This document shows, piece after piece, positions 1 to 64,000 of a DNA stretch of 64,000 nt. Position 1 is the stretch's first letter; every line of letters begins with the position of its first letter. This stretch comes from Azolla caroliniana (lineage: Eukaryota > Plantae > Polypodiophyta): contig JBHGNT010000004.1 of the NCBI GenBank assembly GCA_043228905.1, forward strand, positions 17,174,001 to 17,238,000. Reading direction: 5' to 3'. A model generated the notes under the pieces. It ran no database searches, was not told where the DNA came from, and was given only the letters and a program-made list of their open reading frames with translations. The position numbers and the translations under genes were made by a program.

Positions 1-747
1 CGAAACTAGAAGGTGAGCGATCGAAATCAATCCTCGCCGATAGAAAGTGGTGCGAGACTTGAACTATAACGAAAATGCAGTGCAACCGAGCAATGATCCA
101 ATCCCCACCAGGAAAGTGAGCGGTTGTGACCCCCACCGGAACTGGGAAGGTGAGAGATGGAAAACACTCCTCACCAAAACTATGATGCAAAATGATACCT
201 AAAAATGATGACAACGATGGTTGGGCGAAGAGGTGCTGAAAATGATGATGTTGAAGACAAGGATGTTGATGACGATAACTCCGGAAACAAGGATGGTGAT
301 GATGGTAACTCTAGAAGCAAAGGTGATGACAAAGACGGGTGTTGCTCCCAATTGGAAGGTGTAAAAAGCAACATGTGGAAGCAAGTATGAAGACCGAACA
401 GAAGGAAGGAAACTCAGGTTTAATGGAGAGCTTGAGCCTACACGGTATACGCGAGAGAGACAGAGAGAGTGAGAGAGAAGACACAAAAAACTATATTCAA
501 CAATAATACTCAGTCTGTACATAAGACGTGCTCAATGAACACTTTTATACAAGTCCTAGAAGGACTAACCGAAGTATTGACAGTACTTCAATGCTCATCA
601 AGACCTCCTACACTAACTCCCAAATATATTCCTCACGGAATATCTTTCCTAACGACCTCCGGTTTACGCACTCGGCCTAACCGATCGGTCCCAACCGATC
701 CGGTCCTCGGCTTCTTCAGCCGATCCGGCCGATGTTGAGCTTGTCTC

Positions 748-3700
748 TCAACACTCCCCCTCAAGCTCAACTCGAGGCTCTTCGGGATCCTCAGGCTCAC
801 AGCTCCGGTTCCTTCTGGCTTCACGCCTCGCTCGCACTCCTCGACCTGTTCGACTCCGCGCGCTTCGACCCTTCCGGTCGGCTTGTCTGCTCACGTGGCC
901 CTTATCAGCTCTTCTGTTGTTGCAGTGTTGACGCTTCTCCTGCTGCCTTTTCTTCCGCTTGGCCCTCAGTTGATTCAACGTATCTGAATCAAACATCCAA
1001 ACCGACTCGGCTACCTCCGATCGGTTTTCGCTCTCGTCCGAGTTGGTTGTCTCCAACTCGTCTTCGGTCTTCTCGCCTTCGATGGCGTCATCTTCCCCAT
1101 GCGTGGTTGGCTTCGGCTCTCTCCTTCGGTTGCTCCCCTTCTGTCTGCTTCCGAACTTTTCCGCGGGTCCGCCCTCGGCTTCTTCAGCCGATCCGATGTC
1201 GAACTTGTCAACCGACTCGGTGTCGCGGTGTCTGCTCCTTTCCTGGTGCCTTGCTTGGACTGTTCTCCCCCTCAAGTTCGGCACGTCAAGGTGATGCAAT
1301 CCGAGCGCACCTGAGAATTGCCGCAACTTGTCCAGACCAAGAGGCTTGGTGAAAATGTCGGCAGCCTGCCGATCCGTCGGAACGTACTGAAGTTCGACTT
1401 CACCGGAAAGGACACGCTCACGGACGAAATGGTAGTGCACCTCAATGTGCTTGGTCCGTGCGTGGAAAACGGGGTTCTTCGCGAGCTGGATGCTGTTGAG
1501 GTTGTCGCAGTAGATCATCATCGGATCGCACACCTCCACCTGCAGGGCCTTAAGTAGCCGCTTCAACCATATGGCTTCGCATGTCGCAACAGCCGCTCCT
1601 TGGTACTCAGCTTCGGTGCTCGACAGTGCAACTGTCGGCTGCTTCTTACTGCTCCACGCGATCGCGGCACTCCCGAGGGAGAACGCGTATCCAGACGTGG
1701 ATCGGCGATCGGCGGCGTTGCCAGCCCAATCAGCATCGGTGTAGCTGACTAACTGCGCGGCTGCACCGATCCGATATAGCAGTCCGCGGTCCTTAGTGCC
1801 GCTTACGTACCGCAGTACGCGTTGCGCACACTGAAGGTGCTCCTCGGTAGGTCGCGCCATGAACTGACTGATCACTCCGACCGGATAACTGAGGTCGGGT
1901 CGGGTGATGGTCAAGTATATGAGGCTTCCGACAATTTGTTAGGAACCTCGTCGGGTCGCATACCTTTCCCGTATCGGGACGAAGCTTGACGGTTCTGTCC
2001 AGAGGAGTCGAGACGGACTTACAGTCGGCCATCCCGAATTTGAAGAGCATACTTAGCACATAATGACATTGGCTGATCAATATGCCTTCGGGGGTACGGA
2101 TCACTTCGATCCTGAGGAAGTAATGAAGGTCCCCCAGATCCTTCATGTCGAACGATGCCGCAAGCTGGAGCTTCACGCGGTCGATTTCACCTAGGTCGGC
2201 GCCGGTGATGACCAAGTCATCAACATACAATAAAATACTAACCGGTCTAAGTCGACCTTTCCGGATGAATAGGGAAGAGTCCGATTTTGACGTAACGAAG
2301 CCCAACTGACGCAGTTGTTGCGTGATCTTCGCGTTCCAAGCATGCGGGGCTTGCTTCAGTCCGTAAAGGGACTTCTTCAGTCGGCATATTGCCGAGGAGT
2401 TCGTTCCAGAGTGAAATCCGGGGGGTTGTACCATGTACACCTGTTCCTCAAGGTCACCTTGCAGGAACGCATTCTTTACATCCATCTGATGTAGGTGCCA
2501 CCCCTTGGCCGCGGCTACTGCGAGCAAAACACGGACGGTCGTCATTTTCACGACCGCCGCAAACGTCTCATCGTAGTCGATGTCGTGTTTCTATGCGTAG
2601 CCCTTTGCCACTAGCCGAGCCTTGTACCGGTTGACCGAGCCATCGGTGTTGTACTTGACTTTGTACACCCATCTACACCCGATCAGCTTCACACCCTTCG
2701 GTGCGTCAACCAGGTCCCAGGTCTCATTCTCCGCCAATGCGTGCATCTCTTCCTCCATCACGGCGCGCCAATTCGCGTCTTTAGCCGCTTCTGCGTAGCT
2801 CTCCGGCTCACGCACTTCCGCTACACGGGTCATGTACGCATAATGATGCGCCATGTACTCGTTGTATCCGAACCGCAAAACAGGATTCTTCTGGCGGGTA
2901 AATCGGCGTAATCTCACATCAGCCGATGTCGAGGCCTTCTCGGTCGACGCGGTCTTCATCTTTAAAGACCCGTCACCAGTTCCCTCGGAGTCAGACTCGC
3001 GTCGGTCTGACTCGTTCCTTTCCATGCCGGAATCCGACACCTTCTTCTTCCCTTTCTCTTTGCGCATAAGCCGTCTCCTCGGCTTCCTGCGCGGGGAATG
3101 CACGGCCGAGTCTCCACTACTCGCCGGCTTTTCTTCGGACTGGTCGTACCGATTCAGTCGTCCAATCGGTCCACTTAACCGGAGTGAAATCGGACTCTCT
3201 TTGCGGGTCTCGATTTCGGGCTCATCCGGAGGCATCTCGGCCTCGCTGACCTCATCGTCAGAGCTCGTATTGGAGTCGAGGTTCGTAGTCGGGGGCAGGT
3301 ACTAGGACGCGGACTCGTCAAACACAACGTCGCGGCTGACACGCGCTTGTTTGGTGCGAGGGTTATAACACTTATAACCCTTCTGCTCGTCCGAGTAACA
3401 GACCAAGATGCATTTCTTAGCCTTTGCGTCCAGCTTCCTCCTTTTCTCCTTCGGTATATGCACATACGCAATGCTACCGAACACCCTCAAGTGTCGCAAG
3501 TTCGGCTTCGTTCCGAAATATAGCTCGTGCGCCGACACTTTGTCTCCAATCCAGTTCCGGATGTATACCGCAGTCCTTACCGCCTCGGCCCAGTAGAACT
3601 TGGGCAAGCTCTTCTCCTCCAGCATTGCCCGTGCCGCTTCCACAACTGACCGATTCTTTCTCTCGGCCACGCCGTTCTGTTCTAGCGTGTGTCTACAACT

Positions 3701-5463
3701 AAATTCGCGGCGAATTCCCAGTTGTTGTAGGTAACCGTTAAATTGACCGGAAAAGTACTCTTTCCCGCCATCCGACCGCAAGCACTTGATCTTTCGTCCT
3801 GTTTCGGCTTCCACGAACCCTTTGAGGTCCCAGAAATAGTCGAAGACTTTGCTCTTCCTCTCAATGAGGTAGATCCACGTGTGCCGCATGTGGTCGTCAA
3901 TGAAGGAGACGAAATATCGGCTCCCGCCAAGACTAACGTTTTGTGTCGGTCCCCATACATCAGAGTGTATAAGGTCGAGCTTATTCTAGCTCCGGTTCCG
4001 CTCGTTGGGGAAAGGAAGTCGGTGTTGCTTCCTGAGCTGGCAAGCTTCACAAACTTGGGCAATCCGAACACTACCTATTTCGATTGCAGATCTTGAAGCC
4101 GTTGGTGGTTGACGTGGCCTATCCGCTTGTGCCACAAGTCGATGTCCGACTCGGTCTTTTGTCCCTTCGCGAACATTGCGGTGCCGCCGTCAGTGGAGTC
4201 GAGGATGAACATCCTCCCGTCTCTGCGCCCTTGCGCAATCACATGGCCTTCTTCCTCAATGAAGCACCCGAGGTGTGTAAACCGAACCTCCATCCCTTGG
4301 TCGACGATCTGTCCGACCGAGACCAAGTTCTTCGTGATTGTCGGAACGTGCAGCACGTTCATGAGTTTCCCTTTCTGCCCGACATGGCTAAGGGGAACTT
4401 CTCCGACATTTGCGATCGGATGCGGAGTGTCGTCTCCAGTTGCGTCTACTCCAGGTTGTATCGGTTTTTCAAGGTACGAGAACCACTCCTTATGGCTCGT
4501 CATGTGGTTTGACGCACCGGAGTCTACGTACCACACCTCGTCCGATCTCGGGGTGCTCTATTTCATTGAGTTTGCTTCGTGTCTCGTCACGAAGACAGAC
4601 CCTTCTCCAACTCTCCCAGAGTCTTGGGCGTAGTGTGATCGCTGCCAATTTCCCTTGTCAGTATGTCCGGAGCTGTTTCCGGAACCGGTTCTCTCAGTAC
4701 TCACTTTCCCTGTGGCCTTTCTTGCCACAGTACCAGCACTTGGCGATGGCCTTCCCTTGCCAGTTCTCATCGCTTCGACTCCCCCTGTTTCCGGAGGGTC
4801 CGGAGTTGCTGTCGGCATCACTTCGGTGCCATCTTCCTTGATCTCGTCGGCCGCTTCCATTGCGTACCGACTCGCCTCGTCCGCCACGACCACGGGGCCT
4901 TTCTCCTCTACCAGGAGCATCGACTGTAAGTCGAAAAAGGACGGCGTATTCTCTCGGGTACACACAGCCGATCGGAACGCTCCGAACTTCGACGCCAAAC
5001 CTCCGAGACAGATCTGGACCATCTCGTTCTCCTCGATGTTCACCTCTATGGAGGCGAGGGAGTCGCAAATATCCTTGATCTTCGAGGTATAGTCCGCCAC
5101 CGACAAGTCGCGTTGTCGTAGGTTGCTCAACTCCTGTCAGAGCTGAAGCTTCCTAGCTATGGTGCTCGCGGCGAAAATCTTCTTCAGATTTTCCCACGCA
5201 CCCTTCGGCGTCTTTGCATCCCGAACATAGCTCAATAGCTGTTCGCCCACACACGACGCGAAGCAATACAATACCCTGCTCGCTGATTGCTCCCACGACG
5301 GGAAGTCTCTGTGTGTCGATTCGGGTGCCGCGTCATTAGCTCCTTCGACATAACTCCAGTAGCCGTGCCCGAGCAGGTACTGGTGCATCTTGTAGGACCA
5401 AGACGCGTAGTTGGTTCTGTCGAGCTTCTCTGTTGGAAGCGAGCTGGCCATGCCTCTATCCAT
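748..5463 (-). pseudogene. Copia gag-pol broken by stops and frameshifts
   Basis: Gag KLDRTNYASW; zinc knuckle CWYCGKKGH; protease WYVDSGASNHM; integrase LRSDGGKEY and EQNGVAERKNR; RT QMDVKNAFLQG and LLYVDD; RNase H DADWAG and RTKHIEVHYHF. Motifs are spread over several ORFs. Confidence 0.95.
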
Positions 5464-5523
5464 CGTTCTTCTTGTTCTTCTACGTCAAGCTGTGTCGGCT
5501 GCAGAGAGGTTCTCAACCCTCGT

Positions 5524-5535
5524 GCTCTGATACCA
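5524..5535 (-). other. PBS complementary to initiator tRNA-Met
   Basis: GCTCTGATACCA on plus (TGGTATCAGAGC on minus), abutting the 5' LTR. Confidence 0.95.
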
Positions 5536-6313
5536 TGTAAAAAGCAACGTGCGGAAGCAAGTATGAAGACCGAACAGAAGGAAGGAAACTCAGGTTTAAT
5601 GGAGAGCTTCAGCCTACACGGTATACGCGGGAGAGACAGAGAGAGTGAGAGAGAAGACACAAAAAACTATATTCAACAATAATACTCAGTCTGCACATAA
5701 GACGTGCTCAGTGAACACTTTTATACAAGTCCTAGAAGGACTAACCGAAGTACTTACAGTACTTCAATGCTCATCAAGACCTCCTACACTAACTCCCAAA
5801 TATATTCCTCACGGAATATCTTTCCTAACGACCTCCCGGTTTACGCACTCGGCCTAACCGATCGGTCCCAACCGATCCGGTCCTCGGCTTCTTCAGCCGA
5901 TCCGGCCGATGTTGAGCTTGTCTCTCAATAGAAGGGATTCAAATTGTCACAGACACACCAAGCGCAGACTAGGATGGAGCACAGATGATGGGGCTACGAG
6001 CGATGGATGAACTTGGAGCTAGATGTGACGAGGCTAGGAACTCTAGATGTTGTGAGCGACATGAGAGCATGAGGACAAAGAGATAGAAGTGACAAGGCTA
6101 GAAACGAGACAAAGATAAAGATAAATGAGACAATACCGGGCGAAACGAGAATACTAGATTGATGTGTCAATGACTAGTGTTGAATCCCTTCAAAGGGTCC
6201 AAGGATATTACAAGTATTTATACAATTTCCAAGATTGAATATCTCGAGAATATACTCGAGAATATACCCATTTACAATATACCACAGAATAATTCTAGAA
6301 TATATTAACGACT

Positions 6314-6328
6314 AGAATATTCTTGAAT
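6314..6328. promoter_or_regulatory. Three-unit heat-shock element (HSE) in LTR U3
   Basis: aGAAtaTTCttGAAt matches nGAAnnTTCnnGAAn. Further degenerate GAA/TTC units lie at 6237-6300, upstream of the minus-strand TATA. Confidence 0.5.
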
Positions 6329-6908
6329 GTACTATACATTAGACTCTACAATATATACAAGTTCACAATCGAATTTGGATAGTTCACAAAAGTTTTCATA
6401 TGGTTAACACAACACAACGTACTATGTGTGTTAAAAGTCAAAGGTTCGGGTCTAGAATGTGACACCATGCAAGAATAACTCGGAGCTCTTGGGAAGAACA
6501 AAACTTGGGAGATTGTGTCACTACCACCAGGAAAGAAGGCGGTTGGGTGCAAATGGGTGCTTACAATAAAACAGACCCCAAAGGGAAAAATAGATCGATA
6601 AAGCACAATTGGTGGGTAAGGGATATAGTCTGACATATGGTGTTGATTACAATGAGACTTTTGCAACTATAGCGAAGATGAGCACTGTTAGAATGCTTAT
6701 TTCCTTAGCAGTGAATAAGGATTCGAAATTACATCAGTTAGATGTAAAAAATGCATTCCTTCATGGAGAGTTGATGGAGGAAGTGTACATGGATATCCCC
6801 TCAGGTTTTGGTACAATTCAAATTGTAGGTAACGTTTGTAGACTAAGGAAGTCACTTTATGGACTAATTAAAAGCAATCTCCTCGAGCCTAGTTCGACAA
6901 GTTAAGAA

Positions 6909-8132
6909 TGTTAGGAATATGTCCATCCTATGGGAGGAGCTAACTGTTCGGTTGAGTAAGAGCCGACAGTCGAAGACCAGGAGTAGCCAACTAGTCGGGT
7001 TGAGAGCCGACTGTTCGAACCAACAGTTGAAGACAAGGAGGAGCCGATTGTTCGAACCGATAGTCGAAGACAAGGGGTAGCCGACTGATCGGTGTTTATC
7101 CTAGGCTGGACTAGCCACAAACACATGGTGTCCTTCCGGAACACTTCACCAAACGGTGGTTAAGGGAATGATGTTATCCGACACAAATCTGATTGTAATC
7201 GGACTGATTCCGGATACATTCCAGATTCGTAATAAGCAACTATTTTATTAAAACACACGTAAGATAGAGAATGAAAGCACATCACGACAAATAGACAAGG
7301 GACACAATAATCTTAAATCAAAACTCGAACTTGTATTTCTTTGGCTATTCATTACATCGATTCCCGAATCCTTTTATAGACATCCGGTTAGAAATACAAA
7401 ATGTTGCCTTACCAACTACCAGATCGGTACAACTATTCCGGATCCGTCCATTCCTATAATATTCCTAATTACTAGTTAATCTAATTATCATATCCGACTC
7501 GTCCCTTTTCACATATATTCCTCCGGATCAGACTCCGGCCAACAATCGGGTTGAGAGAGGATAGTTGATGACAAGGAGGAGTCGACATGGAGATTCAACA
7601 ATATATATGTGATCCAAGTCGAAGACACAAACGACTCATCGGGCCGACCAGATGGTCGATGACAAGGTCGACTAGTCGGGCCGACTGGACAGTCAACACT
7701 GGAATCGGCTAGTCGAATCAACTAGTCAACCAGTTAGCTAATTAGCGATTGTTTTTATTATATAACAGTAATAACATACATATTTGTAAATAGCCCATAA
7801 AGTGTATAAGTATAAATACACTTAGGACAAACACATGATGTAGAATAGAAAGTGTAGAACTTAGTGAAGTGTTGTAGTGTAAGTTTAGTGAGAGTGCATG
7901 AGAGAAAGTGGCGACGGAGTTCAACGAACTTGCCAAGAACCCTAAGTGGCTATCCGCTGAGATTCAGAGAAGTGTTGTAACCGTTTTCTGAATAGTGGAT
8001 CTCTATTCTTGTGGTTTTCCCCATTTAGGGTTTCCACGTAAAATTGTGTATCTTGTTCATTTTTTGTTGTTTCTATTCCGAGTTGTGTATTTCTGCATAT
8101 CTTTCTCACAGATATTTGATTTAGCTCCTTCA
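6909..8132 (+). mobile_element. Solo LTR of a Tork/Tnt1-like copia family, itself containing another solo LTR
   Basis: TGTTAGG...CCTTCA with TSD AAGAA (6904-6908, 8133-8137). Removing it restores the RT reading FDKLRRAMVGIGY. Similar to the LTR at 10151-10781. Confidence 0.92.
7093..7544 (-). mobile_element. Solo LTR (452 bp) nested in a solo LTR
   Basis: TGTT...AACA termini; TSD ATCGG (7088-7092, 7545-7549); minus-strand TATAAAAG near 7372-7379. Confidence 0.9.
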
Positions 8133-9348
8133 AAGAAGGGCTATGGTGGGTATAGGATACCAACAAACGAATGCATACCATACAATGTTTTTTCGACAAC
8201 ACAAGGAGCATACTACATTACTTGCTATGTATGTGGATGATATAATTATCATGGGTAACAATGAAGGAGAAATTGCCCAACTGAAGGTGCAATTGGGTAA
8301 AGAGTTTGAGGTAAAAGATTTAGGATTGCTACGATACTTTCTTGGAATTGAGGTAGCTCGTGGAGCAGAAGGAGTTGTTCTATCTCAACGAAAATATGTA
8401 TTAGATCTTCTCACAGAAACTGGAATGTTGGGTTGTAGGCTCGTAGCTTCTCCAATCAACCAAAAGATCAAGCTAACTAAACTTGAGGAGAGAAAGTTGA
8501 TAGTGAAAGGTATCAAAGATGGGTAGGTTGGCTGATTTATTTGACTCACACCTGTCCAGATATTTCATTTGCAGTAAGTGTGGTAAGTCGCAAATTACAT
8601 GCATGATCCGATGAAAGATCATATGGATATAGTATACCATATTCTGAGATATCTCAAAGGTGCCCCGGGGAAGGGATTGATATTTAGAAAACATGGTCAT
8701 TTTAACATTGAGGGCTATTATGATTTTGATTGGGCCAATTGTGTTGATGATAGGAAATCCACATCAGGATACTACATGTTTGTTGGGGGTAATCTGGTCT
8801 CTGGAAGAGTAAGAAACAGTCAGTAATAGCAAGGTCAACAGTCGAAGCACAGTATAGAGCTATTGTTGTAGGAGTTGCGAAGATGTTATGGCTAAGAACT
8901 CTCCTAGTAAAACCAAAGGTGAATCAAGAAAATCAGATGATGTTGTGGTGTGACAATAAGTCAACAATCAGTATTGCCAACAATCCGGTACAACATGATA
9001 GGACCAAGCACATCAAAATCAACACATTCTTTATCAAGGAGAAGCTTGATAATGGAATATTAAAATTGCGTCATGTTTTTATTGGACATCAAGTAGCAGA
9101 TTGTCTTACAACGGGACTTGGGCCAGTAAGTCTTACTAGATTGTGTGACAAGATGGGCTTAGTGAATATTTTTTCGCCCATCTTGATGGGGAGCATGATT
9201 AAAAGTTATAATTGTTAGTTAGCTCCAACAGCTAGTTAGCCCAACGGCCAGATCTTGGCCTTTATAAAGAGGAACTTTCTCCTCATGTAAATATGAGTGA
9301 TCCATGTATTTTCTCCCTCATGTATGTGCCTTCTCATTTTTCTATTCA

Positions 9349-10781
9349 AAGATCTTGGAAAGATTCAACATGTCAGAAGCAAAGTCAGTCGGTTTTGTGT
9401 TGCTGACAAACTACAAGTTGAATGCCAAGAAATGCCCCAAAGGGGAGAAGGAAAAGGCCGAGATGAGGAAAGTACCATATGCCTCGGTCGTCGGCAGTTT
9501 AATGTATGTTATGGTTTGGACGAGTCCAGACATAGCATTTGTTGTAAGAGTAGTAAGCCGATACATGAGTAATCCAGGAAAAGAACACTAGGCAGCAATC
9601 AAGTGGATACTCATGTACTTGAAAGGCACCTCGGGGTTGTGCCTCAGGTATGGTGTCAGAAAACCTATGATCGAAGGGTTTACCAACTCAGACATATCAG
9701 GGGATGTAGACTCAAGCTGATCCACATCTGGTTATGTGATGACCTATGCAGGGGGAGCAGTGTCGTGGCAGTCAAGATTGCAGAAGTATGTGGCCTTTTC
9801 GACCATAGAGTATATGGCCGCGGTAGAAGCCGGCAAGGAGCTTATATGGATGAGAAATTTTCTCAGTGAGTTGGGAATAAAGCAAAGAGAATTCTTACTT
9901 CATTGTGTCAGAGTGCCATACACCTAGCCAAGAACATTGTGTATCACTCTTGAACCAAACACATATAGAGGAGATATCACTAGTTGTGAGATAAAGTGGA
10001 TGAAGGAGAGTTTACCATTGTGAAGATCCATACTAACAATAATGGATTTGACATACTCACGAAGAACCTACCTATGGACAGACTCAAGGCCTGTCGACAA
10101 AAGACCGAAATGATCAACTCCTCCCCATACTAGGAGTGAAAGGGGGAGTATGTTAGAAATATGTCCCTCCAATGAGAGGAGCCGACTTGTGAGGCCAAGG
10201 AGGGGACCGACAATCGAAGACAAGGAATAACCGACTAATCGGGCCAAGGAGGAGCAGAGAGTCGATGATGAAGAAAGAGTCGACATGGAGAGTCGACAAA
10301 ACAAGGAAATAGATAATGCATGTTGAAGACAAGACTGACTAGTCAAGCCAATCAGATAGTCGATATAGGAGTCGGCTAGTCGAATTGATTAGTTGACTGA
10401 TTAACAGAGTACTATTATTATTGATAATAGTAATAACATCTATATTTGTAAATAGCCCATATTGTGTATTAGTATAAATAAACCTAGGGCAAACATACTG
10501 AGATGTAGAAACGTGAGAGCAATTGAGTGAGCGGCGTCATAGTTGTGTGAGACTAGACGCCAAGAGCCATGCGTGGCTGATACACTCTTTACCAAGAGAG
10601 TGTTGTAACCCATTCATCCTTGTATGTCTCTGTTATAGTAGTGATTCTCTATTGCCCGTGGTTTTCCCCTTGTTTAGGGTTTCCACATAAAATACTGTGT
10701 ACTGTGTGTTTTGTTGTTTTTCTATTTCGTATCTTCATTTCAGTCTATCTTTCGTGTGCATTCGTGGTCCATTTCTCTTCA
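9349..10781 (+). mobile_element. 3' end of a degenerate Tork/Tnt1-like copia: RT C-terminus, RNase H, PPT and 3' LTR
   Basis: KILERFNMS, VPYASVVGSLMY, SNPGKEH and GGAVSWQSRLQ motifs. PPT AAAGGGGGAG at about 10139-10148. LTR 10151-10781 (TGTTAG..CTTCA). Confidence 0.88.
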
Positions 10782-11881
10782 ATCATTCTATACTTTGCAG
10801 TAAGTTAGGCATGGTGGTGTTTATTTCTTTTGTAATGAAAGCCATTATTTATGAGAAAAGAGAGAGAGGGAGAGATAGATGGATGGATGGATGGGTAGAT
10901 TATATTATCATCTTCGAGGTCAAATATAACCTATGAGACCAAAAAAATTACATTTCACGTGATACGTGTCAAAGTGAGTAGTCGCGACTCTCGATGTTCA
11001 AGAACTTTACCCATGAATGTTGCAATGGAGAGTGCACATTGTGACTGTGAGAGAAATTCGTGCAAGGATTGGGCTTGGTCGACGATGTGTTGAAAGCATG
11101 GTCGAATATTATTAAAGGCAGAGACAGAGACAGGAGAAAGAGAGAGAGAGAGAGAGAGTCTTGAACTTTAAAAAATTGTCTTGAATTTGACATGTGATCC
11201 TAGAGAGAGAGAGAGAGATAAATAGATAGATAGATTATATTATCGTTTTCGGAGGTCAAATATGACCTATGAGACCCCATGCAACATTTTACAATGGATT
11301 TGGTCATGGCATTCCATGCCAATTTATTCACAATAACCACACTATTAGGTTTATGGGGTAGATCTTCTACGAGAGAATTCCTAAATAACTATTATCCATA
11401 CATACTAGGAGGGATGGGGGTATTAATCTGCGCCTTGGCATTCATTCATAGTGCCCCCAATTTAGTCAATAAATGGTGGGGCTGATTCAGGTCGGAGGGT
11501 GGTCCCCAAGTGTGACATACATAACGGAAGGTGGAAGGAAGTATGCAATGAACGGAATACATGTCCCGGCCATCCACTCTAGAAAGACTCGTATTCCATC
11601 ATATACATACATGCATGTATATATACATTTTATACATACATGCATGCACTCACATATTGGGCATTCTCTAGGTTGTTGACTTTCATTTGTATACATTCCA
11701 TTGCACCTTCACATCACCATCCTTTTTTTGAGTCAGGGTGTATAAGAACTATTTTATGTATTCATTGGTGATCCTTTGCTTCAAAAACAATTATAATTTA
11801 TTTCTCCCCATGACAAACAAAAATTCCATGAAGTGATCCTTCCTCCTTCCTCTCATTATTATACCCTTTCATTACAAAGAT

Positions 11882-11886
<5 letters not shown>

Positions 11887-11934
<48 letters not shown>

Positions 11935-11947
11935 CACACACACACAC
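11887..11947. repeat. (CT)n-(CA)n microsatellite upstream of the MYB-CC gene
   Basis: Read directly from the sequence; further (GA)n at 12292-12318 and (CA)n at 12511-12534. Confidence 0.9.
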
Positions 11948-12398
11948 CCATTGCATTGCATTCCAAATTATTGCATAATAACTTCTCTAATCACAACCTT
12001 ACCTTAAGGAAACATATTCTTCCCTTCTCTATGAAGCCTCCATTGATCTGAACAAATTTAACATAACCACTTTACTTGTGCGTTAATTACCAGAAAATCA
12101 GAGGAAAAAGGTCGAATCAATTCTTGAGCTCTTTATCATATGACCCAATCTTTCTCCTTGCAATCATTAATTGAATTGAAATTCCGTTTTTTTTTTCTGT
12201 TTGCTTTGTCTCATTGATCGATTTGGAGACAATATGAAGAAAGAGTCAAGAATTGGGTCATTTTGTAATGACTGGATTTAGTCATGGATTGGAGAGAGAG
12301 AGAGAGAGAGAGAGAGAGCATAAGATGAGCAATAAAGGTGATATGTGATTTTGCAGAGAGGTAATCAAAGATCAGAGAATGAAAGTAACTTAGGAAGG

Positions 12399-15300
12399 AT
12401 GAAAGAGACGACAATATCAAGGCAGAGGCAGAGGCTGAGATGGACAGCAGAGCTCCATGAACGCTTTGTGAAGGCAGTTGGGCAGCTCGGAGGATCTGAC
12501 AGTAAGACGAACACACACACACACACACACACACATATATGTATATATATATATAAGTTTCTGTTTTCACACTTAATCCATGCATGCTTCACATATTTTG
12601 AGAGATGGTCATGGTCATGGTCATGATTATGATGATTATGATGATTATGATGTGATTATAATGATAATGATGATGATGGCTTTTTAACAAGATCAATCAA
12701 ACATTGGCTGCTTGCTCTAGTTCACTTTGAGATCTGTCGTCCATCCTGATCCGGATCTCTAAAACTTTGCCAGGAAAATAAATCTCGACGTATAAACATC
12801 CATTATTAGTATACCAATGCCTAATGCCCATTAGTCGTGTGCCATATTATCGATCGAAGCCGCATGATTTCATGCATTGAAAGGAAACTTGGCCTCTAAG
12901 CGAACCAAGGTTCCATGAATGCCCTTGATTATGTCGTCATTTGTGTGTGAGCCTAATCTATCCCCATATCACAAAACCATGTATGATCGATCTCTTATTG
13001 ACCTTCGTTCTTGCTTTTTGGGTTTTTATTTGGCAATCTATGTAAGTATGTAAGGAGTCTAATGTTCCACGAGAGAAGTTTCAATCTCCCTTCTAGTGTT
13101 TTCAACTACATGGTTGTCATAGGATGTTGCTCACTAGTAATATAACTTTACAATAGACAAACAATATGGATTAAAGCTACATAGTTAACCAATGGTGTGG
13201 TTGCAATGTAGGAGAGAAGTTAATTTCATCTTTTGTTTCTATGGAAAAAGAGAAGAAAAAAGACAGAAATTATTAACTACAACAAGAGCTATTGTGCATG
13301 TTTTAGATTAACATGTGTTGTGGTTATGGAGATTTCATTCTCTTTTGTCCTACATAGCATTGTATTAATTACTCAAAGAATAAATTATTACAATTGACTC
13401 AAAGATAGGTGACTTTGGGATCTCCATCGAGATCATATAGATTTACAAAGTTGCGTCCCAAAAGACCAATACTAATGGTGAATATGATGCCTTAGGAATT
13501 TGGATTTCCTCTAAAAATAACAAGATCAGTGTGTATGCACGTCATTTTTAACAAGTTAGTGAATTCCATATCACTATATTTTGATACTTCACTCTCAATC
13601 ACATATGACATTCGGTATCACTACATTTTCACTATTACATATGCCTACACAAATTCCTGTCAATATGGATGTGCACAATGTTCATTAGTAAAACTCTTTG
13701 GCATCAAGAGTCATTTATCAACTCCACACATTGTAAGGAAATGTTTCACGTTGGTTCAACTGGTTATGTTTTGATATCTGAGGATGAACAAAAATAGTTC
13801 TAATTTCTAATCACTTTGCTTATGCTTCATGTACTTTGAAAACATTGATCGAGTTGAGTTTACATAAATGGAAATGTCTCATGCCTATTATAAGAGTCAA
13901 CATTTGTTGATGTGTTGAATACAAACAAAGCCTGAGGTACCATGTGACTTAAGCATCACAAGATAATTCCGACAAAAAAATCCAAAATGGTTTAGGTGGT
14001 AGCAGTTTAAAAGAATTGGATTTGCCTATAAAAAATTTGGAAGCCTCTATAATATATATGAGCTTGTGATAAGTCTATACAAATATATTGGTAGGGCCAA
14101 CTTCTAATGGTTGCAAGGTCACATCATTGTTTATGTCAGTTATAAAAAGGTGATTGTCTATACAAATATATTTTATAGGGTCAAACTATTTTTGTTTTTT
14201 TTTTGAGGATGTTAGAACTTAGAATCCTAACCCTATTTTCTTGATTCTTATATAAGAGGAGATTAGGTGTATTGAGATTTATTTCCAAGCTCCTTTATTG
14301 TTTGTTATGACTTATGAGGGCATAAAGATATGTTTCCATGATAAGAGTATCCTTTTAAGACTCTTCAAATGTCAAGCCTTACTTAAGTGTCGCTTATAAG
14401 GGTTTTTTATGCCATTCTACTCCAAAAAAGAGAGTTTAAAGCCCACATATAGTTTAAAGAGAGTAGTGAAGAGTCATTTTTGAAGGTGCCATATTATTTA
14501 GAGCATTATTTTACACGAGATGGCTTCAGCCATTCATGTTACAACCGTAGATTGACACATACATGATATTCGTAATATTCGTAACTTACATCATTGCACC
14601 TTAGCACTATACAGGTTATTCTACTCAAGATTTAAACATCTTTACTTCCATTAAATTGTATTTGATAGGTCTATTTAGATAATAAGGTCAATTGTCCTTT
14701 TTAAGGGTGTTGCTCTAATTAACGTCATTCTTATGAGGGAGGTGTCTTAAGAATTTGTTCCTTTTTTAACTAGGTCTTTTGGTATACCATCGAGACCTTG
14801 ACATATTACCAATCATGTATCAATAATACAATGTGCAACTCATTAGAGTCACACCTTGAGATATTAACAATCAAGTGCTACCATGCTCTTTAACTTGTTA
14901 AATTTGTTTTGCTTGAGGAATTAGTTAGATTGATCAATTAAATGTACATAATTGACGGTGAAGCCAAAGTAAAGAATTTGCTTTGTGTTGGTATTAAAAA
15001 GGCTATACCATGCATGTATCAATCAACGTGTGCAAACCCTGACCAATTAGACAATTAGAGACCTTCTAGGTGCTTCATGAAGGATATTCAAGAGTTGTTA
15101 GATAGAGTTTAATTGTTATGACTAGGCTTATCCTTGTTGCATTGGTGTTAATATCTTACTACTAGGTCAAGAAGCGTGCAAAATGATCCGGCTCGTAGAT
15201 TTACCTAACTAGCAATAGTATGGTCACGTCATCCATATAAAATGGTCGGTAAAGGCAAAAGAAATTTCGTGTAGTTTGTATTACATGGATACATGTGTGT

Positions 15301-17072
15301 TTCTTTTCTACATGTTGTGTAGGTTTATATCATACTAGGTCTCTATTCACTAATTAATATTTGGGTAGGAGCTACACCAAAAGGCATACTCAAAGTAATG
15401 GCAATACAAGGCTTGACGATCTACCATGTGAAGAGTCATTTGCAGGTTTGTTTTTATCATGATGTTCGGAATCTTTCTTAAATTTGATACGTCTAATTGC
15501 TTATCCTCATTACTCATGCTTTTCTTAGAAATTCCGACTTGCAAATTATATGCATAATCCAAACTTTCAAGATGGTATGTGCATCCAAATTACCATGTTT
15601 CACATTGAAATTAATATTATGATATTGGTGACAAGATTCATTCACTCATTATCTTATTGGTTGGAATGATAGCGAGCAAATTTGATAAAAAAAAGGGCTT
15701 GGAAATTGTTACGAAAACCAATGATGAAACTTTGTGAGTTACTTTTGATGTATATGTATGTATGTATGTACGTACGTATGTATTTATGTATGTACAAATG
15801 TATGCATGTGTGTGTGTGCATGTGAACATGAATGAATATTCATCTACGTATTAAATTTTGCAGGGATAATATGCACTTAAATGAAACTCTCCGAGTGCAT
15901 ATGGAAGTACAAAGAAGATTGCAAGATCAACTTGAGGTGTGTGTATTAACCTCAATGCAATAAGGCTAAGTTATAACATGCATGCATAATTTCATATATA
16001 CATGTAACATAACATTTCCTCGATGGAATGGTAATTAGTCAATATTATAGCGATTTTTATGACTTTTATATCATGTTTACCCTAAATATGTGATGTAGGG
16101 AATACATGGTTGCATAAATATAAATTGTGCATGGTTGATAGTATGCATTGTTATGTGCACATGTAACCTTGATTGTGTGATGTCAACGTTAGAGTTACAT
16201 ATAGTCATGTTTGCATGTGGATGAACGTGTGCAAGCAACAATATGGACAAACTACTAGGATATTGACACTAAACTTGGGTAAATTTAAAGATATTAATGC
16301 AAAGCTAGCTATCATATCATGGAGTATTACATTGGGTGGTCAATTGCTATGTTTATTTGTTAAATTTGTTGAAGCAAAATTATTTAAGCCAATCACCTTA
16401 TTTTGAAAGATCCTAACCTCGAACACAAACCAAGCACATACATAGTACATGGTTATCATATTAATAATACTAATAAAAGATGATGATTCTACAACCAACT
16501 TTCACAATAAGAGTTTTGTTCCACAGGTACAAAGGCAATTACAATTAAGAATAGATGCTCAAGGAAGGTATGTACACAAGATAATAGAAGAGCAAGAGGA
16601 GATCAATCACGTGAAGGCGAATTTTGAAGAGGAGAGGAATAATAAGGCATCGTCCATTAGTCCATTCAAGACAACATCAAAACTTTCATCAGGTTCTAGA
16701 TACATAGATGAGGAGGGAACACCACTTTGTGGGTTTAACCATACATCCCCTGAATCTTCCCACACTTTCAACAATGTCGATAGTGCATCGTTAGTCTCAA
16801 CTACAACTACATTTTCTGACGTCAGTTGTGATTACCAACTTCCCCATATGTATCATGAACCATTGTATCTAATGCAAATCAATGAATCTCAAGATCAATC
16901 TACAAGACCACAATCCTTCAATATGAGTCACAATTGCTTGAAGATAGAGAATACATATGTAGATTATGGTCAAATGACCTCGATTCTTCACGACCCGTTG
17001 AATAATGACATTTGGCATAATGATGGCTTCTATCACCATGATGATATGCACCACATGCATCAAATATCTTGA
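12399..17072 (+). CDS. MYB-CC (GARP G2-like, PHR1/PHL family) transcription factor, about 301 aa; exons 12399-12501, 15369-15445, 15529-15574, 15673-15733, 15864-15936, 16527-17072
   Basis: Manual GT-AG splicing gives an open 906-nt frame: RQRLRWTAELHERFVKAVGQLGGSDR/ATPKGILKVMAIQGLTIYHVKSHLQ/KFRL...ETLRVHMEVQRRLQDQLE/VQRQLQLRIDAQGRY. Intron positions and the 77-nt exon are typical of the family. The start is uncertain because an acceptor at 12356 may link to an upstream exon. Confidence 0.92.
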
Positions 17073-17849
17073 TGCTCTTCATTTGTAACTTAATTGTGTA
17101 CAAATCATACAAATTTATGGCAGGAATGTTTTAACTTTCAAATTTTATTTGATCAACCTCAACAAGCACAAGTGCATACCTTACAAGTATAAGTATTATA
17201 GTGGTGATTTCAAACTTGTATCAAAAGTTATGCGATGATTAGAAGAAACTTGTAAATTCAATGACAAGTAATATTATCCAAGTTTTTATTCTCTCCATAT
17301 ATAAGCACACACCATCATGTAATATATTAGAACATGAGTGAGTGGCTCTCCATTCATAGATTCTTTCATCAAGGTGACTTTCAAATTGAGCGAATGTGCT
17401 TCATTTCAAAATTCCTTAAGTTGAAATGTTTTTTAACCTTCATTTGTTGTCTTTTGGGTAACTTTTAATTCTCTTCATTACCATTAAAATCCTCTAATGG
17501 AGCCAAATATTGATGGACATAGAAAGGAGAAAAAGATTTCTTACGTTAAATGCATGCAATTGTGTGTGTCTGTCTTTAATATTGGTAAGCTTTGGACCTA
17601 TACTTAGAATAGATTTTGATTGCACGAAATTGTTGTTTCAAACTATCAAACAAAAACCAAAAAAACATTTCGGAATCAACTATGCATATTTTTTTGTGTG
17701 GGAATTTTCATCTATTCTTGACACCTGTCAATAACTATTCGTAGCTGGCTAGCACAACGACACAACATGAGGTTTGGTGAAAGGATGGTAAGGGACTTGA
17801 GTACCATGTAGGCATTCTTGCCTTTCTTTATGTTGTCTTTGGCACAAGA

Positions 17850-18132
17850 GGTTTTACAATACCAACGAGGCTGATCTTCATGAGGAGTTGAAATACGAGG
17901 GAGCAAGCAAAGATGTGATGGGTCAAGTGATCTCTGACACAGTCGGACAAGGCCCAACTGACCGACTGTTTGTTCCTGTAGTTTAGTAGCAAGCGGTTAC
18001 AGTAGCAATGATGCCGATCTTCACGAGGAGTCGAAATCCGGGGGAGCAAGCAAAGGTGTGGTGGGTCAAGTGATCTTTGAGATAGTCCGACAAGGTTCGA
18101 CCAACCAGCCGTTTGTTCTTGCAGTTTTGTAG
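17850..18132 (+). repeat. Diverged tandem duplication, 2 x about 143 bp
   Basis: GATCTTCAyGAGGAGT..GGGAGCAAGCAAAG..GGGTCAAGTGATCT..GACAAGG..GTTTGTTC occurs twice in tandem. Confidence 0.8.
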
Positions 18133-18430
18133 GCCTTTTGACTCTCCACTTTCTTCTTCTTCTTCTTCTAAAGTAAGTTAATTCTTTTTTGACTCAGTTT
18201 TGTTTTAGTGGTCCTTCTTGACTCAACTTATTATTGCTTTTGCTTCAAAAAACTTTCCTTTTTCTTTGTTGTCTGTTACCCTTCATCTCTTTTGCCTTCT
18301 TAATTCGGACCAGACTTTGCCCTTCCTTTCATTTCTCGTCGTATAGGAAAAATATTTTTTTCCTTTCACGAAACAATCCATTTCTCTGCAAAAGCTCTAA
18401 GAAAAAAAAGAACCCTGAGGAAAACCCTCT

Positions 18431-18985
18431 ATGGCATCGGAAGATATTACCAAGCAAATTCAAAGAGAAGGAGAAGAAGATGAAGAACGACAAAGAGTTG
18501 GGTTCTACTCCGACTCAGCCCTTATAGTAGGCATAGCTAAGCTTCTATGGATCTACACATTTTCGCTAGGAATCGGAGCCCTTCTCATCACTCTAGGATT
18601 CACAATCCGAATGATCATCTTATGGAAGATCACTGTGTACACCAAATGTCTATCTCCACTAGATCTATCCATAGTTGTCGGATCGGACATCGGTGTGATC
18701 TCGGCAGTCGGTCTTTTGATCCTCCTTGTACCTCAAATGATCATAACATGGACCACGGCTCTCATTTTCGATTTCATATTCGATAGGAAGCTTCATCGAG
18801 GCCAAGCGATTATCGAAAATGGTAAGAAATTGGCTCGAGAGATCTCATTCACTACTATAAGAAATGCTCTCAAAGGAGGAGAAATCGCGGGTATAGTTGC
18901 TTCAGTGGCTACGCTGATCGGGTTAACTTTGCTTAGATCACGCATTGGAGTTGAATCCTCTGGAAATTCTGGTTATGATTCATGA
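18431..18985 (+). CDS. Intronless uncharacterised plant multi-pass membrane protein (184 aa)
   Basis: Clean ATG-TGA ORF with a pyrimidine-rich leader, an acidic N-terminus and 3-4 hydrophobic segments. The segment VPQMIITWTT..IIENGKKLAREI..LKGG..A resembles, from memory, a land-plant family of unnamed transmembrane proteins. Confidence 0.78.
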   Translation: MASEDITKQIQREGEEDEERQRVGFYSDSALIVGIAKLLWIYTFSLGIGALLITLGFTIRMIILWKITVYTKCLSPLDLSIVVGSDIGVISAVGLLILLVPQMIITWTTALIFDFIFDRKLHRGQAIIENGKKLAREISFTTIRNALKGGEIAGIVASVATLIGLTLLRSRIGVESSGNSGYDS

Positions 18986-21025
18986 CAAATGCTCAAAAAG
19001 AAGAAGAGAAATGGGTACTCTGGTTAGGCTTAACCACACTTTGATCACATGTCAAGGCGAATCTTCAAGTAATTCTAGTTCGTTCCCTTGATTTGTATTG
19101 TGATTCATGAGGAATGTTCTCAAGAAAAGAGAAATAGTTAGTTTGATGGCTACCTTGGTACTCTAGTAATACTTAGGTTAAGCTTAACTCTATTTAGATG
19201 GTATGTCAGAGGTGGACTTTTGGGTAGGTCTTCTATGTTTTCTTGATTTGTGTCATAGAGGATGCACTCGAAGAATGAGAAATCTTTGATTGCATTGGTT
19301 TTTGAGTTACAAATACTGACTTTACAATATTGAGATTCCGAGTTTGCTCCTGAAACAAAATGGCTCTACAATATTGATATTGACATGAACATAACATGGA
19401 GAAGACTGAAACTGGGAACTCCTTTTGCACAAAGATGGATCTTCAGGTATTTCTATTTTCCTTTTCTTTGATGTGTATTCTGAACAAATGAATTGTGAGT
19501 GATAATTATCTATTCACAAAATCCTGGTGTGAATATGGATTGTGGTGTGCAGACGCAAGAATCTGCGGGGATAACACATGGCATTTCAATGTATTTGGAA
19601 GTAGTGTTTGGGACAAAAGGAGCCCCTACATTGTTCGAATATTCGAACTTGCGAATCAGAGAAATGTAAATGAAAGAATCACTGATTCAAGGTATTTTTA
19701 ATGGGAACACAAACCCAGGAACGCACAATATGTGTATATATAAATGCAGATTATGTATTTGTGAGATATCTATCATGCCACCATTCCAAGGGAGGTGAAC
19801 ACAGTTGTGATATACATAGAAGCCTATATGTAGACGACGACAATGTGTGTGTGTGTGTGTAAAGAAATAATAGATCTCAAAACACATGTTACATGTAGAT
19901 TCTTGGTCTATGTATGAATTGCATGTGATGTATATGTATGGGATTGCAGTTATGTCAGAGTTGTGACAAATTTTCGAAGGATCGTCTATCAATCATAGTG
20001 CAAAATTGAGTGTGTTTTATTTTCTTCTTTGTTGAAATGTTTTGTTGGACTGCACATTGGAGCATCATCATGTAGGCTAGTGGCATAGGAATCTAAGATA
20101 AATTGGACAGTCAATATTGTGGGGCATTAAATTTATCTCTTCCATAAAATCAACCTTTGCAAAACAAAGAATCCCTTACATGCATTGTGTTTCAACCAAG
20201 AAAAGTAGTTGCTATCACAATGATGAAAGCTTATATCCATTGTTACAAGCATGTAATTACATGTAATGCATGATAGTCGTTTTGTTGATCTGAGTTCCTA
20301 TGGATGAAAATAATCATAAGCCATAAGTATGATAAAATTATATAAATCGGCTTATCTTAATGGTTTGTACTTTGTACTTGATATATAAGGTTATGGTTTT
20401 GAGATTCACCAATGTTAGTTGATGATATTTGAACTTGTTTTTATATTGTGAAGTAATTGCTTCACGACACCCACCCCTCTGAACTTGCACATTGGTTGTG
20501 TGGAGTTCATTCAAAACTTCTTCTTATTCTTTTAGTTCTCCTTGTTCATAAAATTCGGGCTCTAGTGACTCTCTTTTAAAAAAATTTAATCCTTTTTTCT
20601 ACTATTGAGGTACCAATTTCTGTCTCGTCTAGTTCAATGAGGAAATATGTAGCATTATTTGCTATTTTCCTAACTTCATAAGGTCCAAATCATCTTTTGG
20701 CGAACTTGCGATTAGTATTGTGTTGATTAACCACCGCTATTGTCATATACTAATGCCTAGTTTCCCTCTTGCACCTTTCTTGGCCATATTCTTTTTATTT
20801 TATCAAATCGATCCTTATTCTTGGTTTTAACTTCTTTCCATATACTAGTTGCTTTTTCTATGTCTTCTCTCTTGGATTCAATTTGTCGAAATCCGAGTGC
20901 CAAGTAAATCCTCCCTCATTTTCTACTCCCAAGGAAATACAACCCATGTAACTATCTTTTCTTCAATTTTGGCATTCTCGGCTTCTGTCATGTTATCCGT
21001 TTTGTAGGCATATATCCAGTAACAA

Positions 21026-21382
21026 TGTTGTGAGTTGTCCTATTAGCCCATAATGCATAGGGTAATAATTTTGGCCAATCACCAACCCGTGCTTTACATG
21101 CCTTTGTTAAAGCTTTGATTATTCACATCTTAGGGTGTGAACACAGTCTAGGGATATTTACTATGTAACATAACTAATGTGTCATAAGACTTAACTTTTA
21201 TGACACACAATTAGTAGGTAGTTAAAGTTCCCTCCTCTTTCTCAAGGGGTAGTTGTAGTAAGAGAATATGGAGAGAAGGTGACTATATAAGCACCTTCTC
21301 CTCTCCTTTGTAGTCGTTGGTTTTTGTTTTTCTTGTGAACATAGTTTTCTTGTTTTTTTGTCTATCTTTGTCGACTCTCTTG

Positions 21383-21424
<42 letters not shown>

Positions 21425-22860
21425 TCTTCATTTCCCTTGCACAGAATCATACACTTGATTCTTTATATGGTATTACAACGATTGGTATTCTGATCCAACC
21501 CATCCACTTCAAGTTGGTGATCAAGAAAAACCGGCTCATCAGATAGAGAAGAAGAAGAACGACTTCAATCTAGTCGACCATCATGAACACTCAAATCGGA
21601 AGCTCTCTCCCCAATGAAAACTGGATAGAAATAACTTTGCATCTTGGGAATACAAGATGCACCAATACCTTGTCGGCCAAGGTTATTGGAGTTACATTGA
21701 AGGAGTACAAGAAACAAAACCCAACCCAACACACGTCGACTACTCAACATGGGACCAAGCAGCAAGTTGTGTGTTGTATTGCTTTACATAATGTGTTCAC
21801 GACCACATGCGGCCAAGATGCCGAAGGAGGCGTGGGAGAATCTCAAAAAGATTTTCACACCAAACACGACCACACAAAAACTTCAACTCTGTCAAGAGTT
21901 GAAGGGCATCCAACAGAGGGATACATCGATCAAAAGCTATACCTTGAAGATTAAGGAGTTGTGTAACTCCCTCAACTCGATCAATGTTAACATAGACGAC
22001 AATGAAATGGTGCAAATATGCCTTAGGGGCCTAGCACCCCATTTTGGTGCAATAAGGTCAACCTTCTTCACAAGGGAGAATATTCCCTCCTTCGATCTCT
22101 AGTCTATGCTACTGGTTGAAGAAAATCATGTCCAATCAAGGGGAAATGCAATGGAAGGACACATGCTCTATTTGAATTCGGACAGAGAAAGGGGACACGA
22201 CCGTGGAAGAAGAGGCCAATTAGGCCAAGGCCGAACCAATCAAGGGCCATCACATGAGCACAACTTCTACTACTGGCAAGACAACACAAACACGCGAGGA
22301 ATGTTTAGTAGAAGGGGGAGCCACCATGACGGACCAAGTTGACGAAACAATTTGTCGAGTGCAGATATTGTGGCGAATTTGGCCACTATGAGGGGGAGTG
22401 TCGGAAGAAGAAGAGTGAATCAGCCTTCACATGCCGACAACTCACCAACCATGCCTCTAATTCCGACGACGATGATCATGGTGGAATGTTCGTGATCCGA
22501 CATAGACAAAACTCTATGTTGGCCTCTTGTCTGACCACTACGTACAATTCAGAAGACATTTGGTTTGTCGACTGAGACACCTCAAACTATATGACGTCTC
22601 ATCCAGAATGGTTTTGGGACCTAAGAGAGCCGGATCCACCTGGCTATGTTGAGATTCGAGATGACACCACATATCCGATACGACATGATGGCAATGTCCC
22701 ATTCGGCAAAGAGGGCAACTAGACGTACATTGAAAACTTCTTGCATGTTCCAACCATAACGAAGAATTTGGTCTTAGTCAGCCAAATTGTAGAGCAAGGG
22801 ATGCAGGTTTGCTTCAACCATGCAGGTTGCTTCATAGAGAAAGAAGAATGTCTCATTGAG
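21026..22860 (+). mobile_element. 5' part of an old copia: LTR about 21026-21467, decayed PBS, gag-protease remnants
   Basis: TGTTG..CTTTATA followed by TGGTATTACAAC (decayed Met PBS); TATA near 21283. EAWENLKKIF, CRYCGEFGHYEGEC, IWFVD and LHVPTITKNLV are homologous to the 360-5930 element. Truncated by the LTR at 22861. Confidence 0.8.
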
Positions 22861-25800
22861 TGTAAAAGAATACGTGTGCGGAAGTGTATGTTTAAGACAC
22901 AAAGTACACAGTTCGGTAAAAATGCAAAAATCATAGAGAAGGAGAGGGAGAGGCAGAGAGAGGGTAGAAACAAAACTATATTCAAAAAATAATTCCCTGT
23001 GTGTTCTCTCTGTATACTTCGTGCTCAGTGAGCACCTTTTATACAAGCCCTGACTATTGGGCTAACACAAGTACTGACAATACTTGACTGCTCATAAACG
23101 AACCTTCTACACTAACTCCCAAAATTATTCCTTACGAGGAATAACGTTCTAACGGCCTCTCGGTTTAAGCACCGCTACGGCCATGTTGTGCGTACGGTTT
23201 TACGCACCCAGTCTACGCACTGGGTTACACACCCGTTTACGCACCCAATGTTGAGCTTGTATCTCAACACTCCCCCTCAAGCTCAACTTGAGGTTCCATC
23301 CGCTCTTCCGGATCTTCACTCCGTCTTCTCCTGGCTTTATGCCTCACTCGCGCTCCTCGACCCGTTCTATTTCGCGCGCCTCGACCCTTTCGGTCGGCTT
23401 GTCTGCTGGTGTGGCCCTTCTCAACTCCCTTGCTGTCGCGGTATTGGCGCCTCTTCCGCTGCCCTTTCCTCCGCTTGGCCCTTAGTTGGTTCGGCATGTT
23501 TGAATCGAACATTTCGATTGAATCGGTCACTACCAACTCGTTTCCACTCACGTCCGAATTGGCTGTCTCCAATTCGTCTTCGGTCTTCAGGCCCTTGATA
23601 ACGTCAAACCACGTCTTGATCTTGGCCTTTAAGCCCTTCTTGGCTATATCTCCCCCTTGTCCGGCTATCTTTGGCTCTTCCTTGCGATTGCGACCCCTGT
23701 TTCCTCCTCCGGCTTCATTAACCGACCCGAAATCGAATTCTTCATCTGATTTGGCATCGCGGTCACTACCGCTCCTTTCACGTTCACACTCCTATTCTTG
23801 TCTCCCCCTCAAGTTCAGCATGTCGAGGTGACGCAAACCCAACTCACCCAAGAAATGCCGCAACTTGTCAAGATCAAGGGGCTTGGTGAAGATGTCGGCA
23901 ATCTACCTACTCGTGGGAACATATGCTAGTTCGACTTCACTAGAAAGGACATGCTCGTGGACAAAATGGTAGTGCATCTCAATGTGCTTGGTCCGGGCAT
24001 GGAATACATGATTTTTTGCAAGGTGGATACTGTTGAGGTTCTCGCAATAGATCATCGTCAGATCAGACACCTCCACATGCAAATCCCGTAATAGCCGTCT
24101 CAGCCAAATGACTTCGCACGTAGTGATAGTCGCCCCTCGATATTCGGCCTCCGTGCTCGATAGTGCCACTATCGGTTGCTTCTTACTGCTCCACGCGATC
24201 ACCGCACTTCCCATTGAGAATGTGTATCAGGATGTGGATCTACGATCATTGGCATTTCCGGCCCAATCGACATCCGCGTAGCCAACTAACTATTCGGTTA
24301 CGCCTACATGATATGGCAACGCTATGTCCTTAGTGCCGGTGGCATATCACAATATCCTTTGCGCGCACTGAAAGTGTTCACTGTGGGCTGCAACATAAAT
24401 TGACTGATCAAGCCGATCGGGTAATTGAGATCCACCCGAGTGATCGTCAAGTAAATTAAGCTTCTGACAATCTGTCAAAACTGTGTCAAGTCGTATGCCT
24501 TTCCCGAATCTCGGCGAAGCTTTATTTTACTATCTAGAGGGGTAGAGATGGGCTTACAATCTGCCATCTCAAACTTAAAGAGCATGTTCAGTGTGTAGTG
24601 ACGTTGGCTGATCAATATGCCTTCGGGGGTGCGGATCACTTCGATCCCGAGGAAGTAATGAAGGTTGCCAAGATCCAGGTCGGCACCGGTGATGCCGCAA
24701 GTTGAGACTTTACGTGGCCGATTTCTTCCAGGTCGGCACCAACGATGACTAAATCATCAACATAAAGTAAAAGATAAACCGGTTCATGTTGACCTTGCCA
24801 AACGAACAACGAAGAGTCCGATCTGGACGTCGTAAACCCCATTTTATGCAACTGTTGCGTAATCTTCGCGTTCCAAGCTCGCGGGGCTTGTGGAAGTCCG
24901 TATAACGCCTTCTTCAATCGGCAGACTGCTGAAGTGTTCTGTTCGGATAGAAATCTAGGGGGTTATCCCATGTACACCTGTTCCTCAAGATCGCCTTGCA
25001 GAAACACATTTTTTACATCCATCTGATGTAATTGCCACCCCTTCACCGTTGCTACGGCTAGCAGAACGCGCACCGTGATCATCTTTGCGATCGACGTGAA
25101 CGGCTCATCGTAATCTATGTTGTGCTTCTGCGCATAGCCTTTCGCAACCAAACGGGCCTTATATCGGTTGATCGAGCCATGGGTGTTGTATTTCACCTTA
25201 AACAACCATCTGCATCCGATCGGCTTTACACCTTTAGGTGCGTCAACCAGTTCCAAGTGTCGTTGTCCGTTAAAGAGCGCAAATCTTTTTCCCTTTTTCT
25301 TTATGCGTAAACCGTCTCCTTAGTTCTTTACGCGGGGACAACATGGTTGAGTCTCCACTACTCACCGACTCTTCATTTGGTTGGCCATCTAGACCCAACC
25401 CCTCATTCGGCCCACTTAGCCGAAATGAGATTGGACTCTCTGTTAGAGCTCTGATTTCCTCATCACGCAGAGGCAACTCGGCCTCGCTGACCTCTTCTTC
25501 AGAATTCGGAATGGAGTCATGAGGTATTGAAGGTGAAGGCAAGTACCACGAAGTAGACTCGTCGAACACGACATCTCGGCTTACGCGAACTTCCTTTGTT
25601 TGTGGGTTATAGCACTTATACCCCTTCGGCTCGTCTGAATAGCCAACCAAGATACACCTCTCGGCTTTGGCGTCCAACTGCCTCCTCTTTTCCTTCGGCA
25701 CATGCACATACACATACACAATGCTACCGAAAATCCTCAAGTGTGCCAAGTTCAGCTTCTTTCCAAAATACAACTCGTGTGGTGACACTCCTCCATTATC

Positions 25801-26555
25801 AGAGGTCCGATTCTACAAATAAACAGTCGTCCTTACGACTTCAGCCCAGTAAAACTTCGACATATGCCTCTCTTCAAGCATTGCCCTGGCGGTTGCTTCT
25901 ATTGTTCGATTCTTCCGCTCGGCTATGCCGTTCTGCTCCGGCGTATATCTACACGAGAATTCATGTCGAATTCCCTCCTTCTGTAGATAACTCGTGAACT
26001 GGTCGGAGAAGTACTCCTTCCCACCATCGGACGGTAGGCACTTGATCTTACGCCCAATTTCCCTTTCCGCAAGGCTCTTTACCTTCAGGAACCATGCGAA
26101 GACTTCATTCTTTTCGCGATCAAGCACGCCCAGGTGTGCCGAGTGAAGTCATCGATGAAGGTTATGAAGTAACGGCTTCCACCGAGACTTACGTTCTATG
26201 CCGGACCCCACACATCCGAATGGATTAAGTTGAGCGGATTTCGGCTATGATTACGCTCATTGGGGAATGGAAGTCAGTGTTGCTTCCCTAGTTGGCAGGT
26301 TTTGTAGACTTGGCCATCCCGGCCACGAAATTTCGACAAACCGAAAACAATGTTCTTCGTCTGCATTTCACGAAGCTGTGGGAAGTTAACGTGGCCGAAC
26401 CACTTGTGCCATAGGTCGATATCCGATTCGACCTTCTGTCCTTTCGTGAACAACGCGGTTCCGGCTTGGTTGGTGTCGAGGATGAACATCCTCCCTTCAT
26501 GGCGCCCTTGCGCGATGACTTGGCGTTTCTCTTCAATGTAGCACCCAAGGTGCGT
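22861..26555 (-). mobile_element. 3' two-thirds of a degenerate copia related to 360-5930 (IN-RT-RH, PPT, 3' LTR 22861-23269)
   Basis: LTR termini resemble those of the first element; PPT at 23270-23281; [25 protein letters not shown] and RTKHIEMHYHF motifs. Interrupted at 26556 by a gypsy LTR; its 5' part is not found in the window. Confidence 0.9.
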
Positions 26556-26940
26556 TGTCGTGAAGATTTTCGGCAATAGTGTGAAAATCCCATAAAACGT
26601 ACGAAATCGAGTATTAATCACATAATACAATAATTGTGAAGATAACATTTTAAATAAATTTAATATCTAAGTACAAATGATGGAGGTTTCGAATGCACTT
26701 TATTACACGAGAAATGGACAACTAAATGTCAAGATATGAGGGTATAAAGTTTGTGAAAGGAAAAGAGAAAATTGTGAGATATCCCACATAGGCATGACAA
26801 ATACGGCTCTCATCATATATAAGGTAGAGCAAAAGATATTATCTTTGTGTCTATGTGTGGAGCATAGAGAGTTCAAGGTAACTTGAACTAAGAGTGGAGG
26901 TGGCCTAGCTACTTGTAAAGGGTTTTGGCCAACCAAAACC

Positions 26941-26994
26941 GGATTCGAACCTTGCACCTCCAAGTTAGGAGTCAATTGGCTTACCATTAAGCTA
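26941..26994 (-). promoter_or_regulatory. tRNA-like Pol III internal promoter (A box + B box) in LTR U3
   Basis: Minus strand reads TAGCTTAATGGTAAGC...GGTTCGAATCC. The D-stem GCTT/AAGC is intact and the A-to-B offset is 43 nt. Confidence 0.7.
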
Positions 26995-27198
26995 TGCCAT
27001 TTAGTTGAATTTATATTTCTATCATTGTATGTTTACATGTAAATTCTCATACATGAGAGCTAAAATGAGTGACATGCACCTCCAAGTTAGGAGTCAATTG
27101 GCTTACCATTAAGCTATGCCATTTAGTTGAATTTATATTTCTATCATTGTATGTTTACATGTAAATTCTCATACATGAGAGCTAAAATGAGTGACATG
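26953..27198. repeat. Exact 122-bp tandem duplication inside the LTR
   Basis: The unit TGCACCTCCAAG...GAGTGACA starts at 26953 and again at 27075. Confidence 0.92.
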
Positions 27199-28701
27199 GT
27201 TATCATGCACCACATGTAATACATAAATGCCAAATGGCAAACATGCAATTTATGCATGTCTTGTACCTTCACATGCATCATATGCATGAGAGCATCTATA
27301 AAAGAAGGAAGGGGGAGGAGAAAAAACACGTTTTTTTTTTGTTATGAAATTAAGAAGAAGAAATTCGTTATCAAATTGATCGTGTAACTTGTTTCTTAAA
27401 TCTAAAGTTAAAAGTTCAATCAATCTCTCTCAATCGTGTAATCTCAACTTCTCTCTTTCCCAATCTATCTTAAGTACTTTCTCGCCAAAGCTTGTACTGA
27501 CTTTGAATCCTTCTGGTCCAGAACCCTGGCGGTTCCGCCTCACGATCCGCGCGTAGTGACGGATCTTCACGACATAATTAAGTGGTGAACCCGACGTGAA
27601 AAAGGCGGTAGGAAGGATCAAGTCGAGATTAATACTTGGAGATGGCGTCCTCAAGCAACCAAGCGGGAGAGCTCGAAAGGATGATGCTAATCGTCGAGCA
27701 AATGATGAGATCTCGGGACAACGACGCGAGCGTGGAGAAGGCTGTCGATCGTGTCGTAGAGCTCGAGGGCCAATTCGATGGAAGGAATGTTACGAAGTTC
27801 CTTGATGCATATAGAAGGGAGATGAATCAAAGGGACGTGTCCGAGGCACGTCAAATCGCAAGCTTCAAGAGAGTTGTCGCCAACAACATCCAAAGACGCA
27901 TCATCGAGCTTCAAGAAGGTAAGACAACATGGTTCGAGTTCGAGAAAACGATACTAGCGGAGTTCGTGACTGAAGACTCAACGAGGATGACTCGACATGC
28001 CCTGATGAAGTGGATAGAGAAGAAGAATAAGAAGATGAGCGTCTCGAGGGTGTACGACGAATTCGACCAGATGTTTAGTCGTCTCCCCAATACGGACCAA
28101 GTGTTGCTTGAAGAGGACAAGACTTTGTACTTCTTGAAGGCCGTGGACATAAAGGATAGACGGGAGTTGGGGACTCTTCTCGAAGATGATACCCAAGCAA
28201 ATGGGCTCGTAGCGGATTGGATCGCGGTGAAGCGGGCATGCAATAGGCTCGACAAGCGTCACCAATGGGTTGATGACACCGACTTGACGGGACCGACTAC
28301 CACGGAGAAAGCAAGACCGCTAAAAGTAGCTGAGCCGCCAAGACAAAGTAACGTGGAAGAAAAGAAGATTGATGACGACATCATTGAAGAGCTAGCGAAG
28401 AAGTTCGAGAAGGTCACGCTAGCCAACATGAATCGTCGGGGCCCTAAAGGAAAAGAATGTTAAGCGTTGGGATAACAACACAACCAGTCACGAATAAGAA
28501 CGCATCAACAAGGACGTAGTACGAAGAGGAAACGGCAAGAGGAAAGGAAAGCAAAGAGACGGCCAAATGTGAAAGGCCCATACCCTAAACGTTGTCGTAG
28601 TGTATTTTGTACACTACGTGAAAAACGTATATAGTATTAGATTCAATAAAAAATGAAGAAATAGAAGAAAATAGCAAAATAAATGGAACATGCATAGGGC
28701 A

Positions 28702-28755
28702 AGATTCGAACCTTGCACCTCCATGTTAATAATGTAATGTCTTACCATTACACTA
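28702..28755 (-). promoter_or_regulatory. tRNA-like Pol III internal promoter in the 5' LTR U3
   Basis: Minus strand reads TAGTGTAATGGTAAGAC...GCAAGGTTCGAATCTTGC. T-arm-like hairpin GCAAG/CTTGC; A-to-B offset 43 nt. Confidence 0.68.
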
Positions 28756-29344
28756 GCATTTCATTAGTGTTAAAGTATAGATGTCCCACATAGAAAGGTA
28801 AATTCACGCTAGGATAAACATTAGAAAAACGCATAACAAAAGAAAAAGCTACACATACACATCTAGCGTGCATGATAAAAAACGCACAAGTTAGAAAAAA
28901 GCATGATCACTTTAGATAAAGCATATAGTCTATCTATAGGAAAAGCATGGGGTCTATAGTTAGAGAAAAAGCATGGATTACTAAGACTTCCTCATCACTA
29001 CATAAGGATGGGAAGCACAATGTAATTATGTGTGAAATATTTGGGAAATTGGATATATTTCCTAAAACACCAATTAACAAACTATACTCGTGGGATTCAC
29101 GAGATTTCTATATCTTTCTCTATCAATCTAAATACATATTCTTACATAAATATTAATCAATAAAATACATTATACTTGTGGGATTCACAAGTTTCTAATA
29201 ATCTACTCATAATTATAATAGTCTCAAATTCTTCCTCCTCCTAGTCCAAAACCCCAGTGGTTCCCACCCGACTCACGCAAACGATCCGGAGCCGAAAGGC
29301 ACGACACAGTTGGTGAACCCGACGTGAAGGCGGGTGGCAAGGAG

Positions 29345-31369
29345 ATGGAGAATCAACAAGAGGCAATGAGCATAACGATGATGATGATGTTCGAGCGGAT
29401 GCTACAAGAACAACGAGCGATGTCGGAGATGAAGGCGGCAGTAGAGCGGCTTCTGCGACGAAACGGGGAATTCAACGGTAAGGGTGTGTCATGCTACCTA
29501 CGTGAATATAAGGCGGAGATGATGCAATATCGGATACCGGAAGGATTGCAAGTGATATCCTTTAGTCGGGTGGCCTCGGACGAACTACAAGAGAGAATCC
29601 ACAAGATACAACAACAAAACTCGACATGGGAGTCCTTTGAAGAAGCTTTACGGGAGGCATATGACTATGAGAGATGGACGGGACGAGATCGACGAGAATT
29701 CGACGAATGGGTGGCGTCGGAGAAGACTCACCGAAGTGCAACGCAAGCGTTCCTAGAGTTCGAGCATCGTTTTGCTCGACTCTCGGAGCGGGAACGACGA
29801 TTGGTGGGAGAAGATAAAGTCCTAATGTTCGTAAAATCGATCGATCGAAAAGAAAGGATGGACATCGGGATCGAACTCGAAGACGATGAAGGTACAAATG
29901 GTCTTACCGAGGATTGGGCTAAAGTCGAAAGGGTATGCCGAAGACATGATGAAAGGAAGCTGAGAATCTCGTCAACAACGACATGGCCCATGAAGGATGG
30001 TCGATTGAGGAAAAACGATGAAGCCAATATGAAGGCCGAAATACAACATGATGGTACCACGGGAGAAAGAGTGGAACAAGACACCCACTCGTCTTGTGAA
30101 AGAACGATGGCGAAGGATAAGGCCGATAATTCAAGTGTAGAAGGAAATTTCGGGATACAAGTGCCCGAGACATCGGGTCAAAAAGGGGTAAGCATAATAG
30201 ATGTTTGCATAATTGATGCAGATAAAGAGTGTGAAGCGGATGTGATTAAGGAGGTAGCCACAAAAGACGAAATCGAATCGGAGGTGGCTATGGACGAATC
30301 AATGGCGGATTGCCATATCGAGACTTCCCCACCACTGATTCCAGAGACTCCGGCGGTTGCGATCGAAAGGCAATGTGAGACCGAAGAGACGGAAGGTGGC
30401 GGAGAGAAAATGAATGTTGAAGCCGACGAATACGATGAAGAGATAGCCGAGAAGAATGCTAAGGGTGAAACTACGAAAGAAGGTAATACCGAGGATTCAT
30501 GCCAACAATATCTAGAGACTTCGGCGGTTGTGTCCGAGAACCAACGTGAGACCGGAGAGACGGGAGATGGCGGCGAGGAAGGTAAAGTCGGAAGTCGGTT
30601 CGGATGGAAAATGATCCATCCGAAATTCCAATCTAAAAGAAAGTGCGACAATGCGGAGGTCGGGTCTACGACGGGAGAAGCGCGTAATACAGAGCACGCT
30701 CTACGGAGAATAAAGAAATGCGTGTTATGGCGAATAAAGAAGCACGCGCTACGGCGAGAAAAGAAGCATGCATTACAACCACACGAGGACCGAACAACGA
30801 GCACATATCGGAGGACCTACGTAGCGAACAACGAAAAGAAGTGCCGAAAGTCGAACCGGACAAGGCAGGTGAAAACGAAGAAAAGAAAGCAAATCCGGAC
30901 GAAAAGAAAAGAAAAGAAACCGACCCGAAAGAGCACTGAATCGGTAAAAACCGATCAACCGAGTCCGGATCGACCGAATACAAATCGGAAAGGAAGCCGA
31001 ACTAAACGAAAGACGATCCGACGAGACCGAATCGGAAGTAAGCTAATCCGACTAAACCGAAAATCCGAAAAGAAGTCGAGATTGATGAAGAAAAGAAAGA
31101 GGGCAAGAAAAGATACTACCGCGGATGACAAGGACCAAGCGGGCCATGCAAAAAGCGAACGAAGACTATGGTGGATCGGATGTCGACAATGGTTCGGGTG
31201 GAAAGAATGGATGTGCTCCAAATGGAGAGACAAAGTCAATATAACAAGAGAAGTCGAGGGTACTACGAGCCGGCAACGAAACCAATCGGGTAGAGACCAG
31301 ATGGAGGAGACTAACAAACACCAACAACTTCGGCACATACCGGAGGATGTGCGGGTTTGGAGGGGGTGA
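29345..31369 (+). CDS. Gag-like protein with long acidic then Lys/Arg-rich extension (674 aa from ATG 29345)
   Basis: Uninterrupted ORF filling the whole internal region. The N-terminal ~210 aa align with the other two Trp-primed Gags (GEFNGKGVSCYLREYKAEM, VLMFVKSIDRKER, GLTEDWAKVERVC). Confidence 0.85.
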   Translation: MENQQEAMSITMMMMFERMLQEQRAMSEMKAAVERLLRRNGEFNGKGVSCYLREYKAEMMQYRIPEGLQVISFSRVASDELQERIHKIQQQNSTWESFEEALREAYDYERWTGRDRREFDEWVASEKTHRSATQAFLEFEHRFARLSERERRLVGEDKVLMFVKSIDRKERMDIGIELEDDEGTNGLTEDWAKVERVCRRHDERKLRISSTTTWPMKDGRLRKNDEANMKAEIQHDGTTGERVEQDTHSSCERTMAKDKADNSSVEGNFGIQVPETSGQKGVSIIDVCIIDADKECEADVIKEVATKDEIESEVAMDESMADCHIETSPPLIPETPAVAIERQCETEETEGGGEKMNVEADEYDEEIAEKNAKGETTKEGNTEDSCQQYLETSAVVSENQRETGETGDGGEEGKVGSRFGWKMIHPKFQSKRKCDNAEVGSTTGEARNTEHALRRIKKCVLWRIKKHALRREKKHALQPHEDRTTSTYRRTYVANNEKKCRKSNRTRQVKTKKRKQIRTKRKEKKPTRKSTESVKTDQPSPDRPNTNRKGSRTKRKTIRRDRIGSKLIRLNRKSEKKSRLMKKRKRARKDTTADDKDQAGHAKSERRLWWIGCRQWFGWKEWMCSKWRDKVNITREVEGTTSRQRNQSGRDQMEETNKHQQLRHIPEDVRVWRG

Positions 31370-31479
31370 GTGTCGTAGTGTATTTTGTACACTACGTGAA
31401 AAACGTATATAGTATTAGATTCAATAAAAAATGAAGAAATAGAAGAAAATAGCAAAATAAATGGAACATGCATAGGGCA

Positions 31480-31533
31480 AGATTCGAACCTTGCACCTCC
31501 ATGTTAATAATGTAATGTCTTACCATTACACTA
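31480..31533 (-). promoter_or_regulatory. tRNA-like Pol III internal promoter, 3' LTR copy
   Basis: Identical to 28702-28755. Confidence 0.68.
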
Positions 31534-32631
31534 GCATTTCATTAGTGTTAAAGCATAGATGTCCCACATAGAAAGGTAAATTCACGCTAGGATAAACATT
31601 AGAAAAACGCATAACAAAAGAAAAAGCTACACATACACATCTAGCGTGCATGATAAAAAACGCACAAGTTAGAAAAAAGCATGATCACTTTAGATAAAGC
31701 ATATAGTCTATCTATAGGAAAAGCATGGGGTCTATAGTTAGAGAAAAAGCATGGATTACTAAGACTTCCTCATCACTACATAAGGATGGGAAGCACAATG
31801 TAATTATGTGTGAAATATTTGGGAAATTGGATATATTTCCTAAAACACCAATTAACAAACTATACTCGTGGGATTCACGAGATTTCTATATCTTTCTCTA
31901 TCAATCTAAATACATATTCTTACATAAATATTAATCAATAAAATACATTATACTTGTGGGATTCACAAGTTTCTAATAATCTACTCATAATTATAATAGT
32001 CTCAAATTCTTCCTCCTCCTAGTCCAAAACCCCAGTGGTTCCCACCCGACTCACGCAAACGATCCGGAGCCGAAAGGCACGACAACGTGAAAGCTATATA
32101 AACCACATAGTAGTGGCTTTGTGGGGGTTCTCCCATTTGTAAAGATCTCCTATTGATTAGAGCTAGAGCTTCCTCTCCTCCTTCTTGTAACCTTTGAGCT
32201 TAAGAGAGATTAGTGAAGTGTTGAGTTAGAGAACACTAATCTCTCTCCTTGTTGGTGCTAGACCTCTTAGCAAAGAGGGTTAATAATAGACATACTCTTT
32301 CTTCTTATTGTCTATATCTATTAATCTATTGTCTATAAGAGAGAGCTTGAGAGAGTGAGAGAGATATCGTGTTTAATCATTTACTAATCGTTGAGTGAGT
32401 GTGAGGCTCGGAGGTATCCGACAACCATCTCCGCCCGATTCGCCATCAAGAGGGTATACGACGGTCCGAATCCCGCCACGACATCGAGGAGCTTACTCCA
32501 TCGATACATAGATCCTTAACATCTATTTGGCGCCGCTGCCGAGGATACGATCAACGCTTGAAGCCCATTTTTGAGTGGTCAAAAACTCGGAGGCAAACCA
32601 CTCAACGAAGGAAGAAATCGCAAGAGAACCA

Positions 32632-32970
32632 CCATTTTCTGTTTTTCATCATTTCAAAGTTGAATTAAGTCCCATTTTCTGTTTTTTCATCATTTCATAG
32701 TTGAATTAAGTCCCATTTTCTGTTTTTTCATCATTTCATAGTTTAATTAAGTCCCATTTTCTGTTTTTTTCATCATTTCATAGTTTAATTAAGTCCCATT
32801 TTCTGTTTTTTCATCGTTTCATAGTTTAATTAAGTCCCATTTTCTGTTTTTTCATCGTTTCATAGTTTAATTAAGTCCCATTTTCTGTTTTTTCATCGTT
32901 TCATAGTTTAATTAAGTCCCATTTTCTGTTTTTTCATCGTTTCATAGTTTAATTAAGTCCCATTTTCTGA
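32632..32970. repeat. Tandem array of 8 copies plus a partial copy of a ~41-bp AT-rich unit
   Basis: Unit CCATTTTCTGTTTTTTCATCrTTTCATAGTTTAATTAAGTC, starting at 32632, 32672, 32713, 32754, 32796, 32837, 32878, 32919 and 32960. Confidence 0.95.
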
Positions 32971-33121
32971 TTTTTAGCTCGGTTAACATTAAACATTGTG
33001 GAGGTTTAGGCCGTTACGGGGCAAGCATAATCACCGTGAGTCTCGCGGCTTACGATCACTCCACGGGTCACAAAGCGACCGTTGGCGCCAAAAAGTTTGA
33101 ATTTCCCACGCAAAGCTCGTC

Positions 33122-33413
33122 GAAGATTCAACCTTCGACGAAGATTCATCCTTTGACGAACATTCAACCTTCGACGAAGGTTCATCCTCCGACGAAGGTT
33201 CATGCTTCGACGAAGATTCAACCTTCGACGAAGGTTCAACCTCCGACGAAGGTTCATCCTGCGACGAATCTTCAACCTGCGACGAAGATTCAACCTGCGA
33301 TGAAGGTTCAACCTCCGACGAACATTCATCCTCCGACGAAGATTCAACCTGCGATGAATCTTCAACCTACGACGAAGACTCATCCTTCGACGAAGATTCA
33401 CCCTTCGATGAAC
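33122..33413. repeat. Tandem array of 16 x 18 bp, followed by an A-rich tract (33418-33458)
   Basis: Unit GAAnnTTCAwCCTnCGAy with an exact 18-nt period. Confidence 0.95.
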
Positions 33414-34039
33414 TTATAAAAAAAAAAAAGAAAAAAAAAAGAAAAAAAAAAGAAAAAAGCTTGACCAGAAAACATGGCTGGATCCTCATGGACAAAAATG
33501 CTCAAAACCCGACCTGCACGCCTGGAAGAGTCCACGCAAACCGACCAAACCCACGATGCTGGCCCGCCTAACCCGACTCAGTACCACGGAGGGTGGCTAA
33601 CTCCGGGGATACTACCAAACATGAACCTCCCATCGAGCCCAGGAACTAAAGCACTTCTCAACACACCCCCACTACAGGAGAGCCCAATGGCAAACCCACT
33701 CAGTGTAGAACGACATATACGAGACGCAGCAAGTGATAGAACACGAAATCAATCTATGGACGGTACAACTTGCGAAAGGAGGACAACCGGAAAGCACCAC
33801 TCGAGATATCGAAGCTGCTTTGGCCGAAAGGAAGGATAGATTCGCACGAGTGCAACAAAAACTTCACCGCCTAGAAACATCGTCGCACATACACCGCCGA
33901 AGTCAGGAGCACAGCCCTGTACCGTGTTTGAGCACAACGGGCGATAGCCCGAACGAAACCCACGCACAACGACACCCGGCACCACCATGCATGGGCACAA
34001 TCCCTACACCTGACCAAGCTACCCCTACACCTCCAAACG

Positions 34040-34229
34040 CCGAACTCGCACTAGCGCTATCTGTGTCCATTCGTGTCTTCTGCGTTGATAGGGCCGTGTC
34101 CTTGAGTTTCTTTGCTCATACGTAACCGAGCGTCTCTCTCTTTCTCTTTCCCCTTCTATCACCTGCTCTTTGGTTCAAGACCCCGGTGGTCCCGCCTCGT
34201 TCTCCACGCACGCGCGTAGCAACGCGACA
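34040..34229 (+). mobile_element. Truncated LTR 3' end of the Trp-primed gypsy lineage
   Basis: ...GGTTCAAGACCCCGGTGGTCCCGCCTCGTTCTCCACGCACGCGCGTAGCAACGCGACA matches the U5 end of the 36082/43115 LTRs and is followed by CCGT. Left boundary approximate. Confidence 0.8.
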
Positions 34230-35087
34230 CCGTTTCGTTTGCTTCTTGTTTGAGGGCGAAAAGTTGGTCAATCGGGTTCCATTTATTCCCTCGACGAGCG
34301 AAGTTTATCAAGAAATCCTCGATGACGTACTCGAAATCGGCGACGATGTCTTCATTCAAGGTTCGAAACCAAATGTCGGCTTGGTCGTCAAGTGTGAGTC
34401 CAAACGTAGCTACCTTGGTGATCTCTGTGAGGGGTTCATAAGCGCGGCAAATCTGTTTGAACCTCTCGACATGGTCATAGGCATCGCCGAAACTGAGGAA
34501 ACGGGGTACTAGTTTAGAAATGGAAGCACTCTTCCCACCAGTTCATCTTTGGCAGTCGCTGCGTCTTGCTTGAGCTTGGCTTTCACGATTTCAAACGATG
34601 CGGTTATCCCGACAAGCTTTTCCTCCATTTCCTTCGTATGTAGGTCGTAGCATCGAAGGAGTCGATCCGAATTCACAACTAACTCCTATAGATACCGTTC
34701 TTGTTCCCGTTCCCGGTCCTGTGCCACGGAGGTTTGTAGTTGGTGGAGGGACTCTAACAATCTATATTTGTCCCGTACCGCTTCTTCCAACATTTCAAGT
34801 TGTCCGCTACACCTTTCCTAGAGTTCCGTGTGCTTGTTTTGGAGACTGATGAGTTGTTCGTTTGTAATGGTCACAACACATTGGTATCCTTCCTCAATGT
34901 CATGTATTTTGGCTGCAAAAGCCTCGTTTGCTACCCTAAGAGCCAACACGACATTTTCTTTAGTTTCTCGAAGCTTGGCTATCTGTGCGTCGAACCGTTC
35001 TTGGAGTTCGGCTTCGTGTTTTGTTGCCTGCTCCCGGATTTGGTCGGCTTCTACTTTGGTAGCTTCATAGCACTCTTTTGCTTTAGT
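34230..35087 (-). pseudogene. Gag fragment of another gypsy family (coiled coil + Retrotrans_gag-like domain)
   Basis: Manual translation gives PRFLSFGDAYDHVERFKQIC..KVATFGLTLDDQADIWFRTL..FLINF..QLFALKQEANETV, with in-frame stops upstream. Confidence 0.75.
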
Positions 35088-37348
35088 TCCCCAACAGCGA
35101 ATCCAACGGGCATTCCCCGGCCGGGCCCGAGAACATAACCTCCATCCCTACCCTGAACACCAAAAGAGCCGAAGAGCAGCCGGTTGAAATTCCTCCCACA
35201 GCCACCAAGCAGCAAGCCCAGCAAACCAACCCATTCTGGTCGTTACCTCAAGAAACCCCACAGGAGGAAAATAGAACTGAAGAATCTACAAGCGAAACGA
35301 TTGCAGCAATGACGTTGACAGAACCACCTGCACTCGAGGTCCCTACCGTCGACACAACTGAATTGGCTCCAAATGAGCCGAACATTTTGCATATTTTTTA
35401 CGAAGCCTAATCGGCCCATGGGTTCGACTGAGCATGCACTGTCCCACAGGCCTCCCATGTGTTGGCCGGTTCGAACAACCAAGTGTGAAAAGGATATGAA
35501 ACGACTACGGTTACGAATCCTAATTAGCCCATGGGTTTGATCATGCATTCACTGTCCCACAGGCGCGCCATGTGTTGGCCGGTTCGAACAACCAAGTGTG
35601 AAAAGGCTATGAAACGATTATGGGCCAAACTGAAGACGGGTGGGGTCGAGCAAGCAGTAAAGAAAGCCGAACTTAAAATGGAAATATTTATTATTAGTAG
35701 GAGTGGTTCACGCTTTGTTCGTAACCGCCCATGATCCCTATAAAAAGGGACATGGAAAGCATGTAAAGTTTAATCCAAATAGTGTTGTATCAAGTGTTCT
35801 TTTGCTAATAGAAATCTCATTGCTCATATTCTGTCTTTGTTTTCTGTGTCAAGTTTTATCTGTGTTGGGTTTCCCTATGTACTCTGTGTATCGTATACAT
35901 GACCGATCCGTTGTAGCCAGTTCAAGTTCAGTCTCCACAATCAGAGCAACTCGATTCATACGTGTGTCGCTCGCGATTGAAACTCACTAAGCGACCCGAC
36001 AATACTTCCCTTCCCCGACCACAAAACCTTGAGTCGGATACCAAAGGAACGAGTATCGGAAACCATGTTACCTTAAGCCAGTGTCGCGTTGTTACGCGCA
36101 TGCGTGTAGAAAGAGGCGGGACCACGGGGGCCTTGAACCGAGGAGCGAGAGAGAGAGAGAAGAGAAGAGAAGAGAAGACTTGCAGATACGCAAAAGGGAG
36201 AAGGAAAGAGAAAGAAACGACACACTTGATTACAGTAACAGTCGATTACAATATCCAAAGATTGCAAACTCTAACGATTACAACCGGCAAGGCGGCGATG
36301 AACCCCACACGGGGATCCTACTCACGCACACAAACAGAACACACTCGACTCAAAGAAACAAAAAGGGGAGAGCCTCTGTTGGAAGCACACGGGTTGTCAA
36401 CGAAGCAGAGGCAACGAACTCCTGACACCCACAAAGACCGACGATCGGAGGAGAAGAGAGAGCTCGGCACTCAGTTCTGCAGCAGCACTTCGTCCTCGCC
36501 AATGCGCACCCTCCTTTCTTCCTTCTCTGCCTCCTTAAATAGTTCACAAAAGGGGGACCGTTCTTCCCTAGTCAAATCTCTTTATTCCCTGTCCCTTTTG
36601 ACAGAGATACGCACCAATCTTCTAGTAATAAATATGTACTACCTAGTATTTACATCAGCCGACCTAATTATGAATTATGGCCACAATATCAATTCTCGCG
36701 TCCACCTATGTGAGCGCCGGTTCATGCTCCTTTTTCTCCAATTCCGCCTATGGCCGATTTTCTTCACGACATCAACCCCCACCAAACCGCGCATCCACCG
36801 GCATGCGCCAGAGACGGGTAGATACCGAAGAAAACTGGCTTCACTCGTCGCTCTCCGATTCTTCGCCGGGCCCGAACCGATCGTCGTCGTCGCTCTCGCT
36901 CGCCGGCTCCGGCTCGTCTTCGAACTGGTTCTTGAACACTTTGATCCGCTTCCCAGCCACTGGTACCGCTAACCATGTCCCGTCGAGTTCTGCGAGGTGG
37001 TACGTGTCGTTGTCGTTCGCGCTCGTCACCGTGTAGGGCCCGAACCATCTCCTAGCGAACTTTCGCACCGCCTTGTGCTGATTGTCGAGGTTGTTGTCGT
37101 ATACCAAGACCCAGTCGCCTTCCTCGACCTTCTTTGGTCACAACCGGTGCGTCCGGTTGAACCGGGTCTTGTTCCGCTCCCTTGCCACCCGTAGCTTTTC
37201 CTTTGCTCGTTTCATGTCCTCCGGCCTCCGCTCGAGCTGCCGAATCCACTCCGCCAGCAACTCCTCCCGACTTATCTTGTCCTTCCAATCTACCGCCGCC
37301 CACGAAGAAACCATATGTTCCACCGGCATGATCGGCTTCTGTCCATAC

Positions 37349-38088
37349 TGACGGGAACTCAACGCTCCTTATGTCCAACGCTCGGCCACAACCGAGATTC
37401 TTTTCATACACAGAAAACGGGAAATAAAACGTGACACAAAGAAGAAGAGAATACACAGGAGGTTTACGTGGAAAACCCCAAACTAGGGGGGAAAAACCAC
37501 GGCAGCCCACAGGCTGCAAACTGTCACTATGTAAGAATGTACAACAGTGAGTTCACTAAGGCAACGACCTCGTGCTCACAGATCTTTGCCACAGGCGGCG
37601 GTTACAACAGAGGCAACGACCTCTTTCTCTCTGTACAGTTACGCACACTCTCTATACTTGCACCAACAAGAAATGACAACTACACAACCACATATTTGCC
37701 CTAAGTCATATTTATACTAATATGACTTTTTGGCTATTTACAAATATAGCCTCGATGGGCTCTCAGAAACATATTTACGAATATGTCTCTTCCTCCGGTT
37801 CTCACCGGGTCTGCGTCATCCGGCTCTCCGTAGCCGGGTACTCCTCATCCGGTTCACACCGGGTCTGCACCATTCGGCTCTCTGTAGCCGAGTACTCCTC
37901 ATCCGGTTCATACCGGGTCTGCACCATCCAGCTCTCCGTAGTCGGGTACTCCTCATCCGGTTCTCACCGGGTCTGCATCATCCGGCTCTCCGTAGCCAGG
38001 TACTCCTCATACGGTTTTGGCCTCGGCCGAGTTTGTTCATCGGCACTGTTCTTCTCACTTCCCATCCAGAGGGACTTGTCTCCCAACA
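37349..38088 (-). mobile_element. Solo LTR (740 bp) of the Tork-like family at 59869, inserted in the gypsy integrase
   Basis: TG..CA ends and TSD CATAC (37344-37348, 38089-38093). Shares GGATGGGAAGTGAGAAGAACAGT..AAACTCGGCCGAGGCC with the 59869 LTR. Contains 4 x 54-bp repeats at about 37795-38010. Confidence 0.93.
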
Positions 38089-41000
38089 CATACATCAGCT
38101 CTGCCGGCATAAACCCTGTCACCGAACTGTGCGTAGTTCGGTCCGCCCATAGTGCGTAAGGAAGGAGCCACAGCCAATTCCCGACCTGCCCTTCGCATGC
38201 ACGCACCAACGCCTTTACGATCGGCCCGTGCCCATGTTCTACCTTCCCGTTCGCCTCCGTATTGTACGCCATAGTGAGGGAGAGTTTGACCCCTAGCCGA
38301 TCAAACAGCTCCTCAACTTCCTGCGCATCCAGCTCTCCCCGGTCCGCCACAATCCTCCCGACGCACCCGTACCGACACACTACCTCTTTGATCAGGAACC
38401 GGCATACCGCCGCGGTAGTCTTGTTCTGCAGTGCACGGCCTTCCACCTAGTTCGTTAAGTCTTCCTGCGCAAGCACCAGGTATCGCATCTATCCTACTCC
38501 CATCGGCATCGTCACCAAGTCCACTATCCACTTGGAATGGACCGTAGGCGGGTAGGTCGGGTGTAGCTCGTCCCGATGTTGGACTACGGAGTGCATCTGA
38601 CAGCTTTCGCAAGTCGTTACGAACCAATGCACGTCTCGGTACAGCCCCGGCCACCAGTACTTCTCCTTCAACTTCTCGAATGTGGCCCACGTTCCGCGGT
38701 GCCCGGCCCAGGGACTCTCGTGAAATGCCGCCAGTAATTCCTCCTGTTCTTCTTTCTTTGCCACTACTCGGAGCAAGATGCCGTTTCTTTTCTTTGGGTG
38801 CCTCCATATGCACCCGTCACGTAGGAAGAATCGGTACGCCTTCTTCCGTACCCGGCTCGCTTCTTCTCTCGTCCACGCTCCGTCCGGCGTCATCGCCCAT
38901 AGGAACCTCCCGATTTGGAGCCACTCCCCGTTGTACCTGCTTTCGTCAAATTCGTTAAGCGCCGGAGTGTCCCCTTTCCTTGTCGTCACGTTAGTCGACC
39001 CGAAGAAGTCCTCGTCGACTTCTTCGTCATCCAAAACCATGCCGTCTTCGTCATTGAACCTCACTCTCGAAAGCATGTCGGCCATGGCGTTATCCTTTCC
39101 GGAGATGTGCCGTATCTCCGGGTTTAGGGACTTAATGTACGTTATCCACCGGAGCATTGCTAGGTCCGGCGTCGCGCATTCAGAAACCATGTCGAGTATC
39201 GACAGGCAATCCGTCTCAATGATCACTTCCGTCCCGATCAGATAGTCCTTGTCGGCCTTGATTGTCGAAACGATACCCCAAAGCTCGCGCTTAACTTGGG
39301 CGTATCCTCGCTACCGCTCGCTCAATACCTTCGCCCCGAACCGGATCGGGAACTGTGCGCTATCCTCGTCCTCCTGATTGATCAACCACCCGATCCCGAT
39401 CGGGCTCGTGTCCACCGTCACGTAGATGGGGACTCCCGTGCCATAAACCACTTTACGGAGAGCTGGCGCTACCGTAAATGCCTCCTTTAGTCTCCGGACC
39501 GACTCCATGTGCTCCATCCTCCACTCAAATCTATGCCCCTTTTTCAATAGTCCGTAGAGGGGTTCCGCGACATGCGCGTAGTGCGGGATCCAGATGTGGT
39601 AGAACGCGCATGCTCCCAAGAATCTGCGGACCTACGAGACCGACCCGCAATCGTTCCTCATCACGGAGATGGCCTCTACCTTTGCCGGAGACGGTTTCCT
39701 ACTGTAAGGCCCGAACAGGTGTCCGACCACCAAGATCTCTGACTGCCCGAACGCCAATTTTTCTCCGAAGAAGGTGAGTCGTGCATTTTCGAGCCTCTGC
39801 AACACCTTCTCGTAGTCGTCGATGTGGTTCACGACGAACCTCCGGCATCCGTCCGGCCCGACAGTCTCGTCCGCATCATCCACCGAACACCCCTTTATCG
39901 GGATGTCATCCAAGAATGGCATGGTGATGTCCGGGATGCAGTCCCTCAACACCTTGTTCATTGCGTTCACCATATGCGCCACCGAATTCATCCCGCCTTG
40001 TGGTAGGGTACACATCCGTACTAGGCCGAGAGGGGTTCGCATCGTCGTGATATCCCTGCTCTCCACGGCTAGCTGGAACTAGTCGTGCCCCGAGTATAAG
40101 TCACCGAAGGCCTCCGCGAACTCGTCTATGGTCGGTCCGATTCCTGCATTACGGATGGTCACCTTGTTGACCGGTTGCAGGTCCTGAATGAAGCGCAACG
40201 TGCCGTTCTTCTTCGGCACCGTAAACTGCCAATTCGAATACGGGGCACTTGACGGTTCGAGGATGCCCATCTCCACCTTTTGCTTCAGAAGCTCCATCAA
40301 CTTCGGGATGTGACCTCTCGGCACCGGAATCGGTTTGAGATTCCACAATACATGCGGTACCGTGAAGATCACCATCGGTTCGACAATCGCCGGGTCCACG
40401 CACCCAATCTCCCCCGGCGAGAACGCGAAGGCTTTCCCATGCCTTCCGAGAATTCTCCGAAACCTGTTCTCCTCTGCCGGTAGTAGAAAGCCACCCCCAC
40501 CAACCTTGAGCTCTCGTAGTGTTATGTCGGTGAACCGGTGCCCTATGCTAGCCGGATTCCGTAAACTTGGGTCGAACGCGACCCCTTTTATCCACTTCTC
40601 GCTGCCCTCCGGCAAGGATGCCGCGACCGGCCTCACCTTCCGGTCCACAGTCTTGTACTTTGTACCCATGCGGGCCATCCAATCTGACCCGATCCTTTCC
40701 CCGAAGTCCACGATGACTTCGTACATTCCCATCGAACCTACCGGAATGGTTCGGTCTTCTCTAAGGTATTCACCAATCACTGTTCGCAACTCGCCCAAGG
40801 TGTCGTCAAAAGAGACCGCCTCCACGGCGCCGCTGATCTCTTCGTCGAGGGAGAGGACTCTGCATCCCCTAAGCTGCTCCTCCGCTCACTTCCTTTCCCG
40901 GCCGCTGACGCTTGCTATAGTACAACCTCCATTTTCGAAGAACCAAAATTTCCTACCTACTATACATGTGTGGGGTTCTTCCGGTACGTCCGAACTACCA

Positions 41001-42398
41001 CAGCCCCACACCTTGATAGCTCTCTCTAAAAATCCCCTCGACTGTCACCGTCGGCGGTCATGAATTGGACGGAATGCCGATCGTCCTGGCTCTTGACGCA
41101 CGCGTACGCTGAACCGTTGTCGTGGAACTCCCTCTTGGCGATTCCCAGCACCTCCCGCAACAACAACTCCACTTTACTGTCGAGGATCCGCTCTTCAAGG
41201 ACCTTCCGTAGGTCCGTTGCTCTCTCGATTTCGGTGCTCAACCGAAACCCCGCCTGCTTCTTTCCGTCCGGCGCGCCTGGGTGGCCAGCACCGGTTGGTT
41301 TCGGTCCGAACCGGGTCTCGTACCTCTGCGGGGGACCGACCACCCCGGCCTTTCCTGCCCATTTGTCTTCAACCAGAACCTCGTAGTTCTGGCAAACGGC
41401 TTCTACGAAGCCCGTTTTCTCTTCGACCGAATCGTCCCATCCGGTGACCTCCTGGACCCGCTGTTCCGCGCAGTCCGCCTCTTCCTTCTTTAGCCGAACT
41501 CCGGAGAGGCCTTCTAGCACTAGCGGCCAGAATCCAGAGTCCCTCACCTTCCGGGTCTCATCACCCCCGACCCGAATTCCCACCGACACTGAGTAGTTAA
41601 CGGCTTCTACGCGTCGCGGCCTCTTCCATCAACCTCTTCATTCCGTCGTGCCCCGTATTTGGTTCTAGGGTTCTCTGGGTCTCGCTCGCGTGCACTCGCC
41701 CGTTCTAGAGGTACACCACGTTGGTCCTAAGCGCGTCGGCGAAATCCGCGCAATCCTTCCGAATATGACTGATTCCGTCACACCACATGCACCGCTGCCC
41801 AGTCGGCGGCCTCCGGTTGCGAGGTTGTTCGCCGCTGTCTCTCCGTGGCTATGCGATCTGCAGGTCGCGCACCATCTGTGTCAGCTCCCCCAGAGCCGCT
41901 CCTCCGGATGGGCCTCTGACCACGTCGTTCGATGCCGACCCCGACGAGCTCTTCCTTCCTACCGGCTGGCACCGACACCGGCTCCTTGAGCCTCCTTGCC
42001 GGGACCGGCCCTGACCCCGACGAGCTTTCGTCGCTCCAATCGCGCGGCTTGTCGAAACGGCTGTAGACCCGTTTTACCACGGCCCAATCTGTCGTGAGCC
42101 CTTCGTCTGTTTCCAATTGGGGACCCACCTTTTCCCTGTGTTAGGAATAGTACTAAAGCAGAGATGGAATTAGTACTAAGAAGAGTAGTACTATTAGTAC
42201 TAAGAGGACGGGACTGCGTAAGATTCCCGAGAGAGAGGAAGTGAGAAGAGGAGAGAGAGAGATAGGATGATGACAACAGCTCTTATATTATATGAAAGAT
42301 AAGTACAAATCGGCTAAGAGGCTTAAGACTGGTGTTGAACCAATTTGGTTCAAAACAATGCCTTGTGCCTCCTTTTATAGTGTTTTTAGGAATAATCC

Positions 42399-42418
42399 TG
42401 AAGCTTCTAGAATGTTCC
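42399..42418. promoter_or_regulatory. Perfect four-unit heat-shock element
   Basis: tGAAgcTTCtaGAAtgTTCc, about 20 bp upstream of the LTR TATA box. Confidence 0.75.
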
Positions 42419-42493
42419 AGAGAGATCTGGAATATACATCAATTTTCTATGATAAAACATAAATGAAAATAATATCCTACAAATTACAATTCA

Positions 42494-42547
42494 TAGTCTA
42501 ATGGTAAGAGCTCGACCCATGTAGCATAAGGTTATGGGTTCGAGTCT
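42494..42547 (+). promoter_or_regulatory. tRNA-like Pol III internal promoter in solo-LTR U3
   Basis: TAGTCTAATGGTAAGAG...GGTTCGAGTCT; A-to-B offset 43 nt; antisense to the LTR. Confidence 0.68.
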
Positions 42548-44492
42548 TGCCATATCATGATACCCTATCGAGCGCGTCCACCGACTTAACAAACAGTAGT
42601 ACTCGACTCGTTTCGAGCACGGTCCGGTCCAGCGTCGACAGCCGTGCGAACCGTTTTTCGAACTCCTGGAGGAGCGCCGACGTGTTCCTCCCCTTTCCGG
42701 GGCTTTCCACCCACGCCATGAAGTCCCGCCTCGACAAACAAAGTGAGTCGTCAAACCCGTACTTCTCGAGGAGCTGCAGCTCGAACTCCTCCCAAATCTG
42801 GCATCCGGCCAGCACCTCGAGCACCTCCGCGTGGATGCCCGGCGTCACCACCCGAGGGAATCCGGACAGCCGCCTGTCCGCCAGGATATCCCTCATGATC
42901 ATTTCGGCCCAGTAAGCCTCCAAATAACTTGTGGCGTCTTTCCCTTCGAACCGGCCTATAGTGTCGACAATCGATTCAATGGCTTTGTCGAGGGTACCCG
43001 TCCCCTCACGAGCGCTTACCAGCCGGTCGACGGCTACCACCATTGCCTCTGCTAGCTCCGATCCCCTCATCTTTCGACTCCTTTGCCGCATGTTCACGTC
43101 GGGTTCACCAAAGATGTCGCGTTGTTACGCGTGTGCGTATAGAAAGAGGCGGGACCATGGGGGCCTTGAACCGAGGAGCGAGAGAGAGAGAGAAGACAAG
43201 AGAAGAGAAGACTTGCAGATATGCAAAAGGGAGAAGGAAAGAGAAAGAAACGGCGCACTTAGTTACAGTAACAGTCGATTACAATATCCAGAGATTGCAA
43301 ACTCTGACGATTACAACCGGCAAGGTGGCGATGGACCCGACACAGGGATCCTACTCACGCACACAGACAGAACACACTCGACTCAAACAAACAAAAAGGG
43401 GAGAGCCTCTATTGGAAGCACATGGGCTATCAACAAAGCAGAGGCAGCGAACTCCCGACACCCATAGAGATCGACGATCGAAGGAGAAGAGAGAGCTCGG
43501 CACTCAGTTCTGCAGCAGCACTTCATCCTCGCCAACGCGCGCCCTCCTTTCTTTCTTCTCTTCCTCCTTAAATAGTTCACAAAAGGAGGATTGTTCTTCC
43601 CTAGTCAAATCGCTTTATTCCCTGTCCCTTTTGACATAGATACGCACCAATCTTCTAATAAATATGTACTACCTAGTATTTACATCAGCCGACCTAATTA
43701 TGAATTATGGCCACATTATCAATTCTCGCGTCCACCTATGTGAGCACCGGTTCATGTGCCTTTTTCTCCGATTCCGCCTATGGCCGGTTTTCTTCACGAC
43801 ACCGGTAACACTTTGTACAATCTCTCTCATAGTGATTTGTACCTTATCTACTAAAGGTACATCTAGAGAGACAACTTGATTGATCAACCCCTAAAATACA
43901 TTCAGGTGTTCTGCCATACTAGAGTCATCATGGTATTTCAATCTTACTATCATTCGAATTTAGAAACTTTGTTCAAATCATTCCTAGCTTCGAACATACT
44001 CTTGATTTTCTTCCACAACACAACAAGTTATTATATAAACTCATGTCAATAAAACATTGTATGCACAAGGTTATTTAAAAATGCATGAGTACTCAAGTCC
44101 CTACATCTACATTTTTTAGTTTTGTCGTACCACATTGTACCGTCAACCACATAACCTTGCCTAGTAACAAATCCCTCATTTTGGACTTCCATATTAAGTA
44201 ATTGGGTTTAGTCAACTTAAGCATCATACAAAAGGATTCATCCATGTTCTAATCTTATAGAAAATATGAGCCTCGGCATTGATACCATTTGATGGTAAAA
44301 GGGGCATCAAAATTCCAATCAATAAGCACACACAATGAAATGAAATCATGTTCTTTTTCCCTTAACTTCCATTATAAATACATATTGGTATTTCCCTTAT
44401 ACTGGTACGCTCTAAATGTAATAGGGAAATACATATTGATTATAAGAAAAATGAAGGGAAATGCAATATGAAATCATGTTCGTTTTCCTTTA

Positions 44493-44576
44493 TACTAGTA
44501 TGGTCTAAATGCAATAGGGAGTTTTTATGGCAATGCAAATATAAAAACTCCCTATTGCATTTAGACCATACCAGTA
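44493..44576. mobile_element. 84-bp foldback element, possibly a Tourist/PIF-type MITE
   Basis: 36-bp inverted arms with one mismatch around a 12-nt loop, flanked by TTA on both sides (44490-44492, 44577-44579). Confidence 0.6.
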
Positions 44577-45379
44577 TTACAAATTGAATGACAATGTCAA
44601 TATCCAAAATGTCATCAGGCAACACAATACAATCACTAAACCATAAAGTTTATAACAAACTAGGCACCCAGTGAAAATATGTTATCACCATACACATGGA
44701 AGCAAAAAGAAATCAAAATCAGTGAATGTCTAGAATATGTCTCCTTCATATTACATCAAAATTAAACCACCCTCAATATCATTGTTTGTTGTCCCACACC
44801 TACTCTAGCATAGCACTAATAAGAAGGTAGGAAGATTTACCTATATATGTGAGTAGTGTGTGAGATTGGTAGAGAAAAGGACGCTTCCACATATGACAGA
44901 AGTAGGGCTTTGATGTCGATCGAGATCAATGTTGTCAAGCTTCCCCCTCCACTTTTTCTTTCTCCGTCCTTGTGTTTTTTTTATCTCTCTCTTTTGTCTC
45001 TTGTGTTTTTAATCTCTCTCTATCTCTCTCTGACTGTTTTCTAATCTCTGTTTTTTTTATCTCTTATTTTTTATTTTCAGCTTTTGGTTTTGTTTCTTTT
45101 TCATATTTAATCTCCTTTCATCTTATAATGCAAATACTAATTAAACTCATTGTTGGTCAAGAAATAAATTTGGTTTCACATTTTATGGAGACTCTTTGTT
45201 TATTTATTTTGTATAGATGGATGGTGCACTGAATTGTTTGCGCTAAGCACATGTTTGAAAAACATTTAGTTCCCTATCAATGTCCTCACACGAGGCCATG
45301 CTAGCATAAAAAGCTCAAAACGTTTACTCCTCCGTTGAGTGTAGATTATCAATTAAAATTTGTAGCTACAAATGTTTGA

Positions 45380-46200
45380 AAAATAACACTTTTACTAACA
45401 CTCCGCAAGCTTTTGAACACAACTAGACATTGATATCACCAAAGCAATATGGGTGATTTGCTGGCCAAAGGGGGTAGAGCCAATGAGGTGGCTGGAAACA
45501 CCATTTCGGATGTCCTGACATGAAATCCACCAATGGTGTGGTTTCTCATAGTGAAATAAATTGTGCCCATGCCAACTCCTGAGACATTGAATCTCCCTAT
45601 AGGTTTTTGAATTGTGCACGCAAGGATACCACAAGGTTACTCCATATAGTTGTGATGGCATATGCAGTTGTGCGTGTTTCCCCTAAGTACCATTTAAGAC
45701 ATCTGTATTTCCAAATGTTCCATATACGAATTTATGTCACAATTGACCATGCTTTTTGCAAATTTCATGATCCCCAATTTTGCGTACATCTAATCGTTGT
45801 CCATGCCCAATAGATTATATACACTATGAGGGCTAAGGAGTAATCATGTGTTCCACACATTCACACATTCTTTTGGAGAGACCACCATGTAGCATAACCA
45901 AATAAAATCGAGCCTTCCATGCCGCATGCCGCCAGAATGTGTATGCTTCATTCCCAAATCATATTTGCATACATGCAAGACCACAAGCAATGTTCAATCG
46001 ATTCTGAATCATAGTTGTCGCTCTTACATGCACCATCTTTGCTCTCCGTTGTAGCCATTTACCAACCGGGAGGGCTTTATGGCTAATAAGCTAGAGAAAG
46101 GATTTGCATTTTTCAAGCAAGTCAACTTTGAGGTTCACCTTGGACATTCCGGAAAATAAAGAATAACTAGCCAAAACTTAATGAACCTTTTCTTAAAATT
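45380..46200 (-). mobile_element. Highly decayed LINE ORF2 C-terminal (zf-RVT-like) fragment
   Basis: Minus-strand remnants EKCKSFL*LISHKALPVGKWL and ESIEHCLWSC parallel the LINEs at 48.6 and 54.6 kb. Boundaries approximate. Confidence 0.6.
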
Positions 46201-47271
46201 TAGTGGATTTATTTATTTATCAAGAAATGTGAGATGTTCAAATACTAGGCAGTGTTTCAAAAAAAGTATTAACAACCTTTTTGATGATGATATTATTGTC
46301 TCTACCACAAGGTGATAAACCTAATGTAAAGTTGTTGAGAAATATCTCATAACAAAGATTGACATATTTGATGGCTTGTAATTTTAGACAATGTCATATT
46401 TGGAGGTGTAGGAACCCTTAGTTTGAAAATGTAAATCTGATCATCAAGAAATCGAACCATCATTATTCCCCAAAAACCTCATTTGTGTCAAAGGTTATAC
46501 ATCTACAAATAAATCCTATTTTTATTGTGTCAATGTTGTTTCCCTAGCTTTCCTAGTGCTTACTTTTGATTAATATGCACATTTGGAACTTTAATAATTG
46601 TAAACTTGAATGATAGGGGTGAGTTGGGTCAGAAAAGTCAAGAGGATCGTTATACAACTTCCCTTGCTTGGGGTTCATATCCAATGGTTGATTTATTTGC
46701 TTACATCTTATCAACGATTTCATCCTCATGCTCGCTTTATCTCCAATGTGTCTCCCCGAGTCATAAAAATATATTTTTCCACATTGCGCACATCGTATGT
46801 AGTGACAAAAGAATTAGCTTCATTTTTTAACTAAACATGGTGGTGTATGGATGAATTGTGTGCATCCTATAAACGATGACCTTTGGGACTTATTAGAACA
46901 GCCAGTGAACAAAACACAACCTAATCATCTATATCTATAATGAAAACACATTGAACTTCTAACTACACCATCCATTATTTTTGGGAAAACATGTTCTTCC
47001 CTTTGATTGAAGTCATTTATTGTAAACAAATGGAAGGTTGAGATTTTGTAATGGCTTGGCGTGCACTTGGGTTCACTATAATGGTTCAATGAAATTCATG
47101 TTGGGTTGCATTGCTTTTTCATGCACCCTTCTCCGTCCATCGATCCATCTCTTCTTAATGCAAGCTAATATGGAACCTAAACAATCGTCAATGCATGCAA
47201 ATTTTAATATTTTAAAAATATAAGAACCAATTTGATTTCCTGTAGCGCCACATGTTAGAATGCTTCTCATC

Positions 47272-47648
47272 ATGACTTGAAAATGAGGTGTTTATTCTCA
47301 ATAATCACGTATGATATGGTGGATATGTATGATTTTTGAGGGCAAAGACTCTTAGAATTATTGTAATCTTCAAAATGAATTGGTGTATCAATGGATTTTT
47401 CTTATACATGTGATTGAGAAGAGTGCTCAATGTACCTTTAATGCAGTCAAGAGCCCTTTAATGACTTGAAAATGAGGTGTTTATTCTCAATAATCACGTA
47501 TGATATGGTGGATATGTATGATTTTTGAGGGCAAAGACTCTCAGAATTATTGTAATCTTCAAAATGAATTGGTGTATCAATGGATTTTTCTTATACATGT
47601 GATTGAGAAGAGTGCTCAATGTACCTTTAATGCAGTCAAGAGCCCTTT
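47272..47648. repeat. 189-bp tandem duplication spanning the LINE 5' junction
   Basis: Units start at 47272 and 47461; one internal mismatch seen. Confidence 0.92.
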
Positions 47649-49407
47649 TGACTAAGTTTGTGATTAGACGATTGTTGCCAAGATTAGAATCTTGGAAAGA
47701 GATATTTCTAAATCAGTTGATGTAGTTAAGTCCTAAGACGGGTGGTGTTTGGTCACCCTCTTTAAAATGGTTATTCCTGAATGATGTACAAACACCAAGG
47801 TGGGATCTTGCATCCACTTAATCAACCTCTTCTTGCCAATTCTTTATTTTGAGATAATGCAGGAAAAGTGTTGGGCTTGAGAACTCACCTTGCCTAGGGA
47901 AAATTGGATAATGGGCTTGCTGCATCTGTAAGAATGTGGAATCATTTTCAACAAATGTCACAAGATGATCGTCTTGCACAATTACAATCAATTCATGGTG
48001 CCAAGATAATGACCGCTAGTATATCAGCATCATATTCTTCATTTTCTACAATCTTTCAACACACGAAGGAACATATGTGGTTTGGATGCTTCATAAATGT
48101 CACCTTGGTGGCTGTCAAGGCAGTTTCACCTAACGGGTGCGCTTCTTACTTTAAGGTCCTAGACAATCATACATTACAACCTTACACCTTAGAGTGCAGT
48201 TATCTACAACACTTGTGAAGTGCACCAGTTAGAGTTGTTGCTAAAATTGGAAAGAAATGGATGCTTGATCCTTATCCTTCAATTGCTCATACGTGTGATA
48301 TGTTGTGGTTATATGCAAAAGACCCGGTTGCAAGATTAACATGGGATCCAGGGGGCTGGTTTTGGTCACATTCCTTGGAGGAACAGATCATAAAGGTTCC
48401 TTTCTTTCCATACTCAGTAAAACTTGGAAGAGCACTATTGCTTTCTCGGAATGCAAGGATACCAGCAGCTCTGAAACATTGGACCACTTGGGGGGTCTCA
48501 ACTTTGCATTTGAAAACCTACTGGAAATGGATTTTGGTCATTCAAGGGGCCAACTAAATTTATTCTCTTCAGATGGCTATTAGTGCATATGGCCTTACCA
48601 GTTGGTCACTCATTGAAAGGGAATGTAACACCTAATCTTCAACAATGTGACTTTTGCTACGATGCGCAAAAGACTACCAAGATTGCCCTTTGGTCATGTT
48701 CCTTGGCTCAACAAGTATGGAATAAAGTTCTTTCGTTATTTTTAACAATCAATGTTGGTTGCTTATTTTCATGGGGATCAACAATGTGGGGAGTGTTACA
48801 TTCCAGTTTGATGTTGTATGAGGCAAGCGATGTTCAAGAGGCAATGATGGTACATAATAGAAGATCGATATTGGTCAGCCCCTTTCAACAACCTCGAAAG
48901 CAGGTGCAATCTGCCCAGATATGGAAAACAGTGACTACAATAGCATTATGGGCATTATGGAAATGTCGATGCAACCGACGTTATGATGCGACATATCAGT
49001 GTCTCTCAGATGTCTTGCGTGAGATATGGGAGAACTTGGTGGCAGTAGTCCGTAGCTAGTATGACAACAGGCAGGGTTCACCAAAGACTATGAACAAGAG
49101 AAAGAAGAACCTCCTTCACTTATGGAAAAAGTTACCCCTATTCGTTGAGTCAACTCAAGGGCCTCAATGGAACTATCAACTTCCTTGGACCCTTTCTTGA
49201 TTAACAATGAAGCACGATAGAATGCAAAAGAATAAGAAAATAAAAAAATTACCTTTTACAAAGTTCTAGCTTTGGTCTTAGGATTATCGTGTATCATTGT
49301 ACATGAAAATTGTAAGCTTTTGGGCACATAAGCTTAAGCTGTAGCATTCACATGTTTTTCTTAATACTAATGACGAAAATCTTTGAAGGAAAAAAAAGAA
49401 GAAGAAA
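47620..49407 (+). mobile_element. 5'-truncated L1-type LINE
   Basis: zf-RVT-like ALPVG..CDFC..LWSCSLAQQVW..LWALWKCRC; A-rich tail; 12-bp TSD AAGAGTGCTCAA (47608-47619, 49408-49419). Confidence 0.88.
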
Positions 49408-51050
49408 AAGAGTGCTCAAAGTAATATCTTTATAATGTCAAACCCAAATGAGAACACATTAGCACCCCCCTACCTATTGCATTGCCGTAACATCTACTTC
49501 TTTAGCCTAGTTATTCACAATATTCACATTATGCAATAGAATAAACATTACAAAAAAAACATCTAATCTCTCCAAACATAGTGTTCCATTGTCAACGTAT
49601 GTAGGTTAGGGGTGTCTAGAAAGATGGATTTTTTTGTTTAATGGTGAAAATGAAAATGAATCAAAACAGTAGTGTGAACAAAACAAACATTGTCTTTAAA
49701 AATCAAATATGACCTATCGACGACATTGAAATTTTTTCAAGTAGTGTCTGTGGAGAGAGGACAATGATTTATTTATTTATTCCAAAACAAGGACAACGAT
49801 ATTTTAACGTTCTCCAAAGGCTACAAAGAGAGAGAAACAAAAATGTTGTAGCTTGATTAGCGCAATGAACCTCTAAATGTTGAGAGAAGGTGTGTGAGCA
49901 CAAAATCACGAAGTCAATATCTCTAATAATATTTTCTTTTGCATGTGAGCTTTATCAATTGACTTTCTAATGTTTCGTGCGGAGTGAACATGTGATTGGG
50001 ACTTTTAATATCATGCATGCTCACTTGAAGAATGTAAATTTGAGTCATGGTGAAAGATGCAATGCAATAAAATAACAATACAATAATATATATAGGATCT
50101 AAGAAGTCACAAACTTCAGAAACCATTCTTGAATATATGAAAACTTGTAGCCAAAGATACAACTCTTAGTGAAAAGAAATTGTTTATTTTCCAATAACAA
50201 TGTTTACTTGGTTTGCAAAACTTGGATTAGATCTACAAAGAGTGATTCCACGTGTCTCACAACATGGTTTACCGACATGTCGTGTTTTACCAATAATACT
50301 TCCAGAAACTTTATTAACATGACCAAGTTGTTGTAGATGCCCTCAAAGTGACTTCAAAATTGCAAACTTAAGATATTGAATTTGACTTGTTCTACAAACT
50401 CACAATATTAGTTTCTAGTATAGAAGATTCCTTATAGTTCTTTTTTCGTATCTTGCTTGTCTTTTAGAGCAAGAGTTCCTATAAAGGTCATTCTATCTCA
50501 TTGTCAAACTTTTCATTTACACCTTTATTGTATACAAAATTTAAGGTGTAGTTGCGCGGTTTGGATGTGTGTGTGTGTGTGCACGAAAAGAGACAATGCA
50601 TAAATTGTTGCCATTCTACATCCACTCTTTATGCGATCCATTTGACATTCAATACACACCTCACCTTTGGTCTTACTTGTAGTTACCCTTCATGCCTAGT
50701 GATTACCTAGTCTTATAGTAAGTGTCTCAAACTAGGCTTCTTCATACAAATAGACTTTGAGGTTGGAGACGCCTACCTCTTAGAGAGGCCATGCTAATAA
50801 TAAGTACATGAACCGATTACAACTATTATAATATTGTCTCTCTCCAAAGTAATATATATTCTTATTATATTAATCATTTTTGTTTTCCATGTTGCTTACC
50901 TTGACAATTTCTTATAGTTTAGGTCATCATGGCATTAGCAATAAACAAACTACAATTTGTGTTGCTTTCTTGCCTCTTTTACTAGCAAAAAATGGCTCAA
51001 AGTTTTGGAAGGCCTACATAACTTGTACATATGCAAGAACATATGACAGA

Positions 51051-51088
<38 letters not shown>

Positions 51089-51093
<5 letters not shown>

Positions 51094-52306
51094 AACTTCT
51101 TCTATCCAACCTCTCACTAATACTACTTCACCTCCTCTTCCTTATGCAGACACTTCTATGCAATACACATTAAATAGCAAGATCATGGCTTCAGTAGTAG
51201 TGATCCTAATAATTGCTATCGCATTCGTGGCGAGTCTCCATGTGTACGCGAAATGGTTTTGGAGACATACTCCTTTCCTCCCCGATCGAACCCATAACCG
51301 AATCATCGATACAAGTACTCGGCCACGGAACGACAGGGATCCATGGAACACGATGAACATGGAATTACATCATTACGACCGACCTCGTCATAGTATGAAT
51401 GGCAACTACTACAACACCAATGGTTTGGACAAGGGTGTCATTGAGTCTCTCCCCATCTTCTCTTACAAAGGAACAAGTCAATCCTGTCTTGCTAAGCCTA
51501 ATAATGTAATTAAAGAGAACTATGCATTATCCCAACAACCACAAGATGGGGATGATAGTGGTAATGATGAAGAAGAGGAGAGGAGCTATGGGGTGCTTGA
51601 ATGTGCAGTTTGTTTATGTGAGTTTGAAGCATATGAGAAAGGGAGGTTTCTTCCTTCTTGTCACCATAGCTTCCACATAGAGTGCATTGACATGTGGTTC
51701 ATTTCACATTCTACTTGCCCTCTTTGTAGGACCCCTGTCACTTACCATAACAATGAAGCATCTTCTTCTTCTTCATTACCTCTTTTGTTTCTTCACAACA
51801 ACAACAGCAATAGCAGTAATGAGGAGGAATGCTCTTTTACCAGGCAACACAGAGGGATGATCGGCGAATCATGCTCATCTACAAGGTCATTCACACCCCT
51901 GGAAATGATGTCCAACCATATTAACCTTCACATGATGGAATCAAATGTGGACTGTAGGTATAACCCTAGCATGTCCAATGAATTGTATAGCCATGTAATG
52001 GATAGAGAAGGATGTTCATCATCATTTTCATCTTCTCAACGGATACCGGAAAAGTCGTCAAGTTTTCGAATGTCGATGAAGAGGCTTCTTAGTATGGAGA
52101 GAGTAGGAAGAAGTAGTAGGGTTGTTCCATCTACTAATACTTGTGGTAGTAGCAGTGGAGATTATTATGATAATCATCATGATCACCTTCAAGAAGCCCA
52201 AGCCCAAGTAAAAGGAGAAGCAGCAAGAGTTAAAGAACAAAGTCAAGATCAAATGTGGCCCTCGGATCAAGCGGCATCATCAACGGTCGTGGTGATCGCT
52301 CTTTGA
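51089..52306 (+). CDS. ATL-family RING-H2 E3 ubiquitin ligase (405 aa, intronless)
   Basis: N-terminal transmembrane helix followed by [12 protein letters not shown] motif ([13 protein letters not shown]) and RING-H2 [36 protein letters not shown] (GA)n tract directly precedes the ATG. Confidence 0.95.
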
Positions 52307-53581
52307 AAAGGAGGAGCCTCAAATTCCTGTTCATCATCATCAGCATCATCATCATTGATTGATCCATTGACTTACATCAATCAAGTCTTCATGACTATGG
52401 TTAAATGGGACAACTTTGAGTTTATACGGGGAGGGCCCAGGGCCAGGACATTATTGCCTCACTTCTTTAATAATAGCCAAATGCCCACCATTTGGGATTG
52501 TTGGCCTTGTCGTCGGGATGGCCATTGTCTAGGCTCTTTAGTAGTCCGCATTTGCTATGCCCTTGATGTTTCAATGGCTAGTTGGTTGGTTTATGTCTCT
52601 ATGGCTATGTCATATGGATGCCCAAAGAAACTATGTAAATACATATATTGCAATCCAAAATGGACAAAAGTGTAAGTAGTTCTTAGATTTTCAATCATTT
52701 AATTTAAAACTCGGATGCCACTCTTTCATGCAATATAAATCATCAACGCTAAAATCATGTGTAACTTTAGTTTTATGAGGTAACAAGCTATAGGTGGCTT
52801 GACCACTGGAGTCTAGGAGGGCCACGAAAAGAGTGTTTAATACTTCACAAAAAGTGTTTAGCAATTCAAGTCAATCATTTAAGCTTCAACCATGCATTGA
52901 GGTGGAAAGTTAGAGATATTTAAGAGTTTAGAAGGATGCGTTGTACTACATGCCAAAGTGGATTTGACTTTCTATGTCACATTGATTCCCTTTTTTCACA
53001 TTTGAAAGTTGTTCCATCGGAATGTGTGATATTGTGAGCAATAGGACACCTTTCTTTGTGAAGTCGTGGTGTCATGTGACATGTCCCCACGTATTATTAT
53101 AAATTTTGTTAGGAAAAGACTAGAATCTTTGCATCAAATATAGGCTTCTTGCTCATAGATTTGGCCTCTTCTTCAATGATGTATCTAATATTGTTTTATT
53201 TGTTTGTGATTAATTATTTCCACTACACCATACATTTGTTGGTGTAGAAGAACTTTGGTACCATACTTTCCTAAACGTGTGTTTGTCATTTTGTCATGAT
53301 TCACGAATGAATCCCTTCGATGACCAAATGCAACCATGTTTAAAACCCTTCCATATTCTCGCTTTATGTCACTACACTCTTGTTTAGATTTCATTTTAGA
53401 ATGGCCACTAATAAGAATCTTTTGCTTGTAAAGAGATGAGTCTGAAGATGGAATGTGAACCCAAGTTCCAATTTGAGTATGAAATTAGTTAAAAAAATCT
53501 TCACTCTAAATGAAAATAATGTCGCTCTGAAGATAGAGATGTTAGTCATTGTTGTAAGAGGCCAGAGAGAGAGAGAGAGAC

Positions 53582-53620
<39 letters not shown>

Positions 53621-53685
53621 TAATGATGAGTAAATGCTCACACCTATGTATATATAACTTTAGAATATCAAGAGGAACGTATTAA

Positions 53686-55453
53686 AAGATGTTGAGGGAG
53701 AGGGAGATCCATCCACTAGGCAATGCCAATATCAAACCTCCCGACTCCTTGAATTGGTGCTGCACGAGCGGAGTCCCACCTAAGCTGGCTTGCCATCCGG
53801 AGGACAGGGTCGCGAACTCCATCTTGCGGGCATGGTGCCATCTACGACAACATTTGGTCAAGCACACCCCGGAGACATTGACCGAATGGACTAGATAGCC
53901 ACTATTCTGGAATCCTCACGTGCGAACAAGTGACGACACGATGCTAGGGCAACTTAAAGGCCTAGCATGGGGAAAGCTAGCACAAACAGGCCTCCTATCT
54001 ATAGATGATTGGAGACGCATGGTTGTTTCAGGAAGAGCCCAAGAGGACCTTTTCCCTCCCCTCAAGGGAGCTACGAAAATGCGGAGACTGATAGTTGAGG
54101 CAGTTGATAGGGTTCCGATGGGGGAGGCGACAGTACATGCATGGTTCAGTCTCTTTGACACAACTGGAATGGTCAAGTCGCTAAAGGGCGTGAGCGGATC
54201 GGGGAGAGATACAGTTTTTGGGGACAGTCAAAGCAGGGGCTCTTGGCACCCAATCCGAGTGGTGGCACAGGTTGATAACATCTGGAAGACAGACCCGGAT
54301 GTTGCTAAGGTGGAACCCCATTGGAGGTTAAGGGTATACGACTGTCGCCCCCTTCTCGATTTGGATTGGGACCCAGGGGATTTCAGATGGAAACATGACA
54401 ATAGACTCCACCACTACTTCGATTACACCACTAAATTGGGTCAGACTTTCTAGCTGCAACTAGGCGGCCCCCTTCGCGATGGCTGGCGAACATTGGGCAT
54501 CCCCGATGAGGCGCTCATTACCTTTTGGAAGGGTCTCTGGTGTCTCCACATGCCTGAAAAGATCAAGCTCTTTTGGTGGCAGATCGGTCATAATGTGGTG
54601 CCCGTTGGCGAATGGCTAGATAAACGTGGCGGCCCGTTAGGCTGCCCACTGTGCTCTCGACCTATTGAGACTCTGAGACATTGTCTATGGGATTGCCCTC
54701 AAGCTCAAAAGGTATGGGATAGAGTGACTCGCCTCCTTGCGGCATGTGAAGTTGAAGGAACAGCCTCGTGGAGCGCTGCGGCATGGATTGATCACTCGGT
54801 CGAAGGGTGGACGGACGCCGTCAATGCGGATAGTTGGTGCTATGTATGCACGAGAGGCAAAATCGTCAAGATCCGTTTTGAAGGAGGCTTACAACCCGCA
54901 TCCCCTAGGTTTCCGGAAATCTGGATGTTGATCGCAGGTTTCACCTTGTGGTATATATGGAAAGCACGTTGCCTCAAGGTTTTCCAAGGTACGGTACGAC
55001 CCCCGGAGGAAGTGATCATGGACATATGGTTCGTGCTTATCAGCTGCCTACGAGGGCAACTGGAAGAGGTTTGCAGCCACTCCAACGACGTGGTCACTGC
55101 CCATTTGCGCTTTTGGCAGAAATGGCGGAACACACCTATGGTGATGCAAGGCGGGAGTGGCCCGAGGTGGAACTACCAGCCCCCACGTTGGATGTTTCGT
55201 ACTCACCTGCCACCCTCTATTCGTTGTAGGCCCCAAGAGCCGACTCGTACTAGGCAACATTGAAGGGCATCGCCTTGGATATAGGTAGCTTCTTACATTA
55301 ACTTAGGCTGCAAGGCATTGTAAGTAGGCGCATCTTCTTTTACTTGATCGGAGGAAGACTCCCCAATGTGTGTATAAGTCTCCTTGTAGACTCTCTATGT
55401 AATAATCCTTCCTAACTAATGGGAAAGTAGCGTCATTTTGAAAAAAAAAAAAA
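53686..55453 (+). mobile_element. 5'-truncated L1-type LINE (ORF2 C-terminus, 3' UTR, poly-A)
   Basis: PEKIKLFWW..PVGEWL..CPLC..ETLRHCLWDC..VW..LWYIWKARC; A13 tail at 55441-55453; a few stops. No TSD identified; left boundary approximate. Confidence 0.85.
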
Positions 55454-56049
55454 CCTCCACATTGCACTAAACATATTTTGTCATCAAACCTCCACAACCT
55501 TGAAGCCAACCACAACTAATGCTTGTGAAAATTTATAGACATTGAAACCTTCATTCAACTTATCTTTCAATATTTTCACGAATTTAGCTTACAAACTTAA
55601 AACAATTGTAAATTTGGGCAAATCTTTGAAAATTATTGATCATAAAAATTAGCCAAAAGTGTTATGAATACTTGAAAATTTCCCCTCATTGATAAGCATT
55701 CCCTTGTTTTGTGCCAGAATTTATAAAAAAGACTAATGTTTTTGTTAACCTTATGTTGTTAAAATTGCTATATAGGTTACATAATAAGCCCGCCAACTCA
55801 CTTTCATATCAATACACAACTCCTAAAAAAATTAGAGTTTTCAACCTTCTTGTGAATTGACGACTATTTAGCTCTTTTTGTTCTAGTTTCACTTAGCATA
55901 TTTATATGATAATTTTCCAATTCGAAAACCCATATGAGGGTGAAACCATCCATATGATCATGGAGGGCAGAGTATATTTGTTATTAGTAAGACAAAAATG
56001 CACATAGATGTATAATAGGCAAATATTTTCAGTGTTCCTTACTAAAGGA

Positions 56050-59000
56050 TCGAGCAAGGGGTTCATGATGTAGAAGTAGGACTGATATATGTGGTGGTGG
56101 AATATGAGGGCTTACCTGGCCAATGTTTTTATTGTAAAAAGAAGGGCCACATTGCTAAGGAATGCCCTAGGAAGATCAACAGTAATGGGAGGGCGGGAAA
56201 GGACAAAGGGCAGGTTGCTAGGCAAGAGAATATAGGGGTGAAATATCAGAACACCCTCAATGGGGTAGTGAAGGAGAAGGCTAATACAGATGCTTGGATT
56301 CTAGTTTTGGGACGGAAAAATCACTTGCAGCAAGAAGGAAACACAAACACAATTATGCCTCATGTAAGGTTGAGGAATAGCTTTGAGGCATTGTTGGAAG
56401 AGGAGGATCTGTTACAGGATCAAAGTTCAAATAATGTTGAAGAGGTGGTAGTGTGCACACCTGATGCGTTGCTTGGTAAGAGTGGAAGTATCGGACTGAG
56501 AGCGGTCAAAGAGTGGTTACGCACTGGGAGGGGTCAAGAAAGCTCACCAATCAATTCCGAAACTTAGAAGGTGCATGAAACAAGACAAGTAACTTTAGGC
56601 ATAGATGCTTGAGTTCCGGTCAAATTTGTTCAGTCCAAAAGAGCAATAAGGGATAGGTTCGACAAGGGGTGCAGGTTTAGCCAACAAGCTCTCAAGAGAT
56701 TGATTGACTTATGTCATGAGGAAGGCCCGGGGCTGAGGGTTTATGTGGTTGTCAATGAACACAACAAGCTGTCAAATGCTTGTTTATCCTTTGACCTGAC
56801 AGACCTGGAGATTTCAACCAATAACATGGAATGGATTTCGAGTTCCATAACCAGTAGGGCGAACAAGTACTTTAACAATTTTCCCATCACTTCAAATGGA
56901 GATAACTGGAGAGTGATGTGGATGAATGCATTAAAAAATAGTTGCTACTAAGCATAGAAGAGAGGGTAGACTTCCTCGATGAGGTGTTGCACTTCCATGA
57001 GGAGGAAATGGAGGATGCAATGTGGTAGGATATTGGTTGGGATGGGAGAGGCTTAGTAAGGACGGTTGGGCGTGGACTCAAGGGGAGGGGCTATGTACGT
57101 CATGGGAGATTGCACTCATGTTTTCATGAAATTACTCACATGGAACATACAAGGTCTAGGGGGTAGCAAATGTATGTTGGAGAGGAAGAACTTCCGACAG
57201 GAGTTCAAATACCCAAGTTTCAAGGGGGCTCCGGATATATTGTTGCTGCAAGAGCACCATCTAAGTGCGAACAGGATCTTGAATATTGGCAATCCTCTTG
57301 AGGGGGATTGGCAGATGTTCTTGTCCCCAACTCAAGGTGAGCACGATAGGAAATGGGGTGTCTGTACATCTATAAGGAAGTCTTCAAATGTTGTTGTGAT
57401 GGGACAAGACACCATAGTGGAGGGACTTGCCATCTATGTGACTAGTAGATGGTCCCAATGTATAATTGGCATAATAAATGTGTATGCACCCAATTCGTCA
57501 ACGAACCGAGCCCTTTTTTGGAGGCAATTAGTCGATGGCCTGCCGATTGCAGATGCATGGATCCTTGCTGGGGATTTTAACATGACTTTGTACAAAGAGG
57601 ACAAGGTGGGGGGGGTATGCCAATGGTGGTGCAAGGGGCTGAACTAGTTGCATGGAATTTGTTGATGGGACGAATGGGGGTGAAAGATGCATGGCATGTA
57701 ATAAAAAAGCCTCGAAGTTCTCTAAGCTTTTCGAGAGCAGGCTGTAGTATGCATGACTTTTGCATGTCTCGCATAGACAGAATATACATCCGTTCGGAAC
57801 TAGAAAAATTTGGAACCAATGTTCAAATCATTGCAGGTTCAGCCTACTCTGATCATATGCCGGTTAAGATAACGCTAGAAACGCAGAGGAGACCAACAAG
57901 GGACTACAATGTGAGGATCAACAAAAAACGTTTTGAGGATGTGGAGGTGAGTAGAAACATAAGGCGTATATGGGAAAGCAATTCGGCTGGGTGTTGCGCA
58001 ATTGATAAACTTCGAGGGAATATTATCGAAACTTCAACTTATCTCCATAGGGTGACGAAAAGTAGAATTACAAGGTCTAAGGAGGAAGAAATGTGTTTAA
58101 GGAGATCAATAGCGACTGCCCAAAGGCTATTACAAAAAGATCCCTGATGCCAATGGTCTAGGGCAGGCCTTGAGGCTGCCAGAGAAACGTTGCAACTCTT
58201 GACTGCATTGAGAAATACGATGCTATTTAGGAGTTCGGCGGCATGGTGGAGCAAAAATGGGGATAAGGTGAATAAACATTTTTTCATGCATAAACAATCT
58301 AGAATAAACTATAGCTACAATCTGAAGCTGGTTAAGGAAGATAGCTCTATGTTGGAGGATATTTTGGAGATCTTGGAGGCGGTCACCTCTCACTATTATG
58401 AGTTGCTTTCGGATAGTTATAGTATCCCCGAACAACCTACTATGATAGAATATGTGTTAGAGGCAATACAACACAAAATTTCAGATGCGGCACAAGCTAA
58501 TCTAGTGAGGCCTCTCTTGGAGGAGGAGGTGGCTGATGCTTTGGCAGGTATTTGCAAAATGTCCTGTCCAGGCTCCGATGGACTATCAAGAGATTTTTTC
58601 GAAAAATTTTGGGACATGATCAAGCCAGTTTTGGTTGATGGGCTAAACGAGGCATGGGATATTGGGTACTTACCTGAGCAAATTCAAGAGGGGATGACAT
58701 TTCAAATTCCTAAGGTACAAGGTGTAACAACTAATGCAAGGCAATGGAGACCGATCACGTTTCTCAACACAATATATAAGATATTTGCCAATATACTAGC
58801 CAAGAGGGTAAAACCTACCTGCAGGAACTAATCCATGTTGGAAAACAGGGTTCATGGAAAACAGATGCATAATTGATAATGTGTTCACATTTTGGGAGGC
58901 GATTGCCTTGGCAAAGAAAACCAATCAACACATTGCCTGTCTCATGCTTGACTTTGAGAAGGCATATGATAGAGTTCAGTGGCCTCTTTTAGATAAAGTC

Positions 59001-59868
59001 ATGGAAAGGTTGGGATTACCTTTAAAATGGAGATCGGCTGCGTTGGCCCTTTACAAAGGAAGTTTGAGTAGGGTGTTAGTGGTAGGGCATCGTGGCCCAT
59101 CAATTCCATTACGTAGGTCTGTTACACAGGAGTGCCCGCTGGCCCCCTATCTTTTTTTATTTATTACAAAAGCATTCTCTTTCTTTTTTAACAGATCGGA
59201 TGTAGGAATAAGGGGTTTAGTTATTCCACATGCGAGCAAGGATTTGTTGGACTTTGAGTATGCAGATGACGCTATGCTTTACTTTCAAGGCAATGATGCT
59301 AATTTAGAGAAGGCTGAAGGACGGATTGAGAGGTTTTGCAAAGCGTCAGGGGGGAAAATTAACTGGAACAAAAGTAGAGGATTTTGGGTAAGTTCAAACC
59401 CACGGCCGTTATGGTGTCCTAACCTTGATTTTCAATGGGTCCCCAATGGCATGGCTGTTAAGTATTTGGGCTTTTTGGTGGGAGTTGAGACACCTAAAAA
59501 TCAGTAGCTTGATCAGGTCAAAGACAAAATTAGGAAAAAGCTTCGATTGTGGGCATCAGTAAAGCTCTCCCTTACTGGTAGGGTTGTGGTGGTGAACCAT
59601 ATTTTGTTGGCCACCATGTGGCATTCAATGGCATGTTGGATGTTAGACAAAGAGTGCATAAAAAATATTAAGGCAATGGTGAGAGGGTTCTTGTGGTCAG
59701 GTAGAGACAATGATCTGATGGCGTCAGCTAAAGTAGCATGGGGTTGTTTAATTAAGACAAAGAATCAAGGAGGATTTGGACTGGTGGATCCAATTCACCA
59801 AAGTAAGGCTCTACTTGGTAAGTTTTTGGTGCGAAGTCTGCAACCCGAACCAAAATTGTGGAAGTGCT
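56050..59868 (+). mobile_element. Degenerate L1-type LINE: ORF1 zinc knuckle, ORF2 APE endonuclease and RT, interrupted by a copia
   Basis: YEGLPGQCFYCKKKGHIAKEC; LTWNIQGL, LQEHH, NVYAPN, GDFN, SRIDR, SDHMPV; WRPITFLN, LDFEKAYDRV, YADD. Contains frameshifts and stops. Confidence 0.93.
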
Positions 59869-62800
59869 TGTTAGGAAACACATTCCTCCGGATGGGAAGT
59901 GAGAAGAACAGTACTGATGAGCAAACTCGGCCGAGGCCGAAACCGGATGTGGAAGACCCAGCTACGGAAGACCCGGTGAGAATCGGATGAAGAGTACCCA
60001 ACTACGGAAGACCCAGTGAGAACCGGATGACGAGTGCCCGGCAAGATCCGGATGATGCAGGCCCGGTGAGGAGCGCTCACCGGATGAAGGGACATATTCG
60101 TAAATATATCGTCTGAGAGTCCATTGGGGCTATATTTGTAAATAGCCAAAAAGTCATATTAATATAAATATGACTTAGGGCAAACTTATTAAGAGGTTGT
60201 CATTCTTGTTGGTGCAAGACTTGAGAGTGCGTAACAGTGTACAGAGAGAGAGAGAGAGGAAGAGGTCGCTGCCTCTGTTGTAACCGCCGCCTGTGGCGAA
60301 GATCGTGAGCACGAGGTCGTTGCCTCCGTGAGCTCACTGTTGTAATCATTGTGATATAGTGATAGTTTGGAGTCTGTGGACTCCCGTGGTTTTTCCCTCT
60401 CAGGGTTTTCCACGTTAAACATCCTGTGTACTCTTCTCTCCTTTGTGTCGTGCGTTCATTATCCGTTTTCTGTGTTTGATCTTAGACTCGGTTGTGGCTG
60501 AGCGTTGTATATCGGGAGCGTGCAGTTCCTGTCAAAGTGGTATCAGAGCAAGGCAACACAGAAAAATGGACGATTCGTTGGGAGGCATGTTCAAGCTCAC
60601 CGGCTCCAACTATTCGGTGTGGAAGTCGAAGATGAGGGACATGCTTGTGGTTAAAGACCTTTGGTTGCCGGTTCAGTTCGGGGACAAGAGATTGGACAAA
60701 ATCGACGCCACGATGTGGGAGGTGATGCACATGAAGACAACAACGTACATATGGTGCTTCATCGACATGAGCCTATACAACAACTTCAATGAAGAGAGCA
60801 AGGCTCATGAGCTTTGGGAGAAGATCGGCATTATGTTTCAAAACAAAAATGTTGTTAATCAGGTTTTGGTATTCCGGAAGCTAGTAAGACTCCGGTACCA
60901 AGATGGCTCCAGCATGGGGGAGCACATGAATGCCTTCCAGGGGCTGATCCACCAGGAAACATCATTGGAAGTACCTCTTGCCGATGAGGTACTAGCACTA
61001 CTACTACTCGGTTCCCTCCCAGATAGCTGGGAGACATTGGTTGTCACCTTGGGCAACGTCGGGCCGAAAGGGAAATGGTTATCCCTAGCAAGAGTGAAGT
61101 CGAGCTTGCTAGATGAGGAGGCGCGTCGGAAAGATAAGGATACGAGCTCCGACTCCAAAGCGCTCCTTACCGAATCAGAACGCGGAAGACAAAGAAACCG
61201 TAGTTCCCAGAACCGGGAAAAGTCGGGGACGCGGTCAAAGTCAAGGAGGAGGCCTACTTGCTTCTATTGCGGCAAGCCGGGACACTTCCAGAAGAACTGT
61301 CGGCATTTCCGAAAAGACAAGGAAACCGACGGTACCGATTCGAAGCGGGCACCGGACCGGAACGGTAAAGACCGGAGGGGACCGGACCGGAAGGGAACGA
61401 CGGCAATCGCGGCAAGTGATGAAGAGTTGATGCTCATCACCGAGGAGAGTGAGATAAACTTTGTCGGCGACGAGATGACCTGGGTGGTCGACTCCGGAGC
61501 GTCGTTCCTCCTTACCCTAGACCGGAAATGCTTCTCATCCTATGCAGCCGGTGATCACGGCTGTGTCCGGATGGGGAATGAAGGTACATGCCGAATTGTT
61601 GGCATAGGAGACGTGTGGCTGAAAACACCAACTGGATGCAAGCTGCTGCTAAAGGATGTCCGACATGTTCCGGAGGTTCGTCTGAACCTGATATCAGTCA
61701 ATCGGCTAGATGATGAAGGCTACACGGGTAGCATTCCGGAACGGTGTTATGAAGTTCAGCAAAGGGAGCCTGATTGTGGCTTGGGCCCAGAAGGTAAACA
61801 TGTTGTACCTGATGAATGCCTGGTTATGCTCGGAAGAAGTGAACGTGGCATCCAACACTGCCGGTGAGCTGTGGCACAAGAGGCTGTGTCACATGAGCGA
61901 GAAGGGGATGAACAGGCTTGCAGACGACAACCTCATTCCACTGAAGAACGTGCACTTGGAGAAGTGCACTGATTGTCTGGCCGGTAAGCAAAACCGGACC
62001 TCCTTCCGACCAAGGCCACCGATGAGACGTAATGCACCACTGGAGTTGGTGCATACTGATGTGTGTCAAGTGGACATGAAGTCACATGCAAGATCGCAGT
62101 ACTTCGTGACGTTCATAGATGACCACAGCCGGAAGTTTTGGGCCTCACCGTTGAAGACGAAGGATCAAGTGCTATCCGTCTTCAAAGAGCTCCACGTGAG
62201 AGTGGAAAGAGAAACCGGCCGGAAGCTGAAGGCAGTTTGAGCAGATAACGGAGGTGAATACCGGGGGCAGTTCAAGGAGTACTGTCGCTTGAAGGGAATC
62301 CAGCTCGAATTTACCGTGCCGAAGACGCCGGAACTAAACGGGCTGGCCGAGAGGATGAACCGAACCATAATGGAGAGGGTCCGGAGTATGCTGGCGCATG
62401 CAAAACTACCCAAGAAGTTTTGGGTTGAGGCACTGTCGATGGCGACATATGTGATAAACAGATCACCCTCAATACACTTGGACGGAGACACGCCACAGAG
62501 AGTCTGGACCGGTAAGGAAGTATCCTACCGGCATCTGAAGGTATTCGGGTGTCTCGCGTACGTGCTTGTAGCTAAGGACCGGAGAGGAAAGTTAGATCCA
62601 AAGACCTGGCCATGCATATTCCTCAGTTACGGCGACGATGAGTTCGGCTACCGAGTGTGGGACCCGGTCGACAAGAAGGTATTCCGGAGTCGAGATATTA
62701 TCGTCATGGAGGACAAGACGCTCGCCGACTGGGAGTCGGAGAAGAAGATAATAAACTCCGAGTCGACCGGTAGGGATCGATTCTACGATGAGCAGACCCA

Positions 62801-64000
62801 ACCGGCAAGAGGCCGGTTAGCACTCGAGGAACCAGCTGGTTACGATGAGGATACCAAAACGGCAGAAGAAGAAGTAGAGGAAGCTGAAACCGGAACCGGC
62901 CAAGACCCCGAATCGGATTCGGATGAAGAGCAAATGGAGGAGCCGGTTACCGAAGCCCAAAGACGGAGATATCCTCTCAGAGAGAGAAGGCCCCCCGGAG
63001 ATTTCCGGATGCAGAGCATGTGCTGCTGACCGATGAGGGGGAGCCAGAAAGCTTCGAAGAAGCGAAGGATGACACCCACAGCCGCAAATGGTTAAGTGCC
63101 ATGCAGGATGAGATGGATTCCCTACATGAGAACCATACGTATGAATTGGTGGAGTTGCCGAAAGGAAAGCAGGCACTTCGAAATAAGTGGGTGTACAAGT
63201 TGAAACCGGGAGATGCCGGCAACCCCTCGAGATACAAAGCCAGGATCGTGGTGAAGGGGTTCTAGCAGAAGAAGGGCGTGGACTTTGACAAGATATTTGC
63301 CCCAGTAGTAAAGATGACCTCCATCCGGACGGTGCTGAGTATAGAGGCAAGCATGGATCTCGAGGTAGAGCAGTTGGACGTGAAGACAGCATTCCTTCAC
63401 GGCAACCTCGAAGAGGAGATCTACATGCAGCAACCGGAAGGATTCGTAGAGAAAGGGAAGGAGCACCTGGTATGTCGGTTGAAGAAGAGCCTGTACGGAC
63501 TGAAGCAGGCATCCCGACAATGGTACCGAAAGTTCGACTCCTTCCTAACAGATCAAGGGTACCACAAGACGTAGGCCGATCACTGCGTGTTTGTGAAGAA
63601 GTTCGAAGGAGGCGACTTCCTGATACTCCTTCTGTACGTGGACGACATGTTGATCGTCGGATGGGACCAAGCCAAAATACGGATGTTGAAGAAGGCTATC
63701 AACCGGACCTTCTCAATGAAAGACTTGGGTCCGGCAAGATAGATGTTGGGGATGCATGTCATTCGGAACCGGCCAACGAAGCAACTGTGGCTGTCACAGG
63801 AGAAATACGTGACAAAGGTGCTTCAGCGGTTCAACATGTCAGATGCGAAACCGGTCGGATCGACACTTCCGGCAAACTGCAGGTTATCCGGTAAGCAAAG
63901 CCCGAAGACAAAAGCAGAGAAGGCTGATATGATGAAGGTTCCATATGCCTCTACCGTCAGGAGCTTGATGTACGCAATGGTGTGTACCCGACCGGATATA
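59869..64000 (+). mobile_element. Tork/Tnt1-like copia: 5' LTR 59869-60534, Met PBS 60538-60549, defective gag-pol from 60566, running off the window
   Basis: TGTTAGG..CCTGTCA then AAG TGGTATCAGAGC. CFYCGKPGHFQKNC, WVVDSGAS, LELVHTDVC, ELNGLAERMNRT, EQLDVKTAFLHG and LLYVDDML motifs, with several stops. Confidence 0.96.

What the first reader, a model, noticed from the sequence alone, without database searches (positions are those of the whole stretch)
26941..42547. Dissimilar LTR families each carry an antisense tRNA-like Pol III cassette in U3 with identical A/B-box spacing
Seen in sequence: three LTR types that are otherwise not alignable by eye in U3 each contain an A box and a B box whose starts are exactly 43 nt apart. 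The LTRs are 26556-27574, the 28593/31371 pair, and 42139-42562. A boxes read TAGCTTAATGG, TAGTGTAATGG and TAGTCTAATGG, each followed by TAAG; B boxes read GGTTCGAATCC, GGTTCGAATCT and GGTTCGAGTCT. The anticodon-arm spacer has diverged and no acceptor stem forms. Every cassette is in U3, antisense to the element and pointing out of the LTR 5' end. Established: this is type-2 Pol III (TFIIIC) promoter geometry; tRNA genes and B boxes act as chromatin barriers in yeasts; Cassandra TRIMs carry 5S Pol III boxes in their LTRs. Inference: these retrotransposons may carry a captured tRNA-gene-like module that insulates the LTR promoter from surrounding heterochromatin or drives an outward Pol III transcript. 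I do not recall this being described as a shared feature of plant LTR families. Caveat: two of the three types belong to one lineage, so shared ancestry explains part of the pattern.
Basis: partly seen in the sequence, partly recalled or inferred. Interest (0 to 1): 0.85.

Follow-up and report, generated by a model that had tools for sequence, protein, structure and literature searches.

The report
Backward tRNA promoters inside moss retrotransposons
Two distant lineages of protein-coding jumping genes, in what is likely a moss, keep thousands of back-to-front tRNA-gene promoter boxes at the outer edge of their terminal repeats while the DNA between the boxes has drifted, so the boxes likely recruit the RNA polymerase III factor TFIIIC and would help keep the element's own promoter open; binding and effect are untested.

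Summary
The four A/B-box cassettes (43 nt, antisense, U3) are family features (86 of 90 LTR copies), not sporadic SINE insertions. The genome holds 3,475 exact matches (reversed control 0). About 20 spacer types occur in two gypsy lineages with ~27% Pol identity: Phygy-type and a Tcn1-type chromovirus. Across types the B box, the core A-box bases, an unnoticed AGGT eight bases before the B box and the 43/44 spacing persist, while spacer and flanks fall to ~30% identity; no RNA fold is shared. This points to selection on a DNA site, likely for TFIIIC. Against: the commonest Phygy clade lacks it (27 of 30), the A box is no better kept than nearby U3 within clades, 43 nt is an ordinary tRNA spacing, a single origin is plausible, and nothing functional was testable. 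tRNA-like LTR segments are known (Helenus, 2024), but there they are sense-oriented in non-coding mini-elements. The scan noted similar cassettes in probable fungal LTRs. New variant of a known kind; barrier role inferred.

The parts
26556..27574 (+). 5' LTR of a Phygy-type gypsy element (family F1); atypical copy with a U3 deletion and a 122-nt duplication
   Evidence: family elements of about 7 kb with RNase H and integrase
26942..26994 (-). F1 cassette: A box, spacer, AGGT, B box; closest tested tRNA is the genome's tRNA-Arg(UCU), 35 of 53
27075..27196 (+). tandem duplicate of 26953-27074, carrying a second A box but no B box
27296..27308 (+). TATA-like box of the F1 LTR (predicted Pol II promoter), head-to-head with the cassette
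27583..27599 (+). primer-binding site of Phygy-type elements (tRNA-Trp type, label recalled)
28593..29306 (+). 5' LTR of a 3.5-kb gag-only Phygy-type element (family F2), 4-nt TSD ACGT, LTRs differ at 1 site
28703..28755 (-). F2 cassette in the 5' LTR, T4 run about 20 nt past the B box
29311..29327 (+). primer-binding site of F2
31371..32084 (+). 3' LTR of the F2 element
31481..31533 (-). F2 cassette in the 3' LTR
42139..42562 (-). solo LTR of a Tcn1-type chromovirus (family F3), 5-nt TSD with one mismatch; family elements 5.6-6.5 kb with RT, integrase and chromodomain
   Evidence: a DNA contig skips it
42494..42546 (+). F3 cassette at the extreme 5' end of U3 (about LTR positions 17-69); no terminator before the LTR end; folds as one long hairpin
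42371..42380 (-). TATA box of the F3 LTR; a 12-nt self-priming complement lies 33 nt downstream and marks the likely U3/R border
36082..43801 (-). host Phygy-type element of the dominant clade; its LTRs (36082-36771, 43115-43801) lack the cassette (internal control)

Best explanation
The cassette is a worn tRNA-gene promoter carried in U3 by several protein-coding Phygy-type and Tcn1-type gypsy families, and it is likely kept by selection as a DNA site for TFIIIC (and probably TFIIIB) that would hold the neighbouring LTR promoter open, barrier-fashion, in heterochromatin. Shown: family-wide presence, antisense U3 position head-to-head with the TATA box (about 115-250 nt away), selective retention of B box, AGGT, core A-box bases and 43/44 spacing against a saturated spacer, tandem doubling with both copies' boxes kept. 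Inferred: TFIIIC binding; benefit to the element; any short RNA being a by-product; one old capture (tRNA or SINE head) that passed between the lineages by LTR recombination; loss in the commonest Phygy clade. The filter would act only on the few replicating copies, since many resident copies have decayed at the B-box CpG.
For: 86 of 90 copies picked by whole-LTR BLAST carry it (30/30, 30/30, 26/30; the 4 misses are truncated). 24 of 28 chromoviral 3' LTRs picked only by their polypurine tract carry it complete. 3,475 exact 43-nt matches vs 0 reversed; 3,017 of these also have AGGT, which that search had not asked for. Among 20 types, chromovirus-vs-Phygy identity is 0.89 (B), 0.90 (AGGT), 0.73 (A) vs 0.28-0.34 (spacer) and 0.28-0.38 (flanks). 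In the box-blind chromoviral set AGGT 1.00 and B 0.87 exceed spacer 0.63 and U3 0.73-0.79. With spacing free from 30 to 59, all 28 antisense carriers among 67 PBS-anchored LTR rows have 43 or 44. At the B-box CpG the tolerated change (G to A) is the state of 11 of 20 type representatives, the box-breaking one (C to T) of 1 of 20, although single copies show C to T often (912 genome-wide, none of the first 100 a new type). Tandem pair in family F6: A 10/11, B 10/10, spacer 14/23. No shared fold or strand bias, so DNA rather than RNA is the likely target. TFIIIC-dependent barriers at tRNA genes and ETC sites in yeast (PMC12409998, passages); moss RLG1-type chromodomain elements are thought to target heterochromatin (PMC7466625, passages).
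Against: The dominant Phygy clade lacks it: only 3 of 30 PBS-picked LTRs carry it, so it is dispensable for success; its loss (rather than several gains) rests on one branch of 94/92 support and on one pol copy whose LTRs were checked. The A box is no better conserved than adjacent U3 within clades (0.72-0.74), and some chromoviral subfamilies have altered core A-box bases. Most of the 20 types were found by box patterns, which inflates box conservation and the CpG asymmetry; the Phygy half was anchored on AGGT and the B box. 23% of otherwise intact copies (912 of 3,929) have the C-to-T change, implying the box is often methylated. Barrier function of TFIIIC in plants is not established in what I read. 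No binding, chromatin or expression data.
Confidence: 0.45

Rival explanations
1. The cassette is a working Pol III gene whose short antisense RNA (about 90-120 nt, in some families a hairpin) is the selected product, for example tuning silencing or replication of the element, as Pol III miRNA cassettes do in foamy-virus LTRs.
For: Both boxes are kept, not only B; AT-rich upstream region; T4 within 46 nt of the B box in 10 of 11 intact Phygy antisense types. F3 folds as one long hairpin (z -5.0) and F2 as two (z -3.4). Pol III pri-miRNAs in foamy-virus LTRs are shown (PMC3993851, passages).
Against: Across 20 types folding is no better than on the opposite strand or in upstream U3 (mean z -1.14, -1.22, -1.33); the spacer is saturated; F3 and two other chromoviral types have no terminator inside the LTR.
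Confidence: 0.2
2. It is a passenger: one old tRNA or SINE-head capture inherited with the LTRs, its apparent conservation made by young copies and by my box-based searches.
For: Absent from the most abundant Phygy clade; flank matches between lineages suggest a single origin; A box drifts like U3; 43 nt is a standard tRNA spacing; an earlier scan note reached this view for a probable fungal LTR (e1-9852194, unchecked).
Against: Box-blind chromoviral sample and the unsearched AGGT show selective retention; spacer identity between lineages is at background while spacing changed by at most 1 nt; both copies of a tandem duplicate keep their boxes.
Confidence: 0.15
3. The conserved letters serve something other than Pol III: a Pol II activator site or an LTR-end signal for integrase or reverse transcription, read on the element's sense strand.
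For: In the chromovirus the B box sits 17-26 nt from the LTR end; AGGT is outside the textbook boxes (recalled).
Against: In Phygy LTRs the cassette is 100-700 nt from the end; the conserved positions are those of A and B boxes at tRNA distance; AGGT four bases before the B box also occurs in this genome's unrelated SINE and in Helenus LTRs (supplement passages).
Confidence: 0.1
4. The cassette is a landing pad that draws Pol III-targeting retrotransposons to a fixed distance upstream of the A box.
For: Proposed for chromoviral LTRs of a probable gut fungus in an earlier scan note (e1-10420520, unchecked).
Against: Only 8 copies in 12 clusters (128 copies, those with 260 nt upstream tested) lose similarity to kin within 220 nt upstream, at scattered distances of 42-220 nt; truncating insertions in other LTRs are also scattered. 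Small sample.
Confidence: 0.05
5. It is the element's own promoter for genomic RNA, as proposed for Helenus and shown for Cassandra.
For: Same kind of tRNA-like boxes in LTRs; a few sense-oriented cassettes exist (L206, F6).
Against: The cassettes point away from the element; the elements are 3.5-7 kb, coding, with TATA boxes downstream; Kojima argues autonomous elements must use Pol II (PMC10886601).
Confidence: 0.02

Closest known systems
Helenus / TRIMp3 (Kojima 2024, PMC10886601; parts 1-4 of 6 read, searched passages, supplement passages for 4 terms)
   Same: tRNA-derived segment in LTRs with conservation concentrated at boxes A and B, no functional tRNA, many coexisting families; one plant family (Selaginella); the paper remarks that 'not a few' Repbase LTRs hold tRNA-like parts.
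   Different: Helenus are non-coding, 311-1263 bp, and in the consensus LTRs I saw the segment is sense-oriented as the presumed promoter. Here it is antisense, at the outer edge of U3, in 3.5-7 kb coding elements with a separate TATA promoter, in two gypsy lineages, sometimes doubled.
Cassandra TRIMs (PMC7215508, passages)
   Same: Plant LTRs carrying Pol III promoter boxes.
   Different: 5S (A/C boxes), non-coding TRIM, drives the element's own transcript.
Foamy-virus LTR Pol III miRNA cassettes (PMC3993851, passages)
   Same: Autonomous LTR elements with A/B-box-dependent Pol III units in the LTR beside a Pol II promoter.
   Different: There the RNA product is the point and is shown; here spacer and fold are not conserved and the geometry is that of a tRNA gene.
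tRNA-gene and ETC-site chromatin barriers (PMC12409998, passages)
   Same: B-box-centred TFIIIC sites that can block heterochromatin without transcription.
   Different: Host-fixed loci in yeasts and mammals, not a module carried by mobile elements; not shown for plants in what I read.
Phygy and Tcn1 lineages (Neumann et al. 2019, PMC6317226, passages; PMC3350952, passages)
   Same: Carrier lineages: NCGN target preference without chromodomain (Phygy); chromodomain and self-priming (Tcn1).
   Different: The passages read describe no Pol III cassette in their LTRs.

Membership tests
Helenus / TRIMp3 | tRNA-like sequence with A and B boxes in both LTRs | tested here: met
Helenus / TRIMp3 | short (under about 1.3 kb), non-coding TRIM | tested here: not met
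   elements 3.5-7 kb with gag or gag-pol
Helenus / TRIMp3 | cassette oriented to transcribe the element | tested here: not met
   antisense in the 4 window cassettes, 28 PBS-anchored and 24 PPT-anchored LTRs; Helenus examples sense
Type-2 Pol III promoter | A box and B box at tRNA-gene distance | tested here: met
   43/44 nt vs 42-45 in this genome's short-arm tRNA genes
Type-2 Pol III promoter | AT-rich upstream region and downstream oligo-T terminator | tested here: inconclusive
   T4 within 46 nt in 10 of 11 intact Phygy types, absent inside F3-type LTRs; context is AT-rich anyway
Type-2 Pol III promoter | TFIIIC/TFIIIB binding and Pol III transcription | not testable with these tools
   no chromatin data; no RNA holder listed
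Functional tRNA gene | cloverleaf with acceptor and anticodon stems | tested here: not met
   ARAGORN 0, Rfam none, folds not cloverleaf
Recent SINE insertion | own TSD, body and tail; absent from sister copies | tested here: not met
   no flanking direct repeat at F2/F3 cassettes; present in 86 of 90 copies; no similarity to the genome's SINE beyond the boxes
Phygy (F1, F2) | non-chromovirus gypsy with NCGN target site | tested here: met
   no chromodomain; flanks mostly NCGN; feature from PMC6317226
Phygy (F1, F2) | placement in an RT tree with REXdb references | not tested
   no reference sequences held; tree uses this genome only
Tcn1 chromovirus (F3) | chromodomain integrase, no tRNA PBS, self-priming complement | tested here: met
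   Chromo E 3e-15; 12-nt complement 33 nt past TATA
TFIIIC chromatin barrier | blocks spread of silencing in a B-box-dependent way | not testable with these tools
   needs reporter and chromatin assays

The most novel reading that the evidence does not exclude
Autonomous heterochromatin-dwelling retrotransposons carry their own portable TFIIIC insulator at the LTR edge, have swapped it between lineages, doubled it and in some families made it CpG-free; thousands of such sites would rival the tRNA genes as Pol III factor sites in a moss genome, and the device may have come with Tcn1-type chromoviruses from fungi.
Probability: 0.3. Interest if true: 0.88.

Novelty: new variant of a known kind. 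Interest (0 to 1): 0.62.

Why it matters
How elements that insert into heterochromatin still get transcribed is an open question; a cis-acting TFIIIC site in U3 would be a simple, testable answer and would give plants a first handle on TFIIIC barrier function in a system with gene targeting (if the host is a moss). It also extends Pol III cassettes in LTRs from non-coding mini-elements to coding ones in the opposite orientation. At the least, more than 3,400 intact A/B-box pairs affect tRNA-gene annotation and the reading of Pol III factor profiles in this genome.

Tried and rejected
Parent tRNA: unresolved. Against 27 tRNA gene sequences from this assembly (an incomplete set, partly organellar-like) the best single matches were F1 and F7 to Arg(UCU) (35 and 36 of 53) and F6b to Gln (36); means differ little (Thr 30.0, Arg 29.4-29.6). 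Shared RNA structure: rejected. Homology of the upstream flanks between lineages: not significant overall; downstream matches to the chromoviral LTR terminus reach p 0-0.007 for 4 Phygy types, uncorrected among 96 comparisons, so transfer is suggestive only. The genome's SINE (L150, 17-nt TSD) as source: no similarity beyond boxes. Gag tree: built from unequal partial hits, not relied on. Landing pad: no support. Expression: no RNA holder listed; a guessed-RNA run gave 3 partial contigs at 42334-42466, none on the cassette, which says nothing either way. One search used a gap one base too long and so counted a 44-nt subset (65). Moss TE supplement search for box strings: 0 occurrences in 4 files. 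Literature searches without a description of antisense Pol III boxes in coding plant LTR elements: 0 papers; 0 papers; subscription papers, Repbase entries and figure images were not visible and may bear on novelty. Pol III transcription from the Drosophila mdg1 LTR is recalled only; one search did not return the primary paper.
Full report
Observation. The window holds exactly four A-box/B-box pairs, all 43 nt start to start, at 26994(-), 28755(-), 31533(-) and 42494(+); shuffles of the window give 0.47 on average under the same loose scan. The three LTR types do not align by BLAST. ARAGORN and Rfam do not recognise the cassettes and they do not fold as cloverleaves.

The carriers. The window lies in a 523-Mb plant assembly. 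F1 (LTR 26556-27574) and F2 (28593-32084) share a primer-binding site, lack a chromodomain and insert at NCGN sites, the marks of the moss Phygy clade in Neumann et al. 2019 (PMC6317226, passages). F3 (solo LTR 42139-42562) belongs to 5.6-6.5-kb elements with RT, integrase and chromodomain; they have no tRNA PBS, and the bases after the 5' LTR complement 12 nt lying 33 nt past the TATA box, the self-priming design of the Tcn1 clade of mosses and club mosses. That fixes the U3/R border and puts the cassette in U3. The two lineages share about 27% Pol identity. The host is therefore likely a moss; this rests on the element lineages.

Family feature, not a stray SINE. Of 90 copies picked by whole-LTR BLAST, 86 carry the cassette (30 of 30 F2, 30 of 30 F3, 26 of 30 F1), and the four misses are truncated. 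There is no TSD around the F2 or F3 cassette, whereas a true SINE of this genome (L150) has a 17-nt one and resembles the cassettes only in the boxes. An exact pattern finds 3,475 43-nt pairs against 0 for the reversed control; these counts include some real tRNA genes and SINE copies. Clustering 147 distinct cassettes from held loci gave 28 clusters, of which I used 20 placed antisense LTR types; 116 have 43 nt, 28 have 44. One Phygy family (F6) has two tandem cassettes per LTR plus a sense-oriented one after the TATA box. In metagenome contigs 44 of 56 pattern hits match these LTR families at about 75-95% identity, all from one accession series, so relatives exist outside this assembly; the other 12 are unrelated repeats.

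Box-blind samples. Of 30 loci picked by the chromoviral polypurine tract, 28 have integrase upstream and 24 of those carry a complete cassette within the first 90 nt of the LTR (9 at 43 nt, 15 at 44); the other four are deleted or truncated. Of 30 loci picked by the Phygy PBS only 3 carry it: the dominant clade, to which the window's 36082-43801 element belongs, has none. Of 20 further loci chosen for other PBS-flank variants, 19 gave a row: 11 carry it, 5 are cut by insertions before its place, 1 has lost the A box, 2 belong to other clades. An RT-RNase H tree of 14 copies places the cassette-less window element in a clade sister to F1 (94/92), inside the spread of carriers, which suggests loss but is not firm.

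Selection. Between chromoviral and Phygy types identity is 0.89 in the B box, 0.90 in an AGGT eight bases before it, 0.73 in the A box, but 0.28-0.34 in the spacer and 0.28-0.38 in the flanks. AGGT was not part of the first search, yet 3,017 of the 3,475 matches have it; it also precedes the B box in Helenus LTRs. Within clades AGGT (1.00) and B (0.87-0.91) beat spacer (0.63-0.66) and U3 (0.56-0.79), while the A box (0.72-0.74) does not (7 of 24 and 6 of 15 sequences kept as representatives; six chromoviral loci left out as non-chromoviral or truncated; the Phygy set was anchored on AGGT and B). With spacing free from 30 to 59, all 28 antisense carriers among 67 PBS-anchored rows score at 43 or 44. 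The B-box CpG decays in single copies (912 otherwise intact copies have C to T), but among type representatives the tolerated G-to-A state is seen 11 times and C-to-T once; box-based discovery inflates this contrast, though the first 100 C-to-T copies reveal no missed type. The F6 tandem copies keep 10/11 and 10/10 box bases but 14/23 spacer bases. F3 and F2 fold well (z -5.0, -3.4), but over 20 types folding equals that of the opposite strand and of upstream U3.

A 43-nt distance is common in tRNA genes of this genome (42-45) and matches the shortest yeast A-B gap (PMC12409998, passages). The bases past the B box in four Phygy types resemble the chromoviral LTR terminus (p 0-0.007, uncorrected), so the lineages may share one capture that moved by LTR recombination rather than converged. 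The parent tRNA is unresolved.

Mechanism. The pattern fits a DNA site for TFIIIC placed head-to-head with the Pol II promoter, between it and the flank. TFIIIC-bound tRNA genes and ETC sites act as heterochromatin barriers in yeast, and moss chromodomain elements are thought to target heterochromatin (PMC7466625, passages). I put 0.45 on a promoter-opening or barrier role, 0.2 on a selected short RNA as in foamy-virus LTRs (PMC3993851, passages), 0.15 on a passenger, 0.1 on a non-Pol III signal, 0.05 on a landing pad (not supported). None of binding, transcription or insulation was testable here.

Known systems. Kojima 2024 (PMC10886601; parts 1-4 of 6, passages and supplement passages) named TRIMs with tRNA-like LTR segments Helenus, including one Selaginella family, noted that other Repbase LTRs hold tRNA-like parts, and argued that autonomous partners use Pol II. 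These elements fail two Helenus criteria (size and coding; orientation). Cassandra uses 5S boxes in TRIMs (PMC7215508, passages). Nine searches found no account of antisense tRNA-type boxes in coding plant LTR elements; Repbase and subscription papers were not visible. Earlier scan notes describe tRNA-type boxes in LTRs of probable fungal elements, one back to front and one in chromoviruses; they are unchecked leads. Verdict: real, under selection in part, a new variant of a known kind, function inferred; interest 0.62.

Noticed in passing
L129:1476-2376 and 7790-8688; L142; L259; L155: Phygy-type families with two tandem antisense cassettes per LTR; F6 also has a sense-oriented tRNA-like cassette after its TATA box.
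   Followed up: partly
L206, about 800-860 (+): Short Phygy-type element whose 3' LTR carries a sense-oriented A/B cassette (44 nt) about 80 nt into U3; internal region between PBS and PPT is only about 200 nt, a possible Helenus-like TRIM.
   Followed up: no
L150:2688-3063; L151: tRNA-headed SINE of about 350 bp with A-rich tail and 17-nt TSD; head folds as a long rod (z -5.0).
   Followed up: partly
L065:1890-2160 (F1 family U3): Most F1 LTRs carry a variable-length GC-rich tandem array and an AT run between the U3 start and the B box; deleted in the window copy.
   Followed up: no
window 42334-42346 and L123:535-546, 747-758: Self-priming complementarity in the chromoviral family (12 nt).
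   Followed up: yes
window 28568-32524: F2 sits inside the LTR of another element (PBS-like site after 32524), which itself interrupts the F1 gag; F1's LTR interrupts a copia pol. Several levels of nesting.
   Followed up: no
window 44493-44576: Near-perfect 84-nt inverted repeat (MITE-like; sub-threshold Rfam miRNA hits).
   Followed up: no
window 32601-33016 and 33064-33459: Tandem arrays of 41-nt and 18-nt units in the internal region after the PBS-like site.
   Followed up: no
L091, L108, L109-L110: Tandem arrays of tRNA-Lys(UUU), tRNA-Ile(UAU) and tRNA-Arg(UCU) genes with repeated flanks and many degenerate copies.
   Followed up: no
L257, upstream of the PBS: Two weak sense-oriented box pairs just upstream of a Phygy-type PBS (score 12.8, below carriers, above shuffles).
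   Followed up: no
L269, L271, L274 and 7 more; L302, L313: Two unrelated repeat families in metagenome contigs with the same A-box/AGGT/B-box layout, no match to these LTRs.
   Followed up: no
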